Part shown: positions 1-64,000 of the stretch, piece after piece
Layout of the letters: the number at the start of each line of letters is the position of its first letter
Numbering within the stretch: the first letter of the stretch is position 1
Made by a program: the position numbers and the translations under genes
Assembly (NCBI GenBank): GCA_041393815.1
Contig: JAWKJK010000003.1
Coordinates: 153,562 to 217,561, forward strand
DNA length: 64,000 nucleotides
Origin: Candidatus Nanopelagicales bacterium
GTDB lineage: Bacteria; Actinomycetota; Actinomycetes; S36-B12; JAWKJK01
Direction of reading: 5' to 3'
Notes under the pieces: generated by a model
Databases searched by the model: none
Seen by the model: only the letters and a program-made list of their open reading frames with translations
Told to the model about the DNA's origin: nothing

Positions 1-884
1 CACTCCCGCGCGGTGAGGAGCATGGCGAACGCGCCGGACCGCACGATTCCGGTCACGTTGTCGAAGGTGACGATCGGGCCGGTGGTGGTGCGCAGGACCG
101 CGTGGATGGACTTGCGGACCTCCTCGTCGTGCGCGGACAACTCCGAGCGGAGCACGCCGCCGTGCAGGATCCGGGGCAGCTCGGCGAGCAAGGTCTTGCC
201 CGATCCCTGTTGGTGCGCCGAGAGCGCCAGCGCCGGGTAGGGCGGCGGCACCAGGGGCCGCAGGACCGGCGTGAACATCGTCATGCCGAGGTAGGTGGCC
301 TTGTCGGACTCGGTCACCCAGGGGAACTCCGCGAACGGCTCGAGCAGGAGCTCGATCGCGGCGGCGACCTGGGCGTCTGTCGGCCTGGCGGGCACCGGCT
401 CGATCCGATGCAGGTCGTCGGGCGGCAGGTACAGGGTCTTCGACTGCTTGTCGTAGCCGGGGCGGTCCAGCACGGTCCCGTCCGGCCGCAGCACCGGGGA
501 GTGCGCGACGACGTCGAGCCGGGGCGTGCGCACCGCGGGCTCGCCGACGCCGGCGGTGAACGTGACGACTGGGTCCAGCGTCGGCAGGACGTCGATCTCC
601 TCCACGACGCCCTTCGACTCCTTCACCTTGAAGCAGTCGAAGCGGTGCGCGATCACCGCGCGCAGCACGCGGGCGTCGGCCGGGCGCACCTGGGCGGGTC
701 CATCGTCGTCGCCCTCACTCGGGGCGGCGATGTACCCGTCCTCGCCGACCTTCGGTACGCGAACTAGTTCCCCGCCGCGGACGAAGAATCCGGGCAGTTC
801 CGGGCCGCCGACGTTGCGCAGCAGCCAGTCATGGAACGTCTTGCCGCTGGTGACTTCCAGGGGGCGGCGGTCGGCGGCGGTCAC
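1..884 (-). CDS. P-loop replication protein (primase/helicase-like) of an integrative element; 3' end cut by the window edge
   Basis: Own minus-strand translation from GTG at 884, which overlaps the stop of the upstream ORF (881-883) as GTGA: VTAADRRPLEVTSGKTFHDWL...LALSAHQQGSGKTLLAELPRILHGG. Walker-A-like GSGKT. Open to position 1. Absent from the ORF track because it has no in-window stop. Confidence 0.5.
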   Translation of the reverse strand, partial: MTAADRRPLEVTSGKTFHDWLLRNVGGPELPGFFVRGGELVRVPKVGEDGYIAAPSEGDDDGPAQVRPADARVLRAVIAHRFDCFKVKESKGVVEEIDVLPTLDPVVTFTAGVGEPAVRTPRLDVVAHSPVLRPDGTVLDRPGYDKQSKTLYLPPDDLHRIEPVPARPTDAQVAAAIELLLEPFAEFPWVTESDKATYLGMTMFTPVLRPLVPPPYPALALSAHQQGSGKTLLAELPRILHGGVLRSELSAHDEEVRKSIHAVLRTTTGPIVTFDNVTGIVRSGAFAMLLTARE

Positions 885-1360
885 GCGGCGTCTCCGTTGC
901 CGAAGGTGTGCTCGCGGCAGTCGTCGCAACCGGGGTGACCGATCACCGGAGACTCGGTGGCGAGCGCGATCATCGCGGCGAGCTCGTCGCCGGCCCGATG
1001 GGCGAGGCCGACGAGCGCCGGGTCGACCCGCTTCAACGTGAGGCCGATGTTCCGCGCGCTGGTGCGCGTGGCACCCATCTGCCGGACGGAGGCGTGCCGC
1101 AGCAGGACCGGGCAGCCGGTGTAGGCGTAGAGGCCTGACGCGGAGTCGGGGTCGACGGACAGGCAGTAGGTGAGCCGGCGACCCTGCGGGTCGCTGACGT
1201 TGCGCAGCTCGGCGAGTAGGTCAGCCAGGGCGCTCGCGTCCGACGGGATACCCGCGGCGACGGCGATCTGGCGTCGAGTGAGCTGGGCGCCGGGTCCGGC
1301 GCGGTCGAACGCAGCGATCACCGCGAGCCGGGATCGCGCGATGTCGTACTTGCGTGCCAT
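881..1360 (-). CDS. hypothetical protein of the integrative element
   Basis: 159-aa ORF with normal composition. GAAGGAG SD upstream of the ATG. Translationally coupled to the downstream replication gene. Confidence 0.5.
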   Translation of the reverse strand: MARKYDIARSRLAVIAAFDRAGPGAQLTRRQIAVAAGIPSDASALADLLAELRNVSDPQGRRLTYCLSVDPDSASGLYAYTGCPVLLRHASVRQMGATRTSARNIGLTLKRVDPALVGLAHRAGDELAAMIALATESPVIGHPGCDDCREHTFGNGDAA

Positions 1361-1393
1361 GATTGGGACGCTCCTTCAACGAGTTTGGGTGTT

Positions 1394-1432
1394 GAGACGG
1401 CCCCGCGGACTAGGTCCCCGCGGGGCCGTCTC
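1394..1432 (-). terminator. perfect 15-bp stem hairpin downstream of the xis-like gene
   Basis: GAGACGGCCCCGCGG, 9-nt loop, CCGCGGGGCCGTCTC. Sits between the stop at 1437 and the next gene start at 1360. Confidence 0.45.
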
Positions 1433-1436
1433 GCTG

Positions 1437-1673
1437 TCAGTGCTCGGCGGGGTTGTTGTGGTCGGGGCGCTGCGGGAGTGGCAGGCCGAGCAGCTCGTAG
1501 ATCGCTGCGACGGGGACGCGGCGCTTCCTCGACCCGGTCTGGATGGTCGGCAGCTCACCTCGGTCCGCGGCCTCGTACGCCGCGGTACGGCCGTAGCCGA
1601 GGAGCCGGCCACCTTCGGGGACGGGGACCGTGGGGGTCTCCCAGGGGTCCGGGAGGGCGACTGTGGTGGTCAT
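1437..1673 (-). CDS. excisionase-type helix-turn-helix DNA-binding protein
   Basis: C-terminal 78 aa of track ORF 1437..2240, starting MTTTVALPDPWE...LLGYGRTAAYEAADRGELPTIQTGSRKRRVPVAAIYELLG. This is the typical short Xis/MerR-like HTH found next to integrases. Confidence 0.65.
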   Translation of the reverse strand: MTTTVALPDPWETPTVPVPEGGRLLGYGRTAAYEAADRGELPTIQTGSRKRRVPVAAIYELLGLPLPQRPDHNNPAEH

Positions 1674-1754
1674 GCCGATGAGCCTGCCGACTACGGGACT
1701 ACCCGTACAACGGACGCAGCGGTACGAACGGGACTTTCCTGGTAGATTCCGGGT

Positions 1755-2345
1755 ATGGCCGCAACGAAGCAGAAGAACCGACTGAGGATCCGCGCCGCCT
1801 ATCGGGACAGCATCGTGCTGGTCCGTACCCCCACCGGAGACGTCTTCACCGCCCCGGAGGAGGTCGACGTCGAGGAGGTGGGCACCGGCCTGGCCGTCAC
1901 GTTCAGGATCAACGGGGAAGGTCGCTACGTCCCGGTCAAGGTGACGCTCACGGCCGACGACCCCGAGGTCGGCGTCGCGCAGTACATGCGCCAGCCGCTC
2001 AACCGAATCGCCACCCAGGTGATGAAGACCGTGGCGTCGCCGGTGCAGTTGCGGGAGAACGAGGACGGGACCACGACCGTCGTCCACAAGCTCACTGAGC
2101 GCATCCCCGAGCCGAGCGCGGAGCAGGTCCAGCGGCCACGCGCCGGGGGCCGTCAGCGACTCAGCGACGACTTCCTGCGCGACGTGGCGACGGTGTGGAC
2201 CCAGGCGCCACCGTCGAACCGGACACGCGAGGTGCAGCACTGGTACCGGCGCCAGACCGGCACCGAGGTGACCAGCGACCGGGTCGAGAACTGGCGGCGG
2301 AAGGCCGAGAAGGTGTTCCCCGAGATGTTCAAGGACGTCCGATGA
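1755..2345 (+). CDS. hypothetical protein of the integrative element
   Basis: 196-aa ORF. Its stop overlaps the integrase ATG (ATGA at 2342-2345). Confidence 0.5.
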   Translation: MAATKQKNRLRIRAAYRDSIVLVRTPTGDVFTAPEEVDVEEVGTGLAVTFRINGEGRYVPVKVTLTADDPEVGVAQYMRQPLNRIATQVMKTVASPVQLRENEDGTTTVVHKLTERIPEPSAEQVQRPRAGGRQRLSDDFLRDVATVWTQAPPSNRTREVQHWYRRQTGTEVTSDRVENWRRKAEKVFPEMFKDVR

Positions 2346-3535
2346 GAGGCAGCATCGTCACGCGGAAGGACGCGAAGGGGCGGGATCGCTACTTCGTCGT
2401 AATCGAGGAGCGGACCCACGACGGGAAGCGTCGGCGCCGCTGGCACTCCGACCCGGCCACCGGGTCCGGGTTCACCTCCAAGCGGGCCGCGGAGAACCAC
2501 GCGGCCACGCTGGTCACCTCCGTCGCCAGCGGGTCCTACGTCGAGCCGACGCGCGAGACCGTGGGGGACTGGCTGGACACCTGGCTCGCACTGGTGAAGC
2601 CGTCACTGCGGCCGTCGACCTGGGCGTCGTACGACAAGAACATCCGACTCCATGTCCGGCCCGCGCTCGGGACGGTCGAGCTGCGCCGACTCACCGCGGT
2701 CGACCTCGATCGGCTCTACGCCCACCTGCTCGAGCAGGGACGGACCGACGGCTCCGGGGGGCTGTCGGTGCGGACCGTCCGGTACGTCGCCACCATCGTC
2801 AAGCGGTCGCTGAAGGACGCGGTCCGCAAGGGGCTGATCCCGCGGAACCCGGCCGACGCCGCCGACCCGCCGAAGCCGTCAGGAGCCACCCACGGCGACG
2901 TTCAGGCGTGGGGCGCACGAGACCTCGCCACCTTCCTCGCGGCGACGCAGGAGCACGTCTACGGCCCGGTGTGGGCCTTCCTCGCAGCCACCGGCTGCCG
3001 GCGCGGGGAGGCGCTCGGCCTGCGGTGGTCGGACCTGCATCTCGGCACCGACAAGCGCACCCGCGCGTCCTTCATCCAGACCGTCCAGAAGATCAAGGGC
3101 GAGGTCGTCATCGGGTCGACGAAGACCGCCTCCTCGCGCCGGGTGGTCGTCCTCGACGACGCGACCGTGGCGATGCTCAAGCGGGTCCGGGTCGCCCAGG
3201 ACGGGGACCGTCTGAAGGTCGGCCCCGGCTGGCCGGAGTCGGGCCTCGTCTTCACCCACGGCGACGGTCGCGGGCTCCACCCGGAGACCATCAGCCGCGC
3301 GTTCCGGGAGAGCGTCGACAAGCTCGGCCTGCCGCCGATCCCGCTGCACGGGCTGCGCCACACCTGGGCGACGCTGGCGCTCCAGGCCGGGGTGCATCCG
3401 AAGGTGGTGCAGGAGCGGCTCGGCCACGCGAACGTGAGCATCACGCTGAACATCTACAGCCACGTCGCGCCCACGATGCACGGGGACGCGGCCGACACCG
3501 TGGCGGCGCTGGTGGCATCGGCGGGGAAGCGGTAG
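2342..3535 (+). CDS. tyrosine recombinase / phage-type integrase
   Basis: Start taken at the internal ATG (MRGSIVTRKDAKGRDRYF...). C-terminal catalytic region HGLRHTWATLALQAGVHPKVVQERLGHANVSITLNIYSHV carries the R..HxxR..Y signature. Confidence 0.9.
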   Translation: MRGSIVTRKDAKGRDRYFVVIEERTHDGKRRRRWHSDPATGSGFTSKRAAENHAATLVTSVASGSYVEPTRETVGDWLDTWLALVKPSLRPSTWASYDKNIRLHVRPALGTVELRRLTAVDLDRLYAHLLEQGRTDGSGGLSVRTVRYVATIVKRSLKDAVRKGLIPRNPADAADPPKPSGATHGDVQAWGARDLATFLAATQEHVYGPVWAFLAATGCRRGEALGLRWSDLHLGTDKRTRASFIQTVQKIKGEVVIGSTKTASSRRVVVLDDATVAMLKRVRVAQDGDRLKVGPGWPESGLVFTHGDGRGLHPETISRAFRESVDKLGLPPIPLHGLRHTWATLALQAGVHPKVVQERLGHANVSITLNIYSHVAPTMHGDAADTVAALVASAGKR

Positions 3536-3553
3536 ACGGACGGTAGATGAAGC

Positions 3554-3592
3554 GGCCCCCGGTCTGCGTTTTCGCAGGTCAGGGGCCGTTTT
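3554..3592 (+). terminator. intrinsic terminator after the integrase
   Basis: GGCCCC ... GGGGCC outer stem with inner CTGCG/CGCAG pairing, followed by GTTTT. Confidence 0.45.
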
Positions 3593-3593
3593 C

Positions 3594-3680
3594 TGGTGTC
3601 CGAGGGGGGACTTGAACCCCCATGCCCCTAAGGGCACTAGCACCTCAAGCTAGCGCGTCTGCCAATTCCGCCACCCGGAC
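3594..3680 (-). tRNA. tRNA-Leu (anticodon GAG), CCA encoded
   Basis: Reverse complement GTCCGGGTGGCGGAATTGGCAGACGCGCTAGCTTGAGGTGCTAGTGCCCTTAGGGGCATGGGGGTTCAAGTCCCCTCGGACACCA. 7-bp acceptor stem, anticodon stem CTAGC/GCTAG with loop TTGAGGT, long variable arm, GGTTCAAGTCC T-arm. Confidence 0.9.
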
Positions 3681-3809
3681 GAGGTGACCCGGCGCCTTGG
3701 GGGGCGCCGCGACCGGCAGAGGATAACAAGACCGGGGAGTGCGCCGCGAACCGCCGGGATCCCGGCCGGAGGGCTGCCGTACCCCGCCGACCCCGGGCAG
3801 GATGGTCCG

Positions 3810-5150
3810 GTGACCCAGATCGGAACCGATCCCCGCCTGGCCGAGCTTCCGGACGCGGAGGCCGAGGTCGTCTCCCTGTGCCGAGACCTCATCCGCATCG
3901 ACACCACCAACGACGGGACGCCGGACTCGGTGGGAGAGGCCGCGGCGGCGGAGTACGTCGAGCATCGGCTGCGCGAGGTGGGCTACGAGCCGGAGCGCTT
4001 CCAGACCACCGCCGGCAAGCGGCAGGGGGTCGTGCTGCGCATCCCGGGCACCGACCCCGACCGGGGTGCCCTGCTCCTGCACGGGCATCTCGACGTGGTC
4101 CCCGCGCGCCCCGACGACTGGACGGTCCACCCGTTCTCCGCGGAGGTCGAGGACGGCATGCTCTGGGGTCGCGGTGCCGTGGACATGAAGGACATGGACG
4201 CGATGATCCTGGCCACCGTTCGCTCCTGGGGGCGTACGGGCTACCGGCCCCCGCGCGACGTCGTGGTCCTCTTCCTGCCCGACGAGGAGGCCGGCGGCTA
4301 CCACGGCTCGCACTGGCTGGTGGACCACCGACGCGACATGTTCGAGGGCGTCACCGAGGCCGTCGGAGAGGTCGGGGGGTTCTCGCTCACCGTCCGCGAC
4401 GACCTGCGGTTGTACCTGATCCAGACCGCCGAGAAGGGCATCGCCTGGATGCGGCTGCGTGCCCTCGGCCGGGCCGGGCACGGGTCGATGCTCAACGACG
4501 AGAACGCGGTCACCCGGCTGTCCGAGGTCGTGGCGCGGATCGGCCACCACCGCTGGCCCGTGCACGTCACCCCCGCGGTGCGCGATCTGCTCAGCGAGCT
4601 GTCCGACGCGCTCGGCCTCGAGCTCGACGCCAAGGACATGGAGTCCACGCTGTCCCGCCTCGGCCCGTTGGCCCGGCTGATCGGGGCCACGCTGACCAAC
4701 ACGGCGAACCCGACGATGCTCGACGCCGGCTACAAGATCAACGTGATCCCGGGGGAGGCCGAGGCGCAGGTCGACGGCCGGTTCCTGCCGGGGTACGAGC
4801 ACGAGTTCTTCGCCACCATCGACGAGATGCTCGGTGACCACGTCGTGCGGGAGTTCGTCAACCACGACGTCGCGCTGGAGACGACGTTCGACGGGCCGAC
4901 CATCGACGCGATGGCCGCCGCACTCCGGGCAGAGGACCCCGGCGCCCGTCCGGTCCCGTACACGCTGTCCGGCGGCACGGACGCGAAGGCGTTCTCCCTG
5001 CTGGGGATCCGGGCGTACGGATTCGCGCCGCTGAAGCTGCCGCCCGACCTCGACTTCGGCGCCATGTTCCACGGCGTGGACGAGCGGGTCCCCCTGGACG
5101 CGCTCACCTTCGGCGTCCGGGTCCTGGACCGTTTCCTCCGCTCCTCCTGA
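3810..5150 (+). CDS. M20 family metallopeptidase (dipeptidase/desuccinylase-like)
   Basis: LLLHGHLDVVPA, GRGAVDMKD and FLPDEEAGG motifs. Start placed at in-frame GTG 3810 because the track start at 3684 overlaps the tRNA. Confidence 0.85.
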   Translation: MTQIGTDPRLAELPDAEAEVVSLCRDLIRIDTTNDGTPDSVGEAAAAEYVEHRLREVGYEPERFQTTAGKRQGVVLRIPGTDPDRGALLLHGHLDVVPARPDDWTVHPFSAEVEDGMLWGRGAVDMKDMDAMILATVRSWGRTGYRPPRDVVVLFLPDEEAGGYHGSHWLVDHRRDMFEGVTEAVGEVGGFSLTVRDDLRLYLIQTAEKGIAWMRLRALGRAGHGSMLNDENAVTRLSEVVARIGHHRWPVHVTPAVRDLLSELSDALGLELDAKDMESTLSRLGPLARLIGATLTNTANPTMLDAGYKINVIPGEAEAQVDGRFLPGYEHEFFATIDEMLGDHVVREFVNHDVALETTFDGPTIDAMAAALRAEDPGARPVPYTLSGGTDAKAFSLLGIRAYGFAPLKLPPDLDFGAMFHGVDERVPLDALTFGVRVLDRFLRSS

Positions 5151-5179
5151 CCGCGCAGCCCGCCCGGCCCCGTTGACTC

Positions 5180-5212
5180 GGGCACACGATCCGCTTAGCG
5201 GATCGTGTGCCC
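5180..5212. repeat. family-1 palindromic repeat, copy 1 (forward)
   Basis: GGGCACACGATCCGC-TTA-GCGGATCGTGTGCCC. Followed after 7 nt by GCGGCGTGTCGGG and after about 14 more nt by ACACGATCCGGGT. Confidence 0.9.
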
Positions 5213-5415
5213 ATCTCGCGCGGCGTGTCGGGCCCGGGAGGGGCAACACGATCCGGGTCTTGGTGCCCGTGTGGCGGGAGTGGCGCTGCCGGTCCGGCGG
5301 AGTGCCGGGGCCGCCCGGACGGCCCGACGTCGTACGGGGCCGCGTCCCACTCGTCTCACGCGTACCCACGGGTGGATCGTGTGACGGATCGCGACCGCGA
5401 CACTCCGCCCGACCT

Positions 5416-5448
5416 GGGCACACGATCCGCTAAGCGGATCGTGTGCCC
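5416..5448. repeat. family-1 palindromic repeat, copy 2 (reverse)
   Basis: GGGCACACGATCCGC-TAA-GCGGATCGTGTGCCC. Preceded on the + strand by GACACTCCGCCCGACCT and GGATCGTGTGAC, the mirror of the copy-1 tail. Confidence 0.9.
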
Positions 5449-5489
5449 GACAAGGCGGGGCAAGGCAAGGCGAGCGGGGCGGAGCGGGG

Positions 5490-5744
5490 TCAGGCGGTGC
5501 GGGTCACGCGGATCACGCGGCGCCGGAGCCAGACGCGGCGCCGGCCGTCGGGGTACAGCCGCAGCCGGGCCAGCTCCCACCGCCCGTACTCGGCGAACTC
5601 GGTGAGCACCGCGCGGGCCGCGTCCCGGGTGGTCCCGCGCGGCAGGGTCAACTCGCGGTACTCGTACGACGACGTCGCGCCCGACGGTCCGGGCCGGTGG
5701 CGGGCGGACGCCGGACCCGGCGTGACCCCGTCCGCTGCTCCCAT
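5490..5744 (-). CDS. DUF5703 family protein
   Basis: Last 84 aa of track ORF 5490..5888: YEYRELTLPRGTTRDAARAVLTEFAEYGRWELARLRLYPDGRRRVWLRRRVIR. Confidence 0.8.
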   Translation of the reverse strand: MGAADGVTPGPASARHRPGPSGATSSYEYRELTLPRGTTRDAARAVLTEFAEYGRWELARLRLYPDGRRRVWLRRRVIRVTRTA

Positions 5745-5754
5745 CGGCCCATTC

Positions 5755-6867
5755 TCACCCGTCGCCCCGACCGGCCGCAGCCAGCAGCCCGGCGAGCCGG
5801 GTCCGCCGCACCCGATCCGGGACCTCGGCCACCGCCCGCCCGAGCGCCGAACCCGTGCCGTCCACCACGCTGAGGTGCCGCCGCGCACAGGAGAGCGCCG
5901 AGACGAGCAGCGCCCGGCTCAGCACGCCCGCCGCGCTGCCGGGCAGCACGAGGACCACTGCCGGCCAGGACGACCCGACGGCCTCGTGCACGAGCCGTAC
6001 GTCCGGCCCGGCCCCTCCACCGGCAGGAGTCAGCACGGCCGAGAGGGCCTCGGCCCCCGCGTCACCCCGGCGCAGCGGGGTCAGCACGGCCACCTCCGCC
6101 CCCGACACCCCGAACGCCCGTGGGATCGACGAGGAGACCAGCTGGCCGACGCGCAGGACGGCCTCCGCGTCGTCGGCGACCGGCACGACCACCAGCGACC
6201 TGTCGTCGGCCGACGGCGCCACCAGCTCCCCGCGGCGCAGCGCCGCATCCAGGTCCCGGAGCGGACCGGGCCGTCCCGGGTCGGGCGGCGCCGCGACGAC
6301 GGGGCACACGGCCGCCGCCACCACGTCCCGCAGCACCGCGCCCGGACCCTCGCCCGTCACCAGTGCGGCGGGGTCCCCGGCCAGCAGGAGGAGCGCGTCG
6401 TCCAGGTCCTCCGCGGCCGCCAACACGTCGGGCATGCCCAGCCGCTCCGCGTCGTCCAGCAGGACTGCCGTGGACCCCTCCGCCTCCGCCTTCGTACGCA
6501 GCGACGCGACCACCTCGGCCCGCCCGGCGCCGGCGGGGCCGGTCACCACGGCCAGTCGTCCCTCGTCCGCGAGAGCCGCCAGCACGTCGCCGAGCAGCTC
6601 CTCGTCCTCAGCGACCCCGGGCAGCGCGACCCCCGCGGTCTCGGCATCCCCCGGAACGTCCACCCGGACCAGCAGGCCCGCCCCGATCGCGTCCGCAAGG
6701 TCGTCGGCGCCGGCGACCGAGGCGACCAGCGCCCCCGGCAGCCAGGTGTGGCCGTCGGCCGCCGCACGCGCGACCAGGTCGGCAGAGCGCTCTCCGCTCA
6801 CCCGCGCGCCCTCACCGCTCGCCGCCACCGGTCCTCGCCACCGAACGCCGTCATGCCCGAAAGTCAC
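5755..6867 (-). CDS. RecD/TraA-like helicase-related protein with a degenerate P-loop
   Basis: VVTGPAGAGR (Walker-A-like, lacks Lys), AVLLDDAERL, VAVLTPLRRGDAGAEALS and SRALLVSALSCARRHLSVV resemble the RecD-type C-terminal region. GTG at 6867 overlaps the AKR stop (GTGA). Confidence 0.5.
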   Translation of the reverse strand: MTFGHDGVRWRGPVAASGEGARVSGERSADLVARAAADGHTWLPGALVASVAGADDLADAIGAGLLVRVDVPGDAETAGVALPGVAEDEELLGDVLAALADEGRLAVVTGPAGAGRAEVVASLRTKAEAEGSTAVLLDDAERLGMPDVLAAAEDLDDALLLLAGDPAALVTGEGPGAVLRDVVAAAVCPVVAAPPDPGRPGPLRDLDAALRRGELVAPSADDRSLVVVPVADDAEAVLRVGQLVSSSIPRAFGVSGAEVAVLTPLRRGDAGAEALSAVLTPAGGGAGPDVRLVHEAVGSSWPAVVLVLPGSAAGVLSRALLVSALSCARRHLSVVDGTGSALGRAVAEVPDRVRRTRLAGLLAAAGRGDG

Positions 6868-7850
6868 CGACCGCGCTGGTTCCAGCCGAACTCGGGGTAG
6901 CCCAGCGCGGGGCGGGACACCTCGTCCAGGGCCTCGACGATCTCCTCCGGCAGCTCCAGCAGCTCCGACTCCAGCGCGGTCCGCAGCTGCGCCACCGTGC
7001 GGGCCCCGACGATCGGGGCCACCACCCCCGGGCGGTCGCGGACCCACGCCAGCGCCACCTCCGCGGGGGCGGCGTCGAGGCCGTCGGCGGCGGTGCAGAC
7101 CGCGTCCACGATGCGGCGGGGCGTGTCGTCGAGGTACTCCTGCACGAACGCGCCGAAGTGGACGCTGGTGGCCCGCGAGTCCGGCGGCGTGCCGTACCGG
7201 TACTTCCCGGTCAGTACGCCCCGCCCGAGCGGGGACCACGGCAGCAGTCCGATCCCGAGGGCCTCGGCGGCGGGGACGACCTCCCGCTCGATCCCGCGCT
7301 CGAGCAGCGAGTACTCCATCTGCGCGGAGACCAGCGGCGCGTGCCCCGACAGCGACTGCAGCGTCCCGGCGCGGGCCAGCTGCCACCCGGCGTAGTTCGA
7401 CACACCGGCGTAGCGCACGCGGCCGCTCGCCACCGCCGCGTCCACGGCCGCCAGCGTCTCCTCCAGCGGCGTCAGCGGGTCCCACGCATGCAGTTGCCAC
7501 AGGTCCACGTGGTCCAGCCCGAGCCGCGCCAGGGACGCGTCCAGGGCGGACAGCAGGTGCCGACGGGAGGCGTCGAAGCGCCGGGGCGCGTCGCGCCTGG
7601 TCACCGCCTTCGTCGCCACCACGATGTCGTCGCGGCCCGCGGCCCGCTCGGCCAGCAGCCGGCCCAGCACCCGCTCACCCTCGCCCTCGGCGTACACGTC
7701 CGCTGTGTCGACCAGGGTGCCGCCCGCCTCGAGGAAGGTGACCAGCTGGTCGCGGGCCTCGTGCTCGTCGGTGTCGAGCCCCCAGGTCATGGTCCCCAGC
7801 GCCAGCCGGCCGACGAACAGACCGGTCCGGCCCAGCGGTCGCTGCTGCAT
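6864..7850 (-). CDS. aldo/keto reductase
   Basis: MQQRPLGRTGLFVGRLALGTMTWG...VDTADVYAEGEGERVLG...VSNYAGWQL. Confidence 0.9.
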   Translation of the reverse strand: MQQRPLGRTGLFVGRLALGTMTWGLDTDEHEARDQLVTFLEAGGTLVDTADVYAEGEGERVLGRLLAERAAGRDDIVVATKAVTRRDAPRRFDASRRHLLSALDASLARLGLDHVDLWQLHAWDPLTPLEETLAAVDAAVASGRVRYAGVSNYAGWQLARAGTLQSLSGHAPLVSAQMEYSLLERGIEREVVPAAEALGIGLLPWSPLGRGVLTGKYRYGTPPDSRATSVHFGAFVQEYLDDTPRRIVDAVCTAADGLDAAPAEVALAWVRDRPGVVAPIVGARTVAQLRTALESELLELPEEIVEALDEVSRPALGYPEFGWNQRGR

Positions 7851-7966
7851 GGCGGAAACCTACCCGCGCGGTCGCCGGCCGCCCGGGCGCCGCGCCCCCG
7901 CCCGGGGCGCCGCCATCCGCGCAACTAGGCTCCCCGTACGCCAACGCACCCGCGGAAGGGAATGCC

Positions 7967-9016
7967 ATGCGACTCGGACTCAACCTCGGCTACTGGGGCA
8001 TGGGCAACGACGCCGACAACCTGGTCCTGGCCCGCGAGGCCGACCGGCTGGGCTACTCCGTCGTGTGGGCCGCCGAGGCGTACGGCTCCGACGCCGCAAC
8101 CGTGCTCTCCTGGGTCGCCGCCCAGACCGAGCGCATCGACGTCGGCTCCGCGGTGTTCCAGATCCCCGGCCGCACGCCAGCCAACACCGCAATGACGGCA
8201 GCGACGTTGGACACGCTGTCGGGCGGCCGGTTCCGGCTCGGGTTGGGCGTGTCCGGCCCGCAGGTGTCCGAGGGTTGGCACGGGGTCCGCTTCGACAAGC
8301 CGCTGACCCGCACCCGCGAGTACGTCGACATCGTCACCAAGGCGCTGCGCCGGGAGCGGCTGACGTACGAGGGCGAGTTCTTCACGCTCCCGCTGCCCGA
8401 CGGGCCGGGGAAGGCGCTGACGCTGACGGTGCACCCGGTGCGCGAGCGGATCCCGGTCTACCTCGCGGCCGTCGGCCCCAAGAACCTCGAGCTCGCTGGG
8501 GAGATCGCCGACGGCTGGCTGGCGATCTTCTACTCGCCCGAGCAGTCGGGGGAGTCGATGGAGCACATCGCCGCGGGGCGGGCCAAGGCCGGCAAGACGA
8601 TGGACGGCTTCGACGTCGTGCCGACGGTCCCCGTCGTGATCGGCGACGACCTGGAGGCGTGCGCCGCGCCGGTGCGGGCCTACAGCGCCCTCTACATCGG
8701 CGGTATGGGCAGCCGGGAGAAGAACTTCTACAACCAGCTGGCCACCCGGATGGGCTACGGCGACGCCGCCAAGGAGGTCCAGGACCTCTACCTGTCCAAG
8801 GACTACGCCGGTGCTGCCGCCGCGGTGCCGTTCGAGTTCATCGACAACACGTCACTGATCGGTCCCGCGGACCGCATCCAGGACCGGCTGCCGGCGTTCG
8901 CCGAGGCCGGCGTGACGACGCTGACGGTGGCGACGTACGCCGGCGGCATCGACGAGCGGCTGGCCACGCTGCGCACGATGGCCGAGGTGCTGGACCGCTC
9001 GGGCGTGGGTGAGTGA
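7967..9016 (+). CDS. LLM-class (luciferase-like) F420-dependent oxidoreductase
   Basis: [11 protein letters not shown]...[21 protein letters not shown]...[21 protein letters not shown]. Confidence 0.85.
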
Positions 9017-9888
9017 GCGCCGTAACCCTCGACCTGGTCGCCGCAGCGGCGACCGCCACGGAGCAGGTCACCTGGTTCGAGGCCGTCGTCCTCGGCGTCC
9101 TGCAGGGGCTCACCGAGTTCCTGCCGATCTCGTCCAGCGCGCACCTGCTCATCGCCTCGCAGCTGTTCGGCTGGGGGGACCCGGGCGCAGCCTTCACTGC
9201 GGTGACACAGATCGGCACCGAGACCGCGGTGATCCTGTTCTTCCGCAAGGACATCGGGCGGATCATCTCGGCCTGGGCGCGATCCCTGGTGCGCCCGGAG
9301 CTGCGCTCGGGTGTCGACGCGCGGATGGGCTGGTACGTCATCCTCGGCACGATCCCGATCGGTGTCCTGGGCTTCCTGTTCGCCGACCAGATCGAGACCG
9401 TGGCGCGCAACCTGTGGCTCGTCGCGTCGATGCTCATCCTGTTCGGCGTGCTGCTCGGGGTCGCGGATGCCCTCGGCAGCCGGACGAAGACGTTCGACGA
9501 CCTGACCATCCGCGACGGCCTGCTGTTCGGGCTGGCCCAGTCGTTGGCGCTGATCCCCGGCGTCTCCCGTTCCGGCGCCACCATCACCGGCGGTCTCGCC
9601 ATGGGCTACACCCGGGCCACCGCGGCCCGGTACGCGTTCCTGCTGGCGATCCCCGCCGTGCTGGCGTCGGGGCTCTTCGAGGCCCTGAAGATCGGTGACC
9701 AGTCCAACGCCGCCTGGGGTCCGACGATCCTCGCCACGGCGATCGCCTTCGTCATCGGCTACGCCGTCATCGCCTGGCTGATGCACTGGCTGTCGACCCG
9801 GTCCTACCTGCCGTTCGTGGTCTATCGGATCGTGCTCGGCCTGCTCGTCATCGTGCTGCTGCTCACCGGCACCCTGTCGGCCACCTGA
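9013..9888 (+). CDS. uppP: undecaprenyl-diphosphate phosphatase
   Basis: [14 protein letters not shown] signature in a polytopic membrane protein, with [13 protein letters not shown]. Confidence 0.9.
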
Positions 9889-9946
9889 GCGACACGCCGG
9901 GGGTGTACCGCGCATCCGGCAGCCCGGTGCGGGATGGTGGGGGACC

Positions 9947-10249
9947 GTGGACGTACAGCTGCTGTACTTCGACGACTGCCCCAACTGGACCCTGGCCGAC
10001 GAGCGCCTGCGCCACGCGCTCCGGCTGCTCGGCCGCACCGACGTCTCCCTGACCTACCGCAGGATCGAGACGGAGGAGGAGGCGGAGGCCGTCGGCTTCC
10101 ACGGCTCCCCGACGATCCTGGTCGACGACCGCGACCCGTTCGACAGCGCCGGCGCCGGCGGCGCCCTGTGCTGCCGGGTGTATCGGACCCCGGCTGGTCC
10201 GGCCGGCACGCCCACCGTGCAGCAGCTCGTCGGCGCCCTCAGCTACTGA
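9947..10249 (+). CDS. small thioredoxin-fold-like protein, function unknown
   Basis: MDVQLLYFDDCPNW...GFHGSPTILVDDRDPF. Confidence 0.5.
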   Translation: MDVQLLYFDDCPNWTLADERLRHALRLLGRTDVSLTYRRIETEEEAEAVGFHGSPTILVDDRDPFDSAGAGGALCCRVYRTPAGPAGTPTVQQLVGALSY

Positions 10250-10260
10250 CCGCCTGCTCC

Positions 10261-11289
10261 CTACCCGTTGTGGTTGAAGGCGCGGTACAGCAGGACGCAC
10301 GCGGTGGCCATGACCACCAGCACCATCGGGTACCCCAGCGCCCAGTGCAGCTCGGGCATGGTGTCGAAGTTCATCCCGTAGATCGCGGCGAGCGCGGTGG
10401 GGACGGCGGCGATCGCCACCCAGGCCGAGATCTTGCGCATGTCCGCGTTCTGCTGCAGGTCCAGCCGCGCCGTGGCTGCCATCAGCATGGTCATCAGCAG
10501 GCTGTCGCTGGAGTCGACCAGGTCGTTCGTGCGCAGTACGTGGTCGCCGATGTCGCGGAAGAACGGCAGCAGGTCGGTCGGCACCTGGGTCACCGTCTCC
10601 GCGACCCACTGGTGGGCGATCGGGACCAGCGGCAGTACGGCTCGCCGTACCTCCAGGTTCTCGCGCTTGAGCTCGTAGATGCGCTGCGTGTCGTCGGTCC
10701 GGGCTGGGGAGAACACCAGTTCCTCGACCTGCTCGATGTCGTTCTGGATCTCGTCGGCGACGTTGAGGTAGCCGTCCACCACCGCGTCGATGACGCCGTA
10801 GAGGACGCTGGCCGACCCGTGCCGCAGCAGGTCCGGGGCCGCCTCCAGCCGGGACCGGATCGTGGTCAGCTCCCCACGTACGCCGTGCCGCACGGTCACC
10901 GCGTAGTGCCGCCCCGTGAAGACCGCGATCTGCCCGGTCTCGACGTCCGACGTGGACTCCACGTACCCCAGCACCTTGAGCAGGGCGAACGCGAAGTCCT
11001 CCTCGAGGTCGAACTTGGCGCGCTGCCGCGGGTTCGCGGCGTCCTCCACCTGCAGGTGGTCCAACGAGAAGACGTCCTCCACCGCGGCCAGTTCCGCCGG
11101 ACTCGGGTCGTGCAGCCCGACCCAGACGAACGACTCCTCCTCGTCCACGCGCGCCTTCTCGTACGCCTCGGCGAGCCGGAGCCGCAGCTCGTTCGCCGGG
11201 ATGCCCTCACCCACCAGGGCACTCAGCTCGTGCCCGGTGACGACGTCTCCGGCGCGGTAGTAGCCGATGCCGCGGATCACGCGGGCCAT
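10261..11289 (-). CDS. corA: CorA family magnesium/cobalt transporter
   Basis: C-terminal two TM helices with the YGMNF motif (AAIYGMNFDTMPEL). Confidence 0.85.
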   Translation of the reverse strand: MARVIRGIGYYRAGDVVTGHELSALVGEGIPANELRLRLAEAYEKARVDEEESFVWVGLHDPSPAELAAVEDVFSLDHLQVEDAANPRQRAKFDLEEDFAFALLKVLGYVESTSDVETGQIAVFTGRHYAVTVRHGVRGELTTIRSRLEAAPDLLRHGSASVLYGVIDAVVDGYLNVADEIQNDIEQVEELVFSPARTDDTQRIYELKRENLEVRRAVLPLVPIAHQWVAETVTQVPTDLLPFFRDIGDHVLRTNDLVDSSDSLLMTMLMAATARLDLQQNADMRKISAWVAIAAVPTALAAIYGMNFDTMPELHWALGYPMVLVVMATACVLLYRAFNHNG

Positions 11290-11318
11290 TGTGGGCCCTG
11301 CGGCCTAGGGTTTCGCCC

Positions 11319-12023
11319 GTGACCACGCTGCTCCTCGTCCGGCACGGCCGTACCGCCGCCAACGCGGGCGGGGTGTTGGCCGGCTGGACACCCGGTGTCC
11401 ACCTCGACGACACCGGGCGCCAGCAGGCGGTCCGCCTGGGGGAGCGACTGGCCCCCGTCCCGCTCGCGGCGGTGGTCACCAGCCCCCTGGAGCGCACCCG
11501 GGAGACGGCGGAGGCCCTCGTGGCCGGTCGCGACCCGGCCCCGCCGCTGGAGGTCGACGACCGGCTGGCCGAGTGCCGCTACGGGGACTGGACCGGTCGG
11601 GACCTGAAGTCGCTGGCCAAGGAGCCGCTGTGGAAGACGGTCCAGGCGCACCCGAGTGCCGCGGTCTTCCCGGGGGAGGACGGGGAGCCGATGGCGGCCA
11701 TGGCCGCCCGAGCCGTCGCCGCGGTCCGGGACTGGAACCAGCGGCTCGGCGAGGACGCGGTCTACGCGGCCGTCAGCCACGGCGATGTCATCAAGGCGAT
11801 CCTCGCCGACGCCCTCGGGCTGCACCTGGACCAGTTCCAGCGGCTGCAGGTCGACCCGTGCTCGGTGTCCGTGGTCCGCTACACGCCGCTGCGGCCATTC
11901 GTCGTGCGGGTCAACGACGTCGGGGGAGACGTGTCGTCGCTGGTACCCCCGCCCCCCAAGCGCCGCGGGCGACGGGCCCGGCCGGCCTCGTCCGACGCGG
12001 TCGTGGGCGGCGGGGCGGGCTGA
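11319..12023 (+). CDS. histidine phosphatase family protein (MSMEG_4193-type putative phosphomutase)
   Basis: TTLLLVRHGRTAANAGGVLAGW...SPLERTRETA...VSHGDVIK. Start set at GTG 11319; the track start at 11289 is the alternative. Confidence 0.8.
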   Translation: MTTLLLVRHGRTAANAGGVLAGWTPGVHLDDTGRQQAVRLGERLAPVPLAAVVTSPLERTRETAEALVAGRDPAPPLEVDDRLAECRYGDWTGRDLKSLAKEPLWKTVQAHPSAAVFPGEDGEPMAAMAARAVAAVRDWNQRLGEDAVYAAVSHGDVIKAILADALGLHLDQFQRLQVDPCSVSVVRYTPLRPFVVRVNDVGGDVSSLVPPPPKRRGRRARPASSDAVVGGGAG

Positions 12024-12042
12024 CCGCTTATAGGGTCGGGAC

Positions 12043-12603
12043 GTGCCCCGCCAGGTCTTCGCGTACGACCCGCCCGAGCGCTTCGTCGCCGGCACGGTCG
12101 GTCAGCCCGGCGAGCGGACCTTCTACCTGCAGGCCCGCGCCGACCGCCGGGTGACCAGCGTGGCGCTGGAGAAGGGACAGGTGTCGGTGCTCGCCGAGCG
12201 GGTGGACGGGCTGCTGGACGAGGTGCTGCGGCTGTCGGGCGGTGCGGTCGCCATCCCCGCCGTCGTCCCCTCCGAGCTCGAGGACAACGACCCGCTGGAG
12301 CTGCCGCTGACCGAGGAGTTCCGGGTCGGGGCGATGGCGCTCGGCTGGGACAGCGACGACGACCGGCTGATCATCGAGGCGCACGCGGTCACCGAGGACG
12401 AGTCGGAGATCCCCGAGATCGGCAGCGACTCCTCGGAGGGGCCGGACTGCCTGCGGGTGCGGCTCACGGGCGCCCAGGCGCGGGCGTTCGCCACCCGTTC
12501 TCTGGCGGTCGTGGCGGCCGGACGCCCCCCGTGCCCGTTCTGCCACCTGCCGCTGGACCCCGGCGGCCACATCTGCCCGCGGGCCAACGGCTACCGGCGC
12601 TGA
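12043..12603 (+). CDS. DUF3090 family protein
   Basis: MPRQVFAYDPPERFVAGTVGQPGERTFYLQA...CPFCHLPLDPGGHICPRANGY. Confidence 0.8.
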   Translation: MPRQVFAYDPPERFVAGTVGQPGERTFYLQARADRRVTSVALEKGQVSVLAERVDGLLDEVLRLSGGAVAIPAVVPSELEDNDPLELPLTEEFRVGAMALGWDSDDDRLIIEAHAVTEDESEIPEIGSDSSEGPDCLRVRLTGAQARAFATRSLAVVAAGRPPCPFCHLPLDPGGHICPRANGYRR

Positions 12604-12630
12604 GCCGCTGCCGCTGACGGGTCCGGCGCC

Positions 12631-13443
12631 ATGTCACCGCCGCTGCCACCGGTGTCACCCGAGGTCCTCGACCCGGTGCTGCGGCGCGGGGACCTGGAGG
12701 TCGAGGGGCGCCTGGTCGACGCGTCCAACGCGACGCTGAAGTGCGTCGCGTCGCTGGACGGGGTCGAGGTGTCGTGCGTCTACAAGCCGCGGCGCGGCGA
12801 GCGCCCGCTCTGGGACTTCCCGACCGGCACCCTGGGCGAGCGCGAGGTCGCCGCGTACGAGGTGTCCGCCGCGAGCGGCTGGGACCTGGTCCCGGTCACG
12901 GTGTGGCGGGAGGAGGGCCGCTTCGGGCCGGGGATGTGCCAGGCCTGGGTGGACGTCGACGAGCGGTCCGCACTGGTGGACGTCGTGCCGCGTGCCGCCG
13001 TACCTCCCGGCTGGCGCGACGTGGTCGACGCGGAAGGCCCGGGCGGGGCCCCGGTGAGCCTGGTGCACGCCGACAACGGCGATCTGCGTCGTCTCGCCGT
13101 CCTCGACGCCGTCATCAACAACGCGGACCGCAAGGGCGGGCACGTGCTGGTGGGCACCGACGGTCGGACGTACGGGATCGACCACGGCGTGACGTTCCAC
13201 GACGAGCCGAAGCTGCGCACCGTGCTGTGGGGCTGGGCGGGGGAGCCGCTCGGCGACGAGCTCGAGGGCGACCTGGAGCGGCTGCTGGACCTGCTCGACG
13301 GGTCGCTGGGTACCGAGCTGGCCGGGCTGCTGAGCCGGGCCGAGGTCCGCGCCACGGTCGACCGGGCGCACCGGCTGCACGCCCGCGCGGTGTTCCCGTA
13401 CCCCGGAGAGGGTTGGCCGTCCCTGCCCTGGCCAGCGTTCTAG
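12631..13443 (+). CDS. SCO1664 family protein (PI3/4-kinase-like fold)
   Basis: VYKPRRGERPLWDFP...LAVLDAVINNADRKGGHVL...IDHGVTFH. Confidence 0.8.
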   Translation: MSPPLPPVSPEVLDPVLRRGDLEVEGRLVDASNATLKCVASLDGVEVSCVYKPRRGERPLWDFPTGTLGEREVAAYEVSAASGWDLVPVTVWREEGRFGPGMCQAWVDVDERSALVDVVPRAAVPPGWRDVVDAEGPGGAPVSLVHADNGDLRRLAVLDAVINNADRKGGHVLVGTDGRTYGIDHGVTFHDEPKLRTVLWGWAGEPLGDELEGDLERLLDLLDGSLGTELAGLLSRAEVRATVDRAHRLHARAVFPYPGEGWPSLPWPAF

Positions 13444-13536
13444 CGCGGATCCGGCAGCGCGCTTCTTGTTGGGGGACAGTGGATTTCTCGTGTCGATCTC
13501 TTGCGCTGGTGGCATTGTGGGTCTAGACTCGTACTG

Positions 13537-15208
13537 ATGTTCGAACAGTCGGTGGTACCCGCTCCGTCGGTGTCGCGCGCGGCGGATGCCGCGCTGCTGG
13601 CCGAGGCGGTCGCGGCGGGTCCGGGTGCGGTGGCGGTGGGGCTGCTGGAGCGGATCGACCCCTCGGTGTTGGACGAGCACGACCGGGTGTCGTTCATGAC
13701 CGCCTGGCAGGCAGCCGCCGCGTGGGCGACCGCGCGGTCGTACGCGGCGATGGTTCCGGTGGTCGGACCGCGGGAGCTGCCCAGCGCGGAGTCGACCCGC
13801 TGCCCGGAGGCGGTGTGCGAGGAGTCGGTGGTCGCCGAGGTCGCCGCGGCCTGCCGGTTGTCCACGTCCGCGGCGACGGATCGGGTGGTGACCGCGCGGT
13901 TCCTGGCCGGGCCTGGTGCCCCGGTCGCTGCGCTGCTGGGCGCCGGGGTGTGGTCGTTCTCGCATCTGCGGGTGGTGCAGTGCGAGACCGCCGGCCTCCC
14001 GGCTCGTCTGGCCGCCGCGGTCATCGCCGAGGTCGCCGCGGCGTCGATGCCCGGCGCGGACGGGACGCCGTCACGGCTGGACGGCGAGACCCCGGGCCGG
14101 CTGCGGCAGCGGGTCCGGCGCACCGCGCTGCGCCGGGACCCCGCCGCGGCCACGGCGCGGATCGAGTCCCGCCGCAGGGAGCGGTCGTGCCGCATCGGCG
14201 CGGAGGCGGACTTCCGGTCCCGGCTGACCGTCGACGGTCCGCATCCGATGATCCGGTGGGCGTTCGCCCAGTTCGACGCCTGGGCCCGGCACCGCCAGAC
14301 CCTGCTGAAGGGGGCCAGCCCCGCCGACCGCGACCAGATCCTGGGCCGGTGCACCTGCGGCACCCGCGCCACGATCGGCGCAGCCCGCAGCGGCGGGCGG
14401 CCCGAGGCCCGTGACGCCGGGGAGACCCGCGGCGCCGGCGAGGGCCGCCAGGAGGCGCATGACCCGGTGTGTCCGCAGCACGTGGACACCTCGCGGGAGG
14501 CGCTGCGCGCCGACGCCGTGATCGAGTCCGCAAGGCTGCTGGCCGCCTCCCTTCGCGAGCACGGTGGCCCCGAGCCCGATGCCGAACCCGGTGCCGAGCC
14601 GGCCGGCGGGCGGGCCGGTCCTGGTCTCAGGCCGTCGTCGTCGTGGACACGCCGACCCTGTTCGGGCTGGCCGACGAGCCCGGCTGGGTGCCCGGCTACG
14701 GCTGGGTCCCCGCCCCATCGCCCGGCAGCTGGCCGGCGACGCCGACAACTGGCGCCGGTTCCTCACCGACCACGGCCGCCTGATCGCCACCGGCGACAAC
14801 CGCTACCGGCCCAGCGACCGGCTCCGCGAGCTCGTGACCGCCCGGGACACCGTGTGCACCTTCCCCGGCTGCACCATCCCCTCCACCGCCACCGACCTGG
14901 ACCACGTGGCGAACTTCGACGGCGCGAACACCACCGCCGCCAACCTGCACCCCGCCTGCCGGCGGCACCACCGCATCAAGACCCACGGCACCTGGACGGC
15001 AGGCACCGACCCCGGCGGCACCGGGCGGATCCGCTGGACCAGCCCCACCGGCCACACCTACCTCCAACCCCCCCAACCGCTGTGGGACACCGGACCCCCC
15101 GGCCTCACGCGCGCCCCCGACCAGACACCCCGTGACCACCGGCCCGGCGACGAACCGCGCGCGGATCAGCCGGACAGCCCCTGGACCCTCCGGTACATCG
15201 CCGCCTGA
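13537..15208 (+). pseudogene. DUF222 / HNH endonuclease gene (REP13E12-like family) disrupted by two frameshifts
   Basis: The N-terminal DUF222-like part runs in the 13537 frame. QAVVVVDTPTLFGLADEPGWVPGYGWVPAP is in the 14469 frame. WRRFLTDHGRLIATGDNRYRPSDRLRELVTARDTVCTFPGCTIPSTATDLDHV...CRRHHRIKTH is in the 14564 frame. Confidence 0.75.
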
Positions 15209-15249
15209 CCGCACCGGCGGGCACCGCCTGCCGCGGATAGGGTCCGCAC

Positions 15250-16476
15250 ATGCTGTCCTGGCCGTCTGCCCCGGTGCCGATCCTCCCCGGCCGCGGGCTT
15301 CCGGTGCGGCTGTACGACACCGCGACGACCGAGATCCGCCCGACCGCCCCGGGGGCCACCGCGCGGATGTACGTCTGCGGCATCACCCCGTACGACGCCA
15401 CCCACATGGGGCACGCGGCCACGTACGTCACCTTCGACCTGCTCAACCGGGCGTGGCGGGACGCCGGCCACGAGGTCCACTACGTACAAAACGTGACCGA
15501 CGTCGACGACCCCCTGCTGGAGCGGGCTGTGGCCACGGGCCAGGACTGGCGGGTGCTCGCCGACCGGGAGACGGCGCTCTTCCGCGAGGACATGGCGGCG
15601 CTGCGGGTGCTCGCGCCGGACCAGTACATCGGCGCGGTGGAGTCGATCCCGTCCGTGGTCGCCTACACCCGGCGGCTGCAGGAGCGCGGTGCGGTGTACG
15701 AGGTCGACGGCGACCTCTACTTCGACGTGCACAGCGACCCGCGGTTCGGGTCGGTGGCCAACCTGCCGGTGGACGAGATGCGCGCGCTGTTCGCCGAGCG
15801 CGGGGGAGACCCCGACCGGCCCGGGAAACGGCACCCGCTGGACTGCCTGGTCTGGCAGACCGCCCGCCCGGACGAGCCGGCCTGGGACACCGACCTGGGG
15901 CACGGGCGCCCCGGCTGGCACATCGAGTGCGTCGCCATCGCCCTGGACCACCTGGGGATGACCTTCGACGTGCAGGGCGGTGGCCGGGACCTGGCGTTCC
16001 CGCACCACGAGATGGGCGCGTCGCAGGGGCAGGTGCTGGCGGCGGAGTGGCCGTACGCGCGGCACTACGTGCACACCGGGATGGTCGGCCTCGACGGCGA
16101 GAAGATGAGCAAGTCCCGCGGCAACCTGGTGTTCGTCTCGCGGTTGCGCGCGTCGGGGCATGATCCGTCGGCGATCCGGCTGGCCCTGCTCGGGCACCAC
16201 TACCGGCGTGACTGGGAGTGGCGGCACGACGACCTGGTAGCCGCGGAGGAGCGGCTGGGCCGCTGGCGGGCGGCGGTGTCCGCCCCGGCCGGGCCGGCGG
16301 CGGCCCCGGTGCTGGATCGGGTCCGCGAGTGCCTGGCCGACGACCTCGACGCCCCGGGGGCACTGGCCGCGGTGGACCGCTGGGCCGAGGGGGCCCGGCT
16401 GCGCCAAGGTTCGGACGTCGCGGCCCCCGCCCTGGTCCGCGACCTCGTGGACTCCCTCCTCGGCGTCGACCTCTGA
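15250..16476 (+). CDS. mshC: L-cysteine:1D-myo-inositol 2-amino-2-deoxy-alpha-D-glucopyranoside ligase (mycothiol synthesis)
   Basis: [30 protein letters not shown] and KMSKSRGN mark a class I CysRS-like enzyme without an anticodon-binding extension. Confidence 0.9.
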
Positions 16477-16491
16477 CCGGATCAAGATCGC

Positions 16492-16553
16492 CGCGAGACA
16501 CCAGAACGGGCCTGGCATCCGGGTACGGATCGGGCCCCTTCTGGTGTCTCGCG
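16492..16553. terminator. long hairpin just after the mshC stop
   Basis: CGCGAGACACCAGAA, 32-nt loop, TTCTGGTGTCTCGCG: a perfect 15-bp stem. Confidence 0.4.
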
Positions 16554-16583
16554 AGGATCACCTCGTGACACGCCGCCCAACCT

Positions 16584-16616
16584 GGCCACACGATCCGCTA
16601 AGCGGATCGTGTGGCC
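16584..16616. repeat. family-1 palindromic repeat, copy 3 (reverse, solo)
   Basis: GGCCACACGATCCGC-TAA-GCGGATCGTGTGGCC, preceded by GACACGCCGCCCAACCT. Confidence 0.9.
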
Positions 16617-16638
16617 GAGTCTCCCGGGCGGCGGGGCG

Positions 16639-17673
16639 TCAGGACTTCTTCTCGTCGTGGCCGCCGAACTGCTTGCGCATCGCGGACATCACCTTGTCCG
16701 CGAACAGGTCGTTGCCCTGGGAGGCGAACCGCTCGTACAGGGCCGCGGTGAGCACCGGCGCCGGCACCCCCTCCTCGATCGCCGCGATCGAGGTCCAGCG
16801 GCCCTCGCCGGAGTCCGACACCCGGCCGGAGAACTCGGCCAGGTCGGGCGAGGCCACCAGCGCCTCCGCCGTCAGGTCCAGCAGCCACGAGCCGACCACC
16901 GACCCGCGACGCCAGACCTCGGCCACGGCAGGGATGTCCAACGTGTACTGGTAGAACTCCGGGTGCTCCAGCGGCGCGGTCTCCGCGTCCTGGTCCCGGG
17001 ACCGCGAGCCCTCGTCGGCGTTCTTGAGGATGTTCAGGCCCTCGGCGTAGGCGGCCATGAGCCCGTACTCGATGCCGTTGTGGACCATCTTCACGAAGTG
17101 GCCGGCCCCGCTCGGACCACAGTGCAGCCAGCCCTCCTCCGCCGGTGTCACGTCGCCGGACCGCCCGGGCGTGCGGGGCGCCGAGTCGTACCCCGGCGCG
17201 ATCGAGCGCCACAGCGGCGCGAGCCGGTCCACCGCCGTGTCGTGCCCGCCGATCATCAGGCAGTAGCCCCGGTCCAGGCCCCAGACCCCGCCGGACGTGC
17301 CGCAGTCGACGAAGTGAACCCCGCGCGGGTCCAGTGCCTGCGCGCGCCGGATGTCGTCGCGGTAGTACGAGTTGCCGCCGTCGATGAGCACGTCGTCGGC
17401 CTCGAGCAGCCCTCCCAGGGTCGTCACCACTTCCTCGGTGATGTCCCCGGCCGGCACCATGATCCAGGCGGCCCGCGGCTTCTCCAACTTGGCGACGAAG
17501 TCCTCGTACGAGGACGCGCCGACGGCGCCCTCCGCGACCAGCGCCTCCACGTTGGCGGGGTTCACGTCGTAGACGACGGCGCGGTGGCCGTCGCGCATGA
17601 TCCGCCGCACGATGTTGGCGCCCATCCGGCCCAGGCCCACCATTCCCAGCTGCATCGGCGTGTCGGTCGGCAC
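16639..17673 (-). CDS. gnd: 6-phosphogluconate dehydrogenase (decarboxylating), short form
   Basis: [18 protein letters not shown]...[24 protein letters not shown] 17673 has a GAGGAGGA SD; ATG 17655 is the alternative start. Confidence 0.85.
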
Positions 17674-17730
17674 GGGTCCTCCTCGCGTCGTGGTGGCGTC
17701 GTCGGTCACGCTAGTGGAAGGGTGGGCGCC

Positions 17731-19146
17731 ATGACGGCCGCGACCGCTGACCGGTTGGTCATCTTCGGAATCACCGGCGACCTCGGGCACAAGATGACGC
17801 TTCCCGCGCTGTACGCGCTGGAGAAGCGGGGCCTGCTGCCCTGCCCCGTCGTCGGGGTCGCCGGGGATGACGGCGACGACGACTCGCTGCGCACCCGCGC
17901 CCGCAGCGCGGTGGAGGAGTGGGCCAAGGACGAGGGTGACCCCGTCGACGAGGGGGCGTTCGGGCGGCTGGCCGGCAAGCTCAGCTACCTGTCGGGCAAC
18001 TTCACCGACGGCGACCTGTACGAGCGGCTGGCGTCCCGGCTGGCCGGCGCGCAGGCCCCCGCGTTCTACCTGGAGATCCCGCCGTCGCTGTTCGCACCCG
18101 TGGTGGAGCAGCTCGGCGCGGCGGGGCTCACCGCGAACGCCCGAGTGGCGGTGGAGAAGCCGTTCGGCACCGACCTCGCCAGCGCCCGCGACCTCAACTC
18201 CCGGCTGCACGCGGTGATCCGCGAGGACCAGCTGTTCCGCATCGACCACTTCCTCGGCAAGGAACCGGTGCAGGACATCCTGTACCTGCGCTTCGCCAAC
18301 GCCCTGCTCGAGCCGGTGTGGAGCCGGGAGTACGTCGACAGCATCCAGATCACCATGGCCGAGTCCTTCGGGGTGGAGGACCGCGGGTCCTTCTACGACC
18401 GGGTCGGCACGCTGCGGGACGTGGTGCAGAACCACCTGCTGCAGGCCCTGGCGCTGACCATGATGGACGCGCCGGGCCCCGGACACGACGCCATTCAGCA
18501 GCACCGGGTCGAGGTGTTCCGGTCGATCCTCCCGATCGACCCGGCGCACGTGGTGCGCGGCCAGTACGACGGCTACCGGCAGATCCACGGCGTCGACCCG
18601 GACTCCAACACCGAGACGTTCGTGGCACTGCGGCTGAGCATCGACTCGTGGCGCTGGGCAGGCGTGCCCATCCTCATCCGGGCGGGCAAGCGCATGCCGG
18701 TCACCGCCACCGAGATCGTCGTACGCCTGAAGAAGGTCCCGCGGCTCCGCCTGGGCGACCGCAGCTGGGCGCCGCCCGGCCACGACGACCTGGTCTTGCG
18801 GATCGGTCAGGGCGCAGGCGTGGGCTCCGGCCTCACCCTCGGGCTGCGGGTGAAGGAGCCCGGGCGCGACGTGAGCGCACCGGTCGACATGTCGGTCGAC
18901 TTCCGCCAGACGCTGGGCGAGCCGCCGGCACCGTACGAGCGGCTGCTGCACGACCTGGTGATCGGCGATCGCATGCTCTTCCCGACCTGGGACGGCGTCG
19001 AGGCCACCTGGGAGATCGTGCAGCCGCTGCTGGACGCCGGGCCCGACGTGCAGCCGTACGCCCCCGGCAGTTGGGGGCCGTCGGCCGCGGACGGGCTGGC
19101 GCGCCCCCTCGGCGGCTGGCGCCAGCCCACCGTCGGCGCCCCGTGA
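17731..19146 (+). CDS. zwf: glucose-6-phosphate dehydrogenase
   Basis: [20 protein letters not shown]...[11 protein letters not shown]...RIDHFLGKE. This is the real part of the 845-aa track ORF. Confidence 0.9.
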
Positions 19147-19157
19147 CCGATCCGCCC

Positions 19158-19193
19158 GTGCCACCTGCCCAGCCCGTGCCACCTGCCCAGCCC
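19158..19193. repeat. exact 18-bp tandem duplication in the zwf-pgi spacer
   Basis: GTGCCACCTGCCCAGCCC occurs twice in tandem. Confidence 0.9.
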
Positions 19194-19217
19194 GCGCCCG
19201 ATCGACCGGAGGACATC

Positions 19218-20849
19218 GTGACCGTCGTCCCGCTCGCCCAGACCGACGCCTGGCAGGCCCTCGTCGCTCGGCGCGACGAGGTCGGCGCGACCCACCTGCG
19301 CGACCTGTTCGCCGCCGACCCGGGGCGCGCCGACCGCTACGTCGCGGAGGGCGCCGGCTGGACGCTGGACTACTCCAAGCAGCGGGTCGACGAGGAGACG
19401 CTGCGGCTGCTGCTGGCCCTGGCCGAGGCGCGCGGGGTCGCCGAGCGGCGCGACGCGATGTTCCGCGGAGATCGGATCAACGTGACCGAGGACCGGTCTG
19501 TGCTGCACATCGCGCTGCGGCTGCCGCGCGACGCGACCCTGGTCGTCGACGGCGTCGACGTCGTGGCCGAGGTGCACGCGGTGCTGGACCAGATGTCCTC
19601 GTTCGCCGACCGGGTGCGGTCGGGGGAGTGGACCGGCTTCACCGGCCGCCCGATCCGCAACGTCGTCAACATCGGGATCGGCGGATCCGACCTCGGCCCG
19701 GTGATGGCCTACCAGGCGCTGCGGCACTACTCCCGCCGGGACATGACGTTCCGCTTCGTCTCCAACGTCGACGGCACCGACTTCGCCGAGGCCACCCACG
19801 ACCTCGACCCGGCGGAGACGCTGTTCATCGTCGCCTCCAAGACGTTCACGACGCTGGAGACGATGACGAACGCCCGCACCGCGCGGGACTGGCTGCTCCA
19901 GGCGCTCGGGGACGAGTCCGCCGTCGCCAAGCACTTCGTCGCCGTGTCCACCAACGCCGGCGAGGTCGCGAAGTTCGGCATCGACACCGCGAACATGTTC
20001 GTCTTCTGGGACTGGGTCGGCGGTCGCTACTCGATGGACTCCTCGATCGGGCTGTCCACGATGATCGCGATCGGCCCGGACGGCTTCCGGGACCTGCTGG
20101 CCGGCTTCCACGCCATGGACGAGCACTTCCGGACCACCCCGTTCGAGGCGAACCTGCCGGTCCTGATGGGCCTGCTGTCGGTGTGGAACCGCGATCTGCT
20201 CGGCTGCGCGACGACCGCCGTGCTTCCGTACGACCAGTACCTGGTGCGCTTCCCGGCATACCTGCAGCAGCTCACGATGGAGAGCAACGGCAAGCACGTG
20301 ACGCTCGACGGCGGACCGGTGGGCGTTGACACCGGCGCCATCTTCTGGGGCGAGCCCGGCACCAACGGGCAGCACTCCTTCTACCAGCTCATCCACCAGG
20401 GCACGTCCGTCGTCCCGTGCGACTTCCTGCTGTTCGGCCGGCCGCTGAACCCGCTGGGGGAGCACCACGACCTGCTCGCCGCCAACGCGCTGGCGCAGGC
20501 GTCGGTGATGGCGTTCGGCCGCACCGCCGAGGAGGTCGCCGCCGACGGGACTGCACCGGACCTGGTGCCGCACAAGGTGATGGCCGGCAACCGGCCCTCG
20601 AACTTCCTGATGGCCGAGGTGCTCACGCCGTTCGCCCTGGGCGCCGCGGTCGCGCTGTACGAGCACAGCGTGTTCGTGCAGGGCGCCGTGTGGGGCATCG
20701 ACTCCTTCGACCAGTGGGGCGTGGAGCTGGGGAAGAAGGTGGCGATGGGGATCGTGCCTGCCCTCACCGGCACCGGCGAGGGTGAGGCGACCGACGCCTC
20801 GACCGCGGCCCTGGTCCGCCGCTACCGGGGCATCCGCGCCGGCGGCTGA
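19218..20849 (+). CDS. pgi: glucose-6-phosphate isomerase
   Basis: [43 protein letters not shown] and [14 protein letters not shown] motifs. GTG 19218 is preceded by GGAGGA. An in-frame GTG at 19143 (GTGA overlap with the zwf stop) is the alternative. Confidence 0.9.
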
Positions 20850-20909
20850 CCGGCGACGGCCGGCAGGGGCCCGGTCTCTCCCGCGGCCCCGGCCCGTGCT
20901 TTCCAGCGC

Positions 20910-20965
20910 GAGTGGAGGGTTGTGGTGGAAGTCGATCGATCGACTTCCACCACAACCCTCCACTC
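20910..20965. repeat. perfect 56-bp palindrome (28-nt arms, no loop)
   Basis: GAGTGGAGGGTTGTGGTGGAAGTCGATC directly followed by its reverse complement. Lies between pgi and the DUF1707 gene. Confidence 0.9.
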
Positions 20966-21018
20966 GGCGACAACGCGCCACGCGGCGACGGGGTCGGGGG
21001 ACGCACTAGCCTGCAGGT

Positions 21019-21495
21019 GTGACCGATCCGTCCGAGCTGCGCGCGGGGGATGCCGACCGCGACCGCACCATCACCGTGCTCCGTGAGGCCTTCGCCGAGG
21101 GCCGGCTCACCGAGGCCGAGTTCGAGCAACGGATGTCCTCCGCGAGCTCGGCCCGCACGTTCGCCGACCTGCAGGCGCTCACGGCCGACCTGCCCGCCGC
21201 CGGCGGCGCCGCCCCTCAGCCGGCGGCCACCGCCCCGGTGCCGACACCGGCGAGCCAGGCACCGCCGCCCGCGCCGGACTACTACCGCGACCGCGACGTG
21301 CGTCGCTCCGACCGTGACCCGGTCAAGGCGATGTGGGCGTCCTGGGCTGGCGTCTCGCTGCTCATGGTGGTCATCTGGTTCGCCACCGGGATCACCAGCG
21401 ACCACGGGTTCAGCCTCAGTGGGTTCTGGCCGATCTGGGTCATCGCGCCGTGGGGCGCGGTCAACGTCATCGCGACCATCAACCGGCGGACCTAG
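21019..21495 (+). CDS. DUF1707 domain membrane protein
   Basis: LRAGDADRDRTITVLREAFAEGRLTEAEFEQRMSSA, then C-terminal TM segments. Confidence 0.75.
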   Translation: MTDPSELRAGDADRDRTITVLREAFAEGRLTEAEFEQRMSSASSARTFADLQALTADLPAAGGAAPQPAATAPVPTPASQAPPPAPDYYRDRDVRRSDRDPVKAMWASWAGVSLLMVVIWFATGITSDHGFSLSGFWPIWVIAPWGAVNVIATINRRT

Positions 21496-21536
21496 CAGCC
21501 CCGACCGCCCGGACCCCGACCGTCCGGCCGCGACAC

Positions 21537-21568
21537 GGCGCGGCGGGCGCCAGGACGCCCGCCGCGCC
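21537..21568. terminator. bidirectional hairpin between convergent genes
   Basis: GGCGCGGCGGGCG-CCAGGA-CGCCCGCCGCGCC. Confidence 0.45.
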
Positions 21569-21579
21569 GGCCTCGAGAC

Positions 21580-22950
21580 CTACTTCATCCGGAGCTGGTT
21601 GCAGGACAGCGCGCTGTAGTTGCCCGCCTTGTCGTACGAGCGCACGCAGAAGATGCCGCCGGTGTAGTTCCACGGCAGCTTGGCGCGGACGACGTAGACC
21701 TCGCCCCACTTCGACTCGGAGAAGTTCGTGGTGCCCTTGATCACGACCCGCGAGGCGCGGTTGCGGACGGTGATCTTCTCCTTGGTGATGCCGCTCTTCT
21801 CCCAGATCCGGTAGCGCAGCTTGGCGTAGCCACCGGGCTTGCCGAAGCTCACCAGCGCCTGCACCTTCGGCGCCGTCCGGTCCGGCACCACCGTCGGTGT
21901 CGACTGGGTCGGGGTGGGGGTGGACGTGGAGGGCGTCGGGCTGGCCGGCGTCGTGCCACCGGCGCCGAGCGGGACGCCGTACCCCGCCAGCCAGGAGGCG
22001 AAGGCCGACAGCCGGGTGTAGACGCCCGGGGTGTCGCCGGCGCAGCCCTGGCCGAAGCTGACCACGCCGACCAGGCGGGCGTCAGTGCCGGTGCCGTTGA
22101 CCAACGGGCCGCCGGAGTCGCCCTGGCAGGTGTCGACGATCTGCCCCGCAGAGTTCACTCCGCCTGCGCAGATCATCACCGTCGGGTTCGCGTCGTTGGG
22201 GCCGAGGCCCTGGAACGTGACGCCGTTGATCGTGTACGACTGCCCCTGGCCGCAGGAGCCGTAGGGGAACACCTGCAGGTCGGCCACCAGGTAGGAGCTG
22301 GGGAAGTCGTTGACCTGGAAGGCCCGGGTCCCCCAGCCCGCGGACGTCACGGGTGCTCCGGTGACGATCCGGGTCTGCGCCTCGGTCGGCGAGATGACCG
22401 TCATCGTGGGCACGCCGTCCAGCGGCGCGGCCAGCGTCAGCACGGCGACGTCATTGGTCGTCGTGGTCTCGTTGTACTGCGGGTAGACGTTGACCGTCGC
22501 GACCGGGACCACCTTGGCGGCCGGGTCGTTGAGGTCCTGGGCCGACGCGACCAGGATGCTCGCCGCCGGTGTCACGGCTCCCTCGTCCACCAGGCAGTGG
22601 GCAGCCGTCACGACGACCGTGCTCGTGACGAGCGTGCCGCCGCAGAACTGGGCCTGGTACAGCCCGTCGGTCTGGTAGGTCGACGCGTTGGCGAGCGCCA
22701 CCAGGAAGCCGAACTCACCGGGCACCGGGTCACGGCCGTGCACGATCCGCTGGTGCAGCCCGGTGCCGGAGCGCTCGGCCACCTTCGTCATCGGCGTGTC
22801 ACCGCGTGCCGTGGGCGTCGGCGCGGCACCCGTGGGGGCCGCGAGCACCAGTCCGGCCGCTCCGACCGCTACCGCGGAGGCGATCGCCACCGGGACGCGC
22901 ACCCGACGACCCTGAGCCGTTCCGAACCGACCACCGCCGTGCCGTCCCAT
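21580..22950 (-). CDS. secreted trypsin-like (S1) serine protease with a Pro/Thr linker and an extra C-terminal domain
   Basis: Signal peptide, then [15 protein letters not shown]...VTAAHC...NDVAVLTL...[10 protein letters not shown]. Start at the internal ATG (MGRHGGG). Confidence 0.85.
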
Positions 22951-23279
22951 GTCGGCCCCCTCACGGGCCACCGCCCGCGCGCGGTACGCGCGGCGCCGGG
23001 CCCACAGGACCATCGTGGACCCCCGCGAGGGTCGAAGGGAGGGCCAACCGGCCGATTCCTCCGTGGCTCCCGGAGGAATCGGCCCGGCGCAGGCCTTCCC
23101 CGTGTGCGCCCGTCAGCCACTGTCGGGGCCGCGGCGGCGCAGGTGGCGCTCGTACCAGCGACCGAGGAGCGCGGTCGTGGGTGGGCCCTTTGGCCTCTGG
23201 CTCGCGTCGGGGGGACGGCCACAGCCTGGGACTGCCGCGCTACTCCAGAGTGCACCTCCGGGATTGAGTCGATGCCGTC

Positions 23280-23852
23280 ATGAAGCCCGGACGCCGTCTG
23301 CTTGTCCCCGTCGTCGTGGCGGTCCTGGCGGTGGGCGGCTGCACCACGGCTGGCTCCGGCCCCGAGGCTACGGGACCGCCACCGCCACCCACGCCGAGCG
23401 GATGGGGGTACGGGCCGACGACCGCACCCGTCTCATCCGTGGCGGAGGCACACTTCGGCGGTGCGTCGGTCCGGGCGGACCGGACGTGGCCGGAGCCCTC
23501 CACGGCCATGGACCTCGTGGAGTTCCGCTTCTTCCGGGGTACGCCGGGGTGCCACGTGCGCTACGTCGAACCTCCCGTGACCGACGAGGTGTCGGGTGAC
23601 CCCGTCGAAGTCCAGGGGGCCGCATTCCTCCAGGTCAGCTGCCACCCGGTGACCTCCCTCATCCACGGCACCGACAACGTCGACCGCTACCGCAGCCCCG
23701 ACACCAAGAACGTCACCGAGCTCGCCGGGACCGGGTACGACGGATCGACGCTCACCTGGACGATCGGCCTCCGGCGCCGGTCTCCCTTCGGAGTCGCTGT
23801 GATCATGGACGGCGGGTCACCCTCGGGGGTCAGTGTCGGAATCGTGCAGTAG
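23280..23852 (+). CDS. hypothetical lipoprotein
   Basis: MKPGRRLLVPVVVAVLAVGGC has a lipobox-like signal. Confidence 0.6.
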   Translation: MKPGRRLLVPVVVAVLAVGGCTTAGSGPEATGPPPPPTPSGWGYGPTTAPVSSVAEAHFGGASVRADRTWPEPSTAMDLVEFRFFRGTPGCHVRYVEPPVTDEVSGDPVEVQGAAFLQVSCHPVTSLIHGTDNVDRYRSPDTKNVTELAGTGYDGSTLTWTIGLRRRSPFGVAVIMDGGSPSGVSVGIVQ

Positions 23853-24115
23853 GCCTCGGCCGGCCGGTGTACTTGGACGGGCCTATCCGCTGTGGCACCA
23901 GCGGATTGGACCAGACCTCGCTGGGCGTGTCGCGTCAGTCCAGGAAGTCGCGGAGTAGCGGCGACTCATGCGCTGTGCGTTCCCCTCAGTCCCTCAGCGG
24001 ATTCCGAGCGCTGACAGAGCGCAGCTGGACGGCTACCCAGGGGGATGGCCGACGCGTGCGGGACGGGACCCTGAGACTGGAGAGCAGTCAGCGAGAGTCT
24101 TTGAGTCGCAGCGAC

Positions 24116-24967
24116 TTACGTCCCGTCGGTGCCCCGGCGGCGCAGGTAGCGTTCGAACTCTCGGGCGATCGCCTCGCCGCTGGCCTCAGGCAGCTCGGTG
24201 GTGTCGCGCGCCTCCTCGAGCTGGCGGACGTACTCCGCCACCTCCTCGTCCTCGGCCGCGAGCTCGTCCACGCCGAGCTCCCAGGCCCGGGCATCCTCGA
24301 CCAGGTCGCCGAGCGGGACCGGGACGTCGAGCAGGTCCTCGATCCGTCGCACGAGCGCCAGGGTGGCCTTCGGGCACGGGGGCTGGGCGACGTAGTGCGG
24401 GACCGCTGCCCACAGCGACACCGCGGGCACGCCGGCCCGGGCGCAGGCGTCCTGCAGCACGCCGACGATCCCGGTGGGGCCCTCGTACGTGGAGGGCTCC
24501 AGGCCGATCTGGCGGGCGAACCCGCCGTCGCTGGCGGTGCCGGTCACGGGGACGGGCCGGGTGTGCGGGGAGTCCGAGAGCAGGGCGCCGAGCGTGACGA
24601 TCATCTCCACCCCGAGCTCGGCGGAGTAGCCGAGGAGCTCCCGGGTGAACTGCTGCCAGCGCATGTTCGGCTCGAGGCCGTCGACCAGCACGACGTCCCG
24701 CGGCGCCAGCGGCAGCCGGGCCACGTAGATGCGGGTGGTCGGCCAGGTGAGCTCGCGCACCCCCTCCTCGTTGAGGGAGATCCGCGGCCGGTTCACCTGG
24801 TAGTCGTAGTAGTCCTCCGGGTCGATCTCGGCGAGCGGGCGGGCGTCCCAGACCTCGATCAGGTGGCCGACCGCGCCGCTGGCCGCGTCCCCCGCGTCGT
24901 TCCAGCCCTCGAACGCGGCGACCATGACCGGGTCGACCAGTTCGGGCAGCGTCTCGAACTCGATCAC
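24116..24967 (-). CDS. PAC2 (proteasome assembly chaperone 2-like) family protein
   Basis: MIEFETLPELVDPVMVAAFEGWNDAGDAASGAV...DYYDYQVNRP. Confidence 0.85.
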   Translation of the reverse strand: MIEFETLPELVDPVMVAAFEGWNDAGDAASGAVGHLIEVWDARPLAEIDPEDYYDYQVNRPRISLNEEGVRELTWPTTRIYVARLPLAPRDVVLVDGLEPNMRWQQFTRELLGYSAELGVEMIVTLGALLSDSPHTRPVPVTGTASDGGFARQIGLEPSTYEGPTGIVGVLQDACARAGVPAVSLWAAVPHYVAQPPCPKATLALVRRIEDLLDVPVPLGDLVEDARAWELGVDELAAEDEEVAEYVRQLEEARDTTELPEASGEAIAREFERYLRRRGTDGT

Positions 24968-25992
24968 CCGTCACCTCCGTCGGACCCTGACCCTGCGTAC
25001 GCCTCCTCGGCGGCCGCCCGCACCAGCCCGGCCACCAGGGCCGGCCACTGCAACGGTACGTCGTGCAGCGCGCCCTCCCAGCGTTGCAGCCGGGGCCGCG
25101 CCAGCAGCGCTGCGGCGCGCCGTTGTCCCTCCTCGCGGGCCAGCCGCCAGTGGGCGTCACCGTACGGGTCCCCGCCGGGGCGCTCGACCGGCGCGCAGGC
25201 GACCACCCAGGCCGGGCAGGCGACCCGATCCAGGACGGGCGAAGGGTCGTGGTCGAGCAGGCCGTCCAGCACCGCCATGTGCCGCTGGAACCCCAGCCGG
25301 GTCCGGGCCAATCCGTCGTCACCCACCTCGAAGGTCGGGAGCAGCGCGTCCCGGACGTCGTCGGTCCACCAGCCGGCCAGCGGACCCGATCGCAGCATCG
25401 GCTCGACCTCGGCCGGGGGCAGTTCGATCCGTGGCGGAGTGAGCCGCTGCCGGACCTCGTGCTGCGGTCCGAGGTCGGCCAGGGTGGTGACGCCGCCGTC
25501 GATCGCGACCGCGGCCGCGGTGCGATCGGGATGGCGCGCCGCGGCGGCCAGCGCGACCGCGGCACCCCAGGAGTGGCCGACCACGACCGCGTCGTCCCAG
25601 CCCAGGGCGTCCAGGGCGGCCGCCACGTCGTCGGCGCAGCGGTCCACCGCGTACGGGTTCGGACCGCCGTCCTGGGGCCGCGCCGGACGGCCGGAGTCGC
25701 CGTGGCCGCGCTGGTCCACGGCTGCTCGCTCCACGCCGGCGAGGTGGCGCAGCACCGGGCGCCAGAACCGCCGCTGCTGGGACAGCCCGTGCAGCAGCAG
25801 GACCCGCCCAGGAGCGCGATCCGACGATGTCACCGGCCCGATGTCCCCGGGGGCTGCCGGCCATCTGGTCGCGACCAGCGTGACGCCGTCGCCGGTGCCG
25901 ACCGTGACGTCCTGGCCGCCGAGGAACGGCCCTCGCGGTCCCATCGGGCCCCGCCCCTCGGGGGCGGACGACGTGCCCGCGGCCTCGTGCAT
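24964..25992 (-). CDS. alpha/beta hydrolase
   Basis: VLLLHGLSQQRRFW and the GHSWG nucleophile elbow. Its stop overlaps the PAC2 start (ATGA). Confidence 0.8.
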   Translation of the reverse strand: MHEAAGTSSAPEGRGPMGPRGPFLGGQDVTVGTGDGVTLVATRWPAAPGDIGPVTSSDRAPGRVLLLHGLSQQRRFWRPVLRHLAGVERAAVDQRGHGDSGRPARPQDGGPNPYAVDRCADDVAAALDALGWDDAVVVGHSWGAAVALAAAARHPDRTAAAVAIDGGVTTLADLGPQHEVRQRLTPPRIELPPAEVEPMLRSGPLAGWWTDDVRDALLPTFEVGDDGLARTRLGFQRHMAVLDGLLDHDPSPVLDRVACPAWVVACAPVERPGGDPYGDAHWRLAREEGQRRAAALLARPRLQRWEGALHDVPLQWPALVAGLVRAAAEEAYAGSGSDGGDG

Positions 25993-26049
25993 GGCCGCCA
26001 CGCTAGCGGTGCCGTGGGGTCCCGGCTCGCTCGTTAGGCTTCCCCCACC

Positions 26050-29000
26050 ATGGCTGACCACCCCTCGCTCCTCGACGCCCTGCGCCAGCGCGTCGTCGTT
26101 GCCGACGGCGCGATGGGCACGATGCTGCAGGCCGCCGACCTCACCCTCGACGACTTCGAGGGGCACGAGGGCTGCAACGAGATCCTCAACGTCACCCGCC
26201 CCGACGTCGTCGCCGGCGTGCACGAGGCCTACCTCGCGGTCGGGGTCGACTGCGTCGAGACCAACACGTTCGGCGCCAACCTGGCCAACCTGGGCGAGTA
26301 CGGCATCTCCTCGCGCATCTTCGAACTGGCCGAGGCGGGTGCGCGGGTCGCCCACGAAGTCACCCGAGCCTGGTCCACCCCGGACCGGCCGCGCTGGGTG
26401 CTGGGGTCGGTCGGCCCGGGCACGAAGCTGCCCACGCTGGGCCACGTGACGTACGCCGAGCTCCGCGACGCCTACGAGCAGCAGGTCGCCGGCATGGTGT
26501 CTGGCGGGGTGGACGGCATCCTGATCGAGACGGCGCAGGACCTGCTGCAGGCCAAGGCCGCGATCATCGGGGCCCGGCGGGCGCTGGCCCGGGCCGGCGT
26601 GTCGCTGCCCGTGCTCGCCCAGGTGACGGTCGAGACCACCGGCACGATGCTGCTGGGATCGGAGATCGGCGCGGCGCTGACGGCGCTTGAGCCGCTGGGC
26701 ATCGACGTGATCGGCCTCAACTGCGCGACCGGTCCGACGGAGATGAGCGAGCACCTGCGCCACCTGTCACGGCACGGACGGATCTCGTTGTCCTGCATGC
26801 CCAATGCCGGTCTGCCCGTCCTCACCGCCGACGGCGCGCACTACCCGCTCACCCCGGACGAGCTGGCGGCCGCCCACGACACGTTCACCCGCGAGTACGG
26901 CCTCGGCCTGGTCGGCGGCTGCTGCGGCACCACGCCGGAGCACCTGCGCGCCGTGGTCGAGCGGGTCGGCGGGCGCGAGGTGGCGCCTCGGCGGCCGCGT
27001 CCGGAGCCGGGTGCGGCGTCGCTGTACCAGTCGGTCCCGTTCCGCCAGGACACGGCGTACCTGTCGATCGGCGAGAGGACCAACGCCAACGGCTCCAAGG
27101 CGTTCCGCGAGGCCATGCTGGCTGGGCGGTGGGACGACTGCGTGGAGATCGCGCGCGACCAGATCCGCGACGGGGCCCATCTGCTGGACCTGTGCGTGGA
27201 CTACGTCGGGCGCGACGGTGTCGCCGACATGCGCGAGATCGCCGGGCGGCTGGCGACCGCGTCGACGCTGCCGCTGGTGCTGGACTCCACCGAGCCCGAG
27301 GTGCTGCAAGCCGGCCTCGAGATGCTCGGCGGCCGACCGGTCATCAACTCGGTCAACTACGAGGACGGAGACGGCCCCGGGTCCCGCATCTCGCGGATCA
27401 TGCCGCTGGTCGTCGAACACGGCGCCGCCGTCGTCGCCCTCACCATCGACGAGGAGGGGCAGGCGCGCACGGCGGAGTGGAAGGTGCGGGTCGCCGACCG
27501 GCTCATCAGGGACCTGCGGGACCGCTGGGGGATGCGGGTCGAGGACGTCATCGTCGACTGCCTGACGTTCCCGATCGCGACCGGACAGGAGGAGACCCGC
27601 CGGGACGCGATCGAGACCCTCGAGGCCATCCGCGAGGTCAAGCGGCTGTACCCGCAGGTGCAGACGACACTGGGCCTGTCGAACGTGTCGTTCGGGCTAA
27701 ACCCGGCCGCGCGCCAGGTGCTCAACTCGGTGTTCCTGCACGAGGCCGTGCAGGCAGGTCTGGACTCCGCGATCGTGCATGCGTCGAAGATCCTGCCGAT
27801 GTCGCGCATCCCGGATGAGCAGCGGCAGGTGGCGCTCGACCTGGTCTACGACCGTCGTCGCTACGACGAGTCCGGCGACGTGGCCTACGACCCGCTGCAG
27901 CGGTTCCTGGAGCTGTTCGAGGGCGTCGAGACCACGTCGCTGCGGCAGAGCAAGGCCCAGGAGCTGGCCGCGCTGCCGCTGTTCGAGCGGCTGGAGCGCC
28001 GGATCATCGACGGGGAGCGGCAGGGGCTGGAGGCCGACCTCGACGCGGCGTTGGCCGAGCGGCCCGCGCTGGAGATCGTCAACGGGACGCTGCTGGCCGG
28101 CATGAAGGTCGTCGGCGACCTGTTCGGCGCGGGTGAGATGCAGCTGCCGTTCGTGCTGCAGAGCGCCGAGGTGATGAAGGCGGCGGTCGCCCACCTCGAG
28201 CCGCACATGGAGCGCACCGACGAGTCGGGCAAGGGCACCATCGTCCTGGCCACGGTCAAGGGCGACGTGCACGACATCGGCAAGAACCTGGTCGACATCA
28301 TCCTGAGCAACAACGGCTACACGGTCGTCAACATCGGCATCAAGCAGCCGGTCAGCGCGATCCTCGAGGCCGCGGAGAGTAGCTCCGCCGACGCCATCGG
28401 CATGTCCGGGCTGCTGGTCAAGAGCACCGTGGTGATGAAGGAGAACCTCGAGGAGATGAACGCCCGCGGCGTCGCTGCGCGCTGGCCGGTGCTCCTCGGC
28501 GGCGCCGCGCTCACCCGGGCCTACGTCGAGCAGGACCTGGCCGCGATGTACGAGGGCGACGTGCGCTACGCCCGCGACGCGTTCGAGGGCCTTCGGCTGA
28601 TGGACGCGGTGATGGCGGTCAAGCGCGGCGAGCCGGGAGCGGCGCTGCCGGAGCGCCGGGAGCGCCGGGTCCGGCCGGGCGCGGGCCGCGGGCCGGTGAC
28701 CACTCCGCTCGACGAGTTGCCGGCGCGCTCCGACGTCGCCGTGGACGTGCCGGTCCCCGTACCCCCGTTCTGGGGCTCCCGCGTGGTCAAGGGACTCAAG
28801 CTCGCCGACTACGTGCGCTACCTGGACGAGAGGGCCACGTTCCTGGGTCAGTGGGGGCTGAAGTCCGCACGCGGCGACGGGCCGTCGTACGACGAGCTGG
28901 TCGAGACCGAGGGTCGGCCGCGGCTGCGGTACTGGCTGGACCGGGTGCAGACCGAGGCGATCCTCGAGCCGGCTGTCGTCTACGGGTACTTCCCCTGCTA

Positions 29001-29559
29001 CTCCGAGGGCGACGACCTGGTCGTGCTGTGGCACGAGGGCTCGCGGGCGGGGGAGGAGCGGGCCCGGTTCACCTTCCCGCGGCAGCGCCGTGGCCGGCAC
29101 CTGTGCCTGGCGGACTTCTTCCGGCCGAAGGAGTCCGGGCAGACCGACGTGGTCGCGTTCCACGTGGTCACCATGGGCAACGCGGTCTCGGAGGCGACGG
29201 CGAAGCTGTTCGAGTCCGACTCCTACCGGGACTACCTGGAGCTGCACGGGCTGTCGGTCCAGCTGACCGAGGCGCTGGCGGAGTACTGGCACGCGCGGGT
29301 CCGCTCGGAGCTGGGGCTGGACGCCGACGACGACCCCGACATGGAGAAGCTCATCGGCAAGCAGGGCTACCGGGGGTCGCGCTACTCCTTCGGCTACCCC
29401 GCCTGCCCGGACGTGGAGCAGCAGGCGCTCCTGGTGGACCTGCTGGACCCTGGGCGGATCGGGGTGGAGTTGTCCGAGGAGTTCCAGCTGCACCCGGAGC
29501 AGTCGACCAGCGCCCTGATCGTCCACCACCCCGAGGCCAAGTACTTCAACGCTACGTAG
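26050..29559 (+). CDS. metH: cobalamin-dependent methionine synthase
   Basis: 1169 aa with Hcy, pterin, B12 (GDVHDIGKN) and AdoMet reactivation domains all readable. Confidence 0.95.
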   Translation: MADHPSLLDALRQRVVVADGAMGTMLQAADLTLDDFEGHEGCNEILNVTRPDVVAGVHEAYLAVGVDCVETNTFGANLANLGEYGISSRIFELAEAGARVAHEVTRAWSTPDRPRWVLGSVGPGTKLPTLGHVTYAELRDAYEQQVAGMVSGGVDGILIETAQDLLQAKAAIIGARRALARAGVSLPVLAQVTVETTGTMLLGSEIGAALTALEPLGIDVIGLNCATGPTEMSEHLRHLSRHGRISLSCMPNAGLPVLTADGAHYPLTPDELAAAHDTFTREYGLGLVGGCCGTTPEHLRAVVERVGGREVAPRRPRPEPGAASLYQSVPFRQDTAYLSIGERTNANGSKAFREAMLAGRWDDCVEIARDQIRDGAHLLDLCVDYVGRDGVADMREIAGRLATASTLPLVLDSTEPEVLQAGLEMLGGRPVINSVNYEDGDGPGSRISRIMPLVVEHGAAVVALTIDEEGQARTAEWKVRVADRLIRDLRDRWGMRVEDVIVDCLTFPIATGQEETRRDAIETLEAIREVKRLYPQVQTTLGLSNVSFGLNPAARQVLNSVFLHEAVQAGLDSAIVHASKILPMSRIPDEQRQVALDLVYDRRRYDESGDVAYDPLQRFLELFEGVETTSLRQSKAQELAALPLFERLERRIIDGERQGLEADLDAALAERPALEIVNGTLLAGMKVVGDLFGAGEMQLPFVLQSAEVMKAAVAHLEPHMERTDESGKGTIVLATVKGDVHDIGKNLVDIILSNNGYTVVNIGIKQPVSAILEAAESSSADAIGMSGLLVKSTVVMKENLEEMNARGVAARWPVLLGGAALTRAYVEQDLAAMYEGDVRYARDAFEGLRLMDAVMAVKRGEPGAALPERRERRVRPGAGRGPVTTPLDELPARSDVAVDVPVPVPPFWGSRVVKGLKLADYVRYLDERATFLGQWGLKSARGDGPSYDELVETEGRPRLRYWLDRVQTEAILEPAVVYGYFPCYSEGDDLVVLWHEGSRAGEERARFTFPRQRRGRHLCLADFFRPKESGQTDVVAFHVVTMGNAVSEATAKLFESDSYRDYLELHGLSVQLTEALAEYWHARVRSELGLDADDDPDMEKLIGKQGYRGSRYSFGYPACPDVEQQALLVDLLDPGRIGVELSEEFQLHPEQSTSALIVHHPEAKYFNAT

Positions 29560-29630
29560 GGCAGCACGAGCCGTTGCGGCACATCACTATCCCTGGTGGG
29601 CATCCTTTCGCCCTTGGCGGGTAGGTCACC

Positions 29631-30043
29631 ATGCGGCCAGTCACTCTCGTCCCGATCGCCCTGACCGTCCTGGTGTGCGCGGCGTGCGGCGGAACACCCT
29701 CGTCGCAGCCGGCGAGCGCGCAGGCATCCCTGCCGGCGGGTTCGTCGGGTTCCCCGACAACGGAGCATCCGACGTGCAGGTGAATCTGGACCAGGCCAAG
29801 TACGAGATGGACGTGCTGGTGGCCAAGGCCCCGGAGTGCGCCCCGAAGGCCGTGCAGGCGCTCGAGACGCTGGCGGGTGCGGTTGACGAGCTGCTCGTCA
29901 CGTTCCAGCTCGGTGAGAACCCCGCGGTCGTGGCGGCAGACAAGGCGGCGTTGAACGAGGTGCGCGGCCGGGGTATCGACGCGTGGAAGATCATGAAGAT
30001 CAACCCGGTCGGCTGGGAGGGGATCTTCGCGAACGCGCGGTAG
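29631..30043 (+). pseudogene. possible frameshifted lipoprotein gene
   Basis: ATG 29631 encodes MRPVTLVPIALTVLVCAACGGTPSSQPASAQ... and stops at about 29771. The body (ASDVQVNLDQAKYEM...IFANAR) continues in another frame. An in-frame GTG at 29774 is the alternative start for a short cytoplasmic protein. Confidence 0.35.
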
Positions 30044-30085
30044 TTCCGGTCCGGCACGTGACCGGTGCCCACGGTACGCAGAAGC

Positions 30086-30119
30086 GCGCAGTTGATCTTC
30101 CGCGGAAGATCAACTGCGC
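30086..30119. repeat. perfect 34-bp palindrome (family 4, copy 1)
   Basis: GCGCAGTTGATCTTCCG followed by CGGAAGATCAACTGCGC. Confidence 0.9.
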
Positions 30120-30213
30120 TCCCGGGCATGAACTCGGGCCCTTCGAGGCTGCCCTCATGAGGGGGGCCGCGGATACCATGTCGAGGTCTTCGCCGGTAGG
30201 GGGGAGCACGGCC

Positions 30214-31611
30214 ATGGCCCTTCGACTCGTCGGTCATCGACTCGCTGTGGCGGGCCTCGGGATCGCTCTGCTCCTTCCCGCCCAGCTACCAGTGACCGTG
30301 GCTGCGGTCCCTGGTCCGGACGGAGCGGCGTCGGCCGTCGGGCAGTTCGCACTCGTCGATCCGATCGCCACGGCCGTCGACGGCGGCGGCGGAACCGTGG
30401 TCGCCGGCGGATTCCGGGGAACGGCGGTCTTCGGGGACACCACGCTGGTGTCGACCGCCCGTCAGGAGATCTTCGTTGCGAGGCTTGCTCCGTCAGGCAC
30501 CTGGTCGTGGGCGGTGCGCGTCGCCGGCGAGGCGGCCGACACGGCCGACGTACGCGCGGTCGCGGTGGACAAGGGGGGCAACGTCTACGTGACCGGCCGA
30601 TTCTCGGGCCGGCAGGCTTTCGGGTCGACGCTTCTGACGAGCACCCGCTCGGGTGGCGTGAGCGCGATGTACGTGGCCAAGCTGTCGCCGCAGAGAACGT
30701 GGTTGTGGGCACGGAAGCAGCCGGGCGGCTACGCCGGTGACGGGGGGGTGTCCCTCGCGCTCGACCGGCTCGGTCGTCCGGTCGTCGTCGGTGAGATCGG
30801 CGGGCGGCTGATGGTGGCACGGCTGTCCACCAAGGGGAAGTGGCGCTCCCGGGTTTGGGTCCCCGGAGCCGCCGACGGAGCGCTGGCGCTGGACCGACGG
30901 GACAACGTGTACCTGACGGGGAGCTTCTCGGGTCGGCTGAAGTTCGGTCGCACCACGCTCGTCGCAGTCCAGTCGGACCCTGAGCGGTCGGCCCGCGACG
31001 TGTTCGTCGCGAAACTCAGACCGGCGGGGAGTTGGGCGTGGGCCGTGCGAGGAGGGGGCACGTCGGACGAGCAGGCTACGGCGATCGCTCGGGACCCGAA
31101 AGGCAACCTCCTCGTCACCGGAGTCCTCTGGGGCCCATCGGCCAGATTCGGCACGTCGAACGTGACCAGCCAGGGTCTGAGCGACGTCTTCGTCGCCAAG
31201 CTGGACTCGAGGGGTCGATGGCGGTGGGCGGTCGCAGGCGGTGGCGCGGATTACGACGCGCCGCAGTCCATCGCGGTCGCGGCTGCGGGCTGGGCCGTGG
31301 TGACGGGCTACGTACACGGGACGGCGACCTTCGGATCCAGCACCGTGACGGGGCTGGAGTCGAACGGCGCCGGTGCCTTCGTCGCCCGCGTGGGTCCCAC
31401 GGGAGCCTGGGCCTGGGCCACGACGGCGGGCCCTCCGGAGGAGCCCAACTTCGGTTGGTCGGTTCAGGTCACCAGTTCGGGAGTGGTCGAGGTCACCGGC
31501 GGGTGGCCGGGGTCGTTGGACGTCGGGCCGACCACGTCCGCATCGGGGTGGTTGTGGGTCTCCCGACTTTCCCCCTCGGGGACGTGGATTCCGGTGGTGG
31601 CACCGTCCTGA
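30214..31611 (+). CDS. secreted beta-propeller repeat (SBBP-like) protein
   Basis: Signal MALRLVGHRLAVAGLGIALLL. Recurring units: GGNVYVTGRFSGRQAFGSTLL, DNVYLTGSFSGRLKFGRTTL, KGNLLVTGVLWGPSARFGTS, WAVVTGYVHGTATFGSST. GGGGGAG SD before ATG 30214. Confidence 0.75.
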   Translation: MALRLVGHRLAVAGLGIALLLPAQLPVTVAAVPGPDGAASAVGQFALVDPIATAVDGGGGTVVAGGFRGTAVFGDTTLVSTARQEIFVARLAPSGTWSWAVRVAGEAADTADVRAVAVDKGGNVYVTGRFSGRQAFGSTLLTSTRSGGVSAMYVAKLSPQRTWLWARKQPGGYAGDGGVSLALDRLGRPVVVGEIGGRLMVARLSTKGKWRSRVWVPGAADGALALDRRDNVYLTGSFSGRLKFGRTTLVAVQSDPERSARDVFVAKLRPAGSWAWAVRGGGTSDEQATAIARDPKGNLLVTGVLWGPSARFGTSNVTSQGLSDVFVAKLDSRGRWRWAVAGGGADYDAPQSIAVAAAGWAVVTGYVHGTATFGSSTVTGLESNGAGAFVARVGPTGAWAWATTAGPPEEPNFGWSVQVTSSGVVEVTGGWPGSLDVGPTTSASGWLWVSRLSPSGTWIPVVAPS

Positions 31612-31649
31612 GGAGGCAGACCACAGACGGCCGCTTGTGGTGCCACTGG

Positions 31650-31935
31650 CCTGCTACTGGACGGCGGGCAGGTCGTGCTGTGTGGCACGAGGGCTCGCGG
31701 GCGGGGCAGGAACGGGCCCGGTCACCTTCCCGCCGCAGCGTCGGGGGCAGGCACCTGTGCCTGGCGGACTTCTTCCGGCCGAAGGAGTCCGGGCAGACCA
31801 ACGTGGTCGCGTTCCACGTGGTCACCATGGGCAACCCGGTCTCGGAGGCGACGGCGAAGCTGTTCGAGTCCGACTCGTACCGGGACTACCTGGAGCTGCA
31901 CGGGCTGTCGGTGCAGCTGACCGAGGCGCTGGCGG
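31650..31935 (+). pseudogene. degenerate duplicate of an internal metH fragment (matches 28994-29281)
   Basis: Direct nucleotide alignment. The 5' third has a 2-nt insertion, a 1-nt deletion and clustered substitutions. The last ~190 nt differ at only 4 positions by eye. Translation: WHEGSRAGQERAR..HLCLADFFRPKESGQTNVVAFHVVTMGNPVSEATAKLFESDSYRDYLELHGLSVQLTEALA. Confidence 0.85.
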
Positions 31936-31984
31936 TTCGCGAACGCGCGGTAGACCCGGGCCGGCTGCCGGCTGCTCGCGCATA

Positions 31985-32013
31985 CAGTTGATCTTCCGCG
32001 GAAGAACAACTTG
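31985..32013. repeat. degenerate copy of the family-4 palindrome
   Basis: CAGTTGATCTTCCGCGGAAGAACAACTTG. Preceded at 31936-31953 by TTCGCGAACGCGCGGTAG, which is identical to 30026-30043. Confidence 0.8.
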
Positions 32014-32017
32014 TCCC

Positions 32018-32065
32018 TTGTGGTGCCGGTTGCGCGCGCTGTAGCGCGCGCAACCGGCACCACAA
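32018..32065. repeat. 22-bp-stem hairpin
   Basis: TTGTGGTGCCGGTTGCGCGCGC-TGTA-GCGCGCGCAACCGGCACCACAA. Confidence 0.85.
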
Positions 32066-32097
32066 AGGGGGTTGAATCAGTGGGTGGGAGGTGCGCG

Positions 32098-32427
32098 ATG
32101 GACTCCGACCTGAAGGCACTGCCGAGCTGGTTCCAGATGAGCGAGGGCGACCGTGCGCAGGCGGCCCGCCACGTGTACGAGCTGCACCAGCACGGCACCG
32201 GGCAGCACCACGGGGAGCCGCCGGTCCCGGACGTCCGATACCGGGACGATCCCGCGTTGGCGGCACTGGACGCCGGGAGCGCGTCCCGGCACGCGATGCA
32301 CGTGACGGACGGCGGCTGGGAGGAGCTGTGCTGGCGGGAGACCGAGGAGGAGGCCGCCCGGCTGTGCATGCTGGCCCAGGCCGCGGACGGGCTCTCGCCG
32401 GGTGCGCCCCCCAGCGCGCTCGGATAG
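32098..32427 (+). CDS. hypothetical protein
   Basis: ATG with a GGGAGG SD 7 nt upstream: MDSDLKALPSWFQMSEGDRAQAARHVYELHQHG. No recognisable family. Confidence 0.45.
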   Translation: MDSDLKALPSWFQMSEGDRAQAARHVYELHQHGTGQHHGEPPVPDVRYRDDPALAALDAGSASRHAMHVTDGGWEELCWRETEEEAARLCMLAQAADGLSPGAPPSALG

Positions 32428-32451
32428 GGGTTCTGCGGTAGGAACATCCCC

Positions 32452-33114
32452 GTGGACGCGCTGCTGTTCGACATGGACGGCACCCTGATCGACTCCGAGC
32501 ACCTGTGGCTCGAGGCCGAGATCGCCACGATGGCGTCACTCGGTTCCGCGTGGACCGACGAGGACCAGGCCTACTCCCTCGGCGGCCCGATGGAGCGCGT
32601 GATCGCGTACATGGTCGAGAAGGCCGGCGGCGGCCACGACCACGGTGAGGTGACCGCCACGCTGCTCGGGCACATGGAGCGGCTGCTGCGGTCCGAGCAC
32701 ATCCCGTGGCGCCCCGGGGCGCGGGAGCTGCTGCAGGAGGCCATCGACGCCGATCTGCCCAGGGCGCTGGTCTCCGCGTCGTGGCGCACCCTGGTCGACG
32801 CGATGCACGAGGAGGTCCTGCACGAGGTCGGCCGCAACGCCTTCCCGGTCACCGTGGCCGGGGACGAGGTGAAGGTCGGCAAGCCCGACCCGGCGCCGTA
32901 CCTGCTCGCAGCCCGCCGCCTCGGCGTCGATCCGCGCCGCTGCGTGGTTCTGGAGGACTCGCCCACCGGCGTCACCGCGGGACGGGCCTCCGGCGCCCTC
33001 GTCGTCGCGGTGCCGCACATGGTGCCGATCGAGCCGGGGGAGCGGTGCGTCGTCGTCCCCACCCTGGAGGGCGTCACGCTGGCGGACCTCGAGCGGTGGC
33101 TCGCCGAGGCGTAG
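32452..33114 (+). CDS. HAD-IA family hydrolase
   Basis: LLFDMDGTLIDSE motif I and the VLEDSPTGV motif. Confidence 0.85.
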   Translation: MDALLFDMDGTLIDSEHLWLEAEIATMASLGSAWTDEDQAYSLGGPMERVIAYMVEKAGGGHDHGEVTATLLGHMERLLRSEHIPWRPGARELLQEAIDADLPRALVSASWRTLVDAMHEEVLHEVGRNAFPVTVAGDEVKVGKPDPAPYLLAARRLGVDPRRCVVLEDSPTGVTAGRASGALVVAVPHMVPIEPGERCVVVPTLEGVTLADLERWLAEA

Positions 33115-33141
33115 CCGGTCGGTGCCGTCCCGCGTCAGCAC

Positions 33142-35691
33142 CTACTCGGTGGCGATGGCGCGCAGCACGTCCAGCCGGGACGCGCGCCAGGCCGGCCACA
33201 CCGCAGCCACGATCCCGCCGAGCGCCCCGAGCAGGACGAAGGCGACGAGCTGCCCGCCGGGTACGGACAGCTGGCTGATGCCCTGCGGCTCCAGGACCCG
33301 TTGCAGCAGTGACCCATAGACCAAACCGGTCGCGACGCCCACGAGGGCGCCGAACACGGCCATCAGCATCGCCTCCAGCACCACCATCCGGCGCACCTGC
33401 GACCGGGCGGTGCCGACGGCGCGCAGCAGGCCGATCTCCCGGGTGCGCTCGAAGACGCTGAGGGACAACGTGTTCACGATGCCGAGGAACGCGACGATGA
33501 CCGACAGGGCCAGCAGCGCGTACACGAACCCGAAGAGCACGTCGAACTGGCTGTTGATCTCGCGCTTGATGTCGGCCTGGTCCTGTACGCGGACGCTCGG
33601 GTACGGCTTGAGGCGCTCGGTCAGGTCGGCGCGCACGGCGTCCGCGTCGGCCCCCGGTGCCAGCCGGATGTAGACGGCGCTGTCACGCTCCAGGGAGCCG
33701 ATGCTGGTGATCGTGTTGAGGTTGACCACGTAGCCCTGGAAGAAGCCGGCCGGCTCGTACGTGCCCACCAGCTTCAACGTCCCCGGCCCGTTGACGAACG
33801 TCGCCTCCACGTCCTCCCCGACGGTCAGCCCCAGCTCGCGCGCCGTGGTGGTGTCGACCACCACGTTGCCCAGGCCGAGGTCCGACAGCGACCCCTCCAC
33901 CATCGTGATGTCCAGCACCTGGGGGAGCGCCTGCGGATCCACTCCGGTCAGCGGGGCCCGTTGGCCGTCGACCTCGATCGGCACCTGGCGGGCGTACGTG
34001 ACCACGGCGGTGCCGGGAGTGTCCGCGATCGCCTTGTAGACGTCGTGCGTGAACGGCTGGAACGTCCGGCCGAAGACCACGAAGTCGGCGCCGATCGTGT
34101 CGTCCACGACCTCGGTGACGGAGGCCTTGGCCGACGCCGCGATGACGCCGATCGTGGTCATCAGCGCCAGGCCGATCGCCAGCGCGCTCGCGGTGGCGGC
34201 GGTCCGACGGGGGTTGCGGCGGCCGTTCTCCACGGCCAGCCGACCGACCGCCCAACGCCGCCAGGGCAGCCCGAGGGCGCGCAGCAGTGGCCGCGACAGC
34301 CACGGCGTGAGCGCGATGACGCCCACGAGCGCGAGCAGCGCCGACAGGCCCACCCAGGTCGCGGCGCGCTCGGTGTCGTCGGCGGCCAGTGCCAGCCCCC
34401 GGATCGCTGTGGGTACGGCGAGCAGCACGAGCACCGCCCCGACGACGGTCAGGCGGCGCAGCGAGCGCTGGGGCAGTGCAGTGTCCTCGCGCATCGCGGC
34501 CACCGGCGGGATCACCGCCGCGCGCCGGGCCGGTAGTAGCGCCGCCAGGACGGTTACGACGAGCCCGACGCCCACCGCGAGGACGATGGTGGACGGCTCC
34601 ACCACGAGCGGGCCGGGGGGCAGTGAGGCGCCGAAGGTGGCGAACAGCGTACGAAGCAGCAGCGAGACCCCGATCCCGCCGGCCAGCCCCAGCGCTGCGG
34701 CGACCACGCCCACGAGCGCGGCCTCGACGACCACCGAGCCGCTGACCTGGCCCCGGGTGGCACCGACGGCGCGCAGCATCGCCAGCTCGCGGGTGCGCTG
34801 CGCCACGAGCATGGAGAACGTGTTGAAGATCAGGAACGTCGACACGAACAGCGCGATCAGGCCGAACACCAGCAGGAACGTGTTGAAGAAGGCGAAGCCC
34901 TCCTCGATCCGCTGGGCGATGTCGTCGGTGCTCTCCTGACCGGTACGGATCGTCACGTCCGGTCCGAGCTGCGCGGCGACGGCCTCGCGCAGCTGGTCCT
35001 GGCTCACCCCGGGCGCGGCGGACACGACCACCTGGGTGAGCTCCGGGGCACCGAGCAGCGCCTGTTGCGCCGTGGCGAGGTCGAAGACGGTCAGGGTTCC
35101 GCCCAGGCTGCCGGAGATGCCGCGGGACACCAGCCCGACCACGGTCGGCTCGAGGACCCCCGCCTCGGGCGTGTCGATCCGGATCCGGTCGCCGACCGAG
35201 ACCGAGGCCTGCTGCGCGGTGCTGTCGAGCAGCGCGACCTCGTCGCCCGACTCCGGCGCCCGCCCACTGGTCACCCGAAGCGACGTGAGGGCCTGGTCGG
35301 GGACCCAGGACTGGGCCCGTGCCGGCGGACCGGCAGGTCCCACCGGGACGTCGTCGGGGCCGAGGACGAAGACGTTGGAGCCCGACACCACGCCGTACGC
35401 GGCGGCCACCCCGTCGACCCCGCGGACGTCGGTCAGCACCGAGTCGGGGAACGTGAGCGGCTGGGCGCCGAAGCCGCCGCCGCCCCCGGCCCCGGAGCCG
35501 TCGAGCTCGGACTTGGGCGTCACGACCAGGTCCGGCTGCGGCTGCAGGAAGAGCTCGTCGAAGGAGCGCTTCAGCGAGTCGGTGAAGATGTTGGTCCCCG
35601 TGATGAACGCGATGCCCAGGGCGATCGTCAGGACCGTCAGCGACAGGCGGAGCTTGTGCGCGAACAGGTTCCGCAGGGCGGCGCGGAGCAT
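33142..35691 (-). CDS. ABC transporter permease with two FtsX-like domains (MacB-type)
   Basis: 849 aa with repeated 4-TM FtsX modules and large extracytoplasmic loops. Confidence 0.85.
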   Translation of the reverse strand: MLRAALRNLFAHKLRLSLTVLTIALGIAFITGTNIFTDSLKRSFDELFLQPQPDLVVTPKSELDGSGAGGGGGFGAQPLTFPDSVLTDVRGVDGVAAAYGVVSGSNVFVLGPDDVPVGPAGPPARAQSWVPDQALTSLRVTSGRAPESGDEVALLDSTAQQASVSVGDRIRIDTPEAGVLEPTVVGLVSRGISGSLGGTLTVFDLATAQQALLGAPELTQVVVSAAPGVSQDQLREAVAAQLGPDVTIRTGQESTDDIAQRIEEGFAFFNTFLLVFGLIALFVSTFLIFNTFSMLVAQRTRELAMLRAVGATRGQVSGSVVVEAALVGVVAAALGLAGGIGVSLLLRTLFATFGASLPPGPLVVEPSTIVLAVGVGLVVTVLAALLPARRAAVIPPVAAMREDTALPQRSLRRLTVVGAVLVLLAVPTAIRGLALAADDTERAATWVGLSALLALVGVIALTPWLSRPLLRALGLPWRRWAVGRLAVENGRRNPRRTAATASALAIGLALMTTIGVIAASAKASVTEVVDDTIGADFVVFGRTFQPFTHDVYKAIADTPGTAVVTYARQVPIEVDGQRAPLTGVDPQALPQVLDITMVEGSLSDLGLGNVVVDTTTARELGLTVGEDVEATFVNGPGTLKLVGTYEPAGFFQGYVVNLNTITSIGSLERDSAVYIRLAPGADADAVRADLTERLKPYPSVRVQDQADIKREINSQFDVLFGFVYALLALSVIVAFLGIVNTLSLSVFERTREIGLLRAVGTARSQVRRMVVLEAMLMAVFGALVGVATGLVYGSLLQRVLEPQGISQLSVPGGQLVAFVLLGALGGIVAAVWPAWRASRLDVLRAIATE

Positions 35692-35697
35692 CGCGGG

Positions 35698-36462
35698 TCA
35701 GTCCCGACCGGCGGGCTCGAACCCGTCGAACGCGCGCATCCGGCCCAGCACCGCGTCCGGCGTCGGGTCCATGATCTCGTCCACGATCTGGCCGTCGGCC
35801 AGGAAGAGCACCCGGTCGGCGTACGACGCGGCACCCGGGTCGTGGGTCACCATGACGATCGTCTGGCCGAACTCGTCGACGCTGCGCCGCAGGAAGCCGA
35901 GCACCTCCGCTCCCGAGCGGGAGTCCAAGTTGCCGGTGGGCTCGTCGGCGAACACGATCTGCGGCCGGCTCGCCAGTGCCCGGGCGCAGGCGACCCGCTG
36001 CTGCTGGCCGCCGGACAGCTCGCTGGGCTTGTGACCGAGCCGGTCGCGCAGCCCGATCGTGTCGATCACGGTGTCGACCCAGGCACGGTCGGGCTTCCGC
36101 CCGGCGATGTCCAGCGGCAGCGTGATGTTCTCCGCCGCGGTGAGCGTGGGCACCAGGTTGAAGGACTGGAACACGAAGCCGACCGCGTCCCGGCGCAGCC
36201 GCGTGAGCTGCTTGTCCGACAGCGACGTCAGGTCGGTGTCGCCGATGAACACGCGGCCCTCGGTGATCGTGTCCAGCCCGGCGAGGCAGTGCATCAGCGT
36301 GGACTTGCCCGACCCGGACGGTCCCATGATCGCCGTGAAGCGACCGGCGGCGACGTCCACGTCGACCCGGTCCAGCGCGACCACCCGGGTGTTGCCCTCG
36401 CCGTAGACCTTGACCAGGCCGCGGGCCCGGGCGGCCGGCTGCTCGGCGCTCGTCTCCTCCAC
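35698..36462 (-). CDS. ABC transporter ATP-binding protein
   Basis: GPSGSGKST, LSGGQQQRVACARAL and IVFADEPTGNLD motifs. Confidence 0.9.
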   Translation of the reverse strand: MEETSAEQPAARARGLVKVYGEGNTRVVALDRVDVDVAAGRFTAIMGPSGSGKSTLMHCLAGLDTITEGRVFIGDTDLTSLSDKQLTRLRRDAVGFVFQSFNLVPTLTAAENITLPLDIAGRKPDRAWVDTVIDTIGLRDRLGHKPSELSGGQQQRVACARALASRPQIVFADEPTGNLDSRSGAEVLGFLRRSVDEFGQTIVMVTHDPGAASYADRVLFLADGQIVDEIMDPTPDAVLGRMRAFDGFEPAGRD

Positions 36463-36582
36463 GGCGTCACGCTAACCCAGGGGCAGCCGCCCAGCGCGCG
36501 GGCGGTCCGTCGGCCCGAGACGGCCCGCCGTGGCGCCCCGGCAGCGGCATGACGGGCCCGGCAGGCTCGACGCGCCCCGGCG

Positions 36583-37497
36583 TCAGTCGTCCGCGACGGG
36601 GGAGAAGTCGTCGGCCCGCAGGTCGGCCGGCGGCGCGGCGGGTGGCAGCGGCGGTGGCGTACCGCCCCAGGCCGGGCACCGGGCGCGGTGGTCGCACCAG
36701 TCGCACAGCCGCGAGGGGCTCGCCCGCCAGTCACCGGTCTCCGTCGCCCGGTCGATCGCGGCCCGTAGGGACTCCAGTTTGCGCTCGGTGGCGCGCAGGT
36801 CGGCCTCGTCCGGCTGGTAGCGCAGCACCTCGCCGTTGCCGAGGTAGAGCAACTGCAGCATCCGGGGCACCACGCCGTGCATGCGCCACAGCACCAGGGC
36901 GTAGAAGCGCATCTGGAACAGGGCCTTCTGCTCGAACGACTCCGACGGCGACCGCCCGGTCTTGTAGTCCACGACCCGGACCAGCCCGTCCGGCGACACG
37001 TCCACGCGGTCGATGAAGCCCCGCAGGACCAGCCCGGAGTCGAGGGCGACCTCGACTCGCAGCTCGCGCTCCGCGGGCTCCAGCCGCGTGGGGTCCTCCA
37101 GGGCGAAGTACGTGGCCAGCAGCGGTTCGCTCTCCGCGAGCCAGGACGCCAGGGTGTCGGGGTCCGGGTCGGGGGCGGGGGTGCCGTCGAGGTGGGCCTG
37201 CCACACCTCGTCGTCATGGAACACCGTGACGACCGATGGGTCGTCCTCGCGCAGCCGCTGCCACTCCGGCTGCAGCAGGTCACGCGCGGACTCCGGCGTG
37301 CGCCGGTCCGCGGGCAGGTCGAACAGCCGCTCCAGCACCGCGTGGACCAGGGTGCCTCGTACGGCGGCGGCGCCCGGGCGCTCGGGGATGCGGTCGACGA
37401 CCCGGAACCGGTAGAGCAGCGGGCAGGTCATGAAGTCGCTGGCCCGCGAGGGCGACAGCGACCGGGGGACGGGCGGGGCGGAGGTCGAGCTGCTCAC
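36583..37497 (-). CDS. RecB-family PD-(D/E)XK nuclease with a C-terminal Cys cluster
   Basis: SLSPSRASDFMTCPLLYRFR...GFIDRVD...DYKTG...CDWCDHRARCPAWGG. Start moved to GTG 37497 so the family-2 palindrome is excluded. Confidence 0.8.
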   Translation of the reverse strand: MSSSTSAPPVPRSLSPSRASDFMTCPLLYRFRVVDRIPERPGAAAVRGTLVHAVLERLFDLPADRRTPESARDLLQPEWQRLREDDPSVVTVFHDDEVWQAHLDGTPAPDPDPDTLASWLAESEPLLATYFALEDPTRLEPAERELRVEVALDSGLVLRGFIDRVDVSPDGLVRVVDYKTGRSPSESFEQKALFQMRFYALVLWRMHGVVPRMLQLLYLGNGEVLRYQPDEADLRATERKLESLRAAIDRATETGDWRASPSRLCDWCDHRARCPAWGGTPPPLPPAAPPADLRADDFSPVADD

Positions 37498-37550
37498 GGT
37501 CCGGGAGCGTACGGGGGCCCTCCGACACGCCGCCGCATCGCCGTTCCGCG

Positions 37551-37607
37551 AGTGCTCGCTCGTGGGGGTTTCAGGACCGTCCCGAAACCCCCACGAGAGA
37601 GCACTCG
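37551..37607. repeat. family-2 palindromic repeat, copy A
   Basis: GAGTGCTCGCTCGTGGGGGTTTCAGGACCGTCCCGAAACCCCCACGAGAGAGCACTC, followed by a G-run tract (GGGGAGGG...GGGTGGGCGGGG). Confidence 0.9.
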
Positions 37608-37688
37608 ACGGGGAGGGTCGTGCGGGTGGGCGGGGTCGAGCGGCGCGGCGCCCGCGCTCCGGCCGGACGCGGGGGGACACTGGCGCCG

Positions 37689-38477
37689 ATGACGACCGCG
37701 CCGAGCGGGGCCGTCCCCCCGCCGCGGGAGGGCCGGCCGGACGGCGAGCACCGCCGCGGGTCGTGGGCGCGCGCCACCGCGGAGCGCACCGTACGGCTGC
37801 TCGCGGAGCGGCACCGGATCGAGGTGGACCCCGGCGGGCTGGCCGAGCACCTGCGTGAGCGGGTGGAGCAGGTCGCGGTCGTCATGGCGGTCACCCCGCG
37901 GGAGGCGCGGCGGTACTTCGAGCCCGAGCGGCTGGCCGACCTGCTCGCGGAGCAGCTGGCCGACGAGCCCGAGAAGCACGGCCCCGCCGCCATCACCCCG
38001 CTCCCGGTCGAGCCGACGCTGGCCGCGGCCCGTACGAACGACGACCGGGTCGGCTCCGCACCGGTGGATCTGGCCGACCTCGGGTACGCCGTCGCCTGGT
38101 GCGGCCTGGTCGCCGCGCGGAACGGCGACACCGAGCTGGCCGCCGCGGCCGCCCTCCAGTCTGCGCGGGTGTCCTGCCTGATCGCGGACCTGCTGCGGTC
38201 CGGTCCCGACCCGACGGCCGAGCGACCCGGAGGGGCGCAGATCGCGATCGAGCTGGTGGCGCCGTTCCGGGACGACCTGGTCGCCCTGATGGACCGCGTC
38301 GCGGCCCGGATCCGGAGCGGACGCTTCCGCGACCTTCCGGGCTCGCACGACCCGGCTGCGGCGCTGCGCGACCTGGAGGCGGCGCGCGAGGCGCTGGGGG
38401 CACCCGGCGGGGGCGCCGGCGCGCCGGGCACCGCCGCCGGCGAACCGCCGCGGGCCGACGCGCCGCAGCCGACCTAG
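37689..38477 (+). CDS. hypothetical protein
   Basis: Strong G/C third-position bias in this frame. Starts MTTAPSGAVPPPREG. No recognisable family. Confidence 0.5.
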   Translation: MTTAPSGAVPPPREGRPDGEHRRGSWARATAERTVRLLAERHRIEVDPGGLAEHLRERVEQVAVVMAVTPREARRYFEPERLADLLAEQLADEPEKHGPAAITPLPVEPTLAAARTNDDRVGSAPVDLADLGYAVAWCGLVAARNGDTELAAAAALQSARVSCLIADLLRSGPDPTAERPGGAQIAIELVAPFRDDLVALMDRVAARIRSGRFRDLPGSHDPAAALRDLEAAREALGAPGGGAGAPGTAAGEPPRADAPQPT

Positions 38478-38486
38478 CATCGACCC

Positions 38487-39608
38487 ATGGACCCCGAGGA
38501 GCCGCGGCAGCGCGGCCTGTTCCGCCTCGGCGGGATCCCGGTGTCCGTCCCGTGGAGCGGGGTCATCGGGGTCCTGCTGATCGCCTGGCTGTGGTCCCCG
38601 CAGTTCGCCCTCGCCGGCGGCAGCACGACCGAGCAGGTCGTGCTCTCCGGCGCCTTCGCGGTGCTGCTGTACCTGTCGATCCTGGTGCACGAGCTGGCGC
38701 ACGCGTGGTCCGCACGTGCCTTCGGCTTCCAGGTCACCGGGATCGTGCTGTGGGTGCTGGGCGGGTTCACGCTGTACGAGCGGCAGCGCCAGCCCTCGCC
38801 GGGTCGCGAGGCGGCGGTCGCGGCCTCCGGCCCGATTGCCACCGCGCTCATCGCCGTGGTCACCGGCGTGGTCGCGGCGACCGTGGCCGGCGGCTGGGAC
38901 CCTCGGGTTGTCGTCCTGCTGGAGGCGCTGGCCTGGGGCAACGCGGTCATGGCGGTCTACAACGCACTGCCAGGCCTCCCGCTGGACGGGGGAGCGGTGC
39001 TCAAGGCTGTCGTCTGGGGCGCGACCCGCTCGGAGTACCGCGGCACGGTCGTCGCCGCCTGGTCCGGCCGGGTCCTGGCCGTCGTCCTGGTCGCGGCCCC
39101 ACTGGCGCTGTTCTGGGGGTCGGGCGCCTCGGCGGGGATCGGGCTGCTGCTCGCCGGCGCGATCTTCGCGGCGATCCTGTGGACCGGGGCCACCCAGGCG
39201 CTCCGGCGGGCGCGGGTCGAGGAGCTGCTGCCGTCGCTCACCGCCCAGGCACTGGCGCGCCGGGCCGTCCCGGTCGACAAGGACCTCCCGCTGTCGGAGG
39301 CGCTGCGCCGGCTCGGCGGGGCCGGCGCCGGCGGCCTGGTCGTCGTGGACCACGACGGGCAGCCCCTCGGGATCGCGCACGAGGCCGCCGTCAGCGCGAC
39401 GCCGCTGCAGCGGCGGCCGTGGGTGCCGGTCGGCAGCGTCTCCCGACGGATCGACCCCCGCGCCGTCCTGGCCCAGGACCTGGTCGGCGACGCCCTGCTG
39501 CGGGCGATGCAGGACCACCCCGCGCCGGAGTACCTGGTGGTCGACGGGGACGGCCGGGTCGTCGGGGTGCTGGCGGCACAGGACGTCGAGGCCGCCCTCA
39601 GCGCGTAG
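38487..39608 (+). CDS. site-2 protease (M50) family metallopeptidase with a C-terminal CBS pair
   Basis: HELAHAWSARAFGF (HExxH) within TM helices. The C-terminal VVVDHDGQPLGI / YLVVDGDGRVVGVL segments are CBS-like. Confidence 0.85.
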   Translation: MDPEEPRQRGLFRLGGIPVSVPWSGVIGVLLIAWLWSPQFALAGGSTTEQVVLSGAFAVLLYLSILVHELAHAWSARAFGFQVTGIVLWVLGGFTLYERQRQPSPGREAAVAASGPIATALIAVVTGVVAATVAGGWDPRVVVLLEALAWGNAVMAVYNALPGLPLDGGAVLKAVVWGATRSEYRGTVVAAWSGRVLAVVLVAAPLALFWGSGASAGIGLLLAGAIFAAILWTGATQALRRARVEELLPSLTAQALARRAVPVDKDLPLSEALRRLGGAGAGGLVVVDHDGQPLGIAHEAAVSATPLQRRPWVPVGSVSRRIDPRAVLAQDLVGDALLRAMQDHPAPEYLVVDGDGRVVGVLAAQDVEAALSA

Positions 39609-39642
39609 CCCGCCCGCCGCCGAGCGCCTCTCCGCGTTCATC

Positions 39643-39696
39643 GCTCGGTCGTGGGGGTTTCGGGACCGTCCTGAAACCCCCACGAGCGAGCACTCG
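39643..39696. repeat. family-2 palindromic repeat, copy B
   Basis: GCTCGGTCGTGGGGGTTTCGGGACCGTCCTGAAACCCCCACGAGCGAGCACTCG, followed by GGGGTGGGGAGG. Confidence 0.9.
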
Positions 39697-39748
39697 CTGG
39701 GGTGGGGAGGCTGGCGAGGGGGTCGGCGGGCGGCGGTAGGTTTCCCGC

Positions 39749-40774
39749 GTGCCCGACATCGAGCCGACGCCCGACGCGGTCGCCGACCACCCGGCCGCGG
39801 ACGCCGACCACCCGGCCGCGGACGTCGACCACCCGGCCGCGGACGCCGACCCGGGGGGCACCGACCACACCGACGTCCCCCCGGGTCCGACCGGGGCGGA
39901 GCACCGGCGCGGGCCGTTCCGCGAGGGCGACCTGGTCCAACTCACCGACCCCAAGGGCCGGATGCACACGGTGGCGCTGGTCCCCGGCCGGCAGTTCCAC
40001 ACCCACAAGGGGGCACTGCCCCACGACGAGTTGATCGGTCGCCCCGAGGGCATCGTGGTCACCTCGACCGGAGGCACGCCGTACCTCGCGCTGCGGCCGC
40101 TGCTCACCGACTTCGTGCTGTCGATGAAGCGCGGCGCCACGATCGTCTACCCCAAGGACGCCGCACGGATCGTGGGCCTGGCCGACGTGTTCCCCGGGGC
40201 CCGCGTCGTCGAGGCCGGCGTGGGGTCGGGTGCCCTGACCTGCTCGCTGCTGCGCGCGGTCGGCGACCAGGGCCTGGTGTCGTCGTACGATCGCAGGGAC
40301 GACTTCGCCGCGATCGCGCGCACGAACGTGGAGCGCTACTTCGGCGGCCCGCACCCGGCCTGGCGGCTCACGGTGGGGGACCTGCAGGACTCGCTGTCCG
40401 AGGCCGAGGTCGACCGGGTCGTGCTGGACATGCTGGCGCCGTGGGAGTGCCTCGACGCGGTCGCGTCCGCGCTCGTCCCGGGCGGCGTCCTGGTCGTGTA
40501 CGTCGCCACCACGACCCAGCTGTCCCGCATGGCGGAGACCCTGCGCGAGGACGGCCGGTGGACCGAGCCGAAGGCGGAGGAGTCGCTGCTGCGGACCTGG
40601 CACCTCGAGGGCCTGGCCGTGCGCCCGGACCACCGGATGGTCGGCCACACGGGGTTCCTGCTGGTGACTCGCCGACTCGCCGAGGGCACCGTGCTGCCGC
40701 CGCGTCGCACCCGCCCGGCCAAGGGTGCGTACGGCGAGGACTACGAAGGACCCGGCTCCGGGGATCGGGGCTGA
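39749..40774 (+). CDS. trmI: tRNA (adenine-N1)-methyltransferase with an N-terminal repeat extension
   Basis: [26 protein letters not shown]...[33 protein letters not shown]. No start codon lies closer to the conserved core than GTG 39749. Confidence 0.85.
39785..39847 (+). repeat. 21-bp tandem repeat x3 inside the trmI 5' region
   Basis: GACCACCCGGCCGCGGACG(C/T)C x3, encoding [14 protein letters not shown]. Confidence 0.9.
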
Positions 40775-40883
40775 ACCACCCGCCGCGGCCAACGCGACCC
40801 GCCGGAGGATCCGACGCATGGAGGGGTGGCGTACGCGCCCGACGTGGGTAGGGTCGAAGGAAGCGCCAAGGGAGGTGACCGAC

Positions 40884-42542
40884 GTGCCGTACGAGGACGA
40901 CGCCCCGCGCCTGCGCGCGATCGAGGACCGGCTGGCCGAGGTCCAGGACGAGCTGGCCGCCGCCAAGTCGCAGAACGTCCGGCTCGCGGCGACGCTGCGC
41001 GAGGCGCGCGAGCAGATCATCACCCTCAAGGCCGAGGTCGACCGGCTGGCCGAGCCGCCGAGCGGGTACGGCGTCTACCTCGAGACCCACGACGACGACA
41101 CCGTCGACGTCTACACGGCCGGGCGCAAGATGCGCGTCACGGTGAGCCCCGGGGTCGACGCCAGCGAGCTGCGGCCGGGCCAGGAAGTCATGCTCAACGA
41201 GGCGCTCAACGTCGTGGGTGCGATGGAGTACGAGCGGCACGGGCAGATCGTGATGTTCAAGGAGCTGCTCGAGGACGGCTCGCGCGCCCTGGTGCTCGGC
41301 CACACCGACGAGGAGCGGGTGGTGCCGCTGGCGCAGCCGCTGCGCGGCACCGTGCTGCGTGCCGGCGACTCCCTGCTGATGGAGCCGCGGTCGGGCTACG
41401 TGCTGGAGAAGATCCCGAAGGCCGAGGTCGAGGAGCTCGTGCTGGAGGAGGTCCCTGACATCGACTACGCCGACATCGGCGGCCTGGCCGGCCAGATCGA
41501 GCAGATCCGCGACGCCGTCGAGCTGCCGTTCCTGCACCCCGACCTGTTCGCCGAGCACAAGCTCGCCCCGCCCAAGGGGATCCTGCTGTACGGCCCGCCC
41601 GGCTGCGGCAAGACGCTCATCGCCAAGGCGGTCGCCAACTCGCTGGCCAAGAAGGTCGCCGAGCGCGAGGGTCGCGAGGCCGGACGGTCGTACTTCCTCA
41701 ACATCAAGGGTCCCGAGCTGCTGAACAAGTACGTGGGCGAGACCGAGCGGCACATCCGGCTGGTATTCCAGCGGGCCCGGGAGAAGGCGTCCGAGGGCAT
41801 GCCGGTCATCGTCTTCTTCGACGAGATGGACTCGCTGTTCCGCACCCGCGGCTCGGGCGTCTCCAGCGACGTGGAGAACACGATCGTGCCGCAGCTGCTC
41901 AGCGAGATCGACGGCGTGGAGAGCCTGGAGAACGTCATCGTCATCGGGGCGTCCAACCGCGAGGACATGATCGACCCGGCGATCCTGCGTCCGGGCCGGC
42001 TCGACGTGAAGATCAAGATCGAGCGGCCGGATGCGGAGGCCGCGCGCGACATCTTCTCGAAGTACCTCACCGCCGACCTGCCGCTGCACGCGGACGACCT
42101 GGCTGAGCACGATGGGTCGCCGGACACCGCGTGCGCGGCGATGATCCAGCGCGCCGTGGAGCGGATGTACAGCGAGATCGAGGAGAACCGGTTCCTGGAG
42201 GTCACCTACGCCGACGGGGACAAGGAGGTCCTGTACTTCAAGGACTTCAACTCCGGCGCGATGATCGAGAACATCGTCGCGCGGGCGAAGAAGATGGCCA
42301 TCAAGGACCTCTTGGACCACGGCCAGCGCGGCATCCGGGTGCAGCACCTGCTGACGGCGTGCGTGGACGAGTTCCGCGAGAACGAGGACCTGCCCAACAC
42401 GACCAACCCGGACGACTGGGCGCGGATCTCGGGCAAGAAGGGCGAGCGGATCGTGTTCATCCGCACCCTTGTCCAGGGCAAGCAGGGCACCGAGGCCGGC
42501 CGCTCCATCGACACGGTGGCCAACACCGGCCAGTACCTGTAG
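40884..42542 (+). CDS. arc: proteasome-associated AAA ATPase ARC/Mpa
   Basis: N-terminal coiled coil, OB domains, GPPGCGKT Walker A, and a C-terminal ...TGQYL tail. GTG 40884 is preceded by GGGAGG. Confidence 0.95.
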
Positions 42543-42557
42543 GCCCGCGTCCCGCGA

Positions 42558-42590
42558 GGGCACACGATCCGCTTTGCGGATCGTGTTGCA
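42558..42590. repeat. family-1 palindromic repeat, copy 4 (forward)
   Basis: GGGCACACGATCCGC-TTT-GCGGATCGTGTTGCA (one arm mismatch), then GCGGCGTGTCGGGG and TCACACGATCCGGGT. Confidence 0.9.
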
Positions 42591-42692
42591 TCGGGGTGCG
42601 GCGTGTCGGGGCAGGAGGCGGTCACACGATCCGGGTGATGGTGGTGCTGCGCCCCACGGGGGCACAGGGAGTTCCTGAGGCGGGTGAGGCGG

Positions 42693-44171
42693 CTACGGCC
42701 TGGCGGGGAGCTGGACGGTCGCGTGCGTCCCGGTCTCCCCGTCCGAGTCCAGGGTGACGGTCCCGCCGTTGGCCTCGACCAGCGCGCGCACCACGGACAG
42801 GCCAAGCCCGGAGCCGGGCACCTCGTCCGCGCGCGGTCCGCGCCAGAAGCGATCGAACACGTGCGGCAGGTCCTCGGGCAGGATGCCGGGTCCGGTGTCG
42901 GCCACGACGACGCGGGCCACGTCCGCAGCGGTGCCTCCGAGCTCCACGCGCACTGAGACCTCGTCGCCCGGGCGGCAGAACCGCGCGGCGTTGGACAGCA
43001 GGTTGCCCACCACCTGGTGCAGCTGGTCGCCGTCGGCGACGACGTGGATGCCGTCCTGCACCTGGGTATGAACCGTCAGACCCGCCGCGGCCAGGGCCGG
43101 TTCGTGCGCGGCCACGGCCGAGCGCACCAGGGCGGCGAGGTCCACGTCGGTGCGCGGACCGCGTGGGGTGGGGTCCTCCGCGGCGGCGAGCCGGGCCAGG
43201 TCGTCGACCACCCGCCCGAGTCTGAGCGCCTGGTCGTGCAGGCCGGCGAGGACCTGCGGGTCCGGCGGGACGTAGCCGTCGCGCAGCTCCTCCAGGCCGG
43301 CTTGGAGCACCGCCAGCGGGGTACGCACCTCGTGCGCGACGTCCGCGGCCATCTGCCGCCGCTGCGACTCTGCCAGTGCGACGGCGTCGGCGGCGTCGTT
43401 GAAGGCGGCAGCAACCTCCGCCACCTCGTCGGGACCGGCCTCCTGCGCCCGCGCCGTGCGGTCGCCGGCACCGAACGCGCGGGCGGTCCCCGCGAGCTCG
43501 CCGAGCGGCCGGGTGAGCCGCCGCGTCACCCACCAGCTCGCGAGAATGGCGACGCCGAGGGCGACCACGGCCGCCACCGCGATCCAGGTCCACGCCACCG
43601 ACCGGCCAGACCCGGCAGCCGGCGTGCCGAACCCCAGTCGTACGGTGCCCACCTGCTGGCCCTCGACGACCACGGGCGCGACGACCGCGCCGGACCCCGC
43701 GGACACGACCGCCCCTCCGCCCGGGCCCGGTCCGGAGCCCTGGCCGCTCGCCGGGTTGCCGCCGTCGGGGTTGCCGCCACCCGCCTGGCCGTGACCGTCC
43801 GTCCCCGTCCCGACGATGACGCCGTCCGCGTCCCGTACCGACAGCCCCGCGCCCGCCGCGGACGCGACCGCGGTCGCGTCGCTGAGGTCGGCACCCTCCC
43901 AGCCACCTGCGCGCGTGTACGCCTGCGCGGCCAGGTCGGCGACGGTCACCGCCACCGCCTCCCGCTCCTCCGTGCGCAGGGCGGACAGCCCGAGGCCGGA
44001 GCCGATCAGGGCGGAGACTGTGAGCACCGCGACGGCGACCAGCGAGACCACGGTGAAGGCGAGCAGCAGCCGACCGCCGAGCGACCCCCGCGCCCCGGAG
44101 CGCCGCGACCGCCGTCCCCCGGGGCGCGCCTCAGCGGTCACGGGGGAGCCCCAGCCGGTAGCCGACGCCAA
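42693..44171 (-). CDS. sensor histidine kinase (2 TM, HAMP, HisKA, HATPase_c)
   Basis: MAADVAHEVRTPL H-box, LLSNAARF N-box, DTGPGI and GSGLGLS motifs. GTG 44141 is an alternative start. Confidence 0.85.
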   Translation of the reverse strand: MASATGWGSPVTAEARPGGRRSRRSGARGSLGGRLLLAFTVVSLVAVAVLTVSALIGSGLGLSALRTEEREAVAVTVADLAAQAYTRAGGWEGADLSDATAVASAAGAGLSVRDADGVIVGTGTDGHGQAGGGNPDGGNPASGQGSGPGPGGGAVVSAGSGAVVAPVVVEGQQVGTVRLGFGTPAAGSGRSVAWTWIAVAAVVALGVAILASWWVTRRLTRPLGELAGTARAFGAGDRTARAQEAGPDEVAEVAAAFNDAADAVALAESQRRQMAADVAHEVRTPLAVLQAGLEELRDGYVPPDPQVLAGLHDQALRLGRVVDDLARLAAAEDPTPRGPRTDVDLAALVRSAVAAHEPALAAAGLTVHTQVQDGIHVVADGDQLHQVVGNLLSNAARFCRPGDEVSVRVELGGTAADVARVVVADTGPGILPEDLPHVFDRFWRGPRADEVPGSGLGLSVVRALVEANGGTVTLDSDGETGTHATVQLPARP

Positions 44172-44814
44172 CGACGGTCTCCACGACGGAGCCGCCGTCG
44201 GGGCCGAGCTTGCGGCGCAGGTTCTTCACGTGCGAGTCGATCGTGCGCTCGTAGCCGGCGAACTCGTAGCCGCGGACCCGGTTGACGAGTTCGTAGCGGG
44301 AGTAGACCCGGCCGGGGCTCGCGGCCAACGCCGTCAGCAGCCCCCACTCGGTCGGTGTGAGGTCCAGCTCGGTCCCGTCGAGGACGGCGACGTGGCGGTC
44401 GTCGTCGATGAGGAGCCGGCCCCCGCCGTACGACGGTGCCGCCGGACCGTCCGCCGTCTCCTCGCCGCGGCCGAGCACGGCCTGGACCCGCAGCACCACC
44501 TCGCGCGGGGAGAACGGCTTCGTCACGTAGTCGTCCGCGCCGAGCTCGAGGCCGGCGATGCGGTCCTCGACTCCTGACCGTGCAGTCAGCACGATGACCC
44601 GGGTTCCCAGACGGCGGGCCTCGCGCAGCACCTCCAGCCCGTCCACGTCCGGCAGCCCGAGGTCCAGCAGCATCAGGTCCACGCCGGTGCCCAGCGAGGC
44701 GATCGCCTCGGCGCCGGACCCGGTGGTGAGCACCGAGTGGCCCGCGCGCTCGAGGTAGCGACGCAGCAGGTCGCGGATGTCCCGCTCGTCCTCGACGACC
44801 ACGACCGCTGCCAC
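44131..44814 (-). CDS. OmpR-family response regulator
   Basis: [14 protein letters not shown]...[13 protein letters not shown]...DDYVTKPF...TVVGVGYRL. Confidence 0.9.
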
Positions 44815-44862
44815 GGGCCCATCCTGACGCGTCCCAGCCCGCGTGGCGGGCTGGGGAGGCAC

Positions 44863-44884
44863 CTCCACACGATCTCCACACGGA
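44863..44884. promoter_or_regulatory. candidate response-regulator operator: 11-bp direct repeat in the divergent RR / DUF2202 promoter region
   Basis: CTCCACACGAT followed by CTCCACACGGA, one helical-turn spacing. Confidence 0.3.
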
Positions 44885-44994
44885 CCGCACGACCCCTGCA
44901 GACCGGCCTCCGATGCTGCAGGTGTTCGCCCCCCAGACGGCGACGAAGACCCGGGCCGGAGCCCCGCGCGCTGGCCCCCGACGAAGGAGAGACC

Positions 44995-45705
44995 ATGCGA
45001 CGCACCCTCATCGTCGCCGGTGCAGCCGCCGGCGTCCTCACCCTCGGCGTGGCCGCCCCCGCGTTCGCCGCGGGCAACGGCTTCGGCCCCGGCACCGGCA
45101 CCGCGTCGGCGACCTGCGACGGCACCGGCGTTCCGCTGGCGGACGGCACCGGCACCGGCGGAGGCCCGTACGGACCGGCCGGGTCCGGCCGAGGCGCCGG
45201 TCGTGGCCAGGGCGGGCAGGGGTTCGGACAGGGCCCCGGGAACGGCACCGGCGCGAACGCCGCCGCCATGGGCACCCTGACCGCGACGCAGAAGGCCGAC
45301 CTGCAGTTCATGGTCGAGGAGGAGAAGATGGCGGGCGACCTGTACGCCGCCTTCGCCGCGAAGTACGACAGCGCCGAGTTCGCCCGGATCGCCGCCAGCG
45401 AGGACCGGCACATGGCGTCGGTGCAGAACCTGCTCGACAAGTACGGCATCGCCGACCCGACGGACGGCGCGAAGGCAGGCGTGTTCGACAACGCCGACCT
45501 GCAGGCGCTGTACAACAAGCTGCTGGCCCAGGGCATGACGAGCCTGGACGACGCGTACGACGCCGGCGTGCTGGTCGAGAAGACCGACATCGCGGACCTC
45601 GAGAAGGACCTCGTGGGCCTGACCGCCCCCGACGTGAAGCGGGTCTACACCAACCTGCTGCGCGGCTCCACCAGCCACCTGGCCTCCTTCGAGGCCCTGG
45701 CCTGA
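44995..45705 (+). CDS. secreted DUF2202 (ferritin-like) domain protein with a Gly-rich N-terminal region
   Basis: Signal [25 protein letters not shown], then [16 protein letters not shown]...[20 protein letters not shown]. Confidence 0.8.
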
Positions 45706-45792
45706 CACCCACGTACGACGGCACCACCCGCCCCACGCGTCACCGGGTGCGGGTGGTGTTGCGTCTTCCGGACGCGACACGCCGCCCCACCT

Positions 45793-45825
45793 GGGCACAC
45801 GATCCGCAAAGCGGATCGTGTGCCC
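45793..45825. repeat. family-1 palindromic repeat, copy 5 (reverse)
   Basis: GGGCACACGATCCGC-AAA-GCGGATCGTGTGCCC, preceded by GACACGCCGCCCCACCT. Confidence 0.9.
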
Positions 45826-45827
45826 GA

Positions 45828-45847
45828 GGGGTGGGGGAGGGGTGGGG
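45828..45847 (+). other. G-quadruplex-type motif 20 nt upstream of the dop start
   Basis: GGGG-T-GGGGG-A-GGGG-T-GGGG: four G-runs with 1-nt loops. Confidence 0.4.
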
Positions 45848-45866
45848 CGCGCCTACGCTGGTGGGC

Positions 45867-47387
45867 ATGAGCGTGCACCGGGTCATGGGGATCGAGACCG
45901 AGTACGGGATCTCGGTGCCCGGCCACCCGAACGTCAACGCCATGCTGACCTCGTCCCAGGTCGTCAACGCGTACGCGTCGGTGGCGATGGGGGAGCGGCG
46001 CGGCAAGACCCGCTGGGACTACGACGAGGAGACCCCGCTGCGCGACGCGCGCGGGTTCGACCTGTCCCGTGCCGAGGCCGACCCGACCCAGCTCACCGAC
46101 GAGGACCTCGGCCTGGCCAACCTCATCCTCACCAACGGGGCCCGGCTGTACGTCGACCACGCGCACCCGGAGTACTCCACGCCGGAGGTCACCAACCCGC
46201 GTGACGCGGTGGTGTGGGACAAGGCCGGCGAGCGGATCATGGAGCGCGCGGCCGCCCTCGCGTCCGCGGTCCCCGGGGCGCAGCCGATCCAGCTGTACAA
46301 GAACAACACCGACAACAAGGGCGCGTCGTACGGCTGCCACGAGAACTACCTGATGGCGCGCACCACCCCGTTCGCCGACGTGGTCCGGCACCTCACCCCG
46401 TTCTTCGTGTCCCGCCAGGTGGTCACCGGGTCCGGCCGGGTCGGCCTGGGCCAGGAGGGGCGCGAGCACGGCTTCCAGATCTCCCAGCGGGCGGACTTCT
46501 TCGAGGTCGAGGTGGGCCTGGAGACGACGCTGAAGCGCCCCATCATCAACACCCGGGACGAACCGCACGCCGACCCGGAGCGCTACCGGCGGCTGCACGT
46601 CATCGTGGGCGACGCGAACCTGTCGGAGACCTCCACCTACCTCAAGCTGGGCACGACCTCGCTGGTGCTGTCGATGCTCGAGGACGGGTTCTTGGACTTC
46701 GACCTGTCGCCGGCGAAGCCGGTGCAGGAGATGCACGCGGTGTCGCACGACCCCACGCTCGGCCACCAGATCGAGCTGCGCGACGGCCGTCGCCTCACCG
46801 CGGTGCAGATGCAGCTGGAGTACCTCGAGACCGCGCGCAAGTACGTGGCGGACCGGTACGGCGACGACGTCGACGAGCAGACCGCCGACGTGCTCGCCCG
46901 CTGGGAGTCGGTGCTGCTGCGGCTCGAGGACGACCCGATGCTGCTGGCCGCGGAGCTGGACTGGGTGGCCAAGCTCAGCCTGCTCGACGGATACCGCCGC
47001 CGGGACGGGCTGGACTGGGACGCGGCCCGGCTGCACCTGGTCGACCTGCAGTACTCCGACGTGCGCCGCGGCCGGGGGCTGGCCGCCCGGCTGGAGGAAC
47101 GGGGCTCGCTGCGCCGGCTGACGACGGACGAGGAGGTCGCGCGGGCGGTCGTCGAGGCGCCGCACGACACCCGCGCGTACTTCCGCGGGGAGTGCCTGCG
47201 CCGCTACGGCGACTCGGTCGCGGCCGCCTCCTGGGACTCGGTGATCTTCGACATCCCCGAGCGCGACGCGCTGCAGCGGGTTCCGACGCTGGAGCCGCTG
47301 CGGGGCACCAAGGCACATGTCGGGGCGCTGCTCGACGCCAGTCCCGACGTGGCCGCGCTGATGGCCAACCTCACCGACCGCGGCTGA
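45867..47387 (+). CDS. dop: Pup deamidase/depupylase
   Basis: [13 protein letters not shown]...[21 protein letters not shown]...[19 protein letters not shown]. Confidence 0.95.
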
Positions 47388-47434
47388 GCACGGGCCGGCC
47401 GGCCCCGAACACCGGGAACTGCGAGGAGGGCACG

Positions 47435-47740
47435 GTGCTGGGACGGCTGCGACGCTCGCTGGGCGGCTCGGCGCCCGGGATGAGCGCCGCGCTGGGCGCC
47501 CTGGACGAGGTGCTCAACCCCGCGGCGCACCGGGCCCGCGAACTGCTCGAGCACGACCACGAGCGGGTCGTGGCCACACCGTCCCCGGGCGACCGCCTGC
47601 TCAACGAGGGGGTGCTGGAACTGCCGGCGACCCCTCAGCCCAGCCGCTCCAACCGGAGCGCGAGCGCGGGGCAGGCGGCGACCGCCCGCTCGGCGAACCC
47701 GTGCAGGTGCTCGGGGACCGGACCGCCCACGAACGGGTAG
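47435..47740 (+). CDS. small hypothetical protein (DUF6191-like by eye); its 3' end overlaps the convergent ferredoxin gene
   Basis: GAGGAGGG SD 4 nt before the GTG: LGRLRRSLGGSAPGMSAALGALDEVLNPAAHRARELLEHDHERVVATPSPGD. The true stop is uncertain. Confidence 0.3.
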   Translation: MLGRLRRSLGGSAPGMSAALGALDEVLNPAAHRARELLEHDHERVVATPSPGDRLLNEGVLELPATPQPSRSNRSASAGQAATARSANPCRCSGTGPPTNG

Positions 47741-47865
47741 CCCCAGTCGTCGAGGGAGATGACCTCGGGCAGCAACTCGGCGCACAGCCCATGGGCGTCG
47801 CAGCGCAGCCAGTCGACCTGCAGCGACTCCATCCGACGGCCGGAGGTCACGGTCGATCCGTCCAT
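47635..47865 (-). CDS. small ferredoxin
   Basis: LQVDWLRCDAHGLCAELLPEVISLDDWGYPF...AVAACPALAL. GGAGGTG SD. Starts 5 nt after the stop of the NuoF-like gene. Confidence 0.7.
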   Translation of the reverse strand: MDGSTVTSGRRMESLQVDWLRCDAHGLCAELLPEVISLDDWGYPFVGGPVPEHLHGFAERAVAACPALALRLERLG

Positions 47866-47870
47866 CCCGG

Positions 47871-49313
47871 TCACCTCCACTCCGTGTCGCTGCCGAGGGC
47901 GGGGCCGGGCACGGGGATGACCGGTCGTCCCACGGAGCCCGGGCAGGGCTCCCCGGCCGCGTGCGCGTAGGCGTCGTCCGCGGCCATCGTCAGGGCCGAG
48001 CGAACCGTGCGGGCCACGCCACCGGGGTGGTGGCAGGCGCCCCGGCCCTCGACCATCCCGCACCAGCGGTGCAGCCGGTCCAGCGTCGCCAGACCGCCTT
48101 GCCCGCTCGCGAGCAGCTGCAGGCCGTGCGCGAGTGCGGGCAGGCCGTTCAGGCAGGGTCCGCACTGCTGCGCACTCTCGCCCGCCATCCACCGGGTGAT
48201 CCGGGCCGTCTCGGCCAGGGTGCAGGTCCCCACCGGGACCGGGGCCAGCAGCCCGACTCCCGGGGACACGCCAGACTCGCCGCGCCCGGGGGCCTGCAGC
48301 GGCGTGGTCCACGCGTCGGCGCCGTCCAGCCAGGTCCCCGCGAATCCGCCCATGAGGACCGCACCGACCTGGGTGCGGTCGATGCCGGCGGCCTCCAGCG
48401 CGTCGCCCGCGGGCAGCCCCGACGGCACCTCGAGGACGGACGAGCCGCCGGACGGGTGCCGGACGGTCACCATCCGGGTCCCGGGGTCGCCGGGCACGCC
48501 GACCTGACGGAACCACTCCGCCCCGTGCCGGGCGATCAGCCCGACGTGGGCGTACGTCTCCGCGTTCGACAGCAGCGTGGGGCGTCCGTCGACCCCGCGC
48601 TGATCGGGCCGCGGGGTGGGCCCGGTCGGCAGCGCCGGACCGCCGGACAGGAAGCGGATGACCGCGCTGGCCTCGCCCGACACGTAGCGGTCCGGGACCT
48701 CCTCGAGGCGGACCCGCAGGTCGTGGCCGTCGTCACGCTCGAGCTCGTACAGGGCGGCGTCGACGGCGTCCCGAGTGGCCAGATCGCCGCGGTGGACGAC
48801 CACGACGACGTCGCGGGCGCCCACGGCCCGGGCGCAGGCGACGGCCCCGTCGAGCACCAGGTGGGGGGTGAGCGTGAGCAGGGAGGCGTCCTTCGCGGAC
48901 AGCGGCTCGCCCTCGGAGGCGTTGACGACGACCACCGGGCGACGACGCCGCGAGGCGACCGCGGCCAGCTTGATGCCGAACGGGAACGCCGCACCGCCGC
49001 GACCCCGCAGCCCCGAGTCGGTCACCTGCTGCAGCAGCGGGTCGGGCTCGGACCTGCCGCGCCGGCGGGGGACCGGGAGGGCGCCGTGCACCGCACGGTG
49101 CTCCTCCAGGCCGAGGCGCCGGCGCGAGTGGTCGACCCCGGCCAGCAGCCGAGCCGGTCCGAGCGCCAGGACCTGGGTGCTCCCCGGGCGCTCGTTCGGG
49201 ACCGGCGTCACCGGCGTCACGGGCTCTGCGGTGCCGGTCGGCCCGGGCAGATCCACCAGGGTCATCGTCCGGGCCTCGGCCGCGCGTGCGCCGGAACCGG
49301 GACTGGCGGTCAC
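47871..49313 (-). CDS. NuoF-like flavin/Fe-S oxidoreductase (NADH dehydrogenase subunit F family)
   Basis: GLRGRGGAAFPFGIKL, VVVNASEGEPLSAKD, YVSGEASAVIRFL, ESAQQCGPCLNG and RGACHHPGG. GTG 49313 overlaps the upstream stop (GTGA); ATG 49265 is the alternative. Confidence 0.8.
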   Translation of the reverse strand: MTASPGSGARAAEARTMTLVDLPGPTGTAEPVTPVTPVPNERPGSTQVLALGPARLLAGVDHSRRRLGLEEHRAVHGALPVPRRRGRSEPDPLLQQVTDSGLRGRGGAAFPFGIKLAAVASRRRRPVVVVNASEGEPLSAKDASLLTLTPHLVLDGAVACARAVGARDVVVVVHRGDLATRDAVDAALYELERDDGHDLRVRLEEVPDRYVSGEASAVIRFLSGGPALPTGPTPRPDQRGVDGRPTLLSNAETYAHVGLIARHGAEWFRQVGVPGDPGTRMVTVRHPSGGSSVLEVPSGLPAGDALEAAGIDRTQVGAVLMGGFAGTWLDGADAWTTPLQAPGRGESGVSPGVGLLAPVPVGTCTLAETARITRWMAGESAQQCGPCLNGLPALAHGLQLLASGQGGLATLDRLHRWCGMVEGRGACHHPGGVARTVRSALTMAADDAYAHAAGEPCPGSVGRPVIPVPGPALGSDTEWR

Positions 49314-50062
49314 GGGGTCACCGCCACCGTCGCGGTGGACTCCGGGGGCGGCGTTCCCGCCTTCTCGGCCCACCCGGGTGCCAGCGGCCCCCCGACGGCC
49401 CACAGGGTGACCAGCACGGGCGCGACGGCCAGGCCGATCAGGGCGGTGATCCGCGCCGGCTGGGGCAACGTCACCAGGCCGGCGACGCGAGCCGCCACGG
49501 CCATGATCACCAGGACGACGCAGACGGCGGTGACGATCTGCACGGCCGGGTTGCGGGCGTCGGTCCCGGTGCCGAGCCCGTGCAGCACCGAGGCGCCCCA
49601 GGCGACGTAGGTGAACGCGTGCACGACCCGCCAGGTGCGTTCGCTGAGGCGGCGACGCCACGCGGTCGCGATGAGGGCCGCGATGAGCAGGTCGACCGCG
49701 AGGGTGCCGAGGCCGAGCCAGATCGGCCGGTACGGCGAGGCGAACGGGACCACCGCGTCCCAGACGTCGATGTCGACGTAGGAGTCCAGCACCGAGGTCA
49801 CGATGTGGATGCCGAGCAGGGCCACGGTCATCAGGGCCAGCTTGCGGTGCAGCTCGTTGGTGACGAACGCGGGCATCTTGAACGGCAGCCGGCGCGCCGT
49901 GGACAGCACGCCGAGGATGACGACCAGGGTGAACTGGACCAGCAGCACCAGCCCGGTCGCCCGGTTGAGCCACCACAGGGTCTGCGAGGGGACGGTGACG
50001 TCCACGGCGGCGACAGGGGCCGCCGCCGACAGGTGCTCCAGCGTCAGGCTGAGCGCGGTCAT
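49310..50062 (-). CDS. ferric-reductase-like transmembrane (di-heme b type) protein
   Basis: Six predicted TM helices with paired His residues: NELHRKLALMTVALLGIHIV and VVHAFTYVAWGASVLHGLG. Confidence 0.8.
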   Translation of the reverse strand: MTALSLTLEHLSAAAPVAAVDVTVPSQTLWWLNRATGLVLLVQFTLVVILGVLSTARRLPFKMPAFVTNELHRKLALMTVALLGIHIVTSVLDSYVDIDVWDAVVPFASPYRPIWLGLGTLAVDLLIAALIATAWRRRLSERTWRVVHAFTYVAWGASVLHGLGTGTDARNPAVQIVTAVCVVLVIMAVAARVAGLVTLPQPARITALIGLAVAPVLVTLWAVGGPLAPGWAEKAGTPPPESTATVAVTP

Positions 50063-51048
50063 GCCGCGACCTCCTCGGGCCAGGGGTGAACGGGGACGAC
50101 GGTGCCCTCGGTCGTGACCAGTCGGGCGGGCAGGCCGGCGTTGGCCAGCCAGGTGGGTGCCGACTCGCCCAGCATCAGGGCGGCGGCGGAGGCTGCGTTG
50201 GCGTCCACGCAGGTGGCGGCGGCCACGGAGGCCGTACGGAAGCGCCCTCGTGCGGGTGAGGCGGTGCGCGGGTCGATGAGGTGGTGCACGATGCGCCGGC
50301 CGACCCGCCAGCGTCGGGCCAGGGTGGTCGAGGTCGCCAGCCCGCCGGTGGCGAGCGCGACCAGGACCGGCGGGGCCTCGCCCGGCTCGGGCTCGGGCCG
50401 CTCGGTGAGGCGGACCAGGAACCCCGGGCTGCCTTCGGGGACGCCGGCCACGGCCAGGTCACCGCCCATGCCCACGAGCACCGGACCGTCGACGGCGCGG
50501 GCGGCAGCCTGCGCGGCGGCATCGGCGGCCCAGGCCTTCGCCGACGCCCCGAGGTCGAGCACGACCCCGGCCGGCACCCGCACCGTCCCGGCCTCGTCGT
50601 CGACGACGACCTGCGTGTGGTCGGGGCGTCGGACGACGGCGACCGGCGTGGTGAGGCGCCGGATCCCGGTGCTGCGCAGCTCCTCGATGTCGCGGTCGTA
50701 GCCGTGTGCGACCAGCAGCTCGCCGATGGTGGGGTCGATCAGGCCGTCGGTGATGCGCGCCACCCGCAGCCCCTCGCGCACCAGCGTGCGGAACAGCGGG
50801 GAGGCCGGGACCGGCCGGCCCTCGGCGGTGTTGAGCTCGCTGATCTCGCTGTCGGTCCGGAACCGGCTGGCCGCGAGGTCCACGGCGTCGATGACGGCCT
50901 GCACGGCGGCCCGTGCCGGGGCCAACTCGTCGGCGCGCGTCGTCACCACCTCGACGGTGGTCGACCACACGGTCCAAGTGGCGTGGGCGGCGGGCAGGCA
51001 GTCGGTGTCCCGGACGGCGCCGCCCGCTGCGGGGGCGGCCGTGGTCAT
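50059..51048 (-). CDS. apbE: FAD:protein FMN transferase (ApbE family), no signal peptide visible
   Basis: SRFRTDSEISELN, DPTIGELL, LDLGASAKAWAAD, MGGDLAV and HHLIDPRT. ATGA overlaps at both ends. Confidence 0.85.
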   Translation of the reverse strand: MTTAAPAAGGAVRDTDCLPAAHATWTVWSTTVEVVTTRADELAPARAAVQAVIDAVDLAASRFRTDSEISELNTAEGRPVPASPLFRTLVREGLRVARITDGLIDPTIGELLVAHGYDRDIEELRSTGIRRLTTPVAVVRRPDHTQVVVDDEAGTVRVPAGVVLDLGASAKAWAADAAAQAAARAVDGPVLVGMGGDLAVAGVPEGSPGFLVRLTERPEPEPGEAPPVLVALATGGLATSTTLARRWRVGRRIVHHLIDPRTASPARGRFRTASVAAATCVDANAASAAALMLGESAPTWLANAGLPARLVTTEGTVVPVHPWPEEVAA

Positions 51049-51701
51049 GACCCGGAACCGCCGGCGGGGGCGGGCGCGGGGGCGGGCTTCGCCGGGGCCG
51101 GGGCCGGCGGGGGCGGCGGCGGCGGGGCCGGGGCGGCCGGCTTCGGGGCCGGTGCCGGGGCGGCGGGCTTCGGGGCGGGTGCGGGGGCGGCCGGCTTGGG
51201 TGCCGGCGCGGCGGCGGGCTTGGGCGCGGACTGCCCGGAGGACCCGCCCGAGCCCGAGGACCCGGAGGAGCCGGAGGAGCCGGACGACCCGCCGGAGCTC
51301 GAGGACCCGGACGAGCCGGAGGACCCGGAGGAGCCGGACGTCGTCACGGCCTGGGGAGCGGCGGCCGGCGCGGCCGGCGCGGCGTCGGCCTTGGCCTTCG
51401 CCGCCGCGGCCTTCTTCGCCTTCGCGGCCGCCTTCGCCTTGGCCTTCGCCTTGGCGGCCTTCGCCGCTGCGGCGTCCGTCGCCGCGGCCGGGTCGGAGGA
51501 CCCTGCCGCGCCGTCGTCGACGGCGGCCGCCTCGGCCACCGCCACCTCGGCCAGGGGGGCCTGCTCGGCGGCAAGCCCCGTGGTCGGTGCGGCCAGGGCC
51601 GCGGTCACGATGCCGGTCGCGGCGACGGTTCCCACCGTCGCCGCCGCGGCCATCACGTTGACCGTGCGGGTTCCTGCCGTCCTGCGGCGGGTCGCGTCCA
51701 T
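51045..51701 (-). CDS. low-complexity secreted protein (Ala/Lys, Gly/Ser and Pro/Ala/Lys repeat blocks)
   Basis: MDATRRRTAGTRTVNVMAAAATVGTVAATGIVTAALA signal with an RRR. High G/C third position in this frame. GAGGTAGG SD. Stop overlaps the apbE ATG. Confidence 0.5.
   Translation of the reverse strand: MDATRRRTAGTRTVNVMAAAATVGTVAATGIVTAALAAPTTGLAAEQAPLAEVAVAEAAAVDDGAAGSSDPAAATDAAAAKAAKAKAKAKAAAKAKKAAAAKAKADAAPAAPAAAPQAVTTSGSSGSSGSSGSSSSGGSSGSSGSSGSSGSGGSSGQSAPKPAAAPAPKPAAPAPAPKPAAPAPAPKPAAPAPPPPPPPAPAPAKPAPAPAPAGGSGS
51130..51229. repeat. 27-bp tandem repeat, about 3.7 units
   Basis: GGGGCGGCCGGCTTCGGGGCCGGTGCC-like units, encoding APAPKPAAP on the minus strand. Confidence 0.85.
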
Positions 51702-51957
51702 CGCCTACCTCTCGGGTCGGGCCCGTTCCTGCGGGGGCCTCACGGTCGGGTCGGCGCTGCGCCGGACCCGGGTCGATCCCCTCGCGGACCACTGTGGGGG
51801 AGGCACCGATAAGTGGGTACCCCGCCACTCCTAACGGGTCCCTAAGGATCTTGGGTCGCCTCAGGGAGCCGCGTCCCGGCCCGGCGGATAGGGTCAGGGG
51901 TTGCGGCGGGTCCGCTGCCGGGTGGTCGGTGCCGGGGCCCGCACGGGAGGAGGGTCC

Positions 51958-52167
51958 ATGAGCACGCGCGACAGCGGCGAGCAGAAGCGGGCGACCCGCT
52001 CGGCGGACGAGGTCGACGAGGTCGAGGTCGCCCCCGCGGAGGACGTGGCGGCCCGCAAGGAGCAGCTCGACGCCGACGTGGACGCGATGCTGGACGAGAT
52101 CGACGAGGTGCTCGAGGAGAACGCCGAGGACTTCGTGAAGTCGTTCGTGCAGAAGGGCGGCCAGTGA
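51958..52167 (+). CDS. pup: prokaryotic ubiquitin-like protein
   Basis: [15 protein letters not shown]...[28 protein letters not shown] ends in GGQ. GGGAGGAGGG SD. Confidence 0.95.
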
Positions 52168-53048
52168 GCAACCAGGGCGAGCGGACCGGTCAGGCACGGC
52201 TGCCGGACGCCTACCTCGGGGCCGGGTCGTCGTCGTTCGTGGAGTTCCTCGGTGCGCAGGCACCCGATCTCCTGCCCGGCCGTCGGCTGGCGCAGCAGGG
52301 CTGGCCGGCCGCTGCGCGGTCCGGTGAGGACCGCGGCCTGGACGCGCCGCACGGCACCACGATCGTGGCGGTGACCTACCCCGACGGCGCGGTGATGGCC
52401 GGCGACCGCCGGGCCACGATGGGCAACATCATCGCCCAGCGTGACATCGAGAAGGTCTTCGCCGCGGACGAGCACTGCGTGGTCGGCATCGCCGGGACCG
52501 CGGGCATCGCCGTGGAGCTGGTGCGGCTGTTCCAGGTGGAGCTGGAGCACTACGAGAAGATCGAGGGCGTCCCGCTGTCCATGGACGGCAAGGCCAACCG
52601 CCTGTCCACCCTGCTGCGCGGCAACCTGGGGCTGGCCATGCAGGGCCTGGCCGTCGTCCCGCTGCTGGCCGGCTTCGACCTGGAGTCCGAGGGCGGCCGG
52701 ATCTTCTCGTACGACGTCACCGGCGGCCGCTACGAGGAGCACGACTTCTACTCGGTCGGGTCGGGGTCGATGTTCGCGCGCGGCTCGCTGAAGAAGCTCT
52801 ACCGCGAGGACCTGTCCGCCGAGGACTCCATCGCGGTCGTCATCGAGGCGCTGTACGACGCCGCCGACGACGACTCGGCCACCGGAGGCCCGGACCTGGC
52901 CCGCGGGATCCTGCCCGTGGTGGCCCGGGTCGACGCCGCCGGGGTCCACCTGCTGTCCGACGAGGAGCTCGGGCCGGTGGTGCGCGCCGTGGTCGAGGCC
53001 CGGATGACGCGCCCGGACGGCCCGAACGCCCCGCTGCCGCGGGTCTGA
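52164..53048 (+). CDS. prcB: proteasome subunit beta
   Basis: Propeptide, then [27 protein letters not shown] overlap with the pup stop. Confidence 0.95.
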
Positions 53049-53064
53049 GGGGGCAGGAGCAGCG

Positions 53065-53835
53065 ATGAGCGTCCCGTTCTACGTCTCGCCCGAGCAGATC
53101 ATCAAGGACAAGGCGGACTACGCGCGCAAGGGCATCGCCCGCGGCCGCAGCGTCGTGGTGCTGCAGTACGACGGCGGCATCCTGTTCGTTGCGGAGAACC
53201 CGTCCCGGGCGCTGCACAAGATCTCCGAGATCTACGACCGGATCGCGTTCGCCGCGGTCGGCAAGTACAACGAGTTCGAGAACCTCCGGGTCGCCGGCGT
53301 CCGGCTCGCCGACCTGCGCGGCTTCTCCTACGACCGGCGCGACGTGACCGGGCGCAGCCTGGCCAACGCCTACGCCCAGACCCTCGGCACGATCTTCACC
53401 GAGACGCCGAAGCCGTACGAGGTGGAGATCGTCGTGGCCGAGGTGGGGGAGGGCCCGGCGGACGACCAGCTATACCGGCTCACGTTCGACGGGTCCGTCG
53501 CCGACGAGCACGGCTTCGTCGCGATGGGCGGCTCGGCGGAGAAGATCTCCGGCGCGCTGCTGGAGTCGTGGCACGACGGGATGCCGCTGGAGGAGGCCCT
53601 GCGGCTCGCGGTCGCCACCCTCGGGACCGAGGGCTCCGGCGACGGCAACCCGCGCGTCCTGACGGCCGACCAGCTCGAGGTCGCCGTGCTCGACCGGTCC
53701 CGGCCGCGGCGCAAGTTCCGCCGGGTGGTCGGCGACCGCCTCACCGACCTGCTGGGCGAACCGCCGGAGCCGCCCCCCGCTCCCGGTGTGCCCGAGTCGC
53801 CCGACACCGACCCGGAGTCCGCCGACACGCCGTGA
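53065..53835 (+). CDS. prcA: proteasome subunit alpha
   Basis: [29 protein letters not shown]...[16 protein letters not shown]. Confidence 0.95.
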
Positions 53836-53861
53836 CCCGGCCTTCCGCCTAGGGTGTCGCC

Positions 53862-55232
53862 ATGGACCGCCGGATCTTCGGGCTCGAGACCGAGTACGGC
53901 GTCACGTGCACGTTCCGCGGCCAGCGCCGGCTGAGCCCGGACGAGGTCGCGCGCTACCTGTTCCGTCGGGTCGTGTCCTGGGGTCGCAGCAGCAACGTCT
54001 TCCTGCGCAACGGCGCGCGGCTCTACCTCGACGTCGGCAGCCACCCGGAGTACGCCACCCCGGAGTGCGACGACGTCGAGCAGCTCGTCGTCCACGACAA
54101 GGCCGGGGAGCGCATCCTCGAGGGCCTGCTCGTCGACGCGGAGCGGCGGCTGCGGGAGGAGGGCATCTCCGGCGACGTGTACCTGTTCAAGAACAACACC
54201 GACTCGGCTGGCAACTCCTACGGCTGCCACGAGAACTACCTGGTCGGCCGGCAGGGGGAGTTCAGCCGCCTGGCCGACGCGCTGATCCCGTTCCTGGTGT
54301 CCCGGCAGATCATCGCCGGCGCCGGCAAGGTGCTGCAGACGCCCCGCGGGGCGGTCTACTGCGTCAGCCAGCGGGCCGAGCACATCTGGGAGGGCGTCTC
54401 CAGCGCCACGACCCGGTCCCGGCCGATCATCAACACCCGGGACGAGCCGCACGCCGACGCGGAGCGCTACCGCCGGCTGCACGTGATCGTCGGCGACTCG
54501 TCGATGAGCGAGACCACCACGCTGCTGAAGGTCGGCTCGACCGACCTGGTGCTGCGGATGCTCGAGGCCGGGACGGTCCTGCGCGACATGACGCTGGAGA
54601 ACCCGATCCGCGCCATCCGGGAGATGAGCCACGACCCCACCGGTCGGAAGATCGTACGGCTCGCCAACGGGCGAGAGCTGTCGTCGCTGCAGATCCAGAC
54701 CGAGTACTTCGAGCGGGCGCTGGAGTTCGCCCACCGGCGTGGCTTGACCGAGGACCCGGCCGGCGTCCCGGCCCGGGTGCTGGACCTGTGGGGCCGCACC
54801 CTCACGGCCGTGGACACCGGCGACCTGTCGCTGGTCGAGCGCGAGGTGGACTGGGTGATCAAGCTGCGGCTGCTGGAGCGCTACATGGCCCGCCACGGGC
54901 TGCCGCTGTCCAGCCCGCGGATCGCCCAGCTGGACCTGGCGTACCACGACATCACCCGCAGCCGCGGGCTGTACTACCTGCTCGAACGACGCGGCGCCGT
55001 CGACCGGATCACCCGCGACCTCGACGTCTTCGAGGCCAAGAACGTGCCCCCGCAGACGACCCGGGCCCGGCTGCGGGGGGAGTTCATCCGCCGGGCGCAG
55101 GAGCGCCGCCGCGACTTCACGGTCGACTGGGTGCACCTCAAGCTCAACGACCAGGCCCAACGCACGGTGCTGTGCAAGGACCCGTTCCGGGCCGTGGACG
55201 AGCGGGTGGACAAGCTCATCGCCAGCATGTGA
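53862..55232 (+). CDS. pafA: Pup--protein ligase
   Basis: [14 protein letters not shown]...[21 protein letters not shown]...[19 protein letters not shown]. Confidence 0.95.
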
Positions 55233-55285
55233 CCGCGGCTGTGCCGCCGTCCGGGGCGACGCGGGTCGGAGGCTAGGGTGACCCG

Positions 55286-55867
55286 GTGACCCGACGCCCC
55301 GCCCTCGCGGCCGCCGCCGCGCTGCTCGCGCCCGTGCTCGTCCTCACCGCGTGCAGCTCCTCCGGCACCACCACCGGAGCGACCTCGACGCCGAGCAGCA
55401 GCAGCGCCGCCCCGGAGTCGTCCAGCGCCGAGCCGACCGAGAGCGGCCCGACCGGGGAGCCGCAGGTCATCACGGTCGCGGACGTGTCCGTGCAGGGCGC
55501 GGCCGACCAGCCGCCGCTGGTCCAGTTCCCGGTCCCGGCCACCGCGACCGAGCTCACCACCGCCGACGTGGTCGAGGGCAAGGGCAAGGAGGCCGCGCCC
55601 GACTCGACCATCACCTTCAACTACGTGGGCATCGGGGCCGAGACGGGCACGACGTTCGACTCCTCCTTCGACCGCGGCGAGCCCCTGACCTACCCGCTGA
55701 CCGGGCTCATCCCGGGCTGGCAGGAGGGCATCCCGGGCATGAAGGAGGGTGGTCGGCGGGTGCTCGTCATCCCCGGTGAGCTGGCGTACGGCGCCAACCC
55801 GCCGACGCCCGACATCCTGCCCAACGAGACGCTCATCTTCGTGATCGACCTGGTCAGCATCCCCTGA
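55286..55867 (+). CDS. FKBP-type peptidyl-prolyl isomerase lipoprotein
   Basis: Signal with LTAC lipobox. C-terminal FDSSFDRGEPLTYPL...IPGWQEGIPGMKEGGRR. Confidence 0.85.
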   Translation: MTRRPALAAAAALLAPVLVLTACSSSGTTTGATSTPSSSSAAPESSSAEPTESGPTGEPQVITVADVSVQGAADQPPLVQFPVPATATELTTADVVEGKGKEAAPDSTITFNYVGIGAETGTTFDSSFDRGEPLTYPLTGLIPGWQEGIPGMKEGGRRVLVIPGELAYGANPPTPDILPNETLIFVIDLVSIP

Positions 55868-55926
55868 CCGGAGCCGCTCCCGGCTCGCCGCACGGCACCG
55901 CCCATCGCCCACCGGAGGACACCGCC

Positions 55927-56283
55927 ATGGACAAGCCCGAGATCGACTTCATCGAGGGCCCGCCGCCGGCCGACCTGGTCATCACCGACCTCGTCGTCGG
56001 CGACGGCGCCGAGGCGGTCCCTGGTGCCACCGTGCTGGTGCACTACGTGGGCGTGGACTTCGAGAACGGCGAGGAGTTCGACGCCTCCTGGAACCGCGGC
56101 GAGCCGATCTCCTTCCCGTTGCGTGGCCTGATCCAGGGCTGGCAGGACGGCATCCCGGGCATGAAGGTCGGCGGCCGGCGTCAGCTGGTCATCCCGCCGG
56201 CGCTGGCGTACGGCGAGACCGGCGGCCACCGACTGGCCGGCCGGACCCTGGTGTTCGTCATCGACCTCCTCGACGTCTCCTGA
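55927..56283 (+). CDS. FKBP-type peptidyl-prolyl isomerase (cytoplasmic)
   Basis: FDASWNRGEPISFPLRGLIQGWQDGIPGMKVGGRRQLVIPPALAYG. Confidence 0.9.
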   Translation: MDKPEIDFIEGPPPADLVITDLVVGDGAEAVPGATVLVHYVGVDFENGEEFDASWNRGEPISFPLRGLIQGWQDGIPGMKVGGRRQLVIPPALAYGETGGHRLAGRTLVFVIDLLDVS

Positions 56284-56378
56284 CGACGCCTGACTCGACG
56301 CCCGACCCGCGACCGCCCGCGGAGGTAGCGACGACCACCCGGCGGACCGAGCGGCTGCTCAATCTCCTGTTCTGCCTG

Positions 56379-57353
56379 ATGGCGGCGGGCCGCCCGGTGT
56401 CCCGCGCGCAGATCCGGGCCGTGGTCGCGGGCTACGCCGACAGCCCCAGTGGCGACGCCTTCGAGCGGATGTTCGAGCGCGACAAGGACGAGCTGCGCGG
56501 GATGGGGATCCCGGTGGAGACCGTCGTCAACGCCGGGGGCGAGGTCGAGGGCTACCGGATCCGGCGGGAGGACTACGCGCTGCCGCCGGTGCGGTTCAGC
56601 GCGGAGGAGCTCGCCGTGCTCGGCCTGGCGGCCCGGGCCTGGGAGCAGGCCAGCCTGGGCCCCGCCGCGGCCGCCGCCCTGCGCAAGCTCGAGGCGTCCG
56701 GGGGCGGCGTGGCCGCGCCGGACGGGCTGGGCGTCACGACCCGGGTGGCGCCGGCCGATGCGGCGTTCCTGCCGCTCAGCGCCGCCGTGCGCCACCGGCG
56801 CGAGGTCCGTTTCGACTACCGCCGTCCGGGCCAGGAGGAGGTCCTGACCCGCCGGGTCCACCCCTGGGGCCTGGTCTCGCGGCGGGGCCGCTGGTACCTC
56901 GTCGGGTTCGACCTCGACCGCGACGCCGAGCGCGTCTTCCGGCTGTCCCGCATCGTGGGGACGCCGCGCCCCGTCGGCGACCCGGGGGCCTTCGACCTCC
57001 CCGCCGGCGTGGACCCGCGTGACCTCGTCGGCCGCGGGGGCGACCCTGACCGCGGGCCCGTGCGGGCCGTCGTGCGGCTGCGACCCGGGGCGGCCCACCG
57101 GCTCCGCCGCTGGGGCGCGCCGGGAGGAACCCGGCCGGCCGGCACCGAGGACGCCGTGGGCGAACCCGCCGCGGGGGCGCCCGCAGCCGGCGACCTGGTC
57201 GTGCTCGCCGGTGCCGACGAGGAGTCGCTGGCGGCCGAGATCGCGGCCGTGGGCGACGCGGCCGTGGTCGTGTCCCCGGCCGAGGTCCGCGCGGCGGTGC
57301 TGCGCCGCCTGCGACACGTGCGCGACGCCCACGCACCGGGAGCGCACTCGTGA
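56379..57353 (+). CDS. pafB: HTH/WYL-domain transcriptional regulator PafB; coordinates use the first canonical start, but the true N-terminus is probably near 56331
   Basis: FERMFERDKDELRGMGIPVE and a WYL region. The in-frame upstream sequence TTTRRTERLLNLLFCL completes the HTH but contains no ATG/GTG/TTG. Confidence 0.85.
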   Translation: MAAGRPVSRAQIRAVVAGYADSPSGDAFERMFERDKDELRGMGIPVETVVNAGGEVEGYRIRREDYALPPVRFSAEELAVLGLAARAWEQASLGPAAAAALRKLEASGGGVAAPDGLGVTTRVAPADAAFLPLSAAVRHRREVRFDYRRPGQEEVLTRRVHPWGLVSRRGRWYLVGFDLDRDAERVFRLSRIVGTPRPVGDPGAFDLPAGVDPRDLVGRGGDPDRGPVRAVVRLRPGAAHRLRRWGAPGGTRPAGTEDAVGEPAAGAPAAGDLVVLAGADEESLAAEIAAVGDAAVVVSPAEVRAAVLRRLRHVRDAHAPGAHS

Positions 57354-58351
57354 CCGGCCGAGACACCCGAGGCGGACCGCCGACGGTCCCGGCCGCAGCG
57401 GAGCAGCTGTCCCGGCTGCTGGCGCTGGTGCCGTGGCTCAGCGCCCACGACGGGGTGACGGTCGCGGAGGCGGCCGAGCACTTCGGCGTGACTCCCGACC
57501 AGCTCGAGCGGGACCTGTGGCTGCTCGTCGTCACCGGGCTGCCCGGCCACCTGCCGGACCAGCTGGTGGACATCCAGTTCTGGGACGACGGGGGACGGAT
57601 CCACGTCCTGGATCCGCAGACCCTGGGCCGGCCGCTGCGGCTGTCGCCGGACGAGGCCATGGCGCTGCTGGTCGGGCTGCGGCTGCTGGCGCAGGTGCCT
57701 GGCGACCACGACCGGGCCGCGCTCGCGTCCGCCACGGCCACGCTGGAGCGCGCGGCGGGGGACGCCGCCCACGGCAGTGCCCGGGTGCAGGTGAGCGTCG
57801 AGAGCCCGGACGTGGCGTCCGGGCCGGTGGAGCAGGCCGTGCGGGAGCGCCGCGCGCTGCGGCTGCGCTACCTCGGCGGGGCGCGCGACGAGGTCACCGA
57901 GCGGGTCGTGGACCCGCTGCGGATCCTGGTGGTGGGGGACCGGCCGTACCTGGTGGGGTGGTGCCGTCGGGCCGGGGCGGTGCGTACCTTCCGCCTCGAC
58001 CGGGTGCTCCACGCCGAGGTGCTGGCCGAGCCGGCAGCGCCCCCGCCGGACGCCGCAGTGCGATCCGTCGAGCCCGGGGGCCTGCGCCCCGAGGACGCGA
58101 CGGTCGTGACCGTCGAGCTGCGGCCGGAGGCGCGCTGGGCGGCGGACCAGCCGGCCGCCCTGTCGGCCGAGGAGACCCCGGACGGGAGTCTGCGGGTCCG
58201 GTTCGCGGTCGGCGACCCGGCCTGGATCGTGGGCCAGGCGCTGCGCTGGGGCGGCGCCGGGCGGGTCGTCGCGCCCCCCGAGGTCGTCACGGCGGTCCGG
58301 GACGCAGCCGAGGCCGCGCTCGCCGGGTACGGGGATCCTCCGGACGGCTGA
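57350..58351 (+). CDS. pafC: HTH/WYL-domain transcriptional regulator PafC
   Basis: LSRLLALVPWLSAHDGVTVAEAAEHFGVTPDQLERDLWLL. ATGA-type overlap with pafB. Confidence 0.9.
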   Translation: MTGRDTRGGPPTVPAAAEQLSRLLALVPWLSAHDGVTVAEAAEHFGVTPDQLERDLWLLVVTGLPGHLPDQLVDIQFWDDGGRIHVLDPQTLGRPLRLSPDEAMALLVGLRLLAQVPGDHDRAALASATATLERAAGDAAHGSARVQVSVESPDVASGPVEQAVRERRALRLRYLGGARDEVTERVVDPLRILVVGDRPYLVGWCRRAGAVRTFRLDRVLHAEVLAEPAAPPPDAAVRSVEPGGLRPEDATVVTVELRPEARWAADQPAALSAEETPDGSLRVRFAVGDPAWIVGQALRWGGAGRVVAPPEVVTAVRDAAEAALAGYGDPPDG

Positions 58352-58505
58352 CCCCGATCGGGACCGACGGCCCCACCTGCCGGCCGACCGGCCCCCGGAC
58401 CCTCCGGCGCTCAAGTCACCACCCGAGCCCTGCCGATGCACTCAGCGGTTCGAGCAGCACGACATTCGAGCAGCACCGCGGACGCAGGGAACGAAGGTGA
58501 GGACG

Positions 58506-58838
58506 ATGACCACCATCAAGGCCACCTGCCCCCTCTGCGGGGACGTGGACCTCGCCCCCCGTGACGTCCGGGTCGTCGATGCCCTCACCGCCGGCTGGGC
58601 CAGCTACGAGTTCACCTGCCCGCAGTGCCAGGAGCTCGTGCACAAGGGTGCCGACGCCGAGGTCGTGCAGCTGCTCGCCGGCGCCGGGGTCCGGGTCGAC
58701 CACCTCGACATCCCCGCCGAGGCCCTCGAGCCGCACGACGGGCCGCCGATCGGATACGACGACGTCCTCGACTTCGTGCTGCACCTCGGCATCGTCGACG
58801 CCCTGGCGTCGGTGGTCGCCGCCGAGATCCGCGCCTGA
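58506..58838 (+). CDS. small hypothetical protein with a CxxC...CxxC pair (zinc-ribbon-like)
   Basis: MTTIKATCPLCGDVDL...YEFTCPQCQELVHKG. AGGTGAGG SD. GTG 58497 is the alternative start. Confidence 0.55.
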   Translation: MTTIKATCPLCGDVDLAPRDVRVVDALTAGWASYEFTCPQCQELVHKGADAEVVQLLAGAGVRVDHLDIPAEALEPHDGPPIGYDDVLDFVLHLGIVDALASVVAAEIRA

Positions 58839-58880
58839 GCCGCCCGAAGGCCATCCCGGACCGTCGTCCCCCGCGAACCA

Positions 58881-58909
58881 CCGCCCCCGCCGCGTCCCGA
58901 CGGGGGCGG
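58881..58909 (+). terminator. GC-rich hairpin after the small Cys protein gene
   Basis: CCGCCCCCG, 11-nt loop, CGGGGGCGG. No U-tract. Confidence 0.35.
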
Positions 58910-59098
58910 TGACGTGTCCGGACCGGCCGCCGCGGCGACGTCTCCTAGGTCACACCGAGGATCCGTCGTACTCTGGGGTTCGCGCCCGCACCGGCGGGTG
59001 CCCACGGCAGCGCCGCACCGGCGCTGCGACACGGGTTCGGGACCGGACCCACGACCCCTGCGCCGACCCCGGCGCGTGACCGCGGAGGCTGCCCGACC

Positions 59099-59425
59099 AT
59101 GCGACTGCCCCAGGGCTGGGAGTGGCTGATCATCGTCCTGCTCATCGTGCTGCTGTTCGGCGCCAAGCGCCTGCCGGACGCCGCCCGGGGGCTGGGACGG
59201 TCGCTGCGCATCTTCAAGGCGGAGACCAAGGGCCTGGCCGAGGACACCAAGAACGCCGCCAAGGAGGACGCCACCGGTGCTGACGAGACCCCGGCCGTGA
59301 CGGCCGCGGACAAGCCGGCCGTGACCGCGGAGGCGCAGCCCGCCCCGCACGCCGCTCCGGCGCAGCCCGCGCAGCCCGCGGCCGAGGCAACCGCGGCGCC
59401 CGCGGAGCAGCGCGCCGAGGGCTGA
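59099..59425 (+). CDS. tatA: twin-arginine translocase subunit TatA/E
   Basis: [34 protein letters not shown]. Confidence 0.9.
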
Positions 59426-59504
59426 ACCCCGACCCGCGTCCGGCCGAGCCCGCCCTGCTGGACCGGTCGCCCGGCCGTGCCACCGGGACCCGCACCACTG
59501 ACCG

Positions 59505-59534
59505 CCCCGACCCTTCCCGCCCCGACCCTTCCCG
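59505..59534. repeat. 15-bp tandem repeat x2 in the tatA-tatC spacer
   Basis: CCCCGACCCTTCCCG twice, then a partial third unit. Confidence 0.85.
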
Positions 59535-59561
59535 CCCCGAGCCGACCATGACCGGACGTCC

Positions 59562-60491
59562 GTGACCGCCACCGAGGAGACCGCCAAGGGCGGCCGCCGT
59601 CGCTCCCCGCGCGACGACCAGGGCTCGATGACCCTGGTCGAGCACCTGCGCGAGCTGCGGACGCGGCTGGTCAAGGCCGGCCTGGCCATCCTCGTCGGCA
59701 TGGTCGTCGGGTGGATCTACTACCCGCAAATCTTCAGCTTCCTCAGCCAGCCGTTCGAAGCGGTGATCGAGCAGGCCCGCGCCGAGGGCCGCGACGTCAC
59801 CCTGGCCCTCACCGGTGTCGCCGACCCGTTCGTCCTGCAGATCCAGATCTCCGCCTTCGCCGGGCTCGTCCTGGCCGCGCCCGTGTGGCTGTACCAGCTG
59901 TGGCGCTACGTCACCCCGGGTCTGCACCGCAACGAGAAGAAGTGGGCGTACGTCTTCGCCGCGGTCGCGACGCCGCTGTTCGCCGCCGGCGTCGTGATGG
60001 CGTACGTGGTGCTGCCCTACGGCCTGCAGATCCTCTTCGGCTTCACGCCCGACGGTGTCGAGAACATCGTCTCGGTCGACAAGTACCTGTCGTTCTTCAT
60101 CCGCACCGTGCTGATCTTCGGCGTCGGCTTCCTGCTGCCGCTGCTGGTCGTGATGCTGAACTTCGCCGGCGTGCTGTCGGGCCGCAAGCTGATCTCGTGG
60201 TGGCGCGGGATCATCGTGGGCGTCTTCATCTTCGCCGCCATCGCGACCCCGACCGGGGACCCGGTCAACCTGATGCTGCTGGCCGGTCCGATCCTGCTGC
60301 TGGTCGCAGCGGCTGTCGGCATCTCGCTGCTCAACGACCGGCGACGGGCCAAGCGCCGCGGCGCCGAGCCGTCGTACGAGACGTGGGAGGACGACGAGGC
60401 GTCGCCGATGCCGGTGGTCGACCTCGACCCGGCCGACGACCTGCCCTCGGCCCTCGACGACGATCCCGAGCCGGGGCCGGACGCCCGCTGA
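59562..60491 (+). CDS. tatC: twin-arginine translocase subunit TatC
   Basis: MTLVEHLRELRTRLVKAGLAILVG and six TM helices. Confidence 0.9.
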   Translation: MTATEETAKGGRRRSPRDDQGSMTLVEHLRELRTRLVKAGLAILVGMVVGWIYYPQIFSFLSQPFEAVIEQARAEGRDVTLALTGVADPFVLQIQISAFAGLVLAAPVWLYQLWRYVTPGLHRNEKKWAYVFAAVATPLFAAGVVMAYVVLPYGLQILFGFTPDGVENIVSVDKYLSFFIRTVLIFGVGFLLPLLVVMLNFAGVLSGRKLISWWRGIIVGVFIFAAIATPTGDPVNLMLLAGPILLLVAAAVGISLLNDRRRAKRRGAEPSYETWEDDEASPMPVVDLDPADDLPSALDDDPEPGPDAR

Positions 60492-60508
60492 CGCTAGGGT
60501 GCCCGGCC

Positions 60509-61411
60509 ATGAGTGCTCGGGTGGCCCTGCTGGTGAACCCCACCTCCGGCCGCGGTCGCGGCGGCCGGCTGGCCCCCGTGGCCGCGCGTCGCCTCCTCGA
60601 TCGCGGCGTCGATGTCACCGTCCACGTGGGAGCGTCCCCCGCCGACATGGAGCGGCTGGCCCGGGAGGCGGTGGCCGACGGGGTCGACGCGGTGGTGGCC
60701 TGCGGCGGCGACGGCACCGTCAACCTGGTGCTGCAGGCGGTCGCGGGCACGCAGACCCCGCTGGGCATGGTCCCCGTCGGCACCGGGGACGACAACGCCC
60801 GCACCATGGGCATCCCGCTGGAGGACCCTGCCGCGGCGGCCGACGTGGTCGCCGACGGGTTCGTCCGCACGGTGGACGCCGCGACCGTCGAGTCCGCCGA
60901 CGGCACCCGGCGCTGGTTCGTCGGGGTGCTCAGCAGCGGCTTCGACTCCAACGTCAACGAGCGCGCGAACCGCATCTCCTGGCCCAAGGGCCAGGCCCGC
61001 TACATGGTGTCCATCCTGGGCGAGCTGCGGACGTTCCGGCCGGTGGACTACCGGGTCGTGCTCGACGACGAGGAGTTCGTCGGGCGCGGCATGCTGGTGT
61101 CGGTCGGCAACGGCATCAGCTACGGCGGCGGGATGAAGGTGTGCCCGGGCGCCGTCGTGGACGACGGGCTGCTGGACCTCACCTGGCTGCACGAGGTCGG
61201 CAAGGGCACGTTCCTCAAGGTCTTCCCCAGCGTGTTCAAGGGCACCCACGTGGACCACCCGTCGGTGACGACGCACCGGGGCCGGCGGGTCCGGATCGAG
61301 GCGGACGGGCAGATCGCCTACGCCGACGGGGAGCGGATCGGTCCGCTGCCGATCGAGGTCGAGGTGCACCCCGGCGCGCTGCGCGTCCTGGTCCCGCGAC
61401 CGACGAGCTGA
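60509..61411 (+). CDS. diacylglycerol/lipid kinase family protein
   Basis: ALLVNPTSGRGRG, ACGGDGTVN and VPVGTGDDNAR. This is the real part of track ORF 59711..61411. Confidence 0.85.
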   Translation: MSARVALLVNPTSGRGRGGRLAPVAARRLLDRGVDVTVHVGASPADMERLAREAVADGVDAVVACGGDGTVNLVLQAVAGTQTPLGMVPVGTGDDNARTMGIPLEDPAAAADVVADGFVRTVDAATVESADGTRRWFVGVLSSGFDSNVNERANRISWPKGQARYMVSILGELRTFRPVDYRVVLDDEEFVGRGMLVSVGNGISYGGGMKVCPGAVVDDGLLDLTWLHEVGKGTFLKVFPSVFKGTHVDHPSVTTHRGRRVRIEADGQIAYADGERIGPLPIEVEVHPGALRVLVPRPTS

Positions 61412-61428
61412 GGGCCTAGCCTGCGGGT

Positions 61429-64000
61429 ATGACGTCGCCGGCGGAGCGGTACGCCGCGTCGCGGCGACGGGCCCGCGAGCAGGCCACCGAGCTGCACGCG
61501 TTCCGGTCCCTGTACCCGTTCGAGCTCGACGACTTCCAGGTCGAGGCCTGCCGCGCGCTGGAGGACGGCCGCGGGGTCCTGGTGGCCGCGCCGACCGGGT
61601 CCGGCAAGACGGTCGTGGGCGAGTTCGCCGTGCACCTGGCGATCGCGTCCGGCACCAAGTGCTTCTACACCACCCCGATCAAGGCGCTGTCCAACCAGAA
61701 GTTCCACGACCTGGTCGAGCGCTACGGCCCCGAGCGCGTGGGCCTGCTCACCGGTGACAACACGATCAACGGGGAGGCCCCGGTCGTCGTGATGACGACC
61801 GAGGTGCTGCGCAACATGCTCTACGCGGGCTCCCTCACGCTGTCCGGGCTGTCGTACGTCGTCATGGACGAGGTGCACTACCTGGCCGACCGCTTCCGCG
61901 GGGCGGTATGGGAGGAGGTCCTCATCCAGCTGCCCGAGCACGTCGCCGTGGTCGCGCTGTCCGCCACGGTCAGCAACGCCGAGGAGTTCGGCGACTGGCT
62001 GCGCACCGTGCGCGGCGACACCGAGGTCGTGGTCGAGGAGCACCGCCCGGTGCCGCTGTGGCAGCACGTGATGGCCGGCCCCCGGCTGTACGACCTGTTC
62101 GTCGACGACGAGCAGACCCGGGTCAACCCCGAGCTGGTGCGCCTGGCCCGCGACGAGCAGCGCGCCGACAAGATGCGCGACGTACGGCCCCAGCGCGGTC
62201 GGCGGAGGCTACGCGGACCCAACACGCCGTCGCGGGTCGAGGTCGTGGAGCGACTGGGCCGGGAGGGCCTGCTGCCGGCGATCGTCTTCATCTTCAGCCG
62301 GGCCGGCTGCGACGCGGCGGTGCGGCAGTGCCTCGCCGCGGGGCTGCGGCTGACCGACGGACGCGAGCGGGACCGGATCCGCGCGATCGCCGAGCAGCGC
62401 TGCGTCGACCTGGCCCGCGAGGATCTGGCGGTCCTCGGCTACGGCGAGTGGCTCGACGGTCTCGAGCGCGGCATCGCCTCGCACCACGCCGGGCTCCTCC
62501 CGACGTTCAAGGAGGTCGTCGAGGAACTGTTCCAGGAGGGCCTGATCAAGGTCGTGTTCGCGACCGAGACGCTGGCCCTGGGCATCAACATGCCGGCGCG
62601 CTCGGTCGTGCTGGAACGGCTGATCAAGTGGAACGGCGAGGCGCACGTCGACATCAGCGCGGGGGAGTACACCCAGCTCACCGGGCGGGCGGGGCGCCGC
62701 GGGATCGATGTCGAGGGCCACGGGATCGTGGTCTGGTTCCCCGGCCTGGACCCCGGCAGCCTGGCCGGCCTGGCGTCGACGCGGACGTACCCGCTCCGGT
62801 CGTCGTTCCGGCCCTCGTACAACATGGCGGTCAACCTGGTCGCCCAGCTCGGCCGGCACGCCGCCCGCGAGGTGCTGGAGACGTCGTTCGCCCAGTTCCA
62901 GGCCGACCGCGCCGTCGTGGGGCTGGCCGCCCAGGTGCGCCGCAACGAGGAGGCGCTGGAGGGCTACCGCGAGGCGATGAGCTGCCACCTCGGCGACTTC
63001 GAGGAGTACGCGCGGCTGCGCAACGAGCTCAGCCAGCGGGAGCGGGAGCTGTCCAAGCACGGCGCGGCGCAACGGCGGTCCCGGGTCGCGGACTCGCTGG
63101 TGGCGCTGCGCCCCGGCGATGTGGTGTTCCTCCCGTCCGGTCGCCGTACCGGTCCGGTCGTGGTCGTGGACCGCGGGTTCGACGAGCGCAGCGGCGAGGC
63201 CCGGCCGCTGGTCGTGACGCTCGACCGGCAGCTGCGACGGGTCACGGCCGAGGAGCTGTCGGCGCCGCTGGAGTCGGTGCTGCACCTGCACCTGGGCCGC
63301 AGCTTCAGCGCCCGGTCGGCCACCGCCCGCCGGCACCTGGCGCAGCAGTTGCGCGACCGGACCCACGGGATGCACCCGCCCAAGCGCGGCCGCACCCCGT
63401 CGACGGCCGCGGACGACCAGGTGATCCGCGACCTGCGCAACGCCCTGCGGCACCACCCCTGCCACGGCTGCGACCAGCGGGAGGACCACGCGCGCTGGGC
63501 CGAGCGCTACTACCGGCTCGAGCGCGACACCGCCGCCCTGGTGCGCCGGGTGGAGAGCCGGACCAACACCATCGCCCGGCAGTTCGACCGGGTGTGCGAG
63601 GTGCTGCACGAGCTGGGCTACCTCAGCTCCGACGGCGACGACGCGGTGGTCACCGAGCCGGGACGCACCTTGATGCGGCTGTACGGCGAGTCCGACCTGC
63701 TGGCCGCGGAGTGCCTGCGGACCGGGCCGTGGGACGGCCTGGGTCCCGCCGAGCTGGCCTGCGTCGCGGCGGCGCTGGTGTACGAGGGACGGGGCGACGA
63801 CGACGAGGGGCCGCCCCGGCTGCCGGGCGGCCGGGTCCGCGAGGTGCTGCACGAGATGGTCTCGCTGTGGGGGGACCTGGACGACCTGGAGAAGCGGCAC
63901 CAGTTGTCGTTCCTGCGCGAGCCCGACCTCGGCTTCTGCTGGGCGGCGCACCGGTGGGCGTCCGGGGCCCGGCTGGAGTCGGTGCTGCTGGAGTCCGCGC
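61429..64000 (+). CDS. helY: Ski2-like DEAD/DEAH-box helicase HelY; 3' end beyond the window
   Basis: Own translation from ATG 61429: MTSPAERYAASRRR...FQVEACRALEDGRGVLVAAPTGSGKTVVGEF...TTPIKALSNQKF...VMDEVHYLADRFRG. Open to the window end, so not in the ORF track. Confidence 0.9.
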   Translation, partial: MTSPAERYAASRRRAREQATELHAFRSLYPFELDDFQVEACRALEDGRGVLVAAPTGSGKTVVGEFAVHLAIASGTKCFYTTPIKALSNQKFHDLVERYGPERVGLLTGDNTINGEAPVVVMTTEVLRNMLYAGSLTLSGLSYVVMDEVHYLADRFRGAVWEEVLIQLPEHVAVVALSATVSNAEEFGDWLRTVRGDTEVVVEEHRPVPLWQHVMAGPRLYDLFVDDEQTRVNPELVRLARDEQRADKMRDVRPQRGRRRLRGPNTPSRVEVVERLGREGLLPAIVFIFSRAGCDAAVRQCLAAGLRLTDGRERDRIRAIAEQRCVDLAREDLAVLGYGEWLDGLERGIASHHAGLLPTFKEVVEELFQEGLIKVVFATETLALGINMPARSVVLERLIKWNGEAHVDISAGEYTQLTGRAGRRGIDVEGHGIVVWFPGLDPGSLAGLASTRTYPLRSSFRPSYNMAVNLVAQLGRHAAREVLETSFAQFQADRAVVGLAAQVRRNEEALEGYREAMSCHLGDFEEYARLRNELSQRERELSKHGAAQRRSRVADSLVALRPGDVVFLPSGRRTGPVVVVDRGFDERSGEARPLVVTLDRQLRRVTAEELSAPLESVLHLHLGRSFSARSATARRHLAQQLRDRTHGMHPPKRGRTPSTAADDQVIRDLRNALRHHPCHGCDQREDHARWAERYYRLERDTAALVRRVESRTNTIARQFDRVCEVLHELGYLSSDGDDAVVTEPGRTLMRLYGESDLLAAECLRTGPWDGLGPAELACVAAALVYEGRGDDDEGPPRLPGGRVREVLHEMVSLWGDLDDLEKRHQLSFLREPDLGFCWAAHRWASGARLESVLLESA

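Follow-up and report, generated by a model that had tools for sequence, protein, structure and literature searches.

Five repeat copies and their gene context

Near the left end of the 64-kb stretch of DNA analysed here, which is called the window throughout and has a G+C content of 73%, the genes for an M20 peptidase and a DUF5703 protein converge on an intergenic region in which two copies of a palindromic repeat face each other. Three more copies are found, one between an mshC-like ligase gene and a 6PGD-like gene, and one at either end of a block of genes that separates arc from dop. The M20, DUF5703 and arc genes were identified by Pfam, and the neighbouring genes were assigned by Pfam and homology. 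The copies are designated A (5180), B (5416), C (16584), D (42558) and E (45793). The first-pass annotation had placed five copies at these positions, two of them facing each other across about 200 bp between convergent genes, and this description holds. A pattern search tolerating up to three mismatches found five sites (5183, 5419, 16587, 42561 and 45796) and none across 100 dinucleotide-preserving shuffles of the window; the palindromes of A and B are separated by 203 nt, and Pfam confirms both genes. Direct reading of positions 5000-5650 gave the palindrome GGGCACACGATCCGC-NNN-GCGGATCGTGTGCCC at 5180-5212 and 5416-5448, and a profile built from the five units recovers these five only, within the window. 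The features are as follows.

3684-5150, + strand: M20 peptidase gene (Pfam), stop codon 5148-5150
5151-5265, + strand: copy A, subtype 1 (nhmmer E 2.8e-25)
5151-5179, + strand: C-rich outer flank of A, beginning directly 3' of the M20 stop codon
5180-5212, + strand: palindrome of A, loop TTA, followed by the spacer 5213-5219
5220-5229, + strand: block GCGGCGTGTC of A, followed by 16 variable nt
5246-5254, + strand: third arm ACACGATCC of A, followed by the short distal tail GGGTCTTGGTG
5266-5337, no strand: central spacer of the A/B doublet, unique (the rest of the window gives chance-level short matches only)
5338-5489, - strand: copy B, subtype 2, inverted relative to A (aligned unit and profile match)
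5374-5382, - strand: third arm of B
5399-5408, - strand: block GCGGAGTGTC of B
5416-5448, - strand: palindrome of B
5449-5489, - strand: G-rich outer flank of B, reaching the DUF5703 stop codon
5490-5492, - strand: stop codon of the DUF5703 gene, which ends at 5490
16474-16476: stop codon of the mshC-like ligase gene
16494-16553, no strand: separate long hairpin GCGAGACACCAGAA...TTCTGGTGTCTCGC, adjoining the tail of C and folding cleanly
16567-16638, - strand: copy C, solo, subtype 2 (aligned unit and profile match)
16567-16576, - strand: block GCGGCGTGTC of C
16584-16616, - strand: palindrome of C, with a compensated G/C swap
16617-16638, - strand: outer flank of C, reaching the stop codon of the 6PGD-like gene
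16639-16641, - strand: stop codon of the 6PGD-like gene
42540-42542: stop codon of arc
42558-42643, + strand: copy D, subtype 1, with an imperfect palindrome (42558-42590, loop TTT) and an 8-nt spacer
42598-42607, + strand: block GCGGCGTGTC of D
42624-42632, + strand: third arm ACACGATCC of D, with the distal tail GGGTGATGGTG
42644-45723, no strand: DNA interior to D and E, absent at the arc-dop junction in 68 relatives
42693-44171, - strand: histidine kinase gene between D and E, stop codon 42693-42695
about 44131-44830, - strand: OmpR-type response regulator gene between D and E
about 44995-45705, + strand: gene for a secreted DUF2202 protein between D and E, stop codon 45703-45705
45724-45825, - strand: copy E, subtype 2, similar to B over 129 nt (74%)
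45751-45759, - strand: degenerate third arm ACACCACCC of E
45776-45785, - strand: block GCGGCGTGTC of E
45793-45825, - strand: palindrome of E, loop TTT in unit orientation
45867: ATG of dop

All five copies are intergenic. For four of them the hairpin is the first feature past a stop codon, 15-41 nt downstream: 29 nt after the M20 gene (A), 41 nt after DUF5703 (B), 22 nt after the 6PGD-like gene (C) and 15 nt after arc (D). The tails of A and B point to the inverted partner. On the tail side of C the mshC-like gene stops 107 nt before the palindrome, D turns its tail towards the histidine kinase gene, and E towards the DUF2202 gene, whose stop codon lies 87 nt before the palindrome. On its other side, E is 41 nt from the dop start codon and ends 28 nt before a -10-like TACGCT that is also present in one relative (L127). 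The roughly 20 nt preceding the dop start codon, TACGCT included, match this relative and resemble another (L126), from which it appears that E sits upstream of native promoter-proximal sequence. Promoter and terminator scans gave neither a sigma-70-like promoter nor a hairpin with a U-tract at the four loci. The bases 3' of the stems are G/C-rich, where a canonical intrinsic terminator has its U-tract at once. Mycobacterial RNA polymerase requires a U-tract at intrinsic terminators (PMC3993855), and none follows the stems, so that they do not qualify as classical intrinsic terminators.

Just upstream of the M20 gene, a tyrosine integrase gene of the phage type (2195-3535, + strand) adjoins a tRNA gene (3597-3680, - strand). 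The scanned ORFs to the left of the integrase (3-884, 881-1360 and 1755-2345) have no Pfam match, and the region 2195-3680 is probably the edge of an integrated element.

Anatomy of the repeat unit

When the five copies are oriented and aligned, they show the same order: the palindrome, a spacer, the block GCGG[C/A]GTGTC, 16 variable nucleotides (about 14 in the first-pass annotation) and the third arm ACACGATCC. The block corresponds to the right arm of the palindrome minus AT, and ACACGATCC is the left arm. The initial description, a perfect palindrome of 33 nt in every copy followed after 7 nt by the block and, in all copies but C, by a third arm, is right in outline and needs correction in D and C. 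The exact GGGCAC..GTGCCC palindrome is confined to A, B and E. Copy C reads GGCCAC..GTGGCC, so that both arms are changed and the palindrome is still perfect, but in D the right arm is degenerate (..GTGTTGCA); the RNA hairpin is predicted at -21.6 kcal/mol for D versus -30.6 kcal/mol for the other copies, with their 15-bp stem. The spacer is 7 nt long in A, B, C and E, but 8 nt in D. As to the third arm, it is exact in A, B and D and degenerate in E (ACACCACCC); C, which had been thought to have no clear third arm, does carry one (CCCGATCC), preceded by a spacer that is longer by 15 nt. The loop is asymmetric, TTA for the first three copies and TTT for D and E, and tracks the orientation of the tail in all five copies, which indicates that palindrome and tail were inherited as a single unit.

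Conservation is concentrated in the blocks. Mean pairwise identity is 0.93 for the palindrome, 0.96 for GCGGCGTGTC and 0.82 for the third arm, and falls to 0.40-0.51 for the spacers, the outer flank and the distal tail. The core of about 53 nt, made of the block, the spacer and the palindrome, is 92-95% identical among copies. Since the tails are just 40-50% identical beyond the conserved blocks, the copies are old, and the perfect palindromes may have been kept by selection and not by recent transposition. The two subtypes recognised at first reading, one of each in either inverted pair, are borne out by the spacers (ATC.. for A and D, AGGT.GG for the other three) and by the distal tails, which are alike within A and D and within B and E. 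Both pairs, A/B and D/E, thus combine one copy of subtype 1 with one of subtype 2, tails inward.

The repeat occurs here in three forms: the solo copy C, the tails-inward inverted doublet A/B of about 340 nt, and the inverted pair D/E, whose members are 3.27 kb apart. The arms of the doublet (5144-5290 and 5338-5484, 147 nt) are 71% complementary, the core of about 53 nt reaching 92%, and as single-stranded DNA the whole A-B region would fold into one long hairpin (-132 kcal/mol, z -9.75). A-B has the form of a small element with terminal inverted repeats, and no credible ORF lies inside it. The whole unit of copy C also folds strongly (z = -9.05). The tip CGATCCGTACCCGGATG of the separate hairpin at 16494-16553 resembles the tip of the family palindrome, and this hairpin may be part of the insertion that brought copy C.

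The four related arms had led to the proposal that the element forms two consecutive hairpins, or alternative pairings. This was not supported. The GCGG[C/A]GTGTC block and the third arm are able to pair over 7 bp with a 2-nt bulge, but the minimum-energy folds of the five units share the first hairpin only, the tail folding differently from copy to copy. Covariation over the two helices in the five-copy alignment amounts to one two-sided change, in the first helix of C, and 208 of 500 shuffles equal it; moreover, B and E break the central pair of the second helix. A structured second hairpin, like an alternative pairing, in the tail was set aside on these grounds. Blocks held at fixed spacing fit recognition of sequence motifs better than a conserved second structure, five copies being too few to decide.

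Strong hairpins are not limited to this family. The window holds nine perfect hairpins with a stem of at least 13 bp, whereas 0.95 Mb of DNA from relatives gives a mean of 1.08 per 64 kb. Of the nine, four are members of the family described here and the remainder come from other palindrome families, so that the genome seems generally rich in such elements. Another hairpin repeat family, ..CTCGTGGGGGTTTC-N-GAAACCCCCACGAG.., is represented at 37548-37625 and 39620-39697, 2 kb apart and 85-89% alike; behind each copy come a G-rich stretch and the beginning of a + strand ORF (37620 and 39749). Very long perfect or near-perfect palindromes are found at 20909-20966, 32015-32068, 30084-30121 and 31985-32022, with stems of 27, 25 and 17 bp, and several of the long palindromes of the window contain GATC. 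A second copy of the 3' end of the methionine synthase gene (26050-29559) lies 2.65 kb downstream (29092-29281 versus 31746-31935, 97% identity), leaving a fragment ORF (31680-31991) with a Met_synt_B12 match; a further duplicated stretch pairs 30026-30055 with 31936-31965. To judge from the sequence, this looks like a segmental duplication or an insertion associated with CAGTTGATCTTCCGCGGAAGATCAACTG palindromes.

Junctions in relatives and the search for further copies

Looking for sites without the element in relatives, as had been suggested with the first description, proved informative: the convergent junctions there measure 7-25 nt, and most arc→dop junctions are shorter than 310 nt. Between the stop codons of the M20 and DUF5703 genes there are 25 nt in one relative (L208) and 12 nt in another (L209), against 339 nt in the window, a gap that A, B and the central spacer fill entirely. 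The mshC-6PGD junction is 7 nt in L002 and 162 nt in the window. From arc to dop, L125 and L127 have 64 and 103 nt, respectively, and the window 3324 nt, bounded by D and E. Of the 68 relatives with both genes on one locus, 56 show an arc→dop gap of 26-310 nt and the other 12 one of 0.6-2.8 kb, and none of the 68 has the kinase, the regulator or DUF2202 between the two genes. Because the same junctions are tight in relatives, the repeat units are insertions; the outer G-rich and C-rich flanks must also belong to the inserted DNA, the native M20-DUF5703 gap being so short. By this comparison of gene junctions, lineage-specific insertions account for the repeats and for most of the surrounding DNA.

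How closely these junctions approximate the ancestral state depends on the distance of the relatives. Both the M20 protein and Dop have a 100% identical counterpart, MEZ5116662.1 and MEZ5116699.1 respectively, in a MAG labelled Candidatus Nanopelagicales bacterium, on a contig of 589,524 bp; the next-best proteins are at 79% (M20) and 84% (Dop) identity, which marks an isolated lineage. The compared relatives being only 76-84% identical in protein, their junctions are not true pre-insertion alleles. The nearest of them (L126, Dop 84%) has a DUF2202 homologue of 51% identity just upstream of dop, without any repeat. Target-site duplications were seen neither around A-B (..GTTGACTC / GACAAGG..) nor around D-E (..CCCGCGA / GAGGGGT..), the boundaries being uncertain by a few bases in both cases.

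Unrelated genes occupy the M20 site in two other relatives, which makes it a variable spot. DUF222 ORFs occur at non-homologous places in the window (13501-15135), in L001 (11919-13499) and in L125 (12027-13793); the L125 copy has a weak HNH match as well, and one DUF222 ORF lies at the M20 junction of L001. Their distribution suggests that DUF222 is an independently mobile gene family in this group. Further along the proteasome cluster, dop and a small ORF in the position of pup (51901-52167) are about 4.5 kb apart (47388-51900), with mostly minus-strand ORFs between them, compared with 97-429 nt in L125, L126 and L127. This second insertion has no ends of the family described here. Tandem 27-nt and 9-nt repeats (GGCTTCGGGGCCGGTGC.. 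and CCGGAGGAC..) at 51111-51342 are probably low-complexity coding repeats inside the inserted dop-pup segment.

Outside the window, the exact core is absent from 185,579 species genomes, from JGI metagenome contigs and from viral contigs. With a relaxed pattern, the species genomes, metagenomes and viral contigs returned single unrelated hairpins in many phyla, as chance predicts. No match to the repeat was found in plasmids and phages by blastn, and a profile of the unit gave no match in 0.9 Mb of DNA from around dop and M20 in relatives. Rfam at gathering thresholds reported one tRNA only for the whole window, and at permissive settings, over 5100-5520, microRNA-hairpin noise only, with 8-27 bits against thresholds of 59-108. 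The family, which the first-pass annotation did not recognise, has no match in Rfam or in any sequence collection searched. It is a real family, not recorded before. A CRISPR or tandem-repeat reading was dismissed in view of the mixed orientations and of a spacing that varies irregularly from 236 to 25,974 nt.

The genes that might move such units were also sought. Among 20 ORFs of the window scanned with Pfam there is no transposase and no Y1 transposase (RAYT), and the sole recombinase in the scanned ORFs is the tRNA-linked tyrosine integrase at 2195-3535. The Pfam scan likewise gave no transposase, TnpA or TnpB gene between D and E. The interior of the A-B doublet, compared with the rest of the window as a possible deletion derivative of D...E, has no match there.

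Origin of the repeats and comparison with known repeat kinds

The explanation that we favour, and hold to be probable with some reserve, is that the family is a small, non-autonomous mobile palindromic repeat, private to this lineage and of the general kind of REP/BIME elements and foldback MITEs. Units of about 90-150 nt, each a 33-nt hairpin with an oriented tail that repeats the hairpin arm twice at fixed spacing, would have been acquired by insertion into gene junctions. A putative enzyme, encoded at another place in the genome, would spread them; its target would be the single-stranded form of the hairpin or else the array of 9-bp arm motifs in the duplex. Against mobility stands the fact that there are five copies examined and none in other collections, hence no independent sign of spread. 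Once inserted, the G+C-rich stem of 15 bp could act as a stable 3' hairpin for neighbouring mRNAs, and the hairpins of the family probably supply stable mRNA 3' ends. REPs are known to protect RNA 3' ends. The likelier effect on RNA would accordingly be protection against 3' exonucleases and not termination, which is doubtful in the absence of a U-tract (PMC3993855).

As the main alternative, one can suppose that subtypes 1 and 2 are the left and right ends of a single type of transposon able to carry cargo, D...E being a 3.27-kb copy that brought the two-component system and DUF2202 into arc-dop, A-B a cargo-less foldback form and C a solo end. The two pairs do share the same layout, a subtype 1 copy at the left, a subtype 2 copy at the right and tails that point inward; the 56 nt left outside D and E (15 + 41) come near the native 64-nt spacer of L125, and the kinase, regulator and DUF2202 genes are found between arc and dop in none of the 68 relatives. 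The recurrence of arm motifs near an end, in both orientations, is reminiscent of complex transposon ends with their multiple binding sites. Several facts weigh on the other side. DUF2202 stands directly upstream of dop in L126 without the repeat, so the cargo may predate the repeats; D...E has no target-site duplication and no transposase inside; and D and E occupy the two intergenic regions of the block that lack a divergent promoter, where independent insertions would be expected too. There are, besides, two pairs only, and the probability of such a pattern by chance is about 1/8 to 1/64. We regard this reading as rather unlikely. Its fuller form, an undescribed actinobacterial DNA transposon whose ends each consist of a perfect 33-bp palindrome and two further 9-bp copies of the arm at fixed spacing, that makes no target-site duplication and that exists as a cargo form (D...E) splitting arc-dop and as a 340-bp foldback (A-B), is unlikely.

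It is more doubtful that the repeats are host signals acting in cis, either an operator with several sites for a dimeric DNA-binding protein or a module under selection that stabilises or terminates mRNA 3' ends, recruited beside the protein-turnover genes M20 peptidase, arc and dop. What speaks for a signal is that the blocks are strongly conserved while the spacers vary in sequence and are fixed in length, that one two-sided change preserves a palindrome, that three of the five copies adjoin proteolysis genes, that E immediately precedes the retained core promoter region of dop, and that four hairpins of five come 15-41 nt past a stop codon. Yet four of the five sites are at the 3' ends of genes and not at promoters, the same genes do without the repeat in relatives, and it is repeats, not operators, that are similar along about 100 nt, fall into two subtypes and form an inverted doublet. 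Among the operator motifs known to us (CRP, NrdR, ClgR, CIRCE, HAIR and LexA), none fits the element. For a terminator module, the U-tracts needed by mycobacterial RNA polymerase are missing (PMC3993855). We consider it quite improbable that host signals of this sort account for the family. The idea that the arrangement is partly an artefact, produced by chimeric joins or inversions at a repeated palindrome, deserves mention in the case of a metagenome-assembled genome, misassembly being a classic hazard at repeats and palindromes. However, D shares no exact match longer than about 29 nt with the reverse complement of E, which is below the usual final k-mers of assemblers, the gene order flanking every copy agrees with that of relatives, and a single collapse cannot yield five copies with distinct tails, all of which makes an artefact highly improbable.

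If the units are mobile palindromic repeats, as we favour, they resemble the REP, BIME and REPIN sequences of Proteobacteria, which RAYT (Y1) transposases mobilise. These too are short, extragenic and lineage-specific palindromes found at the 3' ends of genes or between convergent genes, as singletons and as inverted doublets, often of unlike subtypes, the doublet being foldable as one hairpin (PMC3733652, PMC3116915). Described REPs are palindromes of 20-40 nt with a GTAG or CGTC tag, linked to RAYT transposases, and inverted doublets, often of unlike partners 20-100 bp apart, are common in the described families; Actinobacteria are not mentioned in the survey (PMC3733652). REP elements typically number tens to hundreds per genome, and their cognate RAYT gene usually has repeats on either side; the 64 kb of the window contain five copies of the repeat described here. 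The present family, in contrast, has neither GTAG nor CGTC at either foot of the stem, the outer foot being preceded by CTC, GTC or CGA and the inner foot followed by ATC or AGG. Its palindrome is perfect, 33 nt long and provided with a conserved 50-90-nt tail that repeats its arm; the partners A and B are 203 nt apart and not 20-100 nt; the host is an actinobacterium, and no RAYT was found among the 20 ORFs scanned. The assignment to MITE-like or REP/BIME-type repeats made at first reading is thus supported for the class, the copies being intergenic and inserted at tight junctions, but does not extend to membership of a named family.

Similarity to foldback MITEs such as Correia/CREE, ERIC, RUP and Nezha lies in the non-coding intergenic character, the length of 270-340 bp, the long terminal inverted repeats, the fold into one hairpin and the absence from the same sites in relatives. 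In the present family, by contrast, no target-site duplication is seen, the window contains no parent insertion sequence that shares its ends, and the inverted ends are unusually long (75-147 nt, 71-92%), each with its own perfect palindrome. With the ends of IS200/IS605 and of palindrome-associated transposable elements it shares hairpins near both ends and the lack of a target-site duplication, but in IS200/IS605 the hairpins of the two ends point the same way on one strand and terminal inverted repeats are lacking, whereas the ends seen here are inverted, and the ORFs tested include neither a TnpA nor a TnpB gene. The hairpin-only ('I-shaped') 3'-end structures of high-G+C Actinobacteria resemble it in their strong G+C-rich stem-loop, placed soon after stop codons and lacking a U-tract; those structures are individual and unrepeated, whereas the sequence and tail described here recur at unrelated loci.

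If the family is limited to these five old copies, it is a minor curiosity. Its insertions interrupt the normally compact Pup-proteasome gene cluster between arc and dop, strong hairpins at several mRNA ends may alter the expression of protein-turnover genes, and the ordered array of arm motifs offers a concrete recognition site to seek for the putative mobilising enzyme. The known range of REP-like and MITE-like repeats, described to our knowledge almost entirely from cyanobacteria, Firmicutes and Proteobacteria, would be widened by a well-defined family from an uncultivated actinobacterium of high G+C content.

Follow-up and report, generated by a model that had tools for sequence, protein, structure and literature searches.

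A probable rearrangement scar of local sequence copies within a lineage-specific insertion between metH and a HAD-hydrolase gene

In a Candidatus Nanopelagicales genome, the region between metH and a HAD-family hydrolase gene carries a lineage-specific insertion, within which a block of joined sequence copies is best explained as a rearrangement scar produced by illegitimate joining of local sequences. This reading, to which we assign a probability of about 0.7 as a whole, also holds that two conserved, translationally coupled neighbour genes were separated by the insertion and that the block is a non-functional patchwork: the rearrangement is real, but it is an ordinary one and gives no hint of a function. 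All positions refer to the window, the whole stretch of 64 kb that was analysed (Table 1).

Table 1. Features of the metH–HAD interval, with positions in the window
Feature	Position	Strand	Description
metH	26050–29559	+	Cobalamin-dependent methionine synthase, 1169 aa, intact
A	28988–29281	+	Source segment in the metH reactivation domain, about aa 980–1077
Island	29560–32451	+	Lineage-specific, metH to HAD, ~2.88 kb (2.9 kb); synteny on both sides
Lipoprotein gene remnant	29631–30043	+	Small gene; 3 full-length homologues
Xa	30026–30055	+	Last 18 nt of small ORF plus 12 nt; source of 31936–31965
P1	30086–30119	+	Perfect 34-bp palindrome
SBBP gene	30214–31611	+	Beta-propeller repeat gene, 465 aa; NCBI version 517 aa, R2737_10495
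R1	31634–31644	+	CTTGTGGTGCC, first 11 nt of pal2 left arm; abuts A'
A'	31645–31935	+	Frameshifted pseudogene copy of metH 28988–29281 (BLAST, alignment, Pfam)
X'a	31936–31965	+	Copy of small-ORF end, first 18 nt exact, 27/30 overall
Partial pal2 left-arm copy	31966–31981	+	14/16 to 32024–32039; overlaps R by TGCC in register
P1'	31985–32011	+	P1 core copy, 26/27, without outer GC arms
pal2	32015–32068	+	Hairpin, 26-nt arms; left arm includes R2 (32017–32027)
p109	32098–32427	+	Small conserved gene, R2737_10505
HAD gene	32452–33114	+	HAD-family hydrolase, GTG start; ancestral downstream partner of metH

All five Pfam domains of metH are detected (S-methyl_trans, Pterin_bind, B12-binding_2, B12-binding and Met_synt_B12), and it is 69–81% identical to its relatives. 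A HAD gene lies 3' of metH in 65 of 80 related actinobacterial loci, at a gap of 6–1221 nt, and the metH stop and HAD start often overlap, as ATGA or GTGA in close relatives. A gap as large as the present one is seen in none of the 80 loci. In one related locus, L012, a stretch of 17 kb runs parallel to the window in gene order and spacing, apart from 2,878 bp gained in the window, where the offset changes from 20,566 to 23,444. Because the HAD gene adjoins metH in those 65 loci and L012 is collinear apart from the 2,878 bp, the interval is a lineage-specific island, and adjacent flanking genes in relatives together with two-sided synteny define it as an insertion into a conserved gene pair. 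The scarred island that the first-pass annotation had described downstream of metH is thus borne out by the gene order of relatives.

The island consists of a lipoprotein pseudogene, an orphan SBBP gene, the scar, the strong hairpin pal2 and p109, its called genes being the lipoprotein remnant, SBBP and p109; none of these three finds a match by tblastn in the 80 related loci. The end of the small gene after metH is indeed copied, but the gene itself is broken by a 124-nt internal frameshifting deletion near 29730, relative to three full-length homologues (L090, L094 and L095) that are unbroken lipoprotein ORFs of ~177 aa in other genomic contexts. The signal peptide is encoded at 29631–29783 and the C-terminal domain in another frame at 29675–30043, annotated as a 122-aa protein. 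Pfam assigns no family to P0122, a full-length homologue of the remnant, nor to p109, and NCBIfam assigns none to the remnant's own ORF. The SBBP gene matches only the SBBP repeat family of Pfam (35.6 bits, cut-off 20.5). Identical sequences (100%) and members of its 90% cluster come only from the metagenome-assembled genome (MAG) and from Logan runs; its next best matches are 36–40% identical and belong to other phyla. Secretion of the SBBP product is a putative reading of the N-terminus only and is not supported. A homologue of p109 in relative L093 is 75% identical, with differences biased to the third codon position, and adjoins both pal2, whose outer stem is kept, and the HAD gene.

The largest part of the block, A', is a direct copy of metH sequence: 31650–31935 is 90.6% identical to 28994–29281 over 308 columns (BLAST E 1.3e-116), and the homology probably starts slightly upstream, at 31645 (ACT..), equivalent to metH 28988. 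The divergence is unevenly distributed, as had been noticed on first reading. The last 190 nt (31746–31935) show 5 differences from metH 29092–29281 (97% identity), whereas the first 104 nt contain 21 differing columns, including indels of −4, +2, −1 and +1, so that 20% of columns differ in the 5' part and 2.6% in the 3' part (Fisher P 9e-7). Reading A' takes three frames, and its match to Met_synt_B12 is limited to profile positions 94–166 of 273. With its frame broken by indels and no more than 73 of 273 domain positions matched, A' is regarded as non-functional. To any of 80 relatives A' is no more than 82.5% identical, against 97% over its last 190 nt to the resident gene, with which it has lineage-specific residues in common; A' is therefore of local origin. 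Closer to the resident gene than orthologues are, with a broken frame and an incomplete domain, A' is, as judged from its sequence, a dead duplicate of a resident metH segment, and it does not differ in substance from the incomplete pseudogenes that annotation pipelines flag, being a frameshifted internal Met_synt_B12 fragment.

At 31936, A' is joined directly to the 18 nt TTCGCGAACGCGCGGTAG, identical to 30026–30043, and further on the P1 core follows. The only pieces that recur are 28988–29281, 30026–30055 and the P1 core; when the island is compared by BLAST with the whole window, there is no further significant repeat, and no second SBBP or metH end. The metH copy, the 18-nt gene end and the palindrome copy all lie where the first-pass annotation had placed them, and its description of a degenerate metH duplicate to which copies of a gene end and of a palindrome core are joined, with SBBP between the two blocks, stands. 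With up to 3 mismatches allowed, the P1 pattern occurs at two sites only in 64 kb (P1 and P1', 0 expected); as regards a repetitive extragenic palindrome family, which would have many copies dispersed over the genome, the count covers these 64 kb. The P1 region (30044–30135) folds as RNA at −46.6 kcal/mol (z −5.1), whereas the fold around P1' is no better than shuffles (z −0.03). In one sample, 10 nt are missing from the left arm of P1.

The first-pass annotation had further described the second gene-end block, X', as carrying a diverged spacer and a degenerate palindrome. The palindrome part is correct, but the spacer at 31966–31981 matches the left arm of pal2 at 14 of 16 positions (P ~3e-4), against 10 of 16 for the original X spacer, a difference noticed post hoc. 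Because of this better match, X' is not simply a degenerate copy of X. In addition, the 11-mer CTTGTGGTGCC occurs exactly at 31634–31644 and 32017–32027, directly flanking the whole block (P ~4e-4 for a shared 11-mer in both flanks, a short match noticed after the fact). The hairpin itself folds at −58.3 kcal/mol (z −9.8). The flanking 11-mer, the arm copy in the X' spacer and this strong fold favour an involvement of pal2 in the formation of the scar, and the microhomology read at the junctions of the block is at most 0–1 nt.

The copies, their local origin, the island and the decay are shown by the sequences; the order of events and the mode of joining are our inference. The 383-bp block 31645–32027 consists of copies of same-strand sequences within 3 kb upstream, namely 294 nt of metH interior, the last 30 nt of the lipoprotein remnant, the P1 core and, twice, part of the pal2 left arm. 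These pieces would have been fused one after another, with no homology at the joins, where SBBP borders on pal2. The favoured route is repeated copy-and-rejoin at pal2 through fork stalling or break repair at its 25-bp GC stem, in which the arm may have been copied to 11 nt, next to position 23 and next fully, with upstream sequence interleaved. Later decay added frameshifts and clustered, hairpin-creating substitutions to the metH copy; its 3' 190 nt stayed or became near-identical to metH, most simply by gene conversion. Several observations weigh against this route. The 0–1 nt microhomology is atypical for microhomology-mediated template switching, the 20% versus 2.6% divergence can be explained only by assuming gene conversion or clustered multi-base events in addition, the matches to the pal2 arm are brief and post hoc, and an intermediate arrangement turned up in no relative.

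A patchwork of short local templates beside a strong hairpin resembles the products of fork stalling and template switching and of microhomology-mediated break-induced replication (PMC2583991, PMC5453318, PMC8794818). The block differs from these in having no microhomology of the usually reported 2–5 nt, and simultaneity of its events cannot be shown. The substitution cluster of A', which creates an inverted repeat, likewise resembles template-switch mutation clusters described in the same sources. The 5' third has 13 substitutions, and 5 of these lift the complementarity of 31662–31673 and 31724–31735 from 6/12 to 11/12, a gain matched by 6 of 3000 random mutation sets, although the cluster was noticed after the fact. 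It fits a template-switch (quasi-palindrome) mutation cluster post hoc, and the resulting fold is not significant, the A' 5' region folding no better than shuffles.

Of the alternatives, a 2.66-kb tandem duplication of 28988–31644 (metH 3' part, small gene, P1, SBBP and the first 11 nt of the pal2 arm), followed by two deletions, one of 744 bp that took the second metH end with the small gene and one of ~1.5 kb that took the duplicate SBBP, comes close to the favoured route, though we consider it the less likely origin. The copies are all direct, in the original order and just downstream, and R1/R2 would be the expected residue of the right-hand duplication boundary. For bacteria, tandem duplications that involve horizontally acquired genes and their surroundings are on record (PMC11111574). 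The join-point scars and gene remnants that segmental or tandem duplication and later deletion leave in bacterial genomes resemble the present one in being direct, nearby, partial copies of a resident gene with novel blunt junctions, in the decay of the redundant copy beside an intact original and in their association with horizontally acquired DNA (compare PMC11111574). Unlike such scars, the present one lacks the second copies expected of the DNA in between, and pieces of a hairpin arm are interleaved. The unit is not present twice head to tail as in a simple tandem duplication, no intermediate is seen, at least three events with blunt joins are needed, and the match of the X' spacer to the pal2 arm is left unexplained. 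The single duplication with one internal deletion put forward in the first-pass annotation cannot give the layout, since loss of a second SBBP copy is also needed, and it does not account for the pal2 left-arm copies at 31634–31644 and 31966–31981.

It is very unlikely that the block is kept for a function, be it that of an alternative-pairing or 3' UTR element ahead of p109 or that of a small peptide or RNA. The segment 31966–31981 is 88% complementary to the pal2 right arm (32044–32059) and can pair with it, 31612–32075 folds with z −5.9, mostly due to pal2, and the 190-nt tract is well preserved. Against these stand the broken frame, the A' 5' and P1' regions that fold like shuffled sequence, and Rfam searches that give no family at gathering score, only sub-threshold chance matches on pal2. 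Nor are there matches to promoter or terminator consensus sequences, which counts toward non-function. Selection on the 190-nt tract cannot be shown because its differences number only 5, of which the four at sites 29146, 29182, 29223 and 29259 comprise two non-synonymous and two synonymous changes.

Equally improbable is a site-specific or cassette insertion, in which X and X' would be att-like repeats from a small SBBP-carrying element and the metH fragment the result of an earlier imprecise excision. SBBP and A' do lie between direct repeats that comprise an exact 18-nt core and a palindrome, other lineages have nothing closely related to SBBP, and an accessory gene between direct repeats with a gene 3' end and palindrome recalls att-flanked islands, cis-mobilisable elements and integron cassettes. 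Unlike in these, no integrase is seen, there is no tRNA target, and the repeats are broken up and have degenerated. From 24 to 41.6 kb the island is flanked by collinear core genes with no sign of a recombinase gene, as judged from collinearity; the sole tRNA gene lies at 3594–3680; the block has no terminal inverted repeats; P1 occurs twice only, its second copy non-folding; the G+C content of SBBP equals that of the surroundings; and the pal2-arm copies are unexplained. A variant, in which a small cassette system of this actinobacterial lineage, trans-mobilised and without an integrase of its own, would recombine at the gene-end core and P1-type palindrome, with SBBP as cargo and the metH fragment as host DNA from imprecise excision, appears still less likely.

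Known element classes were also compared. The P1 sequence GTTGATC ... GATCAAC does not, by inspection, fit the RYYYAAC ... GTTRRRY cores of attC, and no intI gene is seen in the region collinear with L012, as judged from that collinearity. For a site-specific integrative island, the repeats lie inside the island and not at its borders (29560 and 32451). An 11-nt flanking direct repeat as of a MITE or IS element is present, yet no inverted repeat links 31645 and 32016.

An assembly artefact, in which the second copy is a mis-join or collapse, is highly improbable. The window does come from a MAG, short-read contigs end or fold back on themselves at P1 and pal2 (as in L096, a hairpin artefact), and the junction 31935/31936 and the stretch 31780–32049 were not recovered in any independent assembly. 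However, Logan contigs of several runs match 30086–31779 at 100% identity, including the diverged 5' third of A', which metH reads cannot yield, and contig L092 has A'-specific variants. The sequence from SBBP through 31779 is reproduced in DRR438452/460/461/469 and SRR36351797; one contig spans 29478–31779, and the L100 contig is reported in 9 samples. The left junction, from SBBP to A', is borne out in the independent short-read contigs L096 and L098–L101. These contigs end 30 nt into a 50-nt stretch that is identical in metH, the point at which an assembly graph of k=31 should branch. Capture of the metH fragment from a related organism, which the first-pass annotation had allowed and which could account for the far greater divergence of the 5' third, is just as improbable in view of the local origin of A' and of its divergent part, which alters the EGDDL motif common to all listed relatives and carries frameshifts, as in decay and not in an allele.

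The scar has little importance beyond its own genome. It offers a clean natural example of the assembly and subsequent decay of an accessory locus, in which foreign genes lie within a coupled pair, one of them is already broken and a patchwork of local copies adjoins a strong hairpin; if serial stalling at pal2 is the true origin, it would document, on a small scale, template-switch repair at a bacterial hairpin. For assembly, two palindromes and a 190-nt near-identical tract will systematically break short-read graphs or make chimeras. For annotation, 31645–31935 is a pseudogene fragment and 29631–30043 a disrupted lipoprotein gene. The NCBI locus tags skip 10500, between SBBP (10495) and p109 (10505), which suggests a non-protein feature at that place.

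The interval between metH and the downstream HAD-family hydrolase gene (HAD) carries a pseudogene fragment of metH (A') in a patchwork rearrangement scar, which lies inside a small, partly decayed accessory island. As a kind of object, it is ordinary. The order read in the first-pass annotation, namely metH, a small gene, its end plus a palindrome, an SBBP beta-propeller gene, a metH fragment and a second gene end plus degenerate palindrome, is present in the sequence as described. The finding is real, and its interpretation is broadly right but too simple.

Features of the island and its flanks (window positions)
Feature	Position	Description
metH source segment	28994-29281	aligned with A'
Island	29560-32451	between metH and HAD
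Small ORF (R2737_10490)	29631-30043	signal peptide 29631-29783; C-terminal domain 29675-30043
P1	30086-30119	perfect 34-bp palindrome
SBBP gene (R2737_10495)	30214-31611	465 aa; Pfam SBBP 35.6 bits
CTTGTGGTGCC, first copy	31634-31644	directly 5' of A'
A'	31650-31935	homology to metH probably starts at 31645
Inverted repeat in A'	31662-31673/31724-31735
GGGCAGG in A'	31666, 31704, 31745	about 40 nt apart
Gene-end copy	31936-31965	begins with TTCGCGAACGCGCGGTAG, identical to 30026-30043; 27/30 nt match overall
Spacer	31966-31981	TGCCGGCTGCTCGCGC
P1 core copy (P1')	31985-32011	26/27 match to P1
pal2	32015-32068	hairpin, 26-nt arms, -58.3 kcal/mol, z -9.8
CTTGTGGTGCC, second copy	32017-32027	exact repeat; start of pal2 left arm
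p109 (R2737_10505)	32098-32427	109 aa
HAD	from 32452	start codon GTG

A search of species-representative genomes with the C-terminal 330 residues of MetH listed 80 loci, the best match being 79-81% identical. A HAD gene lies 3' of metH in 65 of these 80 loci; 62 of them have a gap of 6-356 nt between the two genes, and the largest gap among the listed loci is at most 1,221 nt. In the closest relatives among the matches listed, the stop codon of metH and the start codon of HAD overlap (ATGA or GTGA), and the pair is probably co-translated; this coupling is lost in the window, where HAD has a GTG start (32440-32460). Relatives of the small ORF, SBBP and p109 are not encoded in the 80 listed loci. 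The ancestral arrangement, which the first-pass annotation proposed to seek in related genomes, is adjacency of metH and HAD. The metH-HAD locus of one relative (L012) is collinear with 24.0-41.6 kb of the window, the sole break being a 2,878-bp jump in offset from the metH end to the HAD start. The island is therefore a lineage-specific insertion in a conserved gene pair. The bases GCAGCAC..GCC just 3' of the metH stop (29557-29580) resemble the first HAD codons of L012 (8985-9030), a likeness which suggests that the insertion point lay a few codons inside the ancestral HAD gene. The GC skew of 30200-31800, which covers SBBP and the scar, is markedly positive (0.10-0.17) and above that of most flanking genes at the same total G+C.

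The island genes lie on a 589,524-bp contig of a metagenome-assembled genome labelled Candidatus Nanopelagicales bacterium. The small gene is present but not intact: it is the remnant of a lipoprotein gene, in which a deletion of 124 nt near 29730, relative to three full-length homologues, has put the signal peptide and the C-terminal domain into different frames. The homologues (L090, L094 and L095) are 67-77% identical, uninterrupted lipoprotein ORFs of about 177 aa in unrelated genomic contexts. SBBP has the G+C of its surroundings, matches an NCBIfam LipL53-type model far under the cut-off and has near matches in this organism only, followed by proteins of other phyla at 36-40% identity. 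p109 is a real gene; its homologue in a relative, found on the ENA scaffold L093 (ZHEN15-1_SAMN22350761_METAG-scaffold_258685), is 75% identical, with differences biased to the third codon position, and has a conserved pal2 on one side and the HAD start on the other. Because p109 and pal2 stand beside HAD in that relative, the right part of the island is older than the split from it. The outer stem of pal2, which is located about 30 nt 5' of p109, and the following GGTTGAATC are kept in L093 (1-45; 77% nucleotide identity), and the inner stem and loop differ.

A' aligns with metH at 90.6% identity over 308 columns (E 1.3e-116). Its 3'-most 190 nt differ from metH at 5 positions (97% identity), whereas in its 5'-most 104 nt 21 columns differ, among them indels of -4, +2, -1 and +1; this contrast has a Fisher P of 9e-7. 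Over those 190 nt, A' is at most 82.5% identical to any listed relative, and it also has residues specific to the lineage of the resident metH. Of the 273 positions in the activation-domain profile it covers only 94-166, and it needs three frames to be read. A' is a decayed local copy of metH, neither a foreign allele nor a gene. Capture from a relative, also entertained in the first-pass annotation, is rejected as the source of the diverged 5' third because the EGDDL motif is kept by all listed relatives and has degenerated in the copy. Gene conversion with metH would most simply explain why the 3' 190 nt are almost identical.

The changes in the 5' third of A' are partly non-random. Five substitutions raise the complementarity of its inverted repeat from 6/12 to 11/12, a gain equalled in 6 of 3000 random mutation sets, although the pattern was spotted post hoc. 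Such a rise is a signature reported for short template-switch mutations (PMC5453318, PMC8794818). The fold of this inverted repeat is not significant, and a hairpin function of the region is rejected because it folds no better than shuffles. The substitutions are biased to G (7/13), and 6 of the 13 give rise to the three GGGCAGG motifs (P ~0.05 under a G-biased random model).

The P1 pattern with up to 3 mismatches occurs only at P1 and P1' in the 64 kb and never in shuffles, and a comparison of 29500-32500 with the whole window by self-BLAST yields no further significant repeat. The two copies of CTTGTGGTGCC make an 11-nt direct repeat that flanks the block. Repeated 11-mers in the island number 6 against 6.1 by chance; an 11-mer common to both block flanks has P ~4e-4. 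A spacer does follow the gene-end copy, but it is not simply diverged as first described: it matches the original spacer at 10/16 positions and the interior of the pal2 left arm at 14/16 (P ~3e-4). The two pieces of the pal2 arm share an in-register overlap, TGCC, and combine into a 21/23 second arm copy, split by the metH fragment and 30 nt of small-gene end. Going 3' from SBBP, one therefore meets arm 1-11, the metH piece, the gene-end piece, arm 8-23, the P1 core and finally the full hairpin. The spacer is also 88% complementary to the pal2 right arm (32044-32059) and might rival the left arm for pairing with it.

All block pieces are direct copies of sequence within 3 kb upstream, with joins of 0-1 nt microhomology as read from the sequence. 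Repeated copying and rejoining at pal2, which would leave progressively deeper arm copies, is favoured because it covers every piece, including those arm copies. Nearly as likely is a tandem duplication of 2.66 kb (28988-31644) with two subsequent deletions; on this reading the arm-like spacer has no explanation. Each process is already known (PMC2583991, PMC11111574). A reading of the scar as a cassette or att site is unlikely: terminal inverted repeats are absent from the block, no tRNA gene lies near the island, and the flanks, in the comparison with L012, are collinear core genes and so show no sign of a recombinase gene next to the island. Microhomology ACGCGCGG as mediator of the join between metH and small gene is rejected because the 8 nt that precede it in the copy come from the small gene and not from metH.

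Nothing points to a function of the scar. An Rfam scan of 25-35 kb gives no family at threshold and chance matches on pal2 only, a consensus scan finds no promoter or terminator, and P1' folds like shuffles.

Logan contigs from several independent runs are 100% identical to the window over 30086-31779. They all end 30 nt into a run of 50 nt that is exactly the same in metH, the behaviour expected of a k=31 graph; L091 and L092 begin at the corresponding metH point (29096), and L092 has the variants of the fragment at the first two sites that vary. Independent support thus exists for the junction of SBBP with the fragment and for the fragment's own variants; 31780-32049, including 31935/31936, is not recovered in any independent assembly. 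The far-side contigs begin within pal2. In scans of JGI metagenomes, the pal2 right arm and the 31935/31936 junction have 0 matches each. Exact-protein look-ups meant to reach over the right junction, one with a 103-aa ORF from 31680 and another with a 35-aa partial from 31884, return no record.

The contig of run SRR36351797 (L098) spans 29478-31779, and its sole difference in 2.3 kb is the loss of the 10-nt GCAGTTGATC from the P1 left arm (contig 601-620; window 30088-30097), which reflects either a polymorphism due to palindrome instability or a shortcut taken by the assembler. L096 (3354 nt) joins two inverted SBBP copies via P1 and, because P1 is a perfect palindrome, is a fold-back assembly artefact. 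Three public MAG records with the metH-HAD locus (L013, L041 and L065) are titled 'Bifidobacterium breve'; these titles look wrong because the MetH C-terminal places them among Nanopelagicales and Planktophila MAGs in the ranking of the matches listed.

Follow-up and report, generated by a model that had tools for sequence, protein, structure and literature searches.

Between arc and dop, two genes of the Pup-proteasome locus, the 64-kb stretch of DNA analysed here (the window) carries three additional genes, for a histidine kinase, a response regulator and a predicted secreted DUF2202 protein, and both junctions of this block are occupied by copies of a previously undescribed repeat family, family-1, present in a MAG labelled 'Candidatus Nanopelagicales'. 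The original prediction saw here either a cargo-carrying counterpart of a MITE-like element or a repeat-mediated insertion. We consider it reasonably probable, though well short of certain, that the cassette was inserted long ago and later decorated by the REP-like family-1 elements, not delivered by them; this order of events and the mode of family-1 spread are what we infer from the comparisons below. The findings matter modestly and leave current understanding unchallenged.

A regulatory cassette inside the Pup-proteasome locus

The locus holds arc, dop, pup, prcB, prcA and pafA together and thus represents a Pup-proteasome gene cluster. The first gene, arc (40725..42542, plus strand), encodes the Mpa/ARC proteasomal AAA ATPase (Pfam domains AAA, Prot_ATP_ID_OB_N and Prot_ATP_ID_OB_C), has its probable start near 40875 and its stop codon at 42540-42542, and is 77-84% identical to the arc of relatives. 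The depupylase/deamidase gene dop lies on the same strand at 45867..47387 (Pfam Pup_ligase, E = 1e-191), its product being 100% identical to a protein from a 'Candidatus Nanopelagicales' MAG. Homology to the annotated loci L081 and L084 places pup at 51958-52167, prcB at 52164-53048, prcA at 53065-53835 and pafA at 53862-55232. The interval between dop and pup contains a second insertion (47.6-51.8 kb), which is without family-1 flanks and is common to the window and the related locus L001.

The content of the block between arc and dop is as originally predicted. The sensor histidine kinase gene (42693..44171, minus strand; Pfam HAMP, HisKA and HATPase_c) is convergent with arc and probably has its true start near 44051-44140, and the response regulator gene (44131..44823, minus strand) encodes the Pfam domains Response_reg and Trans_reg_C. 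By these domains, HisKA with HATPase_c in the kinase and a receiver with a winged-helix Trans_reg_C in the regulator, the pair belongs to the OmpR family; comparison with named NCBIfam equivalogs gave no assignment at cut-off for either protein. The third gene (44995..45705, plus strand) encodes a ferritin-like DUF2202 protein of 236 aa, identified by its Pfam domain and homologs, whose signal-peptide-like N-terminus predicts secretion. The regulator and DUF2202 genes diverge from an intergenic region (44824..44994, assigned to neither strand) that includes a 10-bp hairpin at 44833-44855 and is presumably the site of the promoters and of a regulator binding site. The block is devoid of a transposase, and recombinases are represented in the window by a single tyrosine integrase (2342-3535) adjoining a tRNA gene.

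The combination of the kinase, the regulator and the divergent secreted DUF2202 protein is a conserved self-contained regulatory cassette of Actinomycetota, widespread and located at differing chromosomal sites. It occurs in the same order and orientation at unrelated sites in L091, L175, L176 and L177 (in the last between carD and radA) and in about 20 metagenome loci, the regulators of which share 65-76% identity with that of the window; none of these cassettes is near arc or dop. The cassette resides elsewhere in at least five other genomes, and in the loci checked (L091, L176 and L177) no inverted repeats flank it. The best non-self homologs of the kinase (53-55% identity) are scattered across Actinomycetota, and a search among kinase homologs for a relative with arc beside the kinase gene returned nothing above 55% identity. 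No further copy of the block was found within the window, and the 100% matches to the DUF2202 protein in the protein database represent the same locus.

The insertion compared with related loci

The view of the block as an insertion that entered the Pup-proteasome locus in one lineage is upheld by the near relatives L081, L084 and L001, in which arc is adjacent to dop, 64-122 nt away, and the spacer is without family-1. The three genes are missing from the arc-dop interval in all of 80 reference-genome loci and in L081, L082 and L084, and of 84 related arc/dop loci none carries the complete block; an additional locus, L085, begins 102 nt before dop and is uninformative on this interval. The tree of Dop sequences unites the window with L083, followed by L081 and L001, and the Dop protein of L083, the closest relative, is 84% identical to that of the window.

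L083 bears directly on the role of the repeats. Its gene order is DUF2202, a gene for a 220-aa protein and dop, with no copy of family-1, so a relative having the same genes without the repeats, an observation that would speak against the original prediction, is seen in part; the 5.3-kb contig begins inside the DUF2202 gene, and the kinase, the regulator and arc lie outside the visible stretch. In the star-like DUF2202 tree L083 does not emerge as the sister of the window, and it is position only that suggests an insertion event shared by the two. Fourfold-degenerate sites compared between the window and L083 are identical in a proportion of 0.57, against about 0.5 for random sequences, and are hence saturated. 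Given a DUF2202 gene upstream of dop but no family-1 in L083, and synonymous sites at saturation, the near-perfect family-1 hairpins are probably much younger than the insertion.

Family-1 elements at the two junctions

A profile built from the five family-1 copies of the window matches at 42534-42668 and 45708-45863, and the spacers between arc and the kinase gene (42543-42692) and between the DUF2202 gene and dop (45706-45866) are indeed, as had been claimed, filled with family-1 elements in opposite orientations. The left junction copy, delimited by profile, repeat and hairpin analysis at 42543..42668 (plus strand), has a hairpin at 42558-42590 (perfect 11-bp core at 42562-42586, TTT loop) that starts 15 nt past the arc stop codon, and a tail, directed at the stop codon of the kinase gene, that includes GCGGCGTGTCG and a third copy of the arm, CACACGATCCG, at 42623-42633. 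The right junction copy, delimited in the same way at 45708..45863 (minus strand), has its tail directed at the DUF2202 stop codon; its hairpin (45793-45825), a perfect 15-bp stem with a loop reading AAA on the plus strand and TTT in the orientation of the element, ends 41 nt before the dop ATG. Regarded as inverted arms (42558-42633 and 45750-45825), the copies are 78% complementary over 76 nt, with the hairpins at the outer ends, and they enclose the cargo genes tightly, the gene ends being 22-40 nt away.

Two finer claims about these copies fared less well. A TTT loop is confined to the junction copies among the five in the window, but it is not fixed in the population: a unitig from the same population has a TAA loop at the right copy, joined to the locus-specific flank. 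The proposed match of tail subtypes with a pair of copies near 5 kb is marginal, like-sided copies being 74% (L5180 and L42558) and 71% (R5448 and R45825) alike, against 60-69% for cross pairs; L5180 is closer to R45825 (84.8% over 79 nt) than to L42558 (80.5% over 87 nt). The tails of the two junction copies are 60-67% alike.

The unitigs bear on two further explanations. One is that the block between arc and dop is an assembly artefact, a chimeric path through the repeated hairpins, as might be suspected from the termination of k=31 unitigs inside both hairpins and from the unitig with the deviating loop at the right end; the exact repeat, however, is at most 33 nt, below the k with which metagenome assemblers usually finish, the flanking sequences are specific to the locus, and L083, an independent contig of a different organism, also has DUF2202 upstream of dop, so that we give this explanation hardly any credence. 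The other is that the cassette was translocated within the genome when dispersed family-1 copies recombined homologously, for instance by successive inversions between inverted copies. The breakpoints do coincide with the repeats, and the breaking of same-population assembly graphs exactly at the hairpins marks these as repeated sequence, but a highly identical stretch of only 33 nt is short for RecA-type exchange and the arrangement in L083 involves no repeats; translocation by this route appears very unlikely.

Family-1 elsewhere in the window

All five family-1 copies are intergenic, and the core motif of the family has 17 matches in the window against 3.2 expected. Two copies form an inverted doublet, the left one at 5138-5293 (plus strand, hairpin 5180-5212) and the right one at 5331-5487 (minus strand, hairpin 5416-5448), which together make a 350-nt imperfect palindrome, 70% self-complementary over 361 aligned positions; it is flanked by convergent genes for an M20 peptidase (3810-5150, plus strand) and a DUF5703 protein (5490-5888, minus strand). 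A solo copy (16515..16648, minus strand) lies in a convergent spacer; its hairpin (16584-16616), whose stem shows a compensatory exchange of G and C, follows the stop codon of a minus-strand 6PGD-like gene by 22 nt. A unit of about 120 nt comprises a GC-rich perfect 15-bp palindrome with a 3-nt loop and a degenerate second hairpin of the same arm sequence, and the hairpins are 91-100% identical to one another.

A profile search of 85 related loci revealed no family-1 copy outside the window, and the exact hairpin had 0 matches in JGI metagenomes. The doublet had no match in a plasmid collection, the plasmids giving only generic two-component homology. Rfam returned nothing for family-1 at gathering thresholds (tRNA only), and a permissive search gave generic hairpin matches to miRNA models far under threshold. 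Family-1 appears to be a family of REP-like intergenic palindromes specific to this genome.

The doublet raises the possibility that a pre-existing REPIN-like left-right pair in the arc-dop spacer was split at its centre by a later insertion of the cassette. Such a doublet is known from 5138-5487, the tails point inwards at both junctions, and the loops are mutually inverted, as are the REP centres (TT/AA) in REPINs (PMC3337134). Against this, the spacers of L081, L084 and L001 are short and contain no family-1; an insertion preceding the divergence from L083 would imply an even older doublet, although no relative has one, and the hairpins are too conserved for such an age unless selected. We regard this scenario as very unlikely.

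Were the genes delivered by the repeats?

In its most explicit form, the proposal that the repeats were the vehicle holds that the left and right ends of family-1 bound a non-autonomous, MITE-like element, with the doublet as its empty form and 42558-45825 as its loaded form, in which a 3.1-kb cargo was brought into the arc-dop spacer by a transposase encoded elsewhere. The inverted 76-nt arms with hairpins at their outer ends do qualify as terminal inverted repeats, the cargo fits tightly between them, the outward-facing hairpins are the pattern expected of a bipartite element, the junction copies share a loop that is rare in the MAG, and their tails weakly match the left and right types of the doublet. 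The block is, moreover, absent from L081, L084, L001 and 80 other loci, MITE pairs around cargo are documented elsewhere (PMC6382973), and random placement would be unlikely to occupy both specific junctions (chance about 0.004-0.01, in a test chosen post hoc), although two occupied spacers would fall within three genes of each other with a chance of 50%.

These points are outweighed, in our judgement, by the observations that follow, and we consider the proposal highly improbable. No target-site duplication is present at the block ends, where the longest direct match, which overlaps the hairpin, measures 6 nt, no more than shuffled sequence gives on average (6.06), and none was found at the 5-kb doublet. 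The arm tails are far from near-identical, the window contains neither a cognate transposase nor a second cargo-bearing example, the loop is polymorphic in the population, and a solo copy exists at 16.6 kb. The cassettes of L091, L176 and L177 manage without flanking repeats, and in L083 the DUF2202 gene stands upstream of dop without a repeat across a saturated synonymous distance. The more general notion of repeat-mediated insertion gains no support either, given the same missing duplication, diverged tails and L083 arrangement. Nor need the pair at 5138-5487 be an 'empty' one: the flanking genes are convergent, each half is directly behind a stop codon, with the hairpins 29-41 nt past the stops, and two independent 3'-end elements explain the doublet equally well. 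A target-site duplication made up of the hairpins themselves was rejected, the loops being inverted and not direct. Were the mobile reading true, small hairpin repeats would move whole regulatory cassettes in Actinobacteria, and genes would have a novel way of entering a conserved housekeeping locus.

Relationship to known repeat systems

REP and REPIN sequences characteristically number tens to hundreds of copies per genome and are accompanied by a single-copy RAYT (Y1 transposase) gene, usually itself flanked by REPs. Family-1 is likewise a short extragenic palindrome with flanking arms, repeated in one genome; single copies are found alongside one inverted doublet that could fold into a long hairpin, the two partners have mutually inverted loop centres, and the copies follow the 3' ends of genes, a position in which REPs may be recruited as terminators. 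The window has five copies in its 64 kb. Family-1 differs from the REP/BIME sequences and REPIN doublets described by Bertels and Rainey (PMC3116915, PMC3337134) in the absence of a RAYT among the scanned proteins of the window, in its perfect 15-bp GC-rich stem with a 3-nt loop and a degenerate second hairpin, and in its host, an uncultured actinobacterium and not a proteobacterium. Neither excision nor insertion polymorphism of the elements was seen. A literature search found no report of REPINs or RAYTs for an uncultured actinobacterial lineage. There is little to recommend the bolder idea of family-1 as a mobile element, REPIN-like, non-autonomous and ended by hairpins, with the asymmetric left-right doublet as its unit, the doublet at arc-dop having captured, or been split by, the cassette; if true, it would make family-1 the first REP-type element found to bracket, and possibly move, cargo genes.

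Pairs of MITEs flank class 1 integrons in Acinetobacter, and MITE-297 flanks a mer region (PMC6382973). The window resembles these composites in that two small non-coding repeats bracket a transposase-free gene block. The MITE copies of those composites, however, show little or no divergence, end in defined inverted repeats that correspond to a known IS and make target-site duplications, whereas the window copies are diverged in their tails, lack such a duplication and match no known IS. Several other candidates were discarded: Xer/dif-type modules for a 3-nt spacer that is too short, integron attC sites for the perfect stems, the opposite orientations and the absence of an integron integrase, and a transcription-factor operator for the location of the elements after stop codons.

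The arc-dop spacer and the position of family-1

A -10-like TAnnnT hexamer (TACGCT, 45853..45858, plus strand), recognized by its conservation in relatives, is found 7 nt upstream of the dop ATG in the window, and both there and in nine relatives the distance from such a hexamer to the dop start is 6-7 nt. This conservation, together with what is generally known of actinobacterial leaderless promoters, fits dop having its own leaderless-type promoter. Since dop keeps its own -10 box, the spacer joins two separate transcription units and should tolerate insertions; the conserved putative promoter suggests why this spacer accepts them. In Mycobacterium tuberculosis, two unrelated genes separate mpa/arc from dop, a similar case of the spacer taking unrelated genes with the Pup-proteasome genes intact, though the inserted genes are not the same as the two-component and DUF2202 cassette of the window.

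On the account we prefer, the cassette would have reached its position between arc and dop at an early date, probably in an ancestor common to the MAG and its nearest known relative. Family-1 elements may settle or persist a short way beyond the 3' ends of genes, chiefly where the spacer is convergent, and two of them would later have come to occupy both new junctions. There the left copy may separate the convergent arc and kinase transcripts, and the right copy may insulate the dop promoter from DUF2202 read-through.

The positions of the elements are consistent with such roles. Four of the five copies have the hairpin 15-41 nt beyond a stop codon and the tail directed away from the gene; the right junction copy differs in that its tail, not its hairpin, adjoins the stop codon of the upstream gene. 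Three of the four spacers occupied by family-1 are convergent, compared with 9 of 58 in the window (p about 0.01). No U-tract follows the hairpins, which therefore are not canonical intrinsic terminators, and a consensus promoter and terminator scan of the 73% GC sequence found nothing (0 sites). Hairpin-only ('I-shaped') intrinsic terminators have been proposed for high-GC Actinobacteria, their efficiency without a U-tract being disputed. Family-1 resembles these in its strong, GC-rich, perfect hairpin at 15-41 nt past stops, often convergent and without a T-tract, but differs in being a repeated two-hairpin unit and not a locus-specific one, with one copy directly upstream of a promoter. Most likely, the elements serve as a bidirectional transcription stop or as a 3'-end stabiliser. 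Seven further perfect hairpins occur in the window, mostly at similar positions.

Origin and age of the cassette between arc and dop

In the window, whose GC content is 73%, arc (plus strand, 40725/40875-42542) and dop (plus strand, 45867-47387) of the Pup-proteasome locus are separated by a minus-strand histidine kinase gene (42693-44051/44171), which follows arc after a 150-nt spacer, a minus-strand OmpR-type regulator gene (44131-44823) and, beyond a divergent region of 171 nt, a plus-strand gene for a secreted DUF2202 protein (44995-45705), with a spacer of 161 nt left before dop. Our homolog search returned no relative of the kinase above 55% identity, and no NCBIfam equivalog fits it. 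The block was originally predicted to be an insertion into this locus, and the comparison bears this out: it is absent from all 80 reference-genome loci around dop (Dop identity 71-78%), most of which have an arc-dop gap of 100-280 nt, as well as from the loci L081 and L082 (Dop 82%; arc 64 nt from dop) and L084 (81%; 122 nt). In L001 (78%) the distance is 97 nt.

The closest relative of the window, and its sister in a neighbour-joining tree of Dop, is the locus L083 (Dop 84%). It has a DUF2202 gene upstream of dop on the same strand, with a 220-aa minus-strand gene without a Pfam match between them; its contig begins within DUF2202, leaving the two-component genes and arc outside its reach. 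Since DUF2202 occurs near dop in none of the 84 other arc/dop loci, two independent insertions appear far less likely than one in the common ancestor of the window and L083, with the L083 contig showing the DUF2202 end only. The tree of the DUF2202 proteins has a star-like shape, identities to all sequences being about 50-56%, and so does not confirm orthology with the L083 gene. Fourfold-degenerate sites of dop, pup, prcB and prcA are 0.56-0.57 identical between the window and L083, where about 0.5 is the random expectation for G/C-only sites, so the split is ancient by the standard of neutral DNA.

The original prediction tied the block to family-1, the palindromic hairpin repeats that flank it in the window. 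Among the relatives we found arc-dop intervals with neither repeats nor block and, in L083 (arc end not covered), DUF2202 near dop with family-1 absent and a different hairpin 3' of the DUF2202 stop. Despite this old split, the family-1 hairpins differ little from copy to copy (91-100% identity). Either the family-1 copies came long after the block or selection keeps them; in neither case is a role as vehicle needed.

The same arrangement of minus-strand kinase and regulator genes and a divergent plus-strand DUF2202 gene recurs in the loci L091, L175, L176, L177 and L178 and in about 20 JGI contigs, none of them near arc or dop, with regulators 65-76% and kinases about 50% identical across these loci. 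No inverted repeats flanking the cassette were found in the three loci checked (L091, L176 and L177). In L177 (3730-6727) and L178 it lies between carD and radA, which is another conserved housekeeping junction holding the cassette, and in L176 (10001-14682) it adjoins three rhodanese genes and a Lactamase_B-rhodanese gene. Its neighbours are often rhodanese, Lactamase_B-rhodanese (persulfide-dioxygenase-like), thioredoxin and PIG-L genes (L176, L175, L092 and L177), which hints at a possible role in sulfur, redox or metal stress.

Structure and placement of the family-1 hairpins

Both spacers are indeed filled by inverted repeat copies, with arms (42558-42633 and 45750-45825, 76 nt) that are 78% complementary. 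The window has copies at 5138-5293 (plus) and 5331-5487 (minus), which form a doublet, a solo copy at 16515-16648 (minus), and the junction copies at 42534-42668 (left, plus) and 45708-45863 (right, minus). The unit consists, in this order, of a GC-rich head, a perfect palindrome, GGGCACACGATCCGC-TTW-GCGGATCGTGTGCCC, and a tail carrying GGCGGCGTGTCG and an extra arm copy, ACACGATCCG; the tail motifs give a degenerate second hairpin made of the same arm sequence. The hairpins are 91-100% identical from copy to copy; in the solo copy the palindrome is preserved via a compensatory G/C swap, and in the left junction copy the 3' arm has decayed, with the perfect core down to 11 bp. As plus-strand RNA, the right element has a very stable fold (-106.7 kcal/mol, z = -7.9). 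A profile search found no copy in 85 related loci, the exact hairpin had no match in JGI metagenomes, the doublet had none in plasmids and family-1 had none in Rfam; on this evidence, the family would be lineage- or genome-specific.

All but one of the five copies have their hairpin 15-41 nt 3' of a stop codon and their tail directed away from that gene. Of the four spacers that contain family-1, three are convergent, compared with 9 of 58 overall (hypergeometric p ~0.01). Family-1 accounts for five of the 12 perfect hairpins in the window with a stem of at least 10 bp; most of the others also follow stop codons, and a terminator scan detected no T-tract after the window's perfect hairpins. 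The doublet (5138-5487), originally regarded as an empty pair, lies between convergent M20 peptidase and DUF5703 genes, each hairpin behind its own stop; two independent 3'-end elements fit it as well as one bipartite unit.

Directly 3' of the stop of a class-I Cys-tRNA-synthetase-like gene, a further imperfect palindrome (GCGAGACACCAGAA...TTCTGGTGTCTCGC, 16486-16559) abuts the tail of the solo copy, so that two different hairpins share one convergent spacer. No other perfect hairpin in the window is as long as a palindrome of 58 nt (20909-20966; 27-bp stem, 4-nt loop) that lies 59 nt past the pgi stop and occurs once. A second palindromic family (37517-37650 and 39609-39735, ~80% identity, core CTCGTGGGGGTTTCnGGAC...GAAACCCCCACGAG) brackets a 262-aa ORF (37689-38477; no Pfam match, no homolog in relatives) and a syntenic M50 peptidase gene (38487-39608); inverted-palindrome bracketing of small gene groups is thus not unique to family-1.

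Did the repeats bring in the cassette?

The block had been interpreted as cargo of a MITE-like element or as a repeat-mediated insertion, a mechanism that our analyses do not support. MITE-flanked composite structures are known (PMC6382973), but they are defined by a target-site duplication and near-identical flanking copies, whereas no such duplication flanks the arc-dop structure or the doublet, and the copies at the two junctions are not near-identical. The block was correctly said to lack a transposase, and neither a transposase nor a RAYT occurs within the whole 64-kb window. The sole recombinase is a tyrosine (phage-type) integrase (2342-3535) by a tRNA gene (3597-3680) on the opposite strand, a pairing that typically marks an integrated element, here at the left window end; the ORFs 3-884, 881-1360 and 1755-2345 at this end have no Pfam match.

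The dop-pup gap (47635-51834) holds a second lineage-specific block, with genes for a Fer4_15 ferredoxin, a Nuo51-like FMN/FeS protein, a ferric-reductase-like membrane protein and ApbE, and a low-complexity ORF (51111-51342) whose repeats are 9 nt long and of the PEEPEDP type. The window shares this block with L001, and it is absent from L081, L083 and L084; this distribution disagrees with the Dop tree and suggests that the block was gained or lost more than once. This block is without family-1 flanks, so insertions in the Pup-proteasome locus need no repeats.

The known elements closest to family-1, as compared within the 64-kb window, are REPs and REPINs, i.e. extragenic palindromes with flanking arms that occur singly or as inverted doublets whose partners have mutually inverted centres, and that are now and then co-opted as terminators (PMC3337134, PMC3116915). 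That the junction copies represent a REPIN-like doublet with cargo seems very improbable to us. The TTT loop is, as predicted, confined to the two junction copies among the five in the window; in L086, a unitig of the same population (3215-3260, corresponding to 45780-45825), the right-copy loop reads TAA, not AAA, with k-mers that keep the locus-specific flank CCCCACCTGG. The loop base is thus polymorphic between closely related strains, whether as plain strain-level variation or through gene conversion, and is a poor marker of common origin. In Logan unitigs of this population DUF2202 is 100% identical, and the unitig ends fall inside both hairpins, as expected of repeats at k=31. The tails do match those of the doublet partners (74% between the left copies L5180 and L42558, 71% between the right copies R5448 and R45825, 60-69% for all cross pairs), but BLAST finds L5180 closer to R45825 (84.8%, 79 nt) than to L42558 (80.5%, 87 nt). 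The string CGATCCGGGTnnTGGTG is common to both left copies, and the left and right subtypes appear to depend on a few bases only. With four of 58 spacers occupied, random placement would be expected to put some two of them within three genes of each other in 50% of cases; the probability that both specific junctions are occupied is 0.004-0.01, in a test that is post hoc.

A probably permissive spacer upstream of dop

In the window (TACGCT, 45853-45858) and in L083 (1358-1363), L081, L084, L001, L003, L004, L009, L012 and L074, a TAnnnT hexamer conserved across many Actinomycetota precedes the dop start codon by 6-7 nt. Leaderless promoters of actinobacteria have this geometry, which together with the conservation of the hexamer suggests that dop is a separate transcription unit with its own promoter and a leaderless transcript. 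Such autonomy would explain why the insertion of genes between arc and dop is harmless; in M. tuberculosis, too, two unrelated genes lie between them.

We find it reasonably probable that a conserved sensor cassette was inserted long ago into a permissive arc-dop spacer, and that genome-specific, REP-like hairpin elements of the terminator type occupied the spacers later. Between the end of the right hairpin and the dop ATG there are 41 nt, which places the hairpin just upstream of the would-be -35 position; the right copy may stop or attenuate DUF2202 read-through into dop. The left copy, which follows the arc stop by 15 nt, may separate the convergent arc and kinase-regulator transcripts.

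A putative insertion at the end of metH

A direct repeat of the 3' end of metH (26050-29559) lies 2.35 kb downstream (28994-29298 and 31650-31950; 90.6% over 308 nt), the downstream copy remaining as a Met_synt_B12 fragment ORF (31680-31991). No integrase was seen at this site. The interval between the copies (29560-31650) contains two ORFs, one of 122 aa and one of 542 aa, the latter with beta-propeller (SBBP) repeats, and perfect palindromes occur nearby (30086-30119 and 32018-32065). The arrangement looks like an insertion that rebuilt the gene end.

Follow-up and report, generated by a model that had tools for sequence, protein, structure and literature searches.

A redox operon between dop and pup of a Nanopelagicales bacterium, with a conserved low-complexity protein as candidate flavin acceptor of ApbE

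In a 64,000-nucleotide stretch of DNA from a Candidatus Nanopelagicales bacterium (the window), the Pup-proteasome genes dop and pup are separated by five genes on the opposite strand, one of which encodes the flavin transferase ApbE. The question raised by this locus is which protein would receive the flavin. An earlier note made from the sequence alone saw no FMN-binding acceptor in the cluster and considered the position of such a protein to be taken by one of pure low complexity.

The flanking genes dop (45867–47387, plus strand; TIGR03688, 762 bits, above the cut-off) and pup (51958–52167, plus strand; PF05639, E = 4e-26; product ending in ...FVQKGGQ) lie outside the module and are 4570 nt apart, in agreement with the separation of about 4.5 kb by minus-strand genes described previously. 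In order of transcription, the interval encodes a low-complexity protein (LC; 51701–51045, 218 aa, delimited by ORF call and overlap), ApbE (51048–50059, 329 aa, PF02424), a ferric-reductase-like membrane protein (FR; 50062–49310, 250 aa, Ferric_reduct PF01794), a NuoF-like protein (PF01512 and PF10589; starting at 49313 with GTG, 480 aa, or at 49265 with ATG, 464 aa, as in the NCBI annotation, and ending at 47871) and a small ferredoxin (Fer4_15; starting at 47874 with GTG, 79 aa, or at 47865 with ATG, 76 aa, and ending at 47635), all on the minus strand. The four junctions are 4-nt overlaps (ATGA, ATGA, GTGA, GTGA), and the ORF map and domain matches upheld both this overlap chain and the five gene identities proposed earlier. 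GC3 is 0.93–0.97 across all five module genes. Members of the Pup-proteasome locus, namely arc (40725–42542), dop, pup, prcB, prcA, pafA and pafBC, were all found above family cut-offs, with prcB, prcA and then pafA (TIGR03686) downstream of pup. The divergent LC/pup intergenic region (51702–51957, 256 nt) must carry both promoters and, from the gene geometry, pup transcription is predicted to be uncoupled from dop. Consensus scans of this high-GC locus found no promoters or terminators, and an Rfam search of the intergenic region gave no match.

Judged by their sequences, the electron-transfer parts of the module look competent. The NuoF-like protein matched Complex1_51K (PF01512, E = 2e-31) and NADH_4Fe-4S (PF10589, E = 5e-14). 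Alignment to Nqo1 and HydB, and within its own subfamily, showed both FMN/NADH motifs, GRGGAxFP and NAxEGEP, to be retained. Of the four N3-cluster cysteines, three remain, and CxxCxxC has Ala in place of its first Cys; NAD(P)H/FMN and Fe-S motifs had also been seen in the earlier reading. Like NuoF/Nqo1, the protein joins an FMN/NADH loop to a C-terminal Fe-S domain, aligning over ~380 residues. Unlike them, it reaches only 172 bits with TIGR01959, far under the equivalog cut-off of 559 for NuoF, and has no nuo genes, NuoE included, beside it. The ferredoxin (NCBI record MEZ5116700.1, 'ferredoxin') matched Fer4_15 (PF13459, E = 7e-12) and has a single-cluster pattern, CxxHxxC...CP.

The FR protein (PF01794, E = 3e-8) has six TM segments. 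Residues His72/His86 and His148/His160 are invariant in 20 aligned homologues, spaced as in NOX/FRD di-haem domains, and are predicted to form two bis-His b-haem sites in two transmembrane helices. The outer-face motif GPLAPGWAEKAGTP is conserved, appearing as GPLxxGWAxRAGTP in the 20 aligned homologues. Similarities to NOX, Fre and MsrQ include the four His in two helices at spacings of 13 and 11 residues and a cytoplasmic NAD(P)H-oxidising partner; the 5-TM core of FR aligns to TM2–TM6 of NOX. In contrast to NOX and Fre, FR ends 27 residues past TM6 and lacks a fused FAD/NAD(P)H dehydrogenase domain, the donor here being presumably the NuoF-like protein with the ferredoxin. Further differences from all three are the FR N-terminus, predicted outside from hydropathy and charge, and the outer partner, which we propose to be a tethered flavin and not O2, Fe3+ or MsrP. 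The NuoF-like motifs, the ferredoxin pattern and the FR histidines support the earlier view of the parts as resembling an electron chain that begins at cytoplasmic NAD(P)H and crosses the membrane.

ApbE was identified by PF02424 (E = 1.2e-43; 150 bits, cut-off 25.6), with PDB matches to 1vrm (E = 5e-20), 3pnd, 4xgw and 6nxi. It starts with MTTAAPAAGGAVRDTD, its conserved domain beginning at about residue 25. This N-terminus is short and hydrophilic, and inspection by eye and hydropathy showed no signal peptide or lipobox in the window protein, as had been remarked before, or in ~50 homologues. ApbEs typically, but not universally, have a lipoprotein or Sec signal that directs them out of the cytosol. 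The conserved active-site residues of V. cholerae ApbE are Ser241, His257 and Asp285 (PMC12052999). Two of the three are present in the window ApbE as the conserved Ser240 and His256, while Asn284, 28 positions past His256, stands where other ApbEs have Asp; Asp282 lies two residues before it. In the subfamily, 62 of 64 sequences have Asn at the position of Asp285, and the chemistry of these enzymes may therefore differ from that of other ApbEs.

A profile search for FMN_bind (PF04205) found no such domain in the five module proteins, in the region's long ORFs, whether extended or in alternative frames, in 39 LC homologues, or in 20 FR homologues, C-terminally extended ones included. The strict [ST]GA[ST] motif is likewise absent from the five module proteins, and both absences had been called correctly. 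A conserved flavinylation motif was found in no module protein other than LC. That the domain is missing in every frame could mean that the cluster has no acceptor at all, this being encoded elsewhere or lost, and that LC is a generic secreted or wall low-complexity protein with no redox role.

LC matched no Pfam or NCBIfam family. It consists of an Arg-rich N-terminus with a hydrophobic helix, an Ala/Lys helix, a Ser/Gly-rich and Pro/Ala-rich linker and the tail ...PAGGSGS-stop. Residues 1–38, MDATRRRTAGTRTVNVMAAAATVGTVAATGIVTAALAA (51588–51701, minus strand), are almost unchanged in the relative L004 and are predicted to be a signal peptide, with a possible A-L-A cleavage site, or a membrane anchor, oriented N-in by charge; the family mean net charge is +4.4 ahead of the hydrophobic stretch and +0.8 behind it. 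An AF2 model placed residues 3–37 in a helix and showed no globular fold (pTM 0.28), with pLDDT < 50 for residues 113–159. Most related loci have a small ORF homologous to LC beside ApbE or FR. These comparisons place LC in a conserved family without annotation, whose members start with an Arg-rich segment and a single hydrophobic helix, continue into a disordered Ala/Ser/Pro/Thr linker and end in [ST]-G-[GA]-S-stop. The linkers are free to diverge (mean column identity of 19%), as would be expected of a generic wall protein, but the N-terminal 38 and the last residues of LC are conserved in relatives, and the description as a pure low-complexity protein no longer applies.

The last five LC codons, G-G-S-G-S (51048–51062, minus strand), precede a TGA that overlaps the ApbE ATG and are a variant of the family motif. 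Related tails include KTSGS (L004), TSTGS (L006), ASGGS (L008), PTSGGS (L089) and TTSGS (L105), and those of Streptomyces type read D-S-T-S-G-A-S or D-A-T-S-G-A-S. The residue at the acceptor position is Ser, and the majority of tails have Gly at the canonical Ala position. Together with its nearest relatives (KTSGS, TSTGS), the window tail is one residue under the family consensus and has no Ala at -1. The canonical-like sites of the window protein are two internal SGGS sequences within a repeat, found by regex on the translation: residues 136–139 (51285–51296, minus strand), a possible alternative flavinylation site in a Ser/Gly repeat, and residues 151–154 (51240–51251, minus strand). Such internal sites are uncommon in the LC family, with a mean of 0.33 per protein.

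Six-frame translation of the module loci gave 8592 ORFs of 60 aa or more, of which 65 have a [ST]G[GA]S C-terminus. Forty-eight of these lie directly upstream of ApbE, ~14 beside FR or the ferredoxin where ApbE is non-adjacent, and three are unrelated. In JGI metagenome loci, an independent set fetched once the hypothesis had been formed, the exact tail was present in five of seven informative cases, the remaining two being TTSGS and SGSGDS. The idea of an absent acceptor draws on the non-canonical window tail and on loci without an adjacent ApbE, in addition to the missing FMN_bind and the divergent linkers. However, ~62 of 79 loci, and the independent set too, have an LC-type ORF that shares the N-terminal architecture and ends in [ST]G[GA]S; such ORFs persist even where ApbE is non-adjacent, and the background of such tails is three in ~8500 ORFs, which makes this explanation improbable.

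A by-product of translational coupling, with the G-rich codons serving as the ApbE ribosome-binding site, could also yield a constant tail: the Gly-Gly codons (GGNGGN) are Shine-Dalgarno-like, and ATGA/GTGA overlaps occur at many junctions. Against this, the flanking Ser/Thr are conserved like the glycines, with TCN and AGC codons, and SGAS tails do not resemble GGAGG. The motif codons vary synonymously at all four positions (Gly GGA/GGC/GGG/GGT; Ser TCG/TCC/TCA/AGC), the 18-nt tails comprise 45 distinct sequences, and the start of ApbE falls between -19 and +35 nt relative to the LC stop. The same tail stands upstream of FR or downstream of the ferredoxin without ApbE, and L017 and L049 carry the motif internally (ATSGGS-GVTVTT...). 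Given the synonymous codons, the 45 tails, the variable spacing and the internal motifs, the constraint on the tail acts on the protein and not on the DNA. The codon use, spacing and ApbE-less and internal cases largely refute the ribosome-binding role, which we regard as the least credible of the explanations considered.

The LC tail looks like the tag used by ApbE for flavin attachment. ApbE recognizes D-x-x-[S/T]-G-A-[S/T] and places FMN on the last residue; seven residues are enough, and terminal tags are flavinylated efficiently (PMC12052999; PMC9400968). ApbEs favour Thr, and substitutions in the motif reduce the yield (PMC12052999). The 12-residue tag has three residues beyond the Thr (PMC9400968), and we found in the literature no direct proof of flavinylation on the very last residue. 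FMN_red proteins carry ApbE-flavinylated motifs on unstructured C-terminal extensions (PMC11334425). LC proteins resemble FMN_red (Huang et al. 2024, PMC11334425) and the engineered Flavin-tag (Tong et al. 2021/2022) in that an unstructured terminus bears a short peptide similar to D-x-x-[ST]-G-A-[ST], a motif that the Streptomyces tails match exactly. They differ in that most tails have Gly for Ala and terminate at the acceptor Ser, and in that the tethered flavin of FMN_red docks in its own flavin-binding domain, whereas LC has no folded domain. A flavin acceptor is probably not missing from the cluster, with LC as the candidate, and the slot ascribed earlier to a pure low-complexity protein is held by a conserved family with a flavinylation-like C-terminus.

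Where the flavin would be attached is a matter of conflict between compartments: ApbE has no export signal, the LC tail is predicted outside by charge, and an in-frame ApbE-FR(5 TM)-NuoF fusion in locus L016 would place ApbE on the outer side, opposite NuoF. One resolution is that ApbE flavinylates LC in the cytoplasm, after which LC is exported (by Tat or post-translational Sec), or the tail stays inside and gives the NuoF-like protein a tethered FMN and a membrane anchor. Neither signal peptide nor lipobox in ~50 subfamily ApbEs is what this route would predict, and FAD export would become unnecessary. Cytosolic ApbEs exist (PMC12052999); those of Klebsiella pneumoniae and the ApbE domains of trypanosomatid fumarate reductases share the lack of an export signal, although their targets are cytoplasmic FMN_bind reductases and here the sole candidate target is predicted to be exported. 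The N-regions of LC proteins are Arg-rich, with RR near a weakly hydrophobic h-region in 36 of 50 and a basic residue behind it in 34 of 50, and the window LC contains TRRRTAG near its N-terminus; on the other hand, no Tat-signal profile matched LC at E <= 0.01. Tat accepts hydrophilic unstructured cargo of ~100–120 residues (PMC6708511), a length exceeded by the mature window LC of ~180 aa. The L016 fusion speaks for an outer ApbE, and the NuoF-like protein already has its own FMN-binding loop. Linkers rich in Pro/Ser/Thr, moreover, are typical of extracytoplasmic regions. Cytoplasmic flavinylation is a tentative alternative, less probable than the reading preferred below but the most plausible of its competitors.

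The setting between dop and pup had been presented as a peculiar insertion, a view that is not sustained: in at least 79 other species genomes the same core is found at unrelated loci, away from dop/pup. The NuoF-like subfamily is found in at least 557 genomes. Of 80 species genomes that span several classes and phyla, ~70 keep the order ApbE, FR, NuoF-like, ferredoxin, which is also found in the JGI metagenome loci; the core operon is common in Actinomycetota, Chloroflexi and Dormibacteraeota. The earlier note would have given up its reading for a cluster common at unrelated loci and present here in this strain only: the cluster is indeed common elsewhere, but the dop-pup position is not strain-specific, recurring in four to five divergent relatives (ApbE identity 55–62%, Dop 73–78%). 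That recurrence, together with the 256-nt divergent region common to LC and pup, might point to a functional tie to the Pup-proteasome, such as pupylation under redox control or joint regulation of LC and pup. Yet at ~79 other genome loci, and in L090 (53% identity), the module has no dop or pup within 7–10 kb; alignment of the intergenic region with L004, L006 and L008 disclosed no conserved block, and we found no literature linking ApbE to dop or pup. Plain vertical inheritance predicts a fixed position in one clade. Because the position recurs in divergent relatives, it is read from these comparisons as inherited synteny of one Nanopelagicales-like clade and not as a mechanistic link to pupylation, of which we found no sign; a functional tie appears very unlikely.

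The module core matches a type that is already known, MsrQ-like flavinylation clusters with a NuoF-like protein, which the available text of Méheust et al. 2021 (eLife, PMC8238504) describes bioinformatically. In that text the clusters likewise combine a PF01794 di-haem protein, apbE and a PF10589 NuoF-like protein, occur mostly in Actinobacteria and are proposed to pass NAD(P)H-derived electrons to the outside. An FMN-binding domain (PF04205) protein is typical there and absent in the present subtype; a protein that lacks domains and carries a C-terminal motif is encoded instead. The available portions of Méheust et al. 2021, in which ApbE substrates are said to remain unidentified, and of the 2024 follow-up (PMC11334425) hold no mention of such a protein. 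With the Listeria-type flavin system for extracellular electron transfer (Ndh2, EetA/B, FmnA/B, PplA) the module shares an ApbE-family enzyme, a covalently flavinylated surface protein (here a candidate) and an NADH-fed chain end. It differs in having no homologues of Ndh2, EetA/B, DmkA/B or the ECF flavin transporter, a candidate acceptor without FMN_bind and an ApbE without a lipoprotein signal.

On balance we lean, without great confidence, towards one operon for an NADH-driven outward electron module in which ApbE flavinylates the LC C-terminus. We infer the tail flavinylation, the outward direction and the outer compartment from the features described above. In this scheme, the NuoF-like protein would take electrons from NADH onto its FMN and Fe-S cluster and hand them to the small ferredoxin; the two b-haems of FR would then carry them across the membrane, and the outer of these would pass them to a flavin located outside. 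LC would be a secreted or membrane-anchored, intrinsically disordered flavin acceptor that is not a classical FMN_bind protein, with ApbE moving FMN from FAD onto the family C-terminus [ST]-G-[GA]-S-COOH. To our knowledge, there is no precedent for a bare tethered FMN that acts as an electron carrier with no pocket to bind it. So attached, the flavin would sit on a flexible tether of 50–190 residues, from which it may shuttle electrons to ferric iron, quinones, oxygen or other acceptors located in the cell wall or beyond it.

The earlier note had described five minus-strand genes between dop (45867–47387, plus strand; 762 bits on TIGR03688) and pup (51958–52167, plus strand; matching PF05639) with no FMN_bind protein among them, and the open reading frames, gene overlaps, and domain searches confirmed this description. 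In order, the genes (all minus strand) encode LC, a low-complexity protein of 218 aa (51701–51045); ApbE, 329 aa (51048–50059); FR, a ferric-reductase-like di-haem membrane protein of 250 aa (50062–49310); a NuoF-like protein of 480 or 464 aa (49313 or 49265 to 47871); and a ferredoxin, Fdx, of 79 or 76 aa (47874 or 47865 to 47635). Their junctions are the overlaps ATGA, ATGA, GTGA, and GTGA, and their GC3 of 0.93–0.97 is coding-type; the window, with a GC content of 70–84%, is part of a MAG that carries the annotation Candidatus Nanopelagicales bacterium. Pfam and NCBIfam confirmed ApbE, Ferric_reduct, Complex1_51K with NADH_4Fe-4S, and Fer4_15, and neither database matched the window LC. FMN_bind was absent from the five module proteins, the extended ORFs, and the long alternative-frame ORFs.

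Comparison with related loci (L-numbers) from other genomes disclosed a small ORF of ~100–250 aa directly upstream of ApbE in most of them, and an LC-type ORF adjoining FR or Fdx where ApbE is not adjacent. Judged from their sequences, the LC proteins form a conserved, unannotated family. The N-terminus is rich in Arg and often reads RDAALRRLxRxNRW; a single stretch of moderate hydrophobicity comes next (mean net charge +4.4 before and +0.8 after it), and then a linker of 49–192 residues (median 91), 74% of it Ala, Ser, Pro, Thr, and Gly; the family C-terminus is [ST]-G-[GA]-S-stop. No Pfam or NCBIfam model matched the family. The gene was left uncalled in L089 (7510–8000) and L090 (7578–8000), in gaps of ~420–490 nt, and the L089 region includes a masked N run. 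A 15-billion-protein collection has no exact match to LC of the window, L004, or L006, and a profile search brought up only seven members of the family, annotated as "hypothetical" or, wrongly, as RodZ. In an AF2 model of the window LC built from its single sequence (pTM 0.28), residues 3–37 form an N-terminal helix, an Ala/Lys helix is present, and no fold is seen beyond residue 110.

Six-frame translation of the related loci gave 8592 ORFs of 60 aa or more, of which 65 end in [ST]G[GA]S; 48 of these lie directly upstream of ApbE, ~14 beside FR or Fdx, and 3 are unrelated. JGI metagenome loci, collected independently once the idea about the tail had been formed, have the exact tail in five of seven informative cases, the other two ending in TTSGS and SGSGDS. 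Variant tails (...SHGGG, ...SHGGN, and ...HPSGG) occur in a few LC-like proteins (L023, 8030–8440; L076, 7961–8446; L029, 7687–8415). We also considered the tail as an artefact of the ApbE ribosome-binding site and rejected this explanation as unlikely, because each of the four motif positions uses several synonymous codons, the LC stop may lie as much as 35 nt ahead of the ApbE start or as much as 19 nt within the gene, and in L017 and L049 the motif is internal, with ~25 more residues after it.

In the published ApbE motif, D-x-x-[S/T]-G-A-[S/T], the last residue carries the FMN (PMC12052999). Seven residues suffice for ApbE, terminal tags are modified efficiently (PMC12052999, PMC9400968), and modified motifs have been shown on unstructured C-terminal extensions of FMN_red proteins (PMC11334425). 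LC tails of the Streptomyces type read D-S-T-S-G-A-S or D-A-T-S-G-A-S, and most others V-V-S-G-G-S. The window LC ends in P-A-G-G-S-G-S, a shortened variant also found in L105 and L049, and has two internal SGGS sites (residues 136–139 and 151–154) within a Ser/Gly repeat. The tails of its nearest relatives are K-T-S-G-S (L004) and T-S-T-G-S (L006); relatives at a slightly greater distance end in A-S-G-G-S (L008) and P-T-S-G-G-S (L089). A conserved flavinylation motif was found in none of the NuoF-like protein, FR, ApbE, and Fdx. The earlier view that the cluster lacks an acceptor is probably not correct: with a family tail that resembles the ApbE motif, LC itself is most likely the "missing" one.

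The ApbE proteins that accompany LC belong to a subfamily with the signature TS...HH[ILV][ILV]DP...WRTVSVAA..C[DE]AN.A[ST]TA (window 50059–51048 and ~64 homologues). In V. cholerae numbering the subfamily keeps Ser241 and His257, has Asn for the conserved Asp285 in 62 of 64 sequences, and places an acidic residue two positions before it. The 120 best ApbE homologues are all stand-alone proteins of 300–330 aa, none fused, and every member of the subfamily has a short hydrophilic N-terminus. The charge pattern and linker composition of LC, on the other hand, argue for a tail located outside, and two ways out of this conflict were weighed. LC could receive its flavin in the cytoplasm and be exported afterwards: cytosolic ApbEs are known (PMC12052999), Tat tolerates hydrophilic unstructured cargo of ~100–120 residues (PMC6708511), and the LC N-regions are Arg-rich, although no Tat-signal profile matched LC. 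Alternatively, ApbE may reach the outside by some other route, in agreement with a 1025-aa in-frame ORF in L016 (8156–11233 of OY970155.1, an uncultured Acidimicrobiaceae MAG) that joins ApbE, a five-helix FR, and the NuoF-like protein. If real, this fusion would place ApbE on the membrane side opposite NuoF; however, L016 is a single nanopore-derived MAG, its relative L035 has three separate overlapping genes, and the other apparent ApbE–FR fusions are frameshifted. Those in L006, L052, and L025 were discarded as topology evidence, as ApbE is split there over two frames, likely by frameshift or assembly artefacts; only the L016 fusion is cleanly in frame.

FR contains four invariant His residues, spaced H-x13-H and H-x11-H, in helices 2 and 4. 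The positive-inside rule, and an alignment with NOX/MsrQ helices 2–6 for which we infer homology, suggest that its N-terminus is outside. The FR family comprises five-helix and six-helix variants, and the six-helix proteins, including that of the window, share the outer-face motif GPLxxGWAxRAGTP. After GWAxRAGTP, ~20 of these add a beta-rich extracytoplasmic C-terminal domain of ~110 residues (L014, L027, L031, L037, L039, L041–L043, L050, L056, L061, L063, L065, L067, L079, L083, L084, L087, and L088), which the window FR does not have. This extension was examined as a hidden FMN_bind domain and rejected, with no Pfam match and a weak TOBE-like hit (E = 0.02); it could be a docking domain for a flavin tethered to LC. 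The NuoF-like subfamily, with the signature QCGPCxNGL ... GRGACHHP, retains the FMN/NADH loop, and the first Cys of the NuoF CxxCxxC is replaced. The ferredoxin has the pattern CxxHxxC...CP, usual for actinobacterial single-cluster ferredoxins. Electrons would plausibly pass from NADH through the NuoF-like protein, the ferredoxin, and the two haems to an outer flavin, which is the most economical reading; Méheust et al. (PMC8238504) propose the same scheme for this family. The transmembrane electron chain of the earlier note is plausible and of a known kind; it is not peculiar to this locus, and LC most likely fills the acceptor position.

A pattern scan of one genome per species revealed the NuoF-like subfamily in at least 557 genomes. 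The order ApbE, FR, NuoF-like, Fdx recurs in ~70 of the best 80 loci, whose carriers include Solirubrobacterales, Acidimicrobiia, Streptomyces, Streptacidiphilus, Streptosporangiaceae, Phytohabitans, Jatrophihabitans, Gaiellaceae, Chloroflexi, and Dormibacteraeota, so an insertion peculiar to this locus was not borne out. The module is of a type already known: Méheust et al. (2021, PMC8238504) describe "MsrQ-like" flavinylation clusters from Actinobacteria, and 31 of these include a NuoF-like protein. The literature that we searched contained neither a tail-tagged domain-less acceptor, nor a signal-less Asn-for-Asp ApbE subfamily, nor the dop–pup synteny.

Within the best 80 loci, dop or pup was found within 10 kb only in the Nanopelagicales MAG GCA_038208295.1 (L004; L009 is the same place). 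In the window, L004, L006, and L008 the module is flanked by dop and pup, and in L089 it adjoins pup on a contig that ends before dop. NuoF-like identity to these four relatives is 51–64% and ApbE identity 55–62%; in L090 (53% ApbE identity) the module is elsewhere in the genome, and a metagenome scan for further dop/pup-linked relatives returned none above 48% identity. Its recurrence between dop and pup in such divergent relatives indicates that the "insertion" is an old event, inherited within one clade. The supposedly fixed dop–pup adjacency is broken in that clade, a minor matter next to the LC question. The link to dop and pup is positional only: alignment of four relatives disclosed no conserved element between LC and pup, the sole Rfam match around the operon was a sub-threshold CRISPR-DR (45391–45427) attributable to chance, and no literature linking ApbE with dop or pup was found.

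Several other features of the locus were recorded. A second interruption of the Pup locus (42693–45705) separates arc/mpa (40725–42542) from dop, with an OmpR-type histidine kinase (42693–44171, minus), an OmpR-type response regulator (44131–44823, minus), and a secreted DUF2202 ferritin-like protein (~44990–45705, plus). In L004 arc directly adjoins dop; of 58 other loci, 29 have an OmpR-type two-component system immediately upstream of the module. The genes pafB (56379–57353), pafC (57350–58351), and tatC (59562–60491) follow pafA, an arrangement shared with other actinobacterial Pup loci; tatA/tatC also adjoin pafBC in L089. The gap of 247 nt that separates dop from the ferredoxin gene has a small coding-like ORF (47435–47740, plus) that overlaps the ferredoxin 3' end, with GC by codon position of 0.86/0.52/0.92 in its non-overlapping part and no Pfam or NCBIfam match; a gene is called there in the Logan contig L001, and the gap is absent from L004. 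An imperfect 13-nt inverted repeat (47606–47636; 5-nt loop, arms 77% complementary) coincides with the ferredoxin stop codon and may be a candidate terminator hairpin without a T-tract. Consensus scanning around the operon found no promoters or terminators, as expected at 75% GC.

Our functional statements on the module all derive from sequence. Beyond LC as the acceptor, we tentatively entertain, as a rather unlikely extension, that LC proteins are natural "flavin-tag" substrates of ApbE, lacking a flavin-binding domain, flavinylated in the cytoplasm, and then exported as a tether. The signal-less Asn-for-Asp285 ApbE would place FMN on the C-terminal Ser of LC in the FAD-containing cytoplasm, and the unfolded, hydrophilic protein would be exported afterwards. 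Swinging on a disordered leash of 50–190 residues, the flavin would then move between the outer haem of FR and acceptors located in the actinobacterial cell wall or outside it. Such a system, if true, would amount to a diffusible flavin shuttle recast in protein-tethered form.

ApbE flavinylation underlies several extracytosolic respiratory and iron-reducing systems. Should the LC family be flavinylated, it would provide the first natural ApbE substrate consisting of nothing but a tag on a disordered chain. Genomes with an "orphan" apbE imply that some ApbE substrates remain unidentified, as Méheust et al. (2021, PMC8238504) note. Gene callers and domain databases miss LC genes, which would explain apparently acceptor-less ApbE clusters in many soil Actinomycetota; among the culturable carriers of the module are Streptomyces xylophagus (NRRL B-12029), Streptacidiphilus fuscans, and Phytohabitans suffuscus (NBRC 105367). 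The pairing of a cytoplasmic-looking ApbE with an exported-looking substrate poses a concrete puzzle of where and how cofactors are loaded.
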